IMG/VR virus record: IMGVR_UViG_2703718852_000003
Coordinates: 1 to 27,458 of that record
Length of the DNA: 27,458 nucleotides
DNA from: a virus
Taxonomy: Duplodnaviria > Heunggongvirae > Uroviricota > Caudoviricetes
Direction: 5' to 3' (one strand)
Shown: piece after piece, positions 1 to 27,458 of the stretch
Layout: every line of letters begins with the position of its first letter
How positions within the stretch are numbered: position 1 is the first letter of the stretch
Position numbers and translations under genes: made by a program
Notes under the pieces: model-generated
What the model saw: the letters and a program-made list of their open reading frames with translations, nothing else
What the model was told of the DNA's origin: nothing
Database searches by the model: none

Positions 1-319
1 TTGCCTCCCCCCCGTTGATGGGTAAAATAGCCGCAATTTTTCGTTTTCAACAAGCGCGGCGCGATGCCGCTTACTCAAGAAGAAAGAATTATGACGTTGT
101 CTCCTTATTTGCAAGAGGTGGCGAAGCGCCGCACTTTTGCCATTATTTCTCACCCCAATAATTAAGCCCAATTTAAAGCTCTTTTATTCTTTCAAAATCC
201 TTTCAGTTAATTGAGGTTGAGTCATATAACTCATTTAAATACATTTGGTTATGTGGCTTCTTTAATTGAAAATTCTTTCATGTAGCTTTAAATCGATCAG
301 GTTGCTTTCATCAAAAATC

Positions 320-376
320 TGTACATATGCTTGTACATAATGTACAAAGCAGCAGAGGTGTTTTGCGATTTGTACA
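320..376. promoter_or_regulatory. Four copies of the palindromic hexamer TGTACA (320, 332, 341, 371) directly upstream of the integrase start; possible int promoter or recombination-protein binding sites
   Basis: Repeats read directly from the sequence; function is inferred from their position 10-65 bp upstream of the int ATG. Confidence 0.3.
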
Positions 377-385
377 AGGTGAGTA

Positions 386-1609
386 ATGGCGCTGTCTGAT
401 GCGTGGTTGCGTTCAGTCGTTGGAAAGGAACGTGATAAGGTTTTGGTTAAATCCGATCGTGATGGTCTGTCTGTCAGAGTATCACCGAAAGGTCGCGTAG
501 TGTTCCAATATCGTTATCAATGGGCAGGGAAAGGTGAGCGTCTTGATATCGGAACTTACCCGGCAACTGGATTAAAAGAGGCCAGAGAAGAAGTTATTCG
601 TCTCCGTGGTGAACTTGAGTCAAACCGTAATCCACGATTTGTCAAGCAGGCTGAAAAACGAAAAGCTACTGAAGCCATGACGGTAGAGTCTGTGATCCGT
701 GCCTGGTATGAAGCATATTGTGTAAAAAATAAAAAAGGTTCTGAACAGATACTCCGCTCGTTTGAGCTGCACCTGTTCTCTAAAATCGGGAATATCCCTC
801 ACGATGCAGCTACATTGCATGATTGGTTAGAAGTCCTGGAGCCTCTTAGCACTAAGACTCCAGCAATAGCAGACCGATTGCTAATTAACGCAAAGCAGGC
901 CCATGTCTGGGCGTATAAGAGAAAGCTCATTGAAACTCGCCCGCTGTCGGATATCACGGGTAAAGATATGGATATCCGTAAAGGTCAGAAGAAACGGTTT
1001 CTGACACATGATGAAATTAAAATCCTTTATGCTGCGATCGATGGTTCTCGAATGGTTCCTAAATACCGGGCCTTCATTAAGCTATTGCTGCATTTTGGCT
1101 GCCGTAGTTCAGAGCTAATTACTGCCAGGGTGGACGATTTTGATTTCATTAATAAGGTATGGACTGTACCACCAGAACGACATAAGACTGGGGAGATAAC
1201 AGGCGAACCGCTAAAGAGGCCCATTATTGAACCGGTGGAGGAGCTTATAAAGAACGCTATCTCTATGAACAATGGTTCCGATATGCTTTTTACTAAGGAA
1301 GGAAGCAGGGAACCCGTTGGTCGAACATCATTGCAGTCGCTGCCTTACAATTTAATGCAGTACGCATGGCGGAGTTTGGGGTATCAATTCCCTCATTGGT
1401 CTCTTCATGATTTGAGGCGAACAGCACGAACAAACTTTTCTGATCTTACTGCTCCTCATATTGCAGAAATAATGCTCGGCCATAAACTGCCAGGGGTTTG
1501 GCAGGTTTATGACAAGAGCGATTATCTAGAAGAACAGCGTAAAGCCTACCAGGCGTGGTGGGAGAGGGTTGAATCGATCATTACTTGTGCTAGCTCAGAC
1601 CCCAACTGA
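386..1609 (+). CDS. int: Tyrosine-type site-specific integrase (phage integrase family)
   Basis: 407 aa ORF with AGGTGA ribosome-binding site; C-terminal catalytic region HDLRRTARTNFSDL ... LGHKLPGVWQVYDKSDY matches the R-H-R-Y tyrosine recombinase signature; lies at the prophage end next to an excisionase. Confidence 0.9.
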   Translation: MALSDAWLRSVVGKERDKVLVKSDRDGLSVRVSPKGRVVFQYRYQWAGKGERLDIGTYPATGLKEAREEVIRLRGELESNRNPRFVKQAEKRKATEAMTVESVIRAWYEAYCVKNKKGSEQILRSFELHLFSKIGNIPHDAATLHDWLEVLEPLSTKTPAIADRLLINAKQAHVWAYKRKLIETRPLSDITGKDMDIRKGQKKRFLTHDEIKILYAAIDGSRMVPKYRAFIKLLLHFGCRSSELITARVDDFDFINKVWTVPPERHKTGEITGEPLKRPIIEPVEELIKNAISMNNGSDMLFTKEGSREPVGRTSLQSLPYNLMQYAWRSLGYQFPHWSLHDLRRTARTNFSDLTAPHIAEIMLGHKLPGVWQVYDKSDYLEEQRKAYQAWWERVESIITCASSDPN

Positions 1610-1763
1610 TAGTCTGTTTTGTCGGAATACTTACAATTTCTCATTCAAGTTAGTTAAGTGGTATTTTACAAATGGAGACAATGTAATGTCTGGTCAAAAT
1701 AACAGCGACGAGATTTGCAATTGATTAGTGGCAGGTTTGGTTCTAATAACATAGGAGTTATTG

Positions 1764-2579
1764 ATGCAGAGCGAGATAATCACGCAGAAAAATGGGAAAG
1801 GTATATTTGATCGAAAGGCTTGGTTAACAGAGTCTAAAAAACTGTATTTATCTGCGAAGCTGTTGAGAAGTGAAGGTGAGCGAAACAAAAAATTGCTTCG
1901 GGCAGCAAGTAAGAAATCTCCTATTGTTCATGAATACATCGATATCGCATCGGCAACTGATCAAACTAGCAGACTTATGTTGGGGTATGCTTTTGAAATG
2001 TTGTTAAAGTCAGCGATTCTTCTAATGAATCTCGGTGCGAGAAAAAAAGCTATTGAAAATGAGTTTTGTAATTATGGGCATAAACTTGATTGTATGGCTG
2101 TTGATTTAGGTTTGCCATTAACCGTTGACGAACTGAAGTTATTGAAAGTTGCGTCTCGAGATATAGTTTTAAATGCTCGATATCCTATTGGAATAGTGGA
2201 TGATAATAAATATATAACAGAGTTGAATGAAAGAAATATTCAGTTGGCAGATGAAAATATTTTTAGGGATATGGTCAGTCTGTATGACAAAATAAAAAGT
2301 ATAGTTGCTAAGTTTGATAATGATGTAGCGAATTGTGCAAATTTCAATATGCTTAGATTGAGTGAGTTTACTCTCTTTATGCGGAATGGTGGTGGACTAT
2401 CATCAAGAGCAATAGTTATCTTTTCGGATAAATTTCCAGAAGTCAGTAAACGCAAGTCATATTTAAAAAAAGCTATCGAAGAACATGCAGGCAAAGTGGC
2501 TTTTTTATATACTTACCGCTGGTCTTCGTTTTCATTCTTTGAAGACACAGGTAAAAAACTTATCCCGCTTGTGGAGTAG
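1764..2579 (+). CDS. Hypothetical protein, AT-rich cargo (moron) ORF between int and xis
   Basis: Long ORF with AGGAG ribosome-binding site 5 nt upstream of the ATG; visibly lower GC than flanking phage genes; no family recognised by eye. Confidence 0.6.
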   Translation: MQSEIITQKNGKGIFDRKAWLTESKKLYLSAKLLRSEGERNKKLLRAASKKSPIVHEYIDIASATDQTSRLMLGYAFEMLLKSAILLMNLGARKKAIENEFCNYGHKLDCMAVDLGLPLTVDELKLLKVASRDIVLNARYPIGIVDDNKYITELNERNIQLADENIFRDMVSLYDKIKSIVAKFDNDVANCANFNMLRLSEFTLFMRNGGGLSSRAIVIFSDKFPEVSKRKSYLKKAIEEHAGKVAFLYTYRWSSFSFFEDTGKKLIPLVE

Positions 2580-2714
2580 TACAGATGAGCTGTGTCCCGT
2601 TGATTATTTTATACTTATGTTAGTAGTATCTTCTTTTGGCACAGAGCAGGTAGTTAGATTAGGTTTGACTCTGTGCCATAGTGGTGTGTCAGCTTACATC
2701 TGATCTAAGGCATA

Positions 2715-2909
2715 TTACTCAATGACTCCTGCAAACCTGTAAATCTTTTGTGATGCCCATTTATTTGGGCAGGATTTAATATCAGGATCTGGAAAGTCTG
2801 GTCTGTATTTCTTGCCAGTTCTCCGGTTTACGCTGTTCCAGCGAAGCACCGTCGATATTGAAACGCCACAGAATTCGGCGACTTGTTTTGTTGTCATTAA
2901 GTTGTTCAT
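2715..2909 (-). CDS. xis: Excisionase / AlpA-like DNA-binding protein
   Basis: 64 aa; N-terminal MNNLMTTKQVAEFCGVSISTVLRW is the helix-turn-helix typical of phage excisionase/AlpA family; adjacent to int. Confidence 0.7.
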   Translation of the reverse strand: MNNLMTTKQVAEFCGVSISTVLRWNSVNRRTGKKYRPDFPDPDIKSCPNKWASQKIYRFAGVIE

Positions 2910-3520
2910 TAATTTACCTCCTGCGGCGGCTCCGGTAGCGGTATCCAGTGGGTTACATTGCGGCTCTGCGTTTCGAAGAACTCCTCACCATTGCGGACAA
3001 CATCAAAAAACTCACCGTCTCGATATTGCGCATAAAGAACGAATGCGCCATCACATAAAATAATTACGTGCTGACCGTCCTCTGGCATTCGCTCACTACA
3101 GCTTATCCAACCATCCGGAGTTACAGGAGGGTTGCCCGACAGCTTGTTCAACTTGTAAGTCTGGCTTACAGGTTCGGCACCATGAAGCATGACGGCGCGG
3201 CAGGCGTTCCAGCCTTCATCAAAGCCGACTATGCCATTATTTAAAGACGGAAGAGCATCCGGCACCACCGACACTGGCTGAGCCATATATAGCGGCTGAA
3301 CATACCAGCCCTTTGATAACCAACTGTCAGCAATGTTTTTGCTCCTGGTTATTGCCGGAATACCTAAGCCATTGTCTGAATGAAGCCACGCCACCGGCTC
3401 TGCTTCCAGTGATGCCAGAGCAATTTCATAAGCACGGCGCTCAACATTGTCTCGCACGTCTAAGCTGCCGATTCGTTCTTTGATTTCTTTAATCAGTTCC
3501 TTATCGGTGAAAGTGGTCAT
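2909..3520 (-). CDS. DUF551 domain protein
   Basis: 203 aa; C-terminal THWIPLPEPP motif characteristic of DUF551 proteins in lambdoid early-left operons. Confidence 0.7.
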   Translation of the reverse strand: MTTFTDKELIKEIKERIGSLDVRDNVERRAYEIALASLEAEPVAWLHSDNGLGIPAITRSKNIADSWLSKGWYVQPLYMAQPVSVVPDALPSLNNGIVGFDEGWNACRAVMLHGAEPVSQTYKLNKLSGNPPVTPDGWISCSERMPEDGQHVIILCDGAFVLYAQYRDGEFFDVVRNGEEFFETQSRNVTHWIPLPEPPQEVN

Positions 3521-3882
3521 TATGCTCCAGCCTCCGGTGCTTTTGGCATTACTGCCCAGTGAGTGATATTGACGTTTTCAAGGTCCCCGACCTGAAATGT
3601 CCACTGCCATTCTCCGGTTTCTTTTTGTCCCCAGGTGTACCAGAGAGAACGCCAGCCAATTAGCCAGCCTTCTCCGTTAGCATCGAATAACAAAACACTT
3701 TCATTTGCTGGTGGCAGTTCAGTTGACACTGGTATTACTTTGTTTTCCTGTGCTGCACATTTAGCTTCAAGCGCATCGAATTTACGCACCAGGTATTCAG
3801 CATCTGTTTCATTTACTTTCAGATCTCGCGGTACACATCTCCCACGAAGAAACCCTTCCATTTCGAAAACATTCATGCGCAT
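3520..3882 (-). CDS. DUF551 domain protein (second copy)
   Basis: 120 aa; C-terminal ITHWAVMPKAP motif; tandem with the previous DUF551 gene. Confidence 0.65.
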   Translation of the reverse strand: MRMNVFEMEGFLRGRCVPRDLKVNETDAEYLVRKFDALEAKCAAQENKVIPVSTELPPANESVLLFDANGEGWLIGWRSLWYTWGQKETGEWQWTFQVGDLENVNITHWAVMPKAPEAGA

Positions 3883-4409
3883 TTGCGTAACTCCGATAAC
3901 TCGTTAAAGCGTTCCATAAACATCCCGTAGGCATGGCCCGGTGCCAGTGGAATCACGTTGAACATCTCTGTTGCCGGGATACCTTCCAGTACAGGCCAGA
4001 AAGAGCCATCATCAAGCCCGAGATCGCGGCGTTCGGTTGCCAGCATGATGAGATCGGCATATTTCACGGGCGTACTCATAACTGGGGGTAACCCGTATTT
4101 CTCACGGATTACGGCGTCTATTTTTTCTTCCATTTGTTTATAGTCAGGAAGAAGGCGTTTCAGTGGTGCGGGAATGTCCAGGCAATACGCTTCTGTTGCA
4201 TCATGCATTAACGCTTCAAAAGCAAATTCCTGCGGCACCAACTGGCTGCAAAGAACCGCATGTTGGGCGACGCTGTAGAAGTGCGAAAGATGACCGGCAA
4301 AGCGACAGATATTTGAAAGGGAAACCGCGATATCGTTAATATCGATGTCGTCTTTATTTATCCTGTCATAATAAAAATGCTTCCCGGAAAAAGTTTTAAT
4401 AAATGACAT
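3873..4409 (-). CDS. HD-domain metal-dependent phosphohydrolase (YfbR-like 5'-deoxynucleotidase family)
   Basis: Conserved H ... HD motif (AQHAV ... LMHDATEAY); start set at the second ATG (MSFIKTF), which has a GGAGAA ribosome-binding site 4 nt upstream; the longer ORF-track start lacks one. Confidence 0.7.
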   Translation of the reverse strand: MSFIKTFSGKHFYYDRINKDDIDINDIAVSLSNICRFAGHLSHFYSVAQHAVLCSQLVPQEFAFEALMHDATEAYCLDIPAPLKRLLPDYKQMEEKIDAVIREKYGLPPVMSTPVKYADLIMLATERRDLGLDDGSFWPVLEGIPATEMFNVIPLAPGHAYGMFMERFNELSELRKCA

Positions 4410-4536
4410 TTTGTTCTCCACGTATATGCGCTGCACCGCGCTGAATTTTGGTTAAAGAAAACCCTCGCCATCAGGCGATTATTGAGTTAATTACGTTTCC
4501 ATAAATGCCCCCGCAGGGGCATTTGCAGTAATGAAA

Positions 4537-5361
4537 TCAGGCGGTGAAAGTACCAATAAAGGTTTCTACTTTGCTGTCTTTGAATTTTTCAACAAGCAGA
4601 TTACGAAATTCGTTAGCCATTTCTTCCTGTACTGCTTCCAGCTGAATAATGCGCAGAACCAGTACAGGGCGATCACCAGTGATAATGCTGAGGCGTAATT
4701 TAAACGGACGTTCTTTCAGGCCTTCAAACGGAACGCATTTAAACTCAAATGCTACTGGCATAATGTCTTTGGTTTTCGCTTCGACAGACTCCATCAGAGA
4801 GCGTTTGCCGCTGAAGTCATTGTCTTCAAAATCAGCGGTCTGGTTTGCTTCAATCGTGATTTTACGGACCGCCGCAGCCGCTTTTGTTGCCTGAATGGCG
4901 TCACCATTAGCATCAAAGCCCACAAGGTAGTCGGCCCAGTCTTCAATCCATTCTGCCAGTGACTTCTGGGAGTTACGCTCGCCGTTAACAGACAACAGGG
5001 CAGAGAACGGTGCTGTCTTTTTCAGTTTGAGAGTGGCGGTGTTATCTGCGTGACCTGGTTCATCAATAGTACCCAGGTTAAGCACACTGACGGCTCGCAT
5101 ATTATCAGCATCGATAAAGCAGCGGGTGCCTTCATCTGCAAGATCTTTAGAATAACGGGTAAAGTCATCGATGCTGGCAGTGGAAAGCGCACCACGGAAA
5201 CGGAAGCGATTTAAATTAAATTTTTCCAGATCATGAATGCGGAAATTCTCAGGCAATGCCACAGCATCGGCACCAATCTTACTGATAATTTCATTAACAC
5301 CCTGAGCAGAAATAAGGGCATGGATTTGATTAATTGCGGTTGCGTCTAAGTTCTGAGACAT
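4537..5361 (-). CDS. YfdQ-like protein (DUF2303 family, recalled from E. coli CPS-53 prophage)
   Basis: 274 aa ORF; recognised from memory as resembling YfdQ; not verified by search. Confidence 0.6.
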
Positions 5362-5426
5362 AATAAGTCCTCACTATATAAAGATATTCAGTGATGAGAT
5401 AAATAATCAGTTAATTAAGAACGATA

Positions 5427-5789
5427 TTAATGACCTGCTGCGCGGAGTTTTCCGTCAGGTTCACCGGCAAGAGTCAGTAATTGTCCCTGGTCTTCCTGCA
5501 GAATAGTCAGGCGACCACCGCGATTGACATACATCGGCGTTTCGGTGGTGTCTTCTTCGGAAATTTTCCCGCGGTTAGTCGGGCGAACATATGAGAGTTT
5601 GTGTTTGATTTTCACACGGTTCTCATCAAATGGTTCGATTTCCAGGTTGAGTGAGACCTTACCTTTGGTTTTCGTGTTCATCACACCGGAAGCGACTTCA
5701 CTGAGAACTGCGCCGATTTTGGTTTCAAATACGCCGCCGTCCAGCTCCCCGATAAATGCCTGCACATCAGTACTGCGTTCGCTAGCCAT
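5427..5789 (-). CDS. YfdP-like small early protein
   Basis: Start placed at the internal ATG (MASERSTDV...) preceded by AGGAG; the 77-codon upstream extension in the ORF track is Cys/Pro-rich and overlaps strong RNA stem-loops, so it is probably leader, not coding. Confidence 0.55.
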   Translation of the reverse strand: MASERSTDVQAFIGELDGGVFETKIGAVLSEVASGVMNTKTKGKVSLNLEIEPFDENRVKIKHKLSYVRPTNRGKISEEDTTETPMYVNRGGRLTILQEDQGQLLTLAGEPDGKLRAAGH

Positions 5790-5837
5790 TTTGCTGCTCC
5801 TCATCATATCGACCCTGTAAGGTCGGTTAGTTTCTCC

Positions 5838-5972
5838 ACAAAACAGAGAAGAACACCTGCGGTGGCAGCCGCCCGGATGGATTGGGTTATGAGCCCGTCG
5901 TCCGGTGATGCTCTTCTCTGTTTTGTAAAAAGAGCGGTACCAGCCGGAAGCAAGGGTACAAACTGGTACCGC
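5838..5972 (-). repeat. Two adjacent strong inverted repeats in the leader of the leftward early operon: 15-bp perfect stem (5838-5852 with 5912-5926) and 10-bp perfect stem (5934-5943 with 5963-5972)
   Basis: Perfect reverse-complement arms read directly from the sequence; located in a roughly 700-bp GC-rich ORF-poor region between the operator sites and the first early-left gene. Confidence 0.5.
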
Positions 5973-6397
5973 CAAAGCAGTGGCTGTTGTGGTGGGGTTG
6001 TCACTCAGGCGTATGGTCAACCTGACAATCCGGTGTCCTCAACGGGGAAAGAGTAACCCCGCCATACTTACCGCCGCGCCATTTCGCGGATTACCACAAC
6101 GCTGAGAGCACTTAGCCAGTTACGGCACCACACTTTGTCGCGGCTCCATAAATGCCCTCATCGTTGCACCCTGGTCTCTTCCCAGGCGTCAAACCGAATC
6201 GCCACGCTGGTTAGGCGTCTTATCAGCATCATCATTGACTTGCACATTCCGGCTACCTGGTTTGTTTGCCCGAGCAAGGAGTGGATTGTCCCCTTTAACG
6301 TCCCCAGACCGCTAACGACGCATGTGCCATACGCCGTGTTACAACCAAATTTTGTTAGTACCTTGTTTGTTTGTCTGGAAAGAAAGATAAAATGAAG

Positions 6398-6436
6398 TTG
6401 CGCATTATGCAAGTGTTTTTGTTGCGAGATATGCAA
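6398..6436. promoter_or_regulatory. Putative leftward operator pair: TTGCGCATTATGCAA (6398-6412) and TTGCGAGATATGCAA (6422-6436)
   Basis: Same TTGCG-N-GCAA pattern recurs in the cI-cro intergenic region (TTGCGCGTTAAGCAA at 7205-7219); position fits an OL/pL region downstream of the cI terminator. Confidence 0.4.
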
Positions 6437-6450
6437 TTTAAAGGGTAATG

Positions 6451-6470
6451 AAAAGCCACCTTTGGGTGGC
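6451..6470 (-). terminator. Rho-independent terminator downstream of the repressor gene
   Basis: GCCACC-CAAA-GGTGGC hairpin followed by TTTT on the minus strand, about 20 bp after the cI stop. Confidence 0.5.
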
Positions 6471-6491
6471 TAATTGATGAGGAGGTAAGGG

Positions 6492-7184
6492 TTAATTGTG
6501 TCGCTTAAGGGTTTGTGACTGGCTGATTAAGACCTTTCCAAAGACCATAAACCGGTGTTCATTTTCGCTGGTAATTCCCCATTCACGGTAAATCTGGTTA
6601 TCAGAAATCACCAGTAGTTTGTCAGGTATCATTTGCAGTCGTTTGACATAAATTTTATCATCAAAACCAAATACATAGATACCATCTCCATCAAACTGAT
6701 TGATACTGACATCAACGAAGATGAGATCTCCTGGCTCAATGGTTGGACACATACTGTCCCCACGAACGTTGATAACTTTAATGTGATTGGCTGGCCGTCC
6801 GCCAAACATCGATACAGCATTATCAGTTCTGTATTCAATGGCATGAATCACATCAATGACATCACCGCCCTGGATAAGGCCATTTCCCGCACTGGCACTG
6901 ACATCCAGCATTTCAATACGGAATACATCCTTCACCTGCGCAACATCCTCACTAATACTGTTTTTACATACAGTATTACTTTTGACGTCTGAGGTAAAGA
7001 GATCAGCAATATCAACACCTAAGCTCCTGGCAATATTACTCAGGGCTTGTTCAGTGAATTGTTTCTGCTTACCTGTTTCCAGGCGTGAGATATTCGCCGC
7101 ATCCACTCCTATTGCTTCAGCGAGATCGGCGATTTTCATGTTCTTCGCCTGGCGAAGTTGTCTGACTCGGTTTCCTATGTTCAT
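6492..7184 (-). CDS. cI: CI-like prophage repressor (XRE-type helix-turn-helix plus S24 LexA-like self-cleaving peptidase domain)
   Basis: N-terminal helix-turn-helix (VRQLRQAKNMKIADLAEAIGVDAANISRLETGK); C-terminal S24 catalytic dyad GDSM ... KRL; divergent from a cro-like gene. Confidence 0.9.
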   Translation of the reverse strand: MNIGNRVRQLRQAKNMKIADLAEAIGVDAANISRLETGKQKQFTEQALSNIARSLGVDIADLFTSDVKSNTVCKNSISEDVAQVKDVFRIEMLDVSASAGNGLIQGGDVIDVIHAIEYRTDNAVSMFGGRPANHIKVINVRGDSMCPTIEPGDLIFVDVSINQFDGDGIYVFGFDDKIYVKRLQMIPDKLLVISDNQIYREWGITSENEHRFMVFGKVLISQSQTLKRHN

Positions 7185-7204
7185 GCGTTTATTACATTTC
7201 TTTA

Positions 7205-7267
7205 TTGCGCGTTAAGCAAATCAACTTGCGCAAAATATTTGCGTGAAATAATATGCTTATCACGCAA
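7205..7267. promoter_or_regulatory. Operator/promoter region between cI and cro: TTGCGCGTTAAGCAA, palindrome TTGCGCAA, and inverted repeat TTGCGTGA-N13-TCACGCAA
   Basis: Repeated TTGCG half-sites read from the sequence in the 97-bp divergent intergenic region. Confidence 0.45.
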
Positions 7268-7281
7268 TATGTGGAGGTTAT

Positions 7282-7542
7282 ATGCAATCACCATTACGGA
7301 ATGTGCGTAAGGCGCACGGATTTACTTTGCAGCATGTTGCTGCTGGCGTTCAGGTCAATCCAGCGACGCTGAGTCGTATTGAAAGACTGGAACAAATTCC
7401 ATCTATCGATCTTGCAGAACGTCTGGCCAATTTTTTTAAGGGTGAAATCAGCGAAATGCAGATTCTTTATCCGGCACGTTTTCAATCTAGCCAAAACCAG
7501 AATGGGTTTAAACCACAGGAACAGGAGGTAAGCCGTGGGTAA
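7282..7542 (+). CDS. cro: Cro-like helix-turn-helix regulator
   Basis: 86 aa, helix-turn-helix (FTLQHVAAGVQVNPATLSRIERLEQIPSIDLAERLA); first gene of the rightward operon, divergent from cI. Confidence 0.7.
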   Translation: MQSPLRNVRKAHGFTLQHVAAGVQVNPATLSRIERLEQIPSIDLAERLANFFKGEISEMQILYPARFQSSQNQNGFKPQEQEVSRG

Positions 7543-8092
7543 TCATCACTGGAAAGTGGAAAAACAGCCTGAGTGGTACGTGAAAGCTGTCAGAAAAACT
7601 ATCGCGGCGTTGCCGGGGGGTTACGCTGAAGCTGCTGAGTGGCTGGATGTAACAGAGAACGCATTATTTAACCGCCTTCGTGCCGATGGCGATCAGATTT
7701 TCCCGCTGGGATGGGCAATGATTTTACAACGTGCTGGTGGCACTCACTTCATTGCCGACGCTGTGGCGCAGTCTGCAAATGGCGTCTTTGTGTCTCTTCC
7801 TGACGTCGAGGATGTGGACAATGCCGATATTAACCAGCGTTTACTGGAAGTCATTGAACAGATCGGCAGTTATTCAAAACAGATTCGTTCGGCAATCGAA
7901 GACGGTGTAGTGGAACCGCATGAGAAGACAGCAATTAACGACGAGCTGTACCTCTCAATTTCGAAGCTGCAGGAGCATGCAGCACTTGTCTACAAAATTT
8001 TTTGCGTTTCAGAAAGTAATGACGCCCGCGAGTGTGCAGCTCCGGGCGTCGTGGCGTCGATTGCTTCTGGTTGTGGAGAAACTAACGCATGA
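7535..8092 (+). CDS. YmfL-like putative regulatory protein (cII-position gene, as in e14-type prophages)
   Basis: 185 aa, GTG start with AGGAGG ribosome-binding site; resemblance to YmfL is from memory. Confidence 0.55.
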
Positions 8093-8427
8093 ACAGTTTA
8101 ACAACACACTACCGTCGCTCGCAACTGATTGCGCTTCCTGTACCGGGTGGAAAAGCGAAGGTGGAGTATTGCTATGCAGTAAATGTACCAGGTGACAGGG
8201 AAATTGTAACCCACAGCTTTGCTGAGTGGGCTGTGGGGGATTTCAACCGGCAGAAGGAGACAGTCCTTTGCGACAAGTTAACCGCTGGTTCAAAGATCAC
8301 TACGGAGTGCCCGTCAGAGTCATTCGTTGGGAGCCGGAAACACAACGGGTTATCTACCTCCGTGAAGGCTATGAGCATGAGTGCTTCAGCCCGCTCGAAC
8401 AGTTTCGTCGTAAATTCAGGGAAATAG
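8089..8427 (+). CDS. YmfM-like hypothetical protein (reading frame uncertain in its 3' half)
   Basis: 112 aa ORF coupled to the upstream gene; its C-terminal third is Ser-rich and low-complexity, while an overlapping frame (8226..8447) looks more protein-like. Confidence 0.4.
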
Positions 8428-8436
8428 AGGTCGGTC

Positions 8437-9378
8437 ATGAGCACTAAATTAACCGGCTATGTATGGGATGGTTGCGCTGCGTCAGGCATGAAATTATCCA
8501 GCGTGGCAATTATGGCCCGCCTGGCTGATTTCAGTAATGACGAAGGTGTGTGCTGGCCATCAATTGAAACTATTGCCCGTCAGATTGGCGCGGGGATGAG
8601 TACCGTCAGAACGGCTATCGCACGGCTGGAAGCAGAAGGCTGGTTAACGCGTAAGGCGCGTCGCCAGGGTAACCGCAATGCGTCGAATGTTTATCAGCTT
8701 AACGTTGCGAAGCTTCAGGCAGCGGCATTTTCTCAACTGTCAGATTCTGACCCGTCAAAATCTGACGCATCAAAATCTGACACGTCAAAATTTGATGCGT
8801 CGAAATCTGGCAAAAAAGCGGGTTTTCACCCGTCAGAATCTGGCGGGGATCCGTCAGTAAAATCAAAACATGATCCGTCAGATAAAAAACCTTCTCGTCC
8901 GGACGCTTCGCAACCGGACACGCAGACGGCTGAACAGGATTTTTTAACTCGCCATCCTGATGCGGTTGTATTCAGCCCTAAAAAGCGCCAGTGGGGAACG
9001 CAGGATGATTTGACCTGCGCACAGTGGCTCTGGAAAAAAATCATTGCCCTGTACGAGCAGGCCGCCGAATGTGACGGCGAGGTGGTTCGTCCCAAAGAAC
9101 CGAACTGGACAGCCTGGGCAAACGAAATTCGCCTGATGTGTGTGCAGGATGGTCGTACTCACAAACAAATCTGCGAGATGTACAGCCGCGTCAGCCGCGA
9201 TCCGTTCTGGTGCCGTAACGTGCTCAGCCCGTCGAAGCTGCGGGAAAAATGGGATGAGCTTTCCCTGCGCTTATCGCCGTCCATCAGCACATACACAGAA
9301 AAACGCGAAGACCCGTATTTCAAATCCAGTTACGACAGCGTGGACTACAGCCAGATCCCGGCAGGATTCAGGGGGTGA
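8437..9378 (+). CDS. Replication initiator protein (O-like, N-terminal winged-helix DNA-binding domain) with an internal origin-like iteron array
   Basis: N-terminus (WPSIETIARQIGAGMSTVRTAIARLEAEGWL) typical of phage replication initiators; GAGG ribosome-binding site; Ser/Asp/Lys repeat linker encoded by DNA iterons, as for lambda ori inside O. Confidence 0.7.
   Translation: MSTKLTGYVWDGCAASGMKLSSVAIMARLADFSNDEGVCWPSIETIARQIGAGMSTVRTAIARLEAEGWLTRKARRQGNRNASNVYQLNVAKLQAAAFSQLSDSDPSKSDASKSDTSKFDASKSGKKAGFHPSESGGDPSVKSKHDPSDKKPSRPDASQPDTQTAEQDFLTRHPDAVVFSPKKRQWGTQDDLTCAQWLWKKIIALYEQAAECDGEVVRPKEPNWTAWANEIRLMCVQDGRTHKQICEMYSRVSRDPFWCRNVLSPSKLREKWDELSLRLSPSISTYTEKREDPYFKSSYDSVDYSQIPAGFRG
8739..8860. 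repeat. Iteron-like direct repeats with 15-bp period (CGTCAAAATCTGAC and variants, four tandem copies plus degenerate copies), preceded by palindrome GTCAGATTCTGAC; putative origin
   Basis: Tandem copies at 8752, 8767, 8782, 8797 and further copies at about 8830 and 8852, read directly from the sequence. Confidence 0.5.
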
Positions 9379-9380
9379 GC

Positions 9381-9710
9381 ATGAGTCTTTTGAATGAAGT
9401 TCAGAAATTCATTGAAGCCCATCCGGGCTGTACTTCCGGAGACATTGCGGATGCTTTTGCAGGTTACTCACGGCAGCGCGTTCTGCAGTCAGCAAGCAAG
9501 TTACGTCAGAGTGGGCGTGTGGCTCACCGTTGTGAAGGGGATACACGCAGACATTTCCCGCGCCTGACTGAGAGAGCGCAGGAGCCGGAACCACAACCAG
9601 TTCGTGAAACCAGACCTGTGCGCAATTTCTATGTCGGCACTAACGATTCCCGGGTGATTTTGTGCCTGACTCGCCAGGCGGAAAAACTGGTCAGGGAGAT
9701 GGCGGCATGA
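9381..9710 (+). CDS. Hypothetical protein
   Basis: ATG with GGGGG ribosome-binding site, overlapping the stop of the initiator gene; stop overlaps the next start (ATGA). Confidence 0.5.
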   Translation: MSLLNEVQKFIEAHPGCTSGDIADAFAGYSRQRVLQSASKLRQSGRVAHRCEGDTRRHFPRLTERAQEPEPQPVRETRPVRNFYVGTNDSRVILCLTRQAEKLVREMAA

Positions 9711-10033
9711 CGACGTTAACTCAATGCCAGCAGCAGGTGCTGGATATGCTGATTTCTTACCAGAAAGAACGTGGCTTCCCGCCAACCAATCAGGAGGTGG
9801 CAACCATGCTGGGATACCGTTCAGTGAATGCAGCGGTGGAGCATCTTCGCGCACTGGAGAAAAAAGGCGTCATCACGATAAAGCGTGGCGTGGCCCGGGG
9901 GATCACGCTTCATACCGCAGTGAAGGACGACGACAGCGAAGCGGTCGGTATCATCCGCGCACTGCTTGCCGGTGAGGAGAACGCTAGGTTGCGTGCAGCC
10001 CACTGGTTACATGAGAGGGGCCTGAAAGTATGA
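9707..10033 (+). CDS. LexA N-terminal DNA-binding-domain homolog lacking the S24 peptidase domain
   Basis: LTQCQQQVLDMLISYQKERGFPPTNQEVATMLGYRSVNAAVEHLRALEKKGVITIKRGVARGITL aligns along its length with the LexA winged-helix domain; protein ends after about 108 aa. Confidence 0.65.
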   Translation: MTTLTQCQQQVLDMLISYQKERGFPPTNQEVATMLGYRSVNAAVEHLRALEKKGVITIKRGVARGITLHTAVKDDDSEAVGIIRALLAGEENARLRAAHWLHERGLKV

Positions 10034-10419
10034 AGTTGATCCTTCCTTTCCCGCCCAGTGTGAACACGTACTGGCGACACCCCAACAAAGGGGCATTTGC
10101 TGGTAAGAGCCTGATAAGCGAGGCGGGGCGAAAATTTCAGAGCGCGGCGTGCGCAGCAATAGTTGAGCAGTTACGTCGTCTGCCGAAACCAACGTCGGCA
10201 CCTGCTTCAGTGGAGATCGTGTTGTTTCCTCCGGATAACCGGATCCGCGATCTGGACAACTATAACAAGGCTCTGTTTGACGCCCTGACCCACGCGGGTG
10301 TGTGGGAAGACGACAGACAGGTGAAAAGAATGCTGGTGGAGTGGGGACCGGTTATCCCGAAAGGGAAGGTCGAGATCACTATCAGTAAGTATGAGAAACC
10401 GGCGGGTGCAGCCGCCTGA
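10030..10419 (+). CDS. rusA: RusA-family Holliday junction resolvase
   Basis: 129 aa; conserved acidic motif IRDLDNYNKALFDALTHAGVWEDD typical of RusA. Confidence 0.85.
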   Translation: MKLILPFPPSVNTYWRHPNKGAFAGKSLISEAGRKFQSAACAAIVEQLRRLPKPTSAPASVEIVLFPPDNRIRDLDNYNKALFDALTHAGVWEDDRQVKRMLVEWGPVIPKGKVEITISKYEKPAGAAA

Positions 10420-10438
10420 TTAAGAGGAGAAACGAAGT

Positions 10439-11248
10439 ATGAATAATCTGATGGTCATTGATGGTATTGAAGTTCATCGTGATGCTTATGGGCGTTACAG
10501 CCTGAACGATCTGCATCGCGCAGCAGTAGCATCTGGTGCAAATGCCAGAACCAAGGAGCCAGGAAAGTTTCTTTCCAGCCAACAAACTGTTGAGCTTGTT
10601 CATGAATTGACCAACACCCAGAATTTGGGTGTTGACCCGGTGAGTGTGATTCATGGGGGAAATGAACGGGGAACGTATGTCTGCAAGGAACTGGTGTATG
10701 CCTATGCAATGTGGATCAGCCCGTCATTCCATCTGAAGGTGATCCGTACTTTCGACATGGTAACCAGCGCACCGGAAAAATTATCCGGACAGGCTGCTGA
10801 CAAGATGCAGGCTGGTGTGATTCTGCTGGACTTTATGCGCCGGGAATTAAACCTGTCTAACTCTTCAGTGCTTGGTGCCTGTCAGAAACTCCAGGAGGCT
10901 GTTGGCTTACCGAATCTGGCACCGCGCTATGCCATTGATGCTCCTGCTGACGCGCCTGATGGCTCAAGCCGCCCCACGCTGTCGCTGAGTGCACTGCTGA
11001 AACAGTATGGTATCCGCCTGACGGCTAATCAGGCATATCACCAGATGGCGAAGCTGGGGATCGTTGAACAACGCGAACGATACAGCCGTACCGCGATTAA
11101 CAACATCAAAAAATTCTGGTCGCTGACAGCGAAAGGCTGCATGTTCGGCAAGAACATCACCAGTCCCGCAAATCCGCGCGAGACGCAGCCGCATTTCTTC
11201 GAATCCCGATTCCCTGAGCTGTTAAAGCTGCTCGATACCGTTCATTGA
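10439..11248 (+). CDS. KilA-N domain protein (anti-repressor-like)
   Basis: N-terminal KilA-N pattern (IDGIEVHRDAYGRYSLNDLHRAAVASG); strong AGGAG ribosome-binding site. Confidence 0.7.
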   Translation: MNNLMVIDGIEVHRDAYGRYSLNDLHRAAVASGANARTKEPGKFLSSQQTVELVHELTNTQNLGVDPVSVIHGGNERGTYVCKELVYAYAMWISPSFHLKVIRTFDMVTSAPEKLSGQAADKMQAGVILLDFMRRELNLSNSSVLGACQKLQEAVGLPNLAPRYAIDAPADAPDGSSRPTLSLSALLKQYGIRLTANQAYHQMAKLGIVEQRERYSRTAINNIKKFWSLTAKGCMFGKNITSPANPRETQPHFFESRFPELLKLLDTVH

Positions 11249-11249
11249 G

Positions 11250-12245
11250 GTGACCGTGAGAGCACTACTGACCCCTGAAATTGCCCCGCGTATGGGGATC
11301 GTATTGTTCAGGCCCGGTTCAGAGCTGATGCCCCTGTTTATGCAGGGGCGTGTCCTGCTGGAGCCTGAGCCGGAGCATTATTCATCTTTCGCCAGTGGTG
11401 CCGTTCCCGCGGCGTCACAACCGCTGGCGGATGATCCTGCCGTTTGGGCCGTGTTCCGCAATGAGGCAGTGATCCGTCGTGCTGGTGGCGTGGAATGTCT
11501 TGAAAGCTGGTTACTTCGTGAAAAAGGCTGCCAGTGGCCTCATTCCGACTGGCACAGCGAGAACATGACCACAATGCGACACGCTCCGGGTGCAATCCGT
11601 CTGTGCTGGCACTGCGATAACCAGCTGCGCGATCAGTTCACGGAACGGCTGGAATCAATGGCAACGGATAACTGTGCCCGCTGGGTGTTGTCTGTTGTGC
11701 GTCGGGATCTCGGTTTTGATGACAGTCACGTTGTGACAATGCCGGAACTGTGCTGGTGGCTGATTCGTAATGACCTGGCGGATGCCTTACCGGAAAGTGC
11801 AGCCCGTAAGGCACTGAGATTACCGAAGCCTGTTGTGCCGTCTGTCACCCGGGAAAGTGACCTTGTGCCTTCGGTTCCTGCTACCAGCATCATCCAGGAT
11901 AAGGCGAAAAAGGTGCTGGCGCTGAAAGTGGATCCGGAGTCGCCGGAGTCTTTTATGTTACGCCCAAAACGTCGCCGCTGGGTTAATGAAAAGTACACGC
12001 GCTGGGTTAAGACACAGCCGTGTGCATGTTGTGGAAAGCCTGCTGATGATCCCCACCACCTGATAGGTCACGGTCAGGGTGGAATGGGTACAAAAGCGCA
12101 TGACCTCTTTGTGTTGCCTTTGTGCAGAAAGCATCACGACGAGCTGCATGCAGATACCGTGGCATTTGAAGAGATGTATGGCTCCCAGCTGGAGCTGATA
12201 TTTCGTTTTATCGATCGTGCGCTGGCAATTGGCGTGCTGGCCTGA
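11250..12245 (+). CDS. DUF968-like protein with C-terminal Cys/His (HNH-like) motif
   Basis: C-terminal PCACCGKPADDPHHLIGHGQGGMGTKAHDLFVLPLCRKHHDELH; exact start uncertain (GTG at 11250 or 11256). Confidence 0.55.
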   Translation: MTVRALLTPEIAPRMGIVLFRPGSELMPLFMQGRVLLEPEPEHYSSFASGAVPAASQPLADDPAVWAVFRNEAVIRRAGGVECLESWLLREKGCQWPHSDWHSENMTTMRHAPGAIRLCWHCDNQLRDQFTERLESMATDNCARWVLSVVRRDLGFDDSHVVTMPELCWWLIRNDLADALPESAARKALRLPKPVVPSVTRESDLVPSVPATSIIQDKAKKVLALKVDPESPESFMLRPKRRRWVNEKYTRWVKTQPCACCGKPADDPHHLIGHGQGGMGTKAHDLFVLPLCRKHHDELHADTVAFEEMYGSQLELIFRFIDRALAIGVLA

Positions 12246-12262
12246 TTTTGTGGAGAAAGTTG

Positions 12263-12616
12263 ATGCGTGATATGTATGAAGTTTTGGACCGCTGGGGGGC
12301 ATGGGCTGCTGCAGAAAACAGTGGTGTGGACTGGCAACCGGTAGCTGCTGGCTTCAAGCGGCTTTTACCTCATGGCAGAAAGTCCCGGATTCAGTGCGAT
12401 GATGATGAGGGCATCATAATAGACGGTTGTGTCGCTAGGTTGCGTAAATACAAGCCGGCAGAGTATGAGCTGATAATTGCTCACTTTGTTGTTGGCATTT
12501 CGCTCCGTACAATTGCAAAGAAGCGGAAATGTTCAGACGGAACAGTTCGAAAAGATATGCAAACAGCTATGGGGTTTATTGATGGATGCTTGTCATTTTT
12601 TTATTTAATACAATGA
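12263..12616 (+). CDS. Q: Late antiterminator Q (phage 21/82-type)
   Basis: MRDMYEVLDRWGAWAAAENSGVDWQPVAAGFKRLLP ... matches the remembered Q-type N-terminus; start at the ATG with GGAG ribosome-binding site; lies upstream of the lysis cassette. Confidence 0.75.
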   Translation: MRDMYEVLDRWGAWAAAENSGVDWQPVAAGFKRLLPHGRKSRIQCDDDEGIIIDGCVARLRKYKPAEYELIIAHFVVGISLRTIAKKRKCSDGTVRKDMQTAMGFIDGCLSFFYLIQ

Positions 12617-12639
12617 GTTAAGTGCTATGTAAAATCATT

Positions 12640-12670
12640 CTACTTTCCCAACTTTTATGTGTATATAATA
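12640..12670 (+). promoter_or_regulatory. Promoter-like element (TATAAT at 12664-12669) just downstream of Q; candidate late promoter PR'
   Basis: Good -10 hexamer, weak -35; position equivalent to PR' in lambdoid phages. Weak evidence. Confidence 0.25.
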
Positions 12671-12695
12671 CCAGGGTAAAGTAACGGAGAATCTT

Positions 12696-13736
12696 GTGAA
12701 CATTCAAGCAGTAGACATTTTTTGTGGCGCAGGGGGCTTAACTTTTGGGCTAAAAAAAGCCGGGATTGAAGTTTCTCATGGCATTGATATTGATGAGTCC
12801 TGCCGTTTCGCTATTGAGAGCAATAATCCCTTAACGAAGTTCATTAACCAGTCAGTTACTGAACTGCAATCCAGCGATGTGTCTGCTATGTTCAAGGAAG
12901 GAAATATTAGATTACTTGCAGGCTGTGCCCCTTGCCAACCGTTTTCCAAGTATCGTAATCCAAATAGCAGAAAAGATGATACAAAGTGGCGTCTTTTATC
13001 TGAGTTTCAGAGGATTGTAAGTGATGTCATGCCAGAGCTTGTGACTATGGAAAATGTTCCTCAACTTAGAAATCATAAGGTTTTTGAAGAGTTTGTTAGT
13101 GTATTAAAGACTCTTGGGTATCATCTGTGGTACGACGTTGTAAAATGTTCCGAGTATGGCTTGCCTCAAAATAGACGTAGATTAATTCTAATTGGGTCCA
13201 TATTGGGGCCAATCAGCCTTGATCAAAAAAAAGTAAGCCGTAAAGTTACAGTAAAGGATGCTATTGGTCAGTTGCCAAAAATAGGTGCAGGGGAGAAACT
13301 CGAAAGTGATCCATTGCATCGTTCGCCTAAATTAAGGGATATTAACCTTAAACGAATCTTGCACTCTTTACCAGGTGGTACGTGGGATGATTGGCCTGAA
13401 GAAATTAGAGCGGATTGCCATAAAAAGCATTCAGGTGCTACCTATAAAAGTGTTTATGGACGGATGGTTTGGGACGATACTAGTCCTACAATAACTACCC
13501 AATGTTATGGATATGGTAATGGGCGATTCGGACATCCTGAGCAAAATAGAGCAATAACTTTGCGTGAAGCTGCTATTTTACAATCTTTTCCTATGGATTA
13601 TAAATTTATTGGAAAAAATACGCCTTTTTCATTCCAAAAGTTAGGAACGATGATTGGTAATGCTGTTCCCCCTATAATTGGCCAAGTAATAGGGAGAACG
13701 TTTGTTAGGCATGTTGAGGGGATAAATATCCGTTAG
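12696..13736 (+). CDS. DNA (cytosine-5)-methyltransferase
   Basis: Motif I FCGAGG, motif IV catalytic PCQPFS, motif VI ENV, motif VIII QNRRR; GTG start with GGAGA ribosome-binding site; AT-rich. Confidence 0.9.
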   Translation: MNIQAVDIFCGAGGLTFGLKKAGIEVSHGIDIDESCRFAIESNNPLTKFINQSVTELQSSDVSAMFKEGNIRLLAGCAPCQPFSKYRNPNSRKDDTKWRLLSEFQRIVSDVMPELVTMENVPQLRNHKVFEEFVSVLKTLGYHLWYDVVKCSEYGLPQNRRRLILIGSILGPISLDQKKVSRKVTVKDAIGQLPKIGAGEKLESDPLHRSPKLRDINLKRILHSLPGGTWDDWPEEIRADCHKKHSGATYKSVYGRMVWDDTSPTITTQCYGYGNGRFGHPEQNRAITLREAAILQSFPMDYKFIGKNTPFSFQKLGTMIGNAVPPIIGQVIGRTFVRHVEGINIR

Positions 13737-14394
13737 AGATAATATAATCTTCAGTTGAGTTTATTAATAAACGAAGATATAGATCAACTCTCTCTGCTCT
13801 AGACTTAACTTCTTCTAAGGGGTCAATTTGCCCCTTTTTAGAGAAGCTAGTACTTCCATGCGCGAGTTCGTTTCTGATATCCTTAAGCAAGTCTAAGTCA
13901 ATACCATTTCTACATTCAGGTGAGTTTGCGATAGTTATTCCGTAAGCCTGCGTTATTTTGTGTAATACAGGCTTGCAAACATTACCATTGAATTCTTTAC
14001 GAATATTCAATGAGGCTGAAATTATTCTTTTGGAAATGTCAGTGCCTATCTTTTTATAAAGGGATTGCCCTGTTTCATTATCTGAAACAATTCTATGTAA
14101 TATATTTACTTGAAGCTTCTCCCTGAGTGATGCGTAATTCACCTCATTATCTTGTAAATGATCATAAATTGACTCGATGCAACCTCTGGCAGTATTTTCA
14201 ACTTGATTATATAGCATCATATGAACGGATGATTTTAAAATATTTACCCTTAGGATATTAGATTCTATTTCATCTTGATGCGCTTGCGGATCTAACTGCT
14301 GAGTATGAATCTCTATAGATGATGCAAGAGAAAGCAGTTCCATAATGTCTCTTGCTCTTTCTTCATATTCATCTCGTAAATCAATTAGACTCAT
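13705..14394 (-). CDS. HEPN-like protein (R-x4-HG motif), second gene of the DUF262 operon
   Basis: C-terminal IRNELAHG fits the HEPN R-x4-6-H motif; start 3 nt after the DUF262 stop; 3' end overlaps the convergent methyltransferase by 32 bp. Family assignment by eye only. Confidence 0.5.
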   Translation of the reverse strand: MSLIDLRDEYEERARDIMELLSLASSIEIHTQQLDPQAHQDEIESNILRVNILKSSVHMMLYNQVENTARGCIESIYDHLQDNEVNYASLREKLQVNILHRIVSDNETGQSLYKKIGTDISKRIISASLNIRKEFNGNVCKPVLHKITQAYGITIANSPECRNGIDLDLLKDIRNELAHGSTSFSKKGQIDPLEEVKSRAERVDLYLRLLINSTEDYIISNGYLSPQHA

Positions 14395-14396
14395 TT

Positions 14397-15557
14397 TTAA
14401 ATCCCTAACAACTTATTTTTAACGTAAAAGATTCTGTTTTTTAGCTGGCTGGTATTGTTTGCACTATCAGCAGTAACAAGTGTTTCAAATTCCTCTTCAA
14501 ATAGCCATTCACCTACAGGTACGGCTGGACTCTGGAGTTGTGGGTTAGTTTTTAATGCAAGTGCAGTTCCCACGGCAATGGCTTCGTATCTGGCTCGTGG
14601 GGTGGTTTTACTTGTTGCGGTCTTTTTAAAGCCAATAGGGAAATGGGTAGCAACAAAAGCAAGCATCATTTCAAAATCATGTTTAAAATTATCAACATCT
14701 TGTTGAGTAGTCACAGCTGCTGCTTGTTCATTTAAATAATTATCAATAAAGGGACGGACAAATCCCTTATAGTTTTCTAAATCATTTAAATATGCAAAAA
14801 ATCTCAAAACTAACTCACGATGATCGCCATTCGACCGTTTCCGGTCTGATAATGGAGCTAGTTGGGAAAAAAGTGAGTTTGTTGAGCATGGGGTCACAAC
14901 ATCTTTATAGAACATTGAGGTAGCAGCATCTGAGCCATGCCTCACTTCCATCGCTTCTAATCTTTTAACACCTGAGTTGATCCTTTCAAATAAATCTCTT
15001 CTATGTTGTTCCTCAACATCACCTTTCAACTCAATAAATCTTAGTGAAGCTCTTAAAAATCTTCTTTGGCGGCTAGCTAAAAGATCTGAAAATTTGAAAC
15101 CTTCTAAACTTTTAAGCTCTTTCAAATCCTTTAACTCAAATTGATCGTTCCAAAAATAATAAATAGAGCGTATCCGTTGTGAACCATCAATGATTTCTAC
15201 CCTACCATCTAATTCAGGGTCTTCATTAAATACATCAGCAATGTAAAGGTAAGGTATTGGAAAGTCTAATAGAATACTTTCTATAAAGCGAGAGGCTGTT
15301 TTTGTATCCCACTTGTAATCACGTTGATAATCTGGAATAAAAAGCTCGTTTTTGTCATTTTCAATATTATCACCATACTTTTGAATAATGACTTCAACGG
15401 TCCACTCACGTACATTGTATCCAATGTTTCTCTGAGCGAGTCTGATTTCATTGTCAGCGGAAGCGGTTAAAGCTGCAATTTCAGCCTTTTTTCTGTTCTT
15501 AGCGTGTTCATCTTGTATCTGAGCAAGCTCTTCTTTGAGTTCTTTGAGTGTAGTCAT
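14397..15557 (-). CDS. DUF262 (GmrS / ParB-like NTPase) domain protein
   Basis: Hallmark motifs FIPDYQRDYKWD and EIIDGSQR (DGQQR box); AAGGAA ribosome-binding site; AT-rich. Confidence 0.8.
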   Translation of the reverse strand: MTTLKELKEELAQIQDEHAKNRKKAEIAALTASADNEIRLAQRNIGYNVREWTVEVIIQKYGDNIENDKNELFIPDYQRDYKWDTKTASRFIESILLDFPIPYLYIADVFNEDPELDGRVEIIDGSQRIRSIYYFWNDQFELKDLKELKSLEGFKFSDLLASRQRRFLRASLRFIELKGDVEEQHRRDLFERINSGVKRLEAMEVRHGSDAATSMFYKDVVTPCSTNSLFSQLAPLSDRKRSNGDHRELVLRFFAYLNDLENYKGFVRPFIDNYLNEQAAAVTTQQDVDNFKHDFEMMLAFVATHFPIGFKKTATSKTTPRARYEAIAVGTALALKTNPQLQSPAVPVGEWLFEEEFETLVTADSANNTSQLKNRIFYVKNKLLGI

Positions 15558-15657
15558 GTTTTCGTTCCTTTAATTGAAAGTTGATTGTAAGAAAACTATA
15601 ACGCGTACGCAAAAAGTATTGTATTGTGTTAAGAGTGGTTACTTCGCCACACAACTT

Positions 15658-15682
15658 AAACCCGCCGTCGAGCGGGTTTTTT
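15658..15682 (+). terminator. Rho-independent terminator-like hairpin
   Basis: AAACCCGC-CGTCGA-GCGGGTTT followed by TTTTTTG on the plus strand. Confidence 0.5.
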
Positions 15683-15804
15683 GTACCTGTAAACCTGGTG
15701 CAGTACGGTAAACACGCTGGTGGTCGTGAATACTGACTTTTTATCTTGCTGGCTTTTTAGACAAGAGTTATTGGTATGTCATGTTAACCAGAAGGAAAAA
15801 AGAC

Positions 15805-15999
15805 ATGCTAAAACAGCAAGATATGACAGAAACGGCGAAAGTTGTTTTTAATGAATTAAGCATCGAACCGGCAACAGTCGGGGAGATTGCACAAAACACA
15901 TATCTTTCACGCGAACGCTGTCAGTTAATACTGACCCAGTTGGTTATGGCGGGGCTGGCAGATTACCAGTTCGGCTGTTACAGACGCCTTCAGCAATGA
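15805..15999 (+). CDS. Small hypothetical protein, possible winged-helix regulator
   Basis: ATG with GAAGGA ribosome-binding site; helix-turn-helix-like segment ATVGEIAQNTYLSRERCQLILTQL; divergent from the DUF262 operon. Confidence 0.4.
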   Translation: MLKQQDMTETAKVVFNELSIEPATVGEIAQNTYLSRERCQLILTQLVMAGLADYQFGCYRRLQQ

Positions 16000-16148
16000 A
16001 GGACTTTTAATTTGTGAAAATGGGCGGCTGGTGGGTGTTGGTAGCACCTGCCAGCCATTCGCTCATGCTTACTGGTCACAAGCGAACCACGGCCCACTGC
16101 TTTAGCGCAAAAGCAGAGTGAGCCTACCAGAGTTACGCTTACTGATCC

Positions 16149-17201
16149 ATGAAAAATACTGTAAAAATAAACAGTGTTGATTTAATCAACGCTGATTGCC
16201 TGCATTTTATTCAGTCCCTGCCTGATGATTCCATTGACCTGATTGTTACCGATCCGCCTTACTTCAAGGTGAAACCCAACGGTTGGGACAATCAGTGGAA
16301 AGGGGACGAAGATTACCTTAAGTGGCTGGACCACTGTCTGGCCCAGTTCTGGCGGGTGTTGAAACCTGCCGGAAGCCTTTACCTGTTCTGTGGGCATCGC
16401 CTGGCATCTGATATTGAGATCATGATGCGTGAACGTTTCAACGTGCTTAACCATATCATCTGGGCGAAGCCGTCCGGACGTTGGAATGGGTGTAATAAAG
16501 AAAGTCTGCGCGCATATTTTCCTGCCACAGAGCGCGTTCTGTTTGCTGAACATTACCAGGGGCCATATCGCGGCAAAAGTGACGGCTATGCGGCAAAAGA
16601 AAGGGAACTCAAACAGCACATAATGGCACCGCTGATATCGTATTTCAGGGATGCTCGTGCCGAACTGGGTATAACGGCAAAACAAATTGCCGAAGCCACA
16701 GGTAAGAAAAATATGGTTTCCCACTGGTTTGGTGCCAGTCAGTGGCAGTTGCCGAATGAGGCTGACTATCGGAAGTTACAGGCACTGTTTTCCCGTATAG
16801 CGGCAGAGAAGTTTCAGGAACAACAACTGGAACAACCACACCACCAGCTGGTGGCATCTTATGATTCACTGAATCGCAAATATTCTGAATTGCTGGATGA
16901 GTTTAAATCTCTCCGGCGCTATTTCTCCGTATCAGTCTCCGTGCCTTATACCGATGTCTGGATGCATAAACCCGTTCAGTTCTACCCGGGTAAACATCCG
17001 TGTGAGAAACCGGCGGATATGCTCAGGCAAATAATCAATGCCAGTAGTCGACCTGGTGATCTGGTTGCTGATTTTTTTATGGGATCCGGTTCCACAATAA
17101 AAGCAGCAATGGCGCTGGGGCGTCGGGCCTTAGGTGTTGAGCTTGAGTCAGAGCGGTTTAACCAGACAGTGAAAGAGATAAACGAGCTGGTGGGGAAATA
17201 A
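16149..17201 (+). CDS. DNA amino-methyltransferase (N6-adenine or N4-cytosine, beta class)
   Basis: Motif IV DPPY near the N-terminus and motif I FFMGSGST near the C-terminus. Confidence 0.8.
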
Positions 17202-17268
17202 TCTGGTGGCCACGTCAGGTGGCCTTTTTATTTCCATTACACAGCACCCGCATCTGCGAGGTGGGGTT

Positions 17269-17484
17269 ATGAAATCCATGGATAAGTTAACAACGGGTGT
17301 CGCCTATGGCACCTCAGCAGGTAGTGCCGGGTACTGGTTTTTACAGTTGCTCGATAAAGTCACGCCCTCACAGTGGGCGGCAATAGGTGTGCTGGGTAGT
17401 CTGGTATTTGGCCTGCTGACGTACCTGACAAACCTTTATTTCAAGATTAAAGAAGATAAGCGCAAGGCTGCGAGAGGTGAATAA
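17269..17484 (+). CDS. S: Pinholin, phage 21 S21-type, with dual-start motif
   Basis: [26 protein letters not shown] ... two transmembrane segments, charged C-terminus; matches the remembered S21 sequence; the ORF-track start at 17206 is an unsupported extension. Confidence 0.85.
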
Positions 17485-17981
17485 TGCCTCCATCATTACG
17501 AAAAGCAGTTGCTGCTGCTATTGGTGGCGGAGCAATTGCTATAGCATCAGTGTTAATCACTGGCCCAAGTGGTGACGATGGCCTGGAAGGTGTCAGCTAC
17601 ATACCATACAAAGATATCGTTGGCGTATGGACTGTATGTCACGGACACACCGGAAAAGACATCATGCTCGGTAAAACGTATACCGAAGCAGAATGCAAAG
17701 CCCTCCTGAATAAAGACCTTGCCACGGTTGCCAGACAAATTAACCCGTACATCAAAGTCGATATACCGGAAACAACGCGCGGCGCTCTGTACTCGTTCGT
17801 CTACAACGTGGGTGCTGGCAATTTCAGAACATCGACGCTTCTTCGCAAAATAAACCAGGGCGATATCAAAGGCGCATGTGACCAGCTACGTCGCTGGATA
17901 TACGCTGGCGGTAAGCAATGGAAAGGCCTGATGACTCGTCGTGAGATTGAGCGTGAAGTCTGTTTGTGGGGGCAACAATGA
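17484..17981 (+). CDS. R: SAR endolysin (signal-anchor-release lysozyme, R21-type)
   Basis: N-terminal Gly/Ala-rich SAR domain [20 protein letters not shown] followed by lysozyme catalytic region; start overlaps the holin stop. Confidence 0.9.
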
Positions 17982-18445
17982 GCAGAGTAACCGCGATTAT
18001 CTCCGCTCTGGTTATCTGCATCATCGTCTGCCTGTCGTGGGCGGTCAATCATTACCGTGATAACGCCATCGCCTACAAAGAACAGCGAGATAAAAAAGTC
18101 AGAGAGCTGAAGCAGGCGACCGCCACCATTACTGACATGCAGCAGCGCCAGCGTTCTGCTGATGCACTCGATGCTAAATACACGAAGGAGTTAGCTGATG
18201 CGAAAGCTGAAAATGATGCTCTTCGGCGCAAGCTTGATAATGGTGGTCGGGTGTTCGTCAAAGGAAAATGCCCTGTGCCATCCTCAGCCGAAACCTCCAG
18301 CGCCTCCGGCATGGGCAATGATGCCACCGTCGAACTCTCTCCAGTTGCTGGACGAAACGTTCTCGGTATCCGGGACGGAATTATCCGCGACCAAACAGCA
18401 CTGAGAACGCTTCAGGAATACATCAGGACGCAATGCCTTCGATGA
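17978..18445 (+). CDS. Rz: Rz i-spanin
   Basis: N-terminal transmembrane segment, coiled-coil-rich periplasmic domain; start overlaps the endolysin stop (ATGA). Confidence 0.75.
18198..18404 (+). CDS. Rz1: Rz1 o-spanin (lipoprotein embedded in the +1 frame of Rz)
   Basis: Signal peptide with lipobox (LIMVVGC), Pro-rich mature region, GAAGGAG ribosome-binding site; entirely within Rz. Confidence 0.7.
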
Positions 18446-18715
18446 TAGCGATAATTTTACTCATCATCCTTCACATCTGGCTCTGTAGACAGGATGGTGA
18501 TCACTTCTGGAGTGAATCCAGATTAAACATCTCATTGCTGATGCTTGAGGTTAAACATCTGGCGCGCGGTAAGGGGCTGCGTTGAGATAAGAGCCAGTTC
18601 ATTACAAAGCCTATCTACGGATGGGCTTGATAATGGTTTGTTAACCTCGCTTATCACGAACGGCATTACCGCAGGCATTCACTGAGTGCCTGCGATAATA
18701 CTTTTGATAGTCAGA

Positions 18716-18907
18716 TTACAGGATAAAAATTAGATCGAAGTAATAACCTCCTTCCATTGTGATTTTTCCTTCACGGTATAACTCGCAAAGAGAATCGAAA
18801 GTTTCTTCATGATTATCGTTCTCAGGGAACCATGCTGGCTGGAAAGCAACTTTTCCTTTTTCATTCATTACTTTTAACATATAAGGGATAATATCTTGTT
18901 TTTTCAT
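18716..18907 (-). CDS. Small hypothetical protein (AT-rich, opposite strand, in the position of lambda bor)
   Basis: 63 aa ORF with AAGAGG ribosome-binding site; no family recognised. Confidence 0.4.
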   Translation of the reverse strand: MKKQDIIPYMLKVMNEKGKVAFQPAWFPENDNHEETFDSLCELYREGKITMEGGYYFDLIFIL

Positions 18908-19104
18908 AAAAAAACCTCTTATTTTGATTGAAAAGTTTTACGCGGCATTTAGAGTACTTGAAGTCACTTCTCATCTTTAACGTCCTCCGCAAATACATCG
19001 AAAATAATATTCACTTTGTGATTTGTAGTTACCTTGGAAAGGTACATAACTAACGAGAATTACTCTCATCATTGACGGGTCCTCCCGGTGGGGTGGCCTG
19101 CCAC

Positions 19105-19187
19105 GGGGCGGGAGCGTCGCGGAAAAAGGCTAGTTTTTGAAATTTTATTCGTCATCACCACCACTGTAATTGATTGATATTACAGTG
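19105..19187. promoter_or_regulatory. Putative cos region: GGGGCGGGAGCGTCGCGG resembling lambda cosN, then AT-rich segment and a 9-bp perfect inverted repeat CACTGTAAT-N8-ATTACAGTG
   Basis: Resemblance to remembered lambda cos (GGGCGGCGACCTCGCGGGTTTT...) and location between the lysis genes and the small terminase gene. Confidence 0.3.
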
Positions 19188-19291
19188 ATTTTATTTTTAT
19201 GGTGTCGATTCTGATTGTTTTTTGTTCATCACTAACACCGTTTGCCTAAAGTTGTTCGCAAGATGCATGTTTAAAACATTCTGGAGCGGGT

Positions 19292-19621
19292 ATGGATCGA
19301 GAGTTAAAAAATCTGACGCTGAATATCAGTCAACTGGCGGCATTGTCAGGTGTACATCGCCAGACTGCTGCGGCAAGGCTGCAAAATCTACCCGTTGCAG
19401 GGGGGCATGAAAGCAACCTCAAGCTTTATCGGGTGGTTGATATTGTGTCGGCATTTCTGGCATTACCACCGCCGGTTGCAGAAGGCGAAATGGACGCGCA
19501 TGAGCGCAAAGCCTGGTATCAGTCTGAACGTGAGCGTCTTAAGTTTGAACAGGAAACGGCACAACTCATTCCGGCCAGTGATGTCAGACGGGAGTTTGCC
19601 ATCTGGGCAAAATCCGGATGA
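19292..19621 (+). pseudogene. Terminase small subunit (Nu1-like), truncated or frame-disrupted
   Basis: N-terminal helix-turn-helix (LNISQLAALSGVHRQTAAARLQNL); ORF stops at 109 aa; a charged tail continues in another frame to 19769; no large terminase or portal gene follows. Confidence 0.55.
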
Positions 19622-19782
19622 TGTCAAACGTCGGCGCAAGGCCGAAATTGATGAAAACCGCAAGCTGGATCTGGTATTTGATACCGATCCGGCCAGTGAT
19701 AAAGGAGGCAGCAGTGCCGCAACGAAACGACAGGAGCCGCAGCACACCGACGACCAGTCCGAAGAATAATTCCTGGTTCAGG

Positions 19783-21945
19783 ATGCAGGCTGGTCACCAG
19801 AGTGACGCGGATATTTATATTTATGACGAGATTGGTTTCTGGGGTGTTACAGCGAAGCAGTTTATCAGTGATCTGAATGCACTGGGCGATATCACCCACA
19901 TTAATCTCCATATTAATTCACCGGGTGGCGATGTCTTTGAAGGCATCGCCATTTTTAATGCGCTGAAAACACATGGTGCGTCCATTACCGTTTATGTCGA
20001 CGGTGTGGCGGCGTCAATGGCGTCGGTCATTGCGATGGTGGGAAACCCGGTCATTATGCCGGAAAACACCTTCATGATGATTCATAAACCATTTGGCTTT
20101 ACGGGCGGTGATGCGGAGGACATGCGCACCTATGCCGACCTGCTCGATAAAGTTGAGGCGGTTCTGTTACCCGCTTATGCACAGAAAACCGGGAAAACCA
20201 CCGATGAAATTGCTGCCATGCTGGCGGATGAGACCTGGATGTCCGGTGCCGAATGTCTGGCACATGGATTTGCTGATCAGGTAACGCCAGCCGTTAAGGC
20301 AATGGCATGTATTCAGTCAAAACGTACAGAGGAATTTAAAAAGATGCCGGAATCCATTCGAAACATGATTACTCCGCCACGCAACAGTGCTCCACGCGTA
20401 CAGGATAATGAACCTGAAGCCTCCCGGACGCCAGTGCAGGCAGCAGCACCCGTGGTGGATGAAAACAGCATCCGTGCGCAGGTACTGGCAGAGCAAAAAG
20501 CGCGTGTAAACGGTATTAATGATCTGTTTGCCATGTTTGGCGGGCGTTATCAGACGCTGCAGGCTCAGTGTCTTGCCGATCCTGAATGTTCGCTGGAGCA
20601 GGCCCGCGAAAAGCTGTTGAACGAGATGGGGCGCGAGTCCACGCCATCCAATAAAAATACCCCGGCTCATATTTATGCCGGTAACGGTAATTTTGTGGGG
20701 GACGGGATCCGCCAGGCGCTGATGGCGCGTGCCGGATTTGAAAAAACCGAACGTGATAATGTCTACAACGGGATGACCCTGCGTGAATATGCCCGTATGT
20801 CACTGACTGAACGGGGTATTGGGGTTTCCAGTTATAACCCGATGCAGATGGTCGGTGCGGCGTTCACACACAGTACGTCTGACTTCGGTAATATTCTGCT
20901 GGATGTTGCGAACAAAGCCATTCTGCAGGGCTGGGAAGATGCCCCTGAAACCTATGAACAGTGGACGCGGAAAGGTCAGTTGTCTGATTTTAAAATTGCC
21001 CATCGTGTGGGTATGGGGGGCTTCAGTGCTCTGCGTCAGGTGCGTGAAGGGGCGGAATATAAATACGTCACCACCGGAGATAAACAGGCCACTATTGCAC
21101 TGGCGACCTATGGCGAGCTGTTCAGTATCACCCGTCAGGCCATTATCAATGATGATCTGAATATGCTGACCGATGTCCCGATGAAACTGGGCCGTGCGGC
21201 GAAATCCACTATTGCCGATCTGGTTTATGCCATTCTGACGTCTAACCCGAAAATCTCCACAGATAATGTAAGTCTGTTCGATAAAGCGAAACATGCAAAC
21301 GTACTGGAGAGCGCTGCAATGGACGTGGCACCGGGCATGGCACGCATCTGCCTTTACGGGGATTTACAACGATTTGGCCGCCGCATCGACCTTCGAGTGA
21401 AAACGGGGTCCGAAGCCATCCGGGCGCTGGCCATGCAGAACCCGGCGTTTCGTCAGAAACTGAGTGACGGCTGGTACCAGGTACGCATTGCCGGGCGTGA
21501 TGCAGGTGAAACCGAATTGTCTGCCCGTCTTAATGAGCCGCTGGCAAATGGTGCCGTGATCCACATCGTGCCGCGTCTGGCGGGAGCTAAAAGTGGAGGT
21601 GTGTTTCAGGTGGTGCTGGGGGCGGCGCTGATTGCGGTGGCATGGTGGAACCCTGTGGGCTGGCTGGGTGCCGCGGCTGTATCGGGCATGTATGCGGCAG
21701 GGGCCAGTATGATCCTGGGCGGAGTGGCGCAGATGCTGGCACCGAAAGCCAGGACGCCCACGGCAGCAAGTACAGATAACGGCAAACAGAACACCTATTT
21801 CTCCTCACTGGATAACATGGTTGCCCAGGGCAATGTTCTGCCGGTTCTGTACGGTGAAATGCGCGTGGGGTCTCGCGTGGTTTCTCAGGAGATCAGCACG
21901 GCAGACGAAGGGGACGGTGGTCAGGTTGTGGTGATTGGTCGCTGA
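19783..21945 (+). CDS. Chimeric ORF: ClpP-like prohead protease plus HK97-type major capsid protein (C-terminally truncated) fused in frame to a lambda gpI-like tail assembly protein
   Basis: Protease core HINSPGGDVFEGIAIFNALK ... ASMASVIAMVG; capsid-like middle; from about 21336 MARICLYGDLQRFGRRIDL ... NTYFSSLDNMVAQGNVLPVLYGEMRVGSRVVSQEISTADEGDGGQVVVIGR matches remembered lambda gpI. Confidence 0.65.
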   Translation: MQAGHQSDADIYIYDEIGFWGVTAKQFISDLNALGDITHINLHINSPGGDVFEGIAIFNALKTHGASITVYVDGVAASMASVIAMVGNPVIMPENTFMMIHKPFGFTGGDAEDMRTYADLLDKVEAVLLPAYAQKTGKTTDEIAAMLADETWMSGAECLAHGFADQVTPAVKAMACIQSKRTEEFKKMPESIRNMITPPRNSAPRVQDNEPEASRTPVQAAAPVVDENSIRAQVLAEQKARVNGINDLFAMFGGRYQTLQAQCLADPECSLEQAREKLLNEMGRESTPSNKNTPAHIYAGNGNFVGDGIRQALMARAGFEKTERDNVYNGMTLREYARMSLTERGIGVSSYNPMQMVGAAFTHSTSDFGNILLDVANKAILQGWEDAPETYEQWTRKGQLSDFKIAHRVGMGGFSALRQVREGAEYKYVTTGDKQATIALATYGELFSITRQAIINDDLNMLTDVPMKLGRAAKSTIADLVYAILTSNPKISTDNVSLFDKAKHANVLESAAMDVAPGMARICLYGDLQRFGRRIDLRVKTGSEAIRALAMQNPAFRQKLSDGWYQVRIAGRDAGETELSARLNEPLANGAVIHIVPRLAGAKSGGVFQVVLGAALIAVAWWNPVGWLGAAAVSGMYAAGASMILGGVAQMLAPKARTPTAASTDNGKQNTYFSSLDNMVAQGNVLPVLYGEMRVGSRVVSQEISTADEGDGGQVVVIGR

Positions 21946-21963
21946 TGCAAAATGTTTTATGTG

Positions 21964-21990
21964 AAACCGCCTGCGGGCGGTTTTGTCATT
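21964..21990 (+). terminator. Terminator-like hairpin between the gpI-like region and J
   Basis: AACCGCC-TGCG-GGCGGTT stem-loop followed by a T-rich run. Confidence 0.35.
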
Positions 21991-22005
21991 TATGGAGCGT
22001 GAGGA

Positions 22006-23877
22006 ATGGGTAAAGGCAGCAGTAAGGGGCATACCCCGCGCGAAGCGAAGGACAACCTGAAGTCCACGCAGCTGCTGAGTGTGATCGATGCCATCAGCGA
22101 AGGGCCGGTTGAAGGTCCGGTGGATGGATTAAAAAGCGTGCTGCTGAACAGTACGCCGGTGCTGGACAGTGATGGGAATACCAACATCGCCGGTGTCACG
22201 GTGGTGTTCCGGGCCGGTGAGCAGGAGCAGACTCCGCCGGAGGGATTTGAATCCTCCGGCTCCGAGACGGTGTTGGGTACGGAAGTGAAATACGACACGC
22301 CGATCACCCGGACCATCACGTCGGCAAACATTGACCGTCTGCGTTTTACTTTCGGCGTGCAGGCACTGGTGGAAACCACCTCAAAGGGGGACAGGAATCC
22401 ATCGGAAGTCCGCCTGCTGGTTCAGATACAACGTAACGGTGGCTGGGTGACGGAAAAAGACATCACCATTAAGGGTAAAACCACTTCACAGTATCTGGCC
22501 TCGGTGGTGGTGGATAACCTGCCGCCGCGCCCGTTTAATATCCGGATGCGCAGGATGACGCCGGACAGCACCACAGACCAGCTGCAGAACAAAACGCTCT
22601 GGTCGTCATACACCGAAATTATCGATGTGAAACAGTGCTACCCGAACACGGCACTGGTCGGCGTGCAGGTGGACTCGGAGCAGTTCGGCAGCCAGCAGGT
22701 GAGCCGTAATTATCATCTGCGCGGGCGTATTCTGCAGGTGCCGTCGAATTATAACCCGCAGACGCGGCAATACAGCGGTATCTGGGACGGAACGTTTAAA
22801 CCGGCATACAGCAACAACCCGGCCTGGTGTCTGTGGGATATGCTGACCCATCCGCGCTACGGCATGGGGAAACGTCTTGGTGCGGTGGATGTGGATAAAT
22901 GGGCGCTGTATCTTATCGGCCAGTACTGCGACCAGTCAGTGCCGGACGGCTTTGGCGGCACGGAGCCGCGCATCACCTGTAATGCCTGGCTGACCACACA
23001 GCGTAAGGCGTGGGATGTGCTCAGCGATTTCTGCTCGGCGATGCGCTGTATGCCGGTATGGAACGGGCAGACGCTGACGTTCGTGCAGGACCGACCGTCG
23101 GATAAGGTGTGGACCTATAACCGCAGTAATGTGGTGATGCCGGATGATGGCGCGCCGTTCCGCTACAGTTTCAGCGCCCTGAAAGACCGCCATAATGCCG
23201 TTGAGGTGAACTGGATTGACCCGGATAACGGCTGGGAGACGGCGACAGAGCTTGTGGAGGACACGCAGGCCATTCTCCGTTACGGTCGTAACGTCACGAA
23301 GATGGATGCCTTTGGCTGTACCAGCCGGGGGCAGGCACACCGCGCCGGGCTGTGGCTGATTAAAACGGAGCTGCTGGAGACGCAGACCGTGGACTTCAGC
23401 GTGGGTGCCGAAGGGCTTCGCCATGTACCGGGCGATGTCATTGAAATCTGCGATGATGACTATGCCGGTATCAGCACCGGCGGGCGCGTGCTGGCGGTGA
23501 ACAGCCAGACCCGGACGCTGACGCTCGACCGTGAAATCACGCTGCCATCTTCCGGTACCACGCTGATAAGCCTGGTTGACGGGCAGGGGAGTCCGGTCAG
23601 CGTGGAGGTCCAGTCCGTCACCGACGGCGTGAAGGTGAAAGTGAGCCGTGTTCCTGACGGCGTTGCCGGATACAGCGTATGGGGGCTGAAGCTGCCGACG
23701 CTGCGCCAGCGCCTGTTCCGCTGCGTGAGTATCCGTGAGAACGATGACGGCACGTATGCCATCACCGCCGTGCAGCATGTAACTACGGCTCCCCTTACGG
23801 AAACATTGACTTTATCGAGATCTCGGCGCGCGGTCTGCCTTCTTTGCTTAGTGCGGATAATGTTTCTCGTCATCTGA
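22006..23877 (+). pseudogene. J: Tail tip host-specificity protein J, N-terminal roughly 590 aa only
   Basis: Near-identity to remembered lambda J from MGKGSSKGHTPREAKDNLKSTQLL through ITAVQHV, then unrelated sequence and a stop after about 30 codons; full J is about 1130 aa. Confidence 0.8.
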
Positions 23878-26408
23878 GTATACGCCGCTTAGGGTCAACC
23901 GGGCTGACCGATAACAACCAGATGCGTTACGGCCTGGTTAAAGGTGATGGCTTTATTGAGGTTTGGGCCTTCCAGTGCGCATTTATCAACGGCGCAAAGG
24001 TTGCGGTACTGGCGCAGACGGCACGCACGGAATTATACATTCCAGACGGATTTGTTAAGCAAACCGCCGCGCCTTCTGGATATATTGAAGGCAACGTTGT
24101 AAGGATTTACGACCAGGTAAACAAGCCGACTAAAGCAGATTTGGGTCTTTCTAATGCTATGCTTACAGGCGCTTTCGGTCTTGGCGGTAGCGGGATATCA
24201 ACAAACGGCAAGATGAGCGATGTAGAGATCTTAAAAGCTCTGCGTGACAAAGGTGGTCATTTCTGGCGCGGTGATAAGCCGACCGGAAGCACGGCGACCA
24301 TTTATAGCCACGGTTCTGGTATATTCTCGCGGTGCGGCGATACGTGGTCAGCGATCAATATCGACTACTCAACCGCGAAGATTAAGATCTATGCCGGCAA
24401 CGATGCCCGGCTTAACAACGGGACTTTTAGCGTCAATGAGCTATACGGCTCGGCAAACAAGCCGTCGAAATCGGATGTTGGACTTGGCAACGTAACGAAC
24501 GATGCGCAGGTAAAAAAAACCGGCGATACAATGACCGGTGACTTGACAATCAAAAAAGGTACACCGTCAGTCTTCCTGCGGGCAGACAGTGGAGTCACCG
24601 CTTTGCGGTTTTATACTGGCGATAACACAGAGCGCGGCATAATCTATGCTGGTCCTAACACTGATTCGCTTGGCGAAGTTCGCATCAGGGCAAAGACAGC
24701 AGGGGGGACATCAGGAGGGGATCTTGTTGTTCGTCACGACGGGAGGGTTGAAGTCCGTGATCTCACAGTAGCGTATAAAATTAAAAGCAGAACGATTGAG
24801 ATTGCAAATACCGACACTGACTCATCGGCAACTACGCTCAGCATCTATGGAGTACAGCACACGCCGTTGGTTTTAACGCGTTCTGGTTCTTCTGAAAATG
24901 TGTCCATTGGGTTTAAGTTAGACAACATGAACCCAAAGTATCTTGGAATTGATACTAATGGGGATCTGGCTTTTGGTGAGAGTCCTGATCAGAAACAAAA
25001 CAGCAAATTGATCACGCAAGCGAAACTCGACAAGGGATTAACGATTGGTGGTCAACTGGCTTTCAAAGGTACGACAGCGTTTTCAGCCGTTGCTACGTTC
25101 AGTGCCGGGATAGCAGGAGCCATCGAGCCGGAAAACATTGACGGCCAGACGGTTAATCTTAACAACCTGACCATCATCAAGTCAGATGCCGGGGCAGTTA
25201 AATACTATATTTGTCCATCCTCTGCAGGTGGTGCAAATATCACCAACAAGCCTGACGGCGTAACAGGTAACTTTTTGCTCCGTGTTGAATCGACTCGTAA
25301 GGTTAGGGATTCAGATTATGCGAACATGCAAACGCTGATTAACAGCGACACAAAACGTATATACGTTCGCTTTGTTGTTAATGGAAACTGGACAGCGTGG
25401 AGTCAGGTTGTTGTTTCCGGATGGAATCAGGATGTAACCGTCAGGTCGTTAACCTCGACGACTCCATCAAAATTAGGTGGCGGGCGGATTGATGTGCTTG
25501 GAAGTACGTCAGATTATGGCAGCATGAATTGTACCGTTCGTGGTGTTGATAGCACTGGAACCAATTCGGCGTGGTCGGTAGGCACATCAGAAAGCACAGG
25601 CAAAAAGTTGTTCCTGAAAAACCACAGAAGCAGCGCTCAAGTGCTGTTAAATGGCGATGATGGAGCGGTTCAACTACTAAGTGGCACTGTTAACGGTGCT
25701 ACAGCGCAGGCGCTAACCATCAACAAAGATGAGGTTAACTCAACTGCCGATTTAGTAATTAGAAAACAAACAGGGACTGGCAATCGTTTTGCTTTACTTA
25801 ATTCAGGTAATTCAGAACTGCCAGTTAGCATCGCGGTCTGGGGGTCAAGTGATCGACAAAACGTTTTTGAGGTTGCAACGTCTGCTGCGTATCTGTTTTA
25901 TGCGCAAAGAACACCAGCAGGCCAGTTGTTTGATGTAAATGGCGCTATTAATTGCACAACGCTGAATCAGTCATCAGACCGCGACCTTAAAGACGATATT
26001 CGCGTTATCAGCGACGCGACGAAAGCAATCCGCAAAATGAACGGTTACACCTACACGCTCAAGGAAAACGGCCTGCCTTATGCTGGCGTTATTGCACAGG
26101 AAGTAATGGAGGCGATACCAGAAGCTGTGGGATCGTTTACTCATTATGGTGAAGAGTTGCAAGGTCCGACCGTTGACGGCAACAAGCTACGCGAAGAAAC
26201 GCGCTATCTTAATGTTGACTACGCCGCCGTGACGGGTTTACTTGTTCAGGTCGCCCGTGAAACAGATGATCGCGTTACCGCGCTGGAAGAGGAAAACACA
26301 ACGCTACGTCAAAATCTGGCAACAGCAGGCACCCGGATCAGCACTCTGGAAAATCAGGTAAGCGAACTGGTTGCACTTGTCCGGCAGTTAACAGGAAGCG
26401 AACATTGA
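23844..26408 (+). CDS. Side tail fibre protein with C-terminal intramolecular chaperone (peptidase S74-like) domain
   Basis: Fibre repeats (NKPSKSDVGLGNVTNDAQVKKTGDTMTGDLTI); C-terminal SDRDLKDDI ... coiled-coil segment typical of the auto-cleaving chaperone; true N-terminus uncertain because the frame is open upstream. Confidence 0.7.
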   Translation: MLSADNVSRHLSIRRLGSTGLTDNNQMRYGLVKGDGFIEVWAFQCAFINGAKVAVLAQTARTELYIPDGFVKQTAAPSGYIEGNVVRIYDQVNKPTKADLGLSNAMLTGAFGLGGSGISTNGKMSDVEILKALRDKGGHFWRGDKPTGSTATIYSHGSGIFSRCGDTWSAINIDYSTAKIKIYAGNDARLNNGTFSVNELYGSANKPSKSDVGLGNVTNDAQVKKTGDTMTGDLTIKKGTPSVFLRADSGVTALRFYTGDNTERGIIYAGPNTDSLGEVRIRAKTAGGTSGGDLVVRHDGRVEVRDLTVAYKIKSRTIEIANTDTDSSATTLSIYGVQHTPLVLTRSGSSENVSIGFKLDNMNPKYLGIDTNGDLAFGESPDQKQNSKLITQAKLDKGLTIGGQLAFKGTTAFSAVATFSAGIAGAIEPENIDGQTVNLNNLTIIKSDAGAVKYYICPSSAGGANITNKPDGVTGNFLLRVESTRKVRDSDYANMQTLINSDTKRIYVRFVVNGNWTAWSQVVVSGWNQDVTVRSLTSTTPSKLGGGRIDVLGSTSDYGSMNCTVRGVDSTGTNSAWSVGTSESTGKKLFLKNHRSSAQVLLNGDDGAVQLLSGTVNGATAQALTINKDEVNSTADLVIRKQTGTGNRFALLNSGNSELPVSIAVWGSSDRQNVFEVATSAAYLFYAQRTPAGQLFDVNGAINCTTLNQSSDRDLKDDIRVISDATKAIRKMNGYTYTLKENGLPYAGVIAQEVMEAIPEAVGSFTHYGEELQGPTVDGNKLREETRYLNVDYAAVTGLLVQVARETDDRVTALEEENTTLRQNLATAGTRISTLENQVSELVALVRQLTGSEH

Positions 26409-26591
26409 TATCCTTCAAGCTCTGAAGGAGGCTGTTCCCGGTACGTTCAGACTGTTGTTGAGCTGGAAATCGCAACGGAGGAAGAAACCTTGTTGCTGGA
26501 AGCCTGGAAAAAGTATCGGGTGTTGCTGAACCGTGTTGATACATCAACTGCACCTGATATTGAGTGGCCTACAGTACCTGTTATGGAATAA
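26409..26591 (+). pseudogene. Tail fibre assembly protein (Tfa) C-terminal remnant, no start codon
   Basis: In-frame after the fibre stop; encodes ...[30 protein letters not shown], the conserved Tfa C-terminus. Confidence 0.6.
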
Positions 26592-26648
26592 TCGTTACTG
26601 CTGTAGCCATAATAACGTCATATACAAGAGCTTGCTGGATTACGAAGT

Positions 26649-26850
26649 ATGCGCGCTGATTTTGAAGATAAAATCAGTGGTACAAAGTCCGAAAGGCCTG
26701 GGCTGAAAAAACTACTCAGAATATTATCGGCAGGTGACACACTGATTGTCTGAAAGCTGGACTGACTGGGGGCGTTTTTTCTTCCATGTTATGGGGCTCA
26801 GGCCGAAATGGAACGTGAACTGACTGTTAAGAGAACAATAGTCGGGTTTT
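26649..26850 (+). pseudogene. Serine DNA invertase (Pin/Hin/Gin family) remnant with N-terminal loss, internal deletion and two in-frame stops
   Basis: Translation MRADFEDKISGTKSERPGLKKLLRILSAGDTLIV*KLD*LGAFFLPCYGAQAEMERELTVKRTIVGF matches Pin segments FEDKLSGTRTDRPGLK ... DTLVVWKLDRLG and RFFFHVMGALAEMERELIIERT; catalytic Ser region missing. Confidence 0.6.
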
Positions 26851-27035
26851 GAGGCTGCGAGATTACATAGAGTTAATTGGTTGATTAATAGGGTATAGAG
26901 GTTATCCAACTATTCGTTACGACATATATTGTTGTTACCTACAAGTTATGAAAAATATATTATTTTATTGATTTTTTGTATGTACAGATTAATACTTAAT
27001 ACGCATCAATCTGCACATTTGCTTTTGTGAGAGAA

Positions 27036-27458
27036 TTATCGTTGTAAGAGTGATTTAATATTGTTGGCGACTACTTCAGGATTATTATCATAGACCATAT
27101 AATACTTATCACTAAGTAAAGGTAATGATAGGTTTACGACCTCCTCGTCTTCTTTTTTTAATAAGGTCAAAAGTTTTACGTCGCCACTCGATATTTCGCT
27201 GGCTAAAACTGCCCTTAATTCTTTTTGAGGCCATTCCTTATTGACTGAATTAGCAGATAAAATAGCGATGACATATTTTGATTTAACTAGTGCTGCATTT
27301 ATTTTCTCAATTAAGGAGTCGCCCCATTTTATCTCAACATGATCTATGAAGGCTGAAATTTTAAGTTTAGTTAACTCGTCATATATTGGAATTGCAATGC
27401 CTTTTTTGTCTTCGCTTGCATGGCATATAAAAACATCAAAGTTTTCTGTTTCTTTCAT
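27036..27458 (-). CDS. TIR-domain protein (standalone, about 140 aa)
   Basis: N-terminal FDVFICHASEDK and conserved SANSVNKEWPQKEL block (S-x-x-S-x-W-x-x-E-L with putative catalytic Glu); AT-rich; start codon at the window edge, so upstream context is not visible. Confidence 0.75.
   Translation of the reverse strand: MKETENFDVFICHASEDKKGIAIPIYDELTKLKISAFIDHVEIKWGDSLIEKINAALVKSKYVIAILSANSVNKEWPQKELRAVLASEISSGDVKLLTLLKKEDEEVVNLSLPLLSDKYYMVYDNNPEVVANNIKSLLQR

Follow-up and report, generated by a model that had tools for sequence, protein, structure and literature searches.

The right end of this prophage raises the question of whether a tail-fibre gene followed by remnants of tfa and of an invertase gene is what is left of an invertible host-range switch overwritten by a self-chaperoning fibre, as the initial annotation had proposed from the sequence alone. 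The window analysed here is the whole stretch of 27,458 nucleotides, and its relevant features are collected in Table 1. Taken together, the results make it very probable that the region no longer functions and forms the right end of a cryptic lambda-like E. coli prophage located between yjjG and prfC, and that mosaic recombination and decay shaped it in three successive layers instead of a single overwriting. Neither the fibre gene nor the tfa and invertase remnants can still fulfil their original roles.

Table 1. Features at the right end of the prophage (positions refer to the window)
Feature	Position	Strand	Evidence
gpJ (tail-tip protein) 5' fragment, codons 1-592	22006-23781	+	Pfam FNIII-A_GpJ, Phage-tail_3; AF44 identity
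Deletion joint, 3-bp GTA microhomology	23779-23781		Comparison with AF44
stf 3' fragment, codons 383-1258 and stop	23781-26408	+	Alignment with AF44, Ayreon and mEp460 fibres
Fibre ORF	23844-26408	+	Pfam, ORF list
S74 intramolecular-chaperone domain and terminal helical tail	25974-26408	+	PF13884, E 2.3e-13; PDB 6F45 alignment
Post-stop spacer, always accompanying the S74 module	26409-26444	+	Identical or nearly so in seven loci
tfa 3' relic, lambda-type Tfa codons ~147-194 and stop	26445-26591	+	Pfam, protein and DNA comparison
tfa switch interval, 41 bp, inferred homologous crossover	26532-26572		Alignment to both GCUET01 relics
Spacer before pin relic, maybe degenerate pin 5' sequence	26592-26633		~85% identity (by eye) with the AR89.2B tfa/pin joint
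Pin/Gin-type serine-invertase relic	26634-26884	+	DNA homology to pinE nt 63-227 and ~300-414; Pfam

The comparison with the AF44 prophage (NZ_OZ547155) clearly showed that the window corresponds to AF44 minus 3,603 bp (positions 8398-12000 of the AF44 locus, L001), with 100% identity on either side, the gpJ fragment matching AF44 gpJ up to position 8397. Lost in this deletion are J's distal half, the lom gene and the first 382 stf codons; gpJ codon 592 now abuts codon 383 of the 1,258-codon stf in a different frame, such that the J ORF runs on for 31 codons in fibre DNA to a stop at 23877. The AF44 stf frame is open across its whole length, in agreement with the fibres of Ayreon (1,252 aa) and mEp460 (1,202 aa); PGAP divides the intact AF44 fibre into a 'pseudo N-terminal domain' and an 'S74 peptidase', which appears to be an artefact because of this open frame. 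The J/stf joint was found in none of the 5,426 complete E. coli genomes; the identical J fusion protein is encoded by at least 12 NCBI draft contigs, and three draft loci from three different assemblies (L010-L012) are 100% identical to the window. The prophage also carries a ClpP/capsid::gpI fusion ORF, thus indicating that head and tail genes were deleted.

What remains of stf in the window has no start codon and no lambda-Stf N-terminal tail-attachment domain, so that the complete gene is reduced to codons 383-1258, in a frame that stays open for 876 codons. The TTG at 23844 was considered as a gene start and rejected, the homology to fibre genes beginning already at 23779-23781, in mid-gene. 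The fibre gene itself is thus evidently a 5'-truncated fragment in a gutted prophage, a point missed by the initial annotation, and annotators should not take the ORF at 23844 for a fibre gene.

Other parts of that proposal held up well. The fibre had been said to end in an SDRDLKDDI-type intramolecular chaperone domain, and Peptidase_S74 (PF13884) indeed matches ORF residues 711-762 over profile positions 1-57 of 58 (50.7 bits; cut-off, 22). The motif S711-D-R-D-L-K716 (ORF numbering; 25974-25991 of the window) aligns with SSDRRIKKDI of phage S16 gp37 (PDB 6F45, E 9e-5), and the domain contains both the Ser and the Lys five residues downstream. The role of this Ser/Lys dyad in S74 cleavage is known from endosialidase work. 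In the intact form found in AF44, Ayreon and mEp460, the fibre would fold by means of its C-terminal chaperone, without Tfa, and the chaperone, to judge from its family, would cut itself off at the Ser of SDRDLK. The viability of Ayreon and mEp460 is no proof that their side fibres assemble, since lambda grows without Stf. Further upstream, 23916-24546 shares 79.5% identity with a long-tail-fibre gene from Salmonella; the phage that carries it has a 110-kb genome, and we take it to be T5-like from the genome size (~110 kb) and the gene name. An NCBIfam scan assigned no family to the fibre fragment or the tfa stub; the downstream TIR alone received a name, retron-type RT-TIR. In the literature on Peptidase_S74 in E. 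coli prophages we found nothing specific to the present module, and a Nature 2024 paper on lambda-STF engineering does not mention chaperones.

Directly after the fibre TGA, the sequence 26409-26591 continues the frame of the fibre, and it ends, just as had been proposed, in the C-terminus of a Tfa protein devoid of a start. The last 48 codons match Caudo_TAP at profile positions 86-130 of 131 (E 4.9e-20), are 81% identical at the protein level to residues 147-194 of an intact lambda-type Tfa, and share 93-94% DNA identity with the 3' end of lambda tfa. No start codon precedes them, the only candidate being an internal TTG at 26490, and a full-length Tfa ORF (~190 codons, covering the Caudo_TAP profile) is not present. 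The in-frame position of the relic is a one-in-three coincidence inherited by all copies.

The Pin-family relic was likewise recognised correctly as bearing two in-frame stops and an internal deletion: PinE residues 31-66 are represented, W62 and R65 having become stops, then comes a deletion of ~101 bp followed by frameshifts, and the homology is gone past ~residue 131-137. The damage is evidently greater than had been described, as both the catalytic-Ser region and the C-terminal HTH domain are absent. The homology starts only at pinE nt 63 (~codon 22), Pfam covers just profile positions 37-69, which leaves out the N-terminal part of the Din-family catalytic domain, and the interrupted frame loses its homology at pinE nt 414 of 555. 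The 42-bp stretch 26592-26633 was tried as the pin 5' end and left unassigned: a local alignment with pinE extends leftwards from nt 63 by only ~20 bp, beyond which it is unconvincing. The relic shares 78-85% DNA identity with pinE and the invertase genes of P2-like phages, and its closest intact relatives lie in canonical fibre - tfa - tfa' - fibre' - invertase layouts (e14, P2-like phage, APEC37). In AF44, PGAP labels the counterparts of the two relics 'tail fiber assembly protein, incomplete' and 'recombinase family protein, frameshifted', and in GCUET01 too the tfa stub is annotated as incomplete and the recombinase as frameshifted. The tfa and recombinase fragments of the sister genomes are thus already annotated as pseudogenes in RefSeq, and this is ordinary mosaic decay.

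The distribution of the S74/tfa junction bears directly on where the fibre end was replaced. A 141-bp junction probe matched 1,380 places, none below 95% identity, in 805 of the 5,426 complete E. coli genomes, and from the stop through the spacer to the tfa stub the sequence is the same, or nearly so, in seven loci, Ayreon and mEp460 included. The full-length fibre of mEp460 is of the S74 type, with no gene whatever between stf and dinI; Ayreon has an S74-type fibre as in mEp460 and no annotated tfa, and the free phages sharing the joint have no pin nearby. Because the identical junction occurs so widely among genomes and in free phages, the replacement was not local: the module of S74 end, stop and tfa relic is, on this evidence, old and mobile and was not created at the present locus.

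The decay of the invertase, in turn, was independent of the S74 replacement, because AR89.2B has the same tfa-stop/N-truncated-pin junction beside an intact tfa. In AR89.2B, an intact stf and an intact 194-codon tfa are followed by the same spacer and the N-truncated pin; from pin nt ~81 rightwards the sequence shares 98.9% identity with APEC37, and this identity breaks off sharply inside pin. How the two modules came together is suggested by GCUET01, where the layout is S74 - stub 1 - methyltransferase - stub 2 - pin relic. The window stub consists of the 5' part of the S74-attached stub 1 and the 3' part of the pin-attached stub 2, the changeover falling within 41 identical bases. The tfa relic is thus, by alignment, a chimera of the two stubs that flank the methyltransferase cassette in this sister prophage, and recombination evidently uses the conserved 3' end of tfa as its joint. 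Between loci, the stubs differ in their 3' ends, and recombination of lambda with Rac inside tfa has been shown experimentally (PMC3945230). The single-stub form of the window could also be ancestral to the two-stub form of GCUET01 rather than derived from it.

These findings make it improbable that a working fibre - tfa - tfa'/fibre' - pin switch was overwritten here in one step by an S74 cassette that created both relics. The order and strand of the fibre, tfa stub and pin relic do fit the switches of e14, P2-like phages and APEC37 minus the inverted half, and the relic is of the Pin/Gin type. However, one-step overwriting is at odds with an S74/tfa joint common to 805 genomes and to free phages without a nearby pin, is contradicted by the tfa/pin joint beside the intact tfa of AR89.2B, and does not account for a stub that is a chimera of two. 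The search for elements of a switch leads to the same conclusion. The crossover core AAACCNNGGTTT, allowing up to 2 mismatches, had no match beyond window position 21450, and the best matches of the full e14, Mu and Hin sites (pix, gix, hix) to the window were no better than those to shuffled sequence; as a control, the e14 sites were recovered in the e14 locus (L006, 3786-3806 and 5604-5624). The residual crossover sites that the initial annotation had suggested looking for are therefore not apparent, nor did the core motif rise above chance in the relative with an intact tfa (L003). The repeat search revealed no long inverted repeats, and tblastn with Tfa proteins detected only the plus-strand stub, with no inverted tfa'/fibre' cassette; hence, both hallmarks of a G/C/P-type switch, the inverted pair of ~26-bp sites and the oppositely oriented cassette of fibre tip and tfa, were absent from the window. 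A pin gene adjoining tfa without an invertible segment of its own is normal in K-12 Rac, and PinQ, encoded by Qin, reportedly acts on the P segment of e14 in trans (PMC12529663). Of the overwritten switch there remains, then, that an S74 end replaced the distal stf and the first ~146 tfa codons, but not at the present locus, and that the invertase has intact kin in invertible switches, but was damaged separately.

In the history that we favour, the first layer is old and widely shared: a lambda-type stf-tfa pair was turned into a self-chaperoning side tail fibre, in which the conserved Stf N-terminal domain was retained and the distal shaft, tip and S74 chaperone were imported from elsewhere, part of this sequence resembling the long-tail-fibre gene of the large, putatively T5-like Salmonella phage. 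The right-hand joint lies inside tfa, sparing its last ~48 codons, and the S74 module with its stub now circulates among lambdoid phages and prophages. In a second, independent layer, an N-truncated pin already stood directly behind an intact tfa in another lambdoid lineage, and the highly conserved tfa 3' end would have supplied the homology by which this tfa-pin remnant acquired the S74 module, either directly or through loss of the methyltransferase cassette between two tfa stubs; either route would yield the chimeric stub of the window. The third layer would be recent and clonal: the pin remnant probably decayed further, the 3.6-kb microhomology deletion then fused gpJ to mid-stf, and further deletions took the head and tail genes. 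We infer the order of the first two layers at the prfC site from only a few loci.

It is more doubtful still that the remnants are kept for a function, such that the truncated fibre or the J::fibre fusion would be expressed, occupy a surface receptor and protect the cell, or the stub would be translated, whether by read-through of the TGA or with a start at the internal TTG. There is a precedent in the chimeric StfE2 of e14, a fibre fragment of a cryptic prophage that is reported to block T2 adsorption (PMC12529663). The long fibre frame is still open, but this is accounted for by the recency of the deletion, the window being 100% identical to AF44. The stub, in frame after the TGA, is better conserved than the fibre (2.2% nucleotide divergence from Ayreon vs. 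6.8% over the last 250 fibre codons), but exchange with the many E. coli tfa copies would explain this, and dN/dS analysis of the stub met with 1-4 substituted codons, too few to detect selection. A read-through extension, moreover, would ride on a chaperone domain that the fibre is expected to shed. Visual inspection showed neither a ribosome-binding site nor a credible start ahead of the fibre fragment, and a promoter/terminator scan gave nothing beyond chance, with no promoter-like site upstream of 26723. In a weaker variant of the same idea, the ultra-conserved tfa 3' stub would be kept as a portable homology arm for swapping modules between prophages; the cargo named for it comprises fibre modules and downstream defence/moron cassettes (methyltransferase, acyltransferase, RT-TIR). 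Finally, the chance that an assembly or sequencing artefact masks a true genome with intact genes is negligible, as the J fusion recurs in contigs from separate assemblies, the three retrieved loci are identical to the window, and the complete genomes AF44 and GCUET01 show the same tfa and pin lesions in place of the intact invertase and tfa that, according to the initial annotation, resequencing might have revealed.

Among known systems, the side fibres of Ayreon (MF807953), mEp460 (JQ182728) and the AF44 prophage belong to the same gene family and module as that of the window, sharing the distal tip and the S74 chaperone, after which the TGA, the spacer and the tfa stub are identical as well. 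They keep the lambda-Stf N-terminal domain, whereas the window fibre has lost its first 382 codons, with the rest fused out of frame to gpJ, and the window prophage, unlike these three, has also lost head and tail genes. The K1F/NF endosialidases, T5 pb1 (the L-shaped tail fibre) and S16 gp37 likewise have the S74 domain with Ser-x4-Lys at the extreme C-terminus and a helical tail, although the shaft and tip of the window fibre are unrelated to endosialidase. For the BASEL phage collection, S74-type fibres are described as an alternative to those that have a separate Tfa (10.1101/2024.09.12.612763). The last 48 codons of the window relic resemble lambda Tfa/Caudo_TAP, but the N-terminal three quarters and the start are absent, which leaves a pseudogene fragment.

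The pin relic has the same orientation relative to the fibre as in the switches of e14 (Pin/P), Mu (Gin/G), P1 (Cin/C) and P2-like phages; in contrast to Din-family switches, the window lacks the catalytic N-terminus, the HTH, the crossover sites and the inverted cassette. The K-12 prophages Rac and Qin (stf - tfa - pinR/pinQ) are likewise lambdoid and cryptic, with a serine recombinase just after tfa and no invertible segment of their own (PMC12529663), but their PinR and PinQ are intact and convergent with tfa, unlike the relic, which has no DNA similarity to pinR; PinR and PinQ share only 38% identity with PinE (PMC12529663). The locus illustrates how cryptic prophages lose function via microhomology deletions and how recombination at the conserved tfa 3' end joins on fibre modules and cargo lying downstream alike. 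In other words, it provides a worked example of lambdoid tail-fibre evolution, in which S74 ends displace Tfa-dependent ends.

The window is part of a defective, lambda-like E. coli prophage. Its sister element in AF44, a nearly identical strain, sits between yjjG (integrase side) and prfC, with the right end ordered gpJ, lom, side tail fibre (stf), tfa fragment, recombinase fragment, RT-TIR anti-phage gene, dinI and prfC. Identity to AF44 is 99.98-100% over window segments 12908-19345, 21821-23781 and 23779-27458, and three draft contigs (L010-L012) from NCBI assemblies match at 100% across all shared sequence; because of these matches, we regard the sequence as natural and clonal rather than an artefact. 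The in-frame ClpP/capsid::gpI fusion marks a large deletion of head and tail genes. Window positions 19346-21820 are wholly missing from the otherwise ~100% identical AF44 prophage, an independent deletion. In the window's clone, the RT-TIR gene differs from the 534-codon AF44 copy by a 1-bp indel and reads as two pieces (128 + 385 codons), reflecting either a real frameshift or a sequencing/assembly error; its retron ncRNA would lie beyond the window.

Features of the prophage and of related loci
Feature	Position	Description
Late-region cluster	~12900-17200 (AF44, L001 1-4295)	DNA cytosine methyltransferase, HEPN-like nuclease (MAE_28990 family) and DUF262 protein on the minus strand, then second DNA methyltransferase; possibly a defence or modification island
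Small ORF	~18717-18908 (-)	just past the lysis genes; Kazal-type serine protease inhibitor family protein in the AF44 annotation; unusual for a prophage moron
Fusion ORF	19618-21945 (+)	775 codons; ClpP-type prohead protease and part of capsid protein, fused in frame to the C-terminal region of lambda tail-assembly protein I (gpI)
Fibre ORF	23844-26408	S74 domain at C-terminal end
tfa stub	26409-26591	directly after the fibre TGA, same frame; 36-bp spacer, then the stub
pin relic	26634-26884	Pin-type invertase fragment
RT-TIR gene	27036-27458 (-), running past window end; L010/L011 11031-12658	3′ (TIR) end of retron-type RT-TIR anti-phage gene (NCBIfam NF042941)
AF44 fibre frame	L001 10854-14630	open, 1,258 codons
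Methyltransferase cassette	L002 10634-11865; L004 6030-7257	opposite-strand, SAM-dependent; between two tfa 3′ stubs in direct orientation; prophages at two distinct chromosomal sites
AR89.2B joint	L003 6207 / L015 6001	apparent junction, within pin, of lambdoid stf-tfa with the right end of a myovirus-type, e14-like prophage adjoining ssrA

The chaperone domain that the initial annotation placed at the end of the fibre ORF was recovered as the whole Peptidase_S74 profile (PF13884, E 2.3e-13), and the chaperone domain of phage S16 gp37 (PDB 6F45) aligns over the S711-DRDL-K716 motif. In AF44 numbering the putative cleavage-site Ser falls at about residue 1114, and self-chaperoning would release a C-terminal piece of ~145 residues. 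What that reading missed is that the fibre gene is itself a relic. Fibre-gene similarity starts sharply at 23779, and the window equals AF44 minus 3,603 bp (L001 8398-12000), with the triplet GTA common to both sides of the joint. Lost in this deletion were J from codon 593 on, lom and the first 382 stf codons, and J codon 592 now meets stf codon 383 out of frame; therefore, the J ORF runs out at 23877, and the apparent TTG “start” at 23844 is merely mechanical. Nothing in the window is able to build a fibre. This joint occurs in none of the 5,426 complete genomes and in at least 12 draft contigs; carrier isolates include those behind GCA_946403035.1 and GCA_958312585.1. In its build the AF44 fibre matches those of two phage isolates, Ayreon (1,252 aa) and mEp460 (1,202 aa): a lambda-Stf N-terminal domain and an Ala/Ser-rich shaft are followed by a different distal part ending in S74. 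PGAP divides it into an N-terminal-domain feature labelled “pseudo, missing C-terminus” and a second feature of 915 codons, “pyocin knob domain-containing S74 family peptidase”, which is probably an annotation artefact, since the frame is open throughout; the same split is repeated in many RefSeq genomes.

The in-frame Tfa C-terminus reported after the fibre stop is indeed present: the stretch behind the TGA closes with 48 codons from the 3′ end of a lambda-type tfa (Caudo_TAP profile positions 86-130/131, E 4.9e-20), with 81% protein identity to intact Tfa and 93-94% DNA identity to lambda tfa. PGAP labels its counterparts in AF44 and GCUET01, another prophage at the prfC site, “tail fiber assembly protein, incomplete”. 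The TGA stop, a 36-bp spacer and the stub recur with little or no change in seven loci, among them both prfC prophages, a prophage beside potB, an OkiPb01694 prophage beside an mcrC gene cluster, and phages Ayreon and mEp460, while a 141-bp probe over the joint matched 805 of the 5,426 complete genomes in 1,380 places, always at ≥95% identity. Because the joint is so widely shared, replacement of the distal part of stf and of the opening three quarters of tfa was a single, ancient event, the product of which has since spread. Within the new shaft, 23916-24546 shares 79.5% identity with the long-tail-fibre gene found in Salmonella phages whose genomes measure ~110 kb, which points to a T5-like lineage as donor if these phages are, as we take them to be, T5-like. 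In mEp460, zero genes lie between stf and dinI, which agrees with S74 fibres needing no Tfa; it is not proof, because side fibres are dispensable for lambda growth.

The stub serves as a recombination joint. In GCUET01 the order is S74, stub 1, a small ORF, an opposite-strand SAM methyltransferase, stub 2 and the pin relic; in the window's lone stub, the 5′ part corresponds to stub 1 and the 3′ part to stub 2, with the switch falling in 41 identical bases (26532-26572). Recombination of stub 1 with stub 2 may have deleted the methyltransferase cassette, or the crossover of an S74 donor may have fallen directly within the 41-bp stretch; both routes fit. The cassette looks like cargo moved by recombination between tfa ends. 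Stub ends vary by locus (PTVPVME, PTNPVRE, LEEPNTM, or earlier divergence), as does the cargo behind them. Divergence from Ayreon is 2.2% in the stub vs. 6.8% in the adjoining fibre codons, as expected under continued exchange with the many E. coli tfa copies. Recombination between lambda and Rac inside tfa has been shown experimentally (PMC3945230).

The invertase relic is likewise as first described, with two in-frame stops and an internal deletion. A member of the Pin/Gin group, it corresponds to PinE residues 31-66, with stop codons in place of W62 and R65, and beyond residue 66 shows a ~101-bp deletion, frameshifts and no homology past about residue 131-137; the catalytic-serine region and HTH domain are missing. 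DNA identity is 78% to K-12 pinE and 84-85% to invertase genes of P2-like phages, and no similarity to pinR was found. PGAP calls its counterparts in AF44 and GCUET01 “recombinase family protein, frameshifted”.

The initial annotation took these relics for an invertible host-range switch overwritten by the S74 fibre, an interpretation only partly supported, although its observations were confirmed. That the relic descends from a real switch is plausible because its closest intact relatives (for example in e14, a P2-like phage and an e14-like prophage of APEC37 beside ssrA) all stand in the canonical order fibre, tfa, inverted tfa′, inverted fibre tip, invertase. The switch was, however, not overwritten at this locus, since the window yielded no crossover site scoring above shuffled sequence, although the e14 control sites were recovered, and no inverted cassette; moreover, a pin gene beside tfa without its own invertible segment is the normal state in Rac, and Qin's PinQ reportedly works in trans on the P segment of e14 (PMC12529663). 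In strain AR89.2B, stf (3.5 kb) and tfa (194 codons) are both intact and precede the same spacer and a pin already lacking its N-terminus, so pin was truncated before the S74 module arrived or independently of that arrival. Rightwards from pin nt ~81, AR89.2B and APEC37 share 98.9% identity, with a sharp fall to the left that marks a recombination joint inside pin; AR89.2B appears to be a lambdoid/e14-like hybrid.

Each element comes from a known family, and the RefSeq annotation of sister genomes already gives pseudogenes or an S74 fibre. Fibre mosaicism, Pin-type switches and recombination of phages with defective prophages are established ideas, and the whole region represents ordinary, already known prophage decay. 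Intramolecular chaperones and separate Tfa proteins are likewise established alternatives (10.1101/2024.09.12.612763). The sole non-trivial reading left, which we consider very improbable, is that the still-open fibre fragment might be expressed and block a receptor by analogy with StfE2 of e14, for which receptor blocking has been reported (PMC12529663).

Follow-up and report, generated by a model that had tools for sequence, protein, structure and literature searches.

A TIR-domain reading frame at the edge of a defective lambdoid prophage as the 3' end of a type XII retron (Retron-TIR) gene

Introduction

The viral sequence considered here (Caudoviricetes, IMG/VR record IMGVR_UViG_2703718852_000003; all 27,458 nucleotides are referred to as the window) ends in a minus-strand open reading frame of 140 codons and a stop codon, whose first ATG coincides with the right end of the window. 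A preliminary description had read this frame as a standalone TIR-domain defence gene. The locus therefore raises the question whether the frame is a complete gene with a separate partner beyond the window, or the visible part of a larger one.

Several earlier reports bear on this question. Type XII retrons are defined as a reverse transcriptase (RT) fused to a C-terminal TIR_2 domain (Mestre et al. 2020, PMC7736814). The same paper, with reference to Gao et al. 2020, ascribes anti-phage defence to Retron-TIR and states that this needs the RT-fused domain; it gives the structure of the type XII noncoding RNA (ncRNA) as 'nd' (PMC7736814). The Retron-TIR of S. dysenteriae NCTC2966 has been used in T5 plaque assays, plasmid-borne in the non-native host E. 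coli K-12 MG1655, and the phage protein Atd1 restored T5 plaquing against it about 10-fold (bioRxiv 10.1101/2022.06.09.495361). In Retron-Eco2 (Ec67) the TOPRIM domains are enclosed by msDNA in a trimeric cage, from which the phage nuclease DenB releases them, and for type XII the same source states that no structure or mechanism is published (PMC12916289). The literature searched for this work contained no description of the type XII activation mechanism.

Results

The reading frame at the window edge

The last 1059 nt of the window are matched in 79 complete E. coli genomes (at least 80% of the length), with an identity of 99.7-100% in the 20 full-length matches listed. In 19 of these 20 the frame belongs to a single gene for a protein of 534 aa, WP_000551400.1, whose RefSeq name is "TIR domain-containing anti-phage reverse transcriptase"; in the remaining match (H17) the RT-TIR gene is broken into two. 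Three of these records were inspected individually. Strain F5 (L001) and isolate AF44 (L002) are 100% identical to the window across the final 1059 nt, and in both genomes 394 further codons are open upstream of the window-edge ATG, giving WP_000551400.1. The ATG at 27456-27458, which had been taken for a start codon at the window boundary, is the internal Met395 of this protein, and the translation of the window equals residues 395-534 with no differences (compared with the C-terminus of L001 8637-10241, minus strand). The boundary ATG is listed as a start by the ORF tool because the sequence stops there. We note that the window ends at this internal Met, and we therefore infer the continuity of the frame in the source genome from near-identical genomes.

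The profiles specific for the fusion also recognize the fragment. The 140 residues match the PADLOC model RT-TIR_XII at positions 340-477 of 478 (E = 3.1e-41) and the NCBIfam model Retron_TIR_antiphage at positions 334-464 of 464 (186.7 bits). With high confidence we conclude that the window ends within a type XII retron (Retron-TIR) gene, of which the visible 140 codons encode the C-terminal TIR effector domain. The earlier account was thus correct in that a frame of 140 codons with a stop exists, but these are the last 140 codons of a 534-aa gene, and the term standalone does not apply, as the frame runs on into an RT. The preliminary description had named as its refutation the finding that the frame is the end of a larger, unrelated ORF; a larger ORF is indeed found, against the standalone reading, although it encodes a TIR defence protein (RT-TIR) and not something unrelated.

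The competing reading, a standalone ThsB-like TIR protein of 140 aa that starts at the boundary ATG and acts with a separate SIR2, SLOG or Macro effector beyond the window, seems barely credible to us. The TIR fold is real, the models for ThsB do match weakly (best PADLOC model ThsB1, 1.8e-16; NCBIfam Thoeris model ThcB4, 31.4 bits), and a weak GAAGG about 10 nt before the internal ATG, within codons 388-394, would make internal initiation conceivable. However, the 394 additional codons are open in DNA of 100% identity, the fusion models fit far better than the ThsB models (3.1e-41 versus 1.8e-16; 186.7 versus 31.4 bits), the best 120 homologues are all RT fusions, and in the alignment of homologues the sequences beyond the enteric clade do not conserve Met395. 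Extension of the sequence, proposed as a search for the partner, leads in L001 and L002 to a DinI-like gene and then to prfC, with no SIR2, SLOG or Macro gene past the RT-TIR gene, and no partner is kept in nine related loci.

Table 1. Coordinates of the features of the locus (window positions unless marked L001; an arrow gives the direction of reading)
Feature	Position	Strand	Basis and remarks
attL core ATTATTTCTCACCC, end of the native prfC 5' fragment	142..155	+	14-mer recurs beyond the window, inside the functional prfC
Tail fibre assembly gene remnant (backbone)	26457..26591	+	annotation of identical DNA, L001 8058-8192
Frameshifted pin-type recombinase pseudogene, left border of the cargo interval	26622..26852	+	RefSeq, L001 8223-8453, L002 35751-35981
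AT-rich spacer from the RT-TIR stop to the pin pseudogene, distal end of the retron cassette	26853..27035		sequence
RT-TIR 3' part, last 140 codons and stop, TIR effector domain	27036..27458	-	ORF; identity to L001 8637-10241 (-); Pfam, PADLOC and NCBIfam
W-P-Q-K-E, putative NADase Glu and partner Trp	27219..27233	-	invariance in 37 homologues; AbTIR alignment
FDVFICHASEDK motif, N-terminal end of the TIR domain, fragment residues 7-18	27405..27440	-	family alignments; AbTIR match
RT-TIR ORF, 534 aa (542 aa from TTG 10265): retron RT, helical linker, TIR	L001 10241->8637	-	100%-identical E. coli DNA
msr-msd-type ncRNA, about 143 nt, closed by a 12-bp a1/a2 stem	L001 10434->10292	-	inverted repeat, conservation, covariation
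Promoter-like site TTTACT-17-TATGAT, ending just before a1	L001 10471->10443	-	position; conserved TGnTAnnnT upstream of a1

The full-length RT-TIR protein

The protein of 534 aa combines two Pfam domains, RVT_1 (residues 97-298, 3e-19) and TIR_2 (residues 403-516, 3.9e-18). It reaches 670.5 bits with the NCBIfam equivalog NF042941 (Retron_TIR_antiphage), whose curated cut-off is 600, and 3e-187 with PADLOC RT-TIR_XII, a model described as 'single gene'. The hallmarks of the RT are invariant in alignments of 25 and 37 homologues, namely N147-A148-x-x-H151, D161, Y239-A240-D241-D242 and V296-T297-G298. With an RT that carries YADD, NAxxH and VTG, a TIR_2 domain fused C-terminally within one ORF and a score above the NF042941 cut-off, the gene in L001 is a member of type XII. 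The AlphaFold model of a 99%-identical representative (pLDDT 87) has its best PDB folds in retron Eco2/Ec67 (E = 4e-27) and in the RT of Ec86 (TM 0.8); sequence and structure searches of the PDB returned no structure of an RT-TIR protein.

The true protein is probably slightly longer than annotated. A TTG 8 codons upstream of the annotated ATG is preceded by AGGAG at the right distance, and a start at this codon gives the N-terminus MSLHDKLL, which homologues share with an E. coli cluster member of 542 aa. Judged by these signals, translation would begin at the TTG and yield 542 aa.

The family is widespread. The 90% cluster of the 534-aa protein has 795 members, and the named members among those listed are from E. 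coli or Shigella. All of the best 120 homologues carry RVT_1 together with TIR, 116 of them have a size of 469-600 aa, and their hosts comprise Enterobacterales, Vibrio, Pseudoalteromonas, Aeromonas and beyond. A search of contigs with the family alignment, which drew on generic motifs of retron RTs, gave about 8 true RT-TIR loci among the 80 matches listed, all of them alphaproteobacterial with approximately 40% identity. A tblastn search of sequenced phages found no full RT-TIR gene, the matches being RT domains of other retrons. The system is already known, that is, catalogued, annotated in RefSeq and of an experimentally validated kind of defence, and the gene described here is an ordinary member of its family. 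The role in anti-phage defence, which had been proposed for the TIR gene, is taken from the literature on family members: the protein belongs to NF042941 and to PADLOC RT-TIR_XII, and the family is reported as anti-phage (PMC7736814).

The TIR domain and its putative catalytic site

The bacterial TIR signature of the fragment is confirmed by profile search, as had been suggested for the fold, with Pfam TIR_2 at E = 2.8e-19 (70.2 bits, cut-off 28) and Pfam TIR at E = 5.7e-12. Solved bacterial TIR domains match the fragment with E of about 1e-16, namely AbTIR (8g83/7uwg), the Brucella TcpB chain 4lqc, and 4lzp. The motif FDVFICHASEDK is present and lines up with YDLFISHASEDK of AbTIR; its residues F404, H407, A408, S409, E410 and K412 do not vary in the family. 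The second TIR block of the window product reads SANSVNKEWPQKEL; it had been given as S-x-x-S-x-W-x-x-E-L, and the block is indeed there, but its true spacing is S-x-x-S-x4-W-x3-E-L (S-A-N-S-V-N-K-E-W-P-Q-K-E-L). Within the TIR domain the residues F404, H407-E410, K412, G440-S442, S465, W470, P471 and E474 are invariant in the alignments of 25 and 37 homologues.

The hallmark of TIR NAD+ hydrolases, a TIR fold with a conserved Trp-x3-Glu, is present as W470-x3-E474. These two residues are W76 and E80 of the fragment, with the codon of E474 at window 27219-27221, and W-P-Q-K-E matches column for column W-T-N-Y-E of the chain 8g83, named 'NAD(+) hydrolase AbTIR'. The counterparts in AbTIR are presumably W204 and E208, which we take to be needed for catalysis. 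In structure the agreement is close as well: the TIR part of the AlphaFold model superimposes on AbTir 7uxu with an rmsd of 1.8 Å over 133 columns (TMt 0.89). We therefore regard E474 as the putative catalytic Glu of an NADase and W470 as its putative partner.

The same likeness raises the possibility that the TIR domain of this retron does not deplete NAD+ but makes a cyclic ADP-ribose isomer, which switches on an effector encoded elsewhere. Of the solved structures, AbTIR and the Brucella TcpB-type domains are nearest to it, and TIR domains of the AbTIR/TcpB type make 2'cADPR besides hydrolysing NAD+. We consider a signalling role unlikely, since the family counts as a single-gene system in PADLOC and NCBIfam, the P4-like, P2-like and lambdoid loci share no conserved neighbour, and the Retron-TIR of the T5 experiments was plasmid-borne in a non-native strain (bioRxiv 10.1101/2022.06.09.495361).

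Assignments to other TIR-containing defence systems were also considered. For Thoeris, the Pfam family ThsB_TIR gives 13.3 bits, below the cut-off of 21.2; the TIR domain forms one protein with an RT, and the neighbours are the pin pseudogene, the DinI-like gene and prfC, with no ThsA among them. For a TIR effector of CBASS/Pycsar (CAP12/PCTIR), PF10137 gives 18.9 bits, below the cut-off of 24.7, and no cyclase gene is found nearby. The Thoeris- or CBASS-type assignment offered in the preliminary description is accordingly dropped.

A noncoding RNA upstream of the reverse transcriptase

The start of the RT-TIR gene is separated from the next gene by 357 nt. This spacer contains a perfect 10-nt inverted repeat, CGGCTCTGCC/GGCAGAGCCG, whose arms stand 116 nt apart, and within the spacer lies an ncRNA of the msr-msd type (Table 1), whose segment folds better than shuffled sequences (z = -3.2). 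The same ncRNA is found upstream of RT-TIR in Erwinia (two species), Salmonella, Edwardsiella, Providencia, Citrobacter, Yersinia and Serratia. An alignment and a covariance model were built from nine enterobacterial loci. The order of elements consists of a1 (GGCUCUGCC), an invariant UUAAAU, the hairpin GAGG-UUGUUUCG-CCUC, a variable region, the conserved UUGCGYAAAGUGAUUG, and a2. The variable central region is expected to be the msd.

The structure is borne by compensatory changes. RNAalifold predicts 25 pairs, of which 9 have compensatory changes, and 6 of the 12 bp of the a1/a2 stem covary. In a MAFFT alignment that is blind to structure, 96.9% of the cells are paired, compared with 36-46% in controls with slid partners; nine pairs of the ncRNA change on both sides, a number reached by none of 500 shuffles. 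The covariance model also matches upstream of the RT-TIR gene of Pseudoalteromonas (58 bits, E = 3e-13) with a fully compensated a1/a2 stem; this locus stands outside the model, and its RT-TIR protein is 46% identical. Against the window itself the model gives no match, as expected. Against the alphaproteobacterial RT-TIR loci it gives hairpin noise and weak matches just upstream of the RT genes, none of them significant; a1/a2-like repeats are present in these loci according to a plain inverted-repeat search. A search of L001 8400-11200 with Rfam gave a single sub-threshold match to the unrelated CRISPR-DR6 (E = 0.068), located within the RT-TIR ORF.

A promoter-like site ends just before a1. 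The number of sites in the promoter scan is about that of chance (11 found, 10.0 expected), and the promoter call is based on the position and on the conserved TGnTAnnnT upstream of a1. Promoter-like site, msr-msd with a1/a2 and RT follow each other on the same strand, which is the organisation of a retron.

The junction following a1 differs from the common pattern, in that retrons mostly branch from a G that follows TTA (UUA-G) (bioRxiv 10.1101/2024.01.25.577267). In the nine enterobacterial ncRNAs a1 is followed by the invariant UUAAAU and in Pseudoalteromonas by AAAAU, and no invariant G occurs between a1 and the first hairpin in these ten sequences. The ncRNA of Ec67, whose sequence 14 E. 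coli genomes contain with 100% identity, aligns its branching G15 to an invariant A of the type XII ncRNA, albeit in a weak alignment (10.3 bits). As unpaired A residues stand at the usual place of the branching G, the type XII retrons of enterobacteria and Pseudoalteromonas may prime their msDNA from a non-guanosine 2'-OH or by another priming geometry, an idea that we put forward as speculative and rather doubtful. In alphaproteobacteria the a1-like repeat is followed directly by UAG in one locus (L009) and by UUCUAYG in the other loci; with UAG present after the repeat in L009, the missing G appears to be a trait of the clade and not of type XII.

Prophage context and cargo slot

The window begins right after yjjG and holds the native promoter of prfC and its first 21 codons (window 91-155). 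Beyond the window lies a functional prfC whose first codons are supplied by the phage. The repetition of ATTATTTCTCACCC in this gene marks the element as a lambdoid prophage inserted within the 5' end of prfC; the copies at both ends place the retron and the DinI-like gene inside the prophage, near attR. The prophage has several defects, namely a fused ORF of the prohead protease and capsid-tail I, a truncated J gene, the pin pseudogene and the remnant of the tail fibre assembly gene (tfa). The host element is a defective lambdoid prophage remnant in prfC, with the retron as cargo at its right, attR-proximal end.

The TIR frame had been described as following a pin remnant, and a pin-type pseudogene on the plus strand does adjoin it; an intact pin of 196 aa is found at the same site in another genome (L092). 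A terminator scan found no terminator-like hairpin in the AT-rich spacer between the two. The comparison with e14, which we take to carry mcrA as defence cargo after the tail-fibre/pin module at its attR end, holds for the position of defence cargo in general, but the element is a lambdoid remnant in prfC and not e14 at icd, and its cargo gene is a different one, which makes the mcrA comparison an analogy of position.

The proposed cargo position is supported by the variability of the slot. Among the matches listed, other prophages are homologous to the left flank up to approximately window 26771, and what separates the tail fibre assembly gene from the DinI-like gene varies across E. coli. 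For example, both genes are directly adjacent in an O157 prophage, and another E. coli prophage has a SAM methyltransferase between them; elsewhere at the same prfC site the interval consists of an intact pin, ydfK and ynfT. Of 5426 complete genomes, 83 combine a pin remnant with the retron in this interval, so that about 1.5% of the complete E. coli genomes have the retron at this prfC prophage. The retron thus occupies the attR-proximal place past the tail-fibre/pin module where other prophages hold different cargo. In other Enterobacterales the RT-TIR gene is located directly after the primase of a P4-like satellite, in a P2-like prophage with gpA on one side and the portal gene on the other, or beside psu/delta of P4. 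The nine related RT-TIR loci in P4-like, P2-like and lambdoid elements have no conserved partner gene, as would be expected of a self-contained unit.

The degraded state of the surrounding prophage (pin pseudogene, tfa remnant, truncated J, protease/capsid-tail I fusion) could suggest that the retron too is decaying, broken upstream of the window in the source genome and with the TIR frame as a non-functional leftover. Such a break is on record, since p13P484A-1, a related circular element of 33.7 kb, has the gene split into proteins of 245 aa (RT) and 307 aa (TIR). The 140 codons of the window, however, are intact and identical to the intact allele, a single intact product is annotated in all but one of the 20 full-length matches listed (99.7-100% identical), and 218 contigs encode exactly this 534-aa sequence. 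We consider decay of the gene in the source genome very unlikely, and prefer an intact type XII retron that continues beyond the window.

Discussion

Proposed mechanism and implications

By analogy with Eco2 (Ec67), Ec86 and AbTIR-like TIR domains, the following mechanism can be proposed. The RT would copy the msd part of the ncRNA into msDNA, and the resulting particle of RT and msDNA/RNA would occlude the fused TIR domains or keep them from meeting. If a nuclease, a methylase, an ssDNA-binding protein or another activity of the phage altered or destroyed the msDNA, this would free the TIR domains, which might then associate and hydrolyse NAD+ via Glu474 (Glu80 of the fragment). The infected cell would stop growing and the phage would fail, corresponding to abortive infection. 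Gating by msDNA, release of the TIR domains, hydrolysis of NAD+ via E474 and abortive infection, taken together as one mechanism, appear to us moderately likely.

We note that an ORF starting exactly at the edge of a window should not be taken as a complete gene. Reading the edge ORF in this way made a catalogued one-gene retron look like an orphan TIR gene with a missing partner. The locus is a further example of prophages and satellites with retron defence cassettes in variable cargo slots.

Comparison with known systems

The locus invites comparison with four known systems. The first is Retron-TIR of type XII (NF042941, RT-TIR_XII; the system of Gao et al. 2020 from Shigella dysenteriae NCTC2966, classified by Mestre et al. 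2020), with which it shares the single ORF, the N-terminal RT, the C-terminal TIR_2 domain and the upstream ncRNA. There is no difference in kind; the carrier in the present case is a lambdoid remnant in prfC.

The second is Retron-Eco2 (Ec67, type I-C RT-TOPRIM), which of all solved RTs comes nearest in sequence (9lm3, E = 3.9e-41) as well as in fold. Eco2 is likewise a one-protein fusion of RT and effector, and both retrons are located directly downstream of a DinI-like gene in a prophage. The ncRNAs have a common layout, consisting of a1, AUUUGU, a hairpin, a variable msd, UGCG..AAG..GUG and a2, and the Ec67 ncRNA aligns from end to end, though weakly (10.3 bits), with the type XII covariance model. 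The effectors differ, a TIR domain (putative NADase) in RT-TIR and a TOPRIM RNase in Eco2, and the trimeric msDNA cage with DenB as trigger has been shown for Eco2 only (PMC12916289).

The third comprises AbTIR and the Brucella TcpB-type proteins, whose TIR domains match with E of about 1e-16 and in which the motifs Trp-x3-Glu and (F/Y)D(V/L)FI(C/S)HASEDK align with those of RT-TIR. These proteins are secreted, virulence-associated or stand-alone and have other N-terminal regions, whereas the TIR domain of RT-TIR is a C-terminal module of an RT. The fourth is ThsB of Thoeris, with which RT-TIR has the TIR fold and the role in phage defence in common. Unlike ThsB, the TIR domain of RT-TIR is not standalone and has no ThsA partner, and its scores with ThsB profiles are much weaker than those with the models of the retron family to which it belongs.

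Prophage architecture and cargo

The prophage is integrated inside the 5' end of prfC, and the functional copy of this gene starts with codons supplied by the phage (38607-38675 at L002, the corresponding locus of E. coli isolate AF44). The morphogenesis module at window 19292-26408 is collapsed. Compared with isolate AF44, window 19321-21820 constitutes 2.5 kb of additional sequence, whereas approximately 3.6 kb are missing from the window between J and the tail fibre. The prophage with the RT-TIR gene also carries a gene for a DNA cytosine methyltransferase, adjoined on the opposite strand by genes for a HEPN-like nuclease of the MAE_28990 family and for a DUF262 protein. Ahead of the lysis genes stands a second gene for a DNA methyltransferase. 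Both methyltransferase genes, the HEPN-like nuclease and the DUF262 protein are candidates for additional defence or anti-restriction cargo.

Coordinates of features of the prophage and of RT-TIR loci
Feature	Location	Remarks
Native prfC 5' remnant at attL	window 91-155	first 21 codons
attL core	window 142-155	14 bp, ATTATTTCTCACCC
Methyltransferase, HEPN-like nuclease and DUF262 genes	window ~12696-15557 (L002 20696-23557) and ~16151-17203 (L002 24150-25202)	
DUF1441 ORF	within window 19292-26408	Nu1-like
775-aa ORF	within window 19292-26408	ClpP-like prohead protease and capsid fused to lambda tail protein I
J protein	within window 19292-26408	truncated, 623 aa
Tail fibre	within window 19292-26408	854 aa, with S74 chaperone domain
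DinI-like gene	L001 (E. coli strain F5) 10599-10859	minus, same strand as retron, directly upstream of it
RT-TIR of other Enterobacterales	~3948-5635 in L083, L084, L087, L089, L090	

Carriers of the RT-TIR retron

Elsewhere in Enterobacterales, the RT-TIR retron occupies slots of prophage-like elements (loci L083, L084, L086, L087, L088, L089 and L090). One type of slot follows a Phage_ASH-DUF5375-primase block in P4-like satellites, another, in a P2-like prophage, is flanked by gpA and the portal gene, and a third is located beside P4 psu/delta. We take these slots in P2 and P4 elements to be recognised defence hotspots. The full RT-TIR gene was found in no deposited phage genome of the phage collection searched. 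The prophage of the window is, furthermore, contained in a circular record of 33,754 bp (NZ_CP019281.1), deposited as 'plasmid' p13P484A-1, in which the DinI-like gene abuts the integrase gene. The record apparently represents the prophage after excision. Its RT-TIR is annotated as two ORFs, an RT protein of 245 aa and a TIR protein of 307 aa; an intact copy is also present on the chromosome of the same strain.

Expression and ncRNA of the retron

Upstream of the DinI-like gene of strain F5, two matches to the LexA-box consensus (CTGT-N8-ACAG), CTGTTTATTTATACAG and CTGTATGCAAACACAG, are found at L001 10875-10918 (minus). Read-through into the ncRNA and RT-TIR upon SOS induction is conceivable. 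The annotated ATG of RT-TIR has no Shine-Dalgarno sequence, whereas a TTG eight codons upstream sits 6 nt after AGGAG (L001 10263-10276). Initiation at this TTG results in the N-terminus MSLHDKLL, as in homologues, and the protein probably comprises 542 rather than 534 aa.

The retron resembles Ec67 in its position: the Ec67 retron of a P2-like prophage likewise follows immediately on a DinI-like gene (L096 1975-2208). The ncRNA is located at L001 10292-10434 (minus). Within this clade of type XII, unpaired A residues follow its inverted-repeat arm a1 (columns 15-20 of ncRNA alignment A3), the sequence after a1 being UUAAAU, invariant in nine enterobacterial loci, and AAAAU in Pseudoalteromonas, whereas other retrons usually have UUA-G, with the branching guanosine, at this place.
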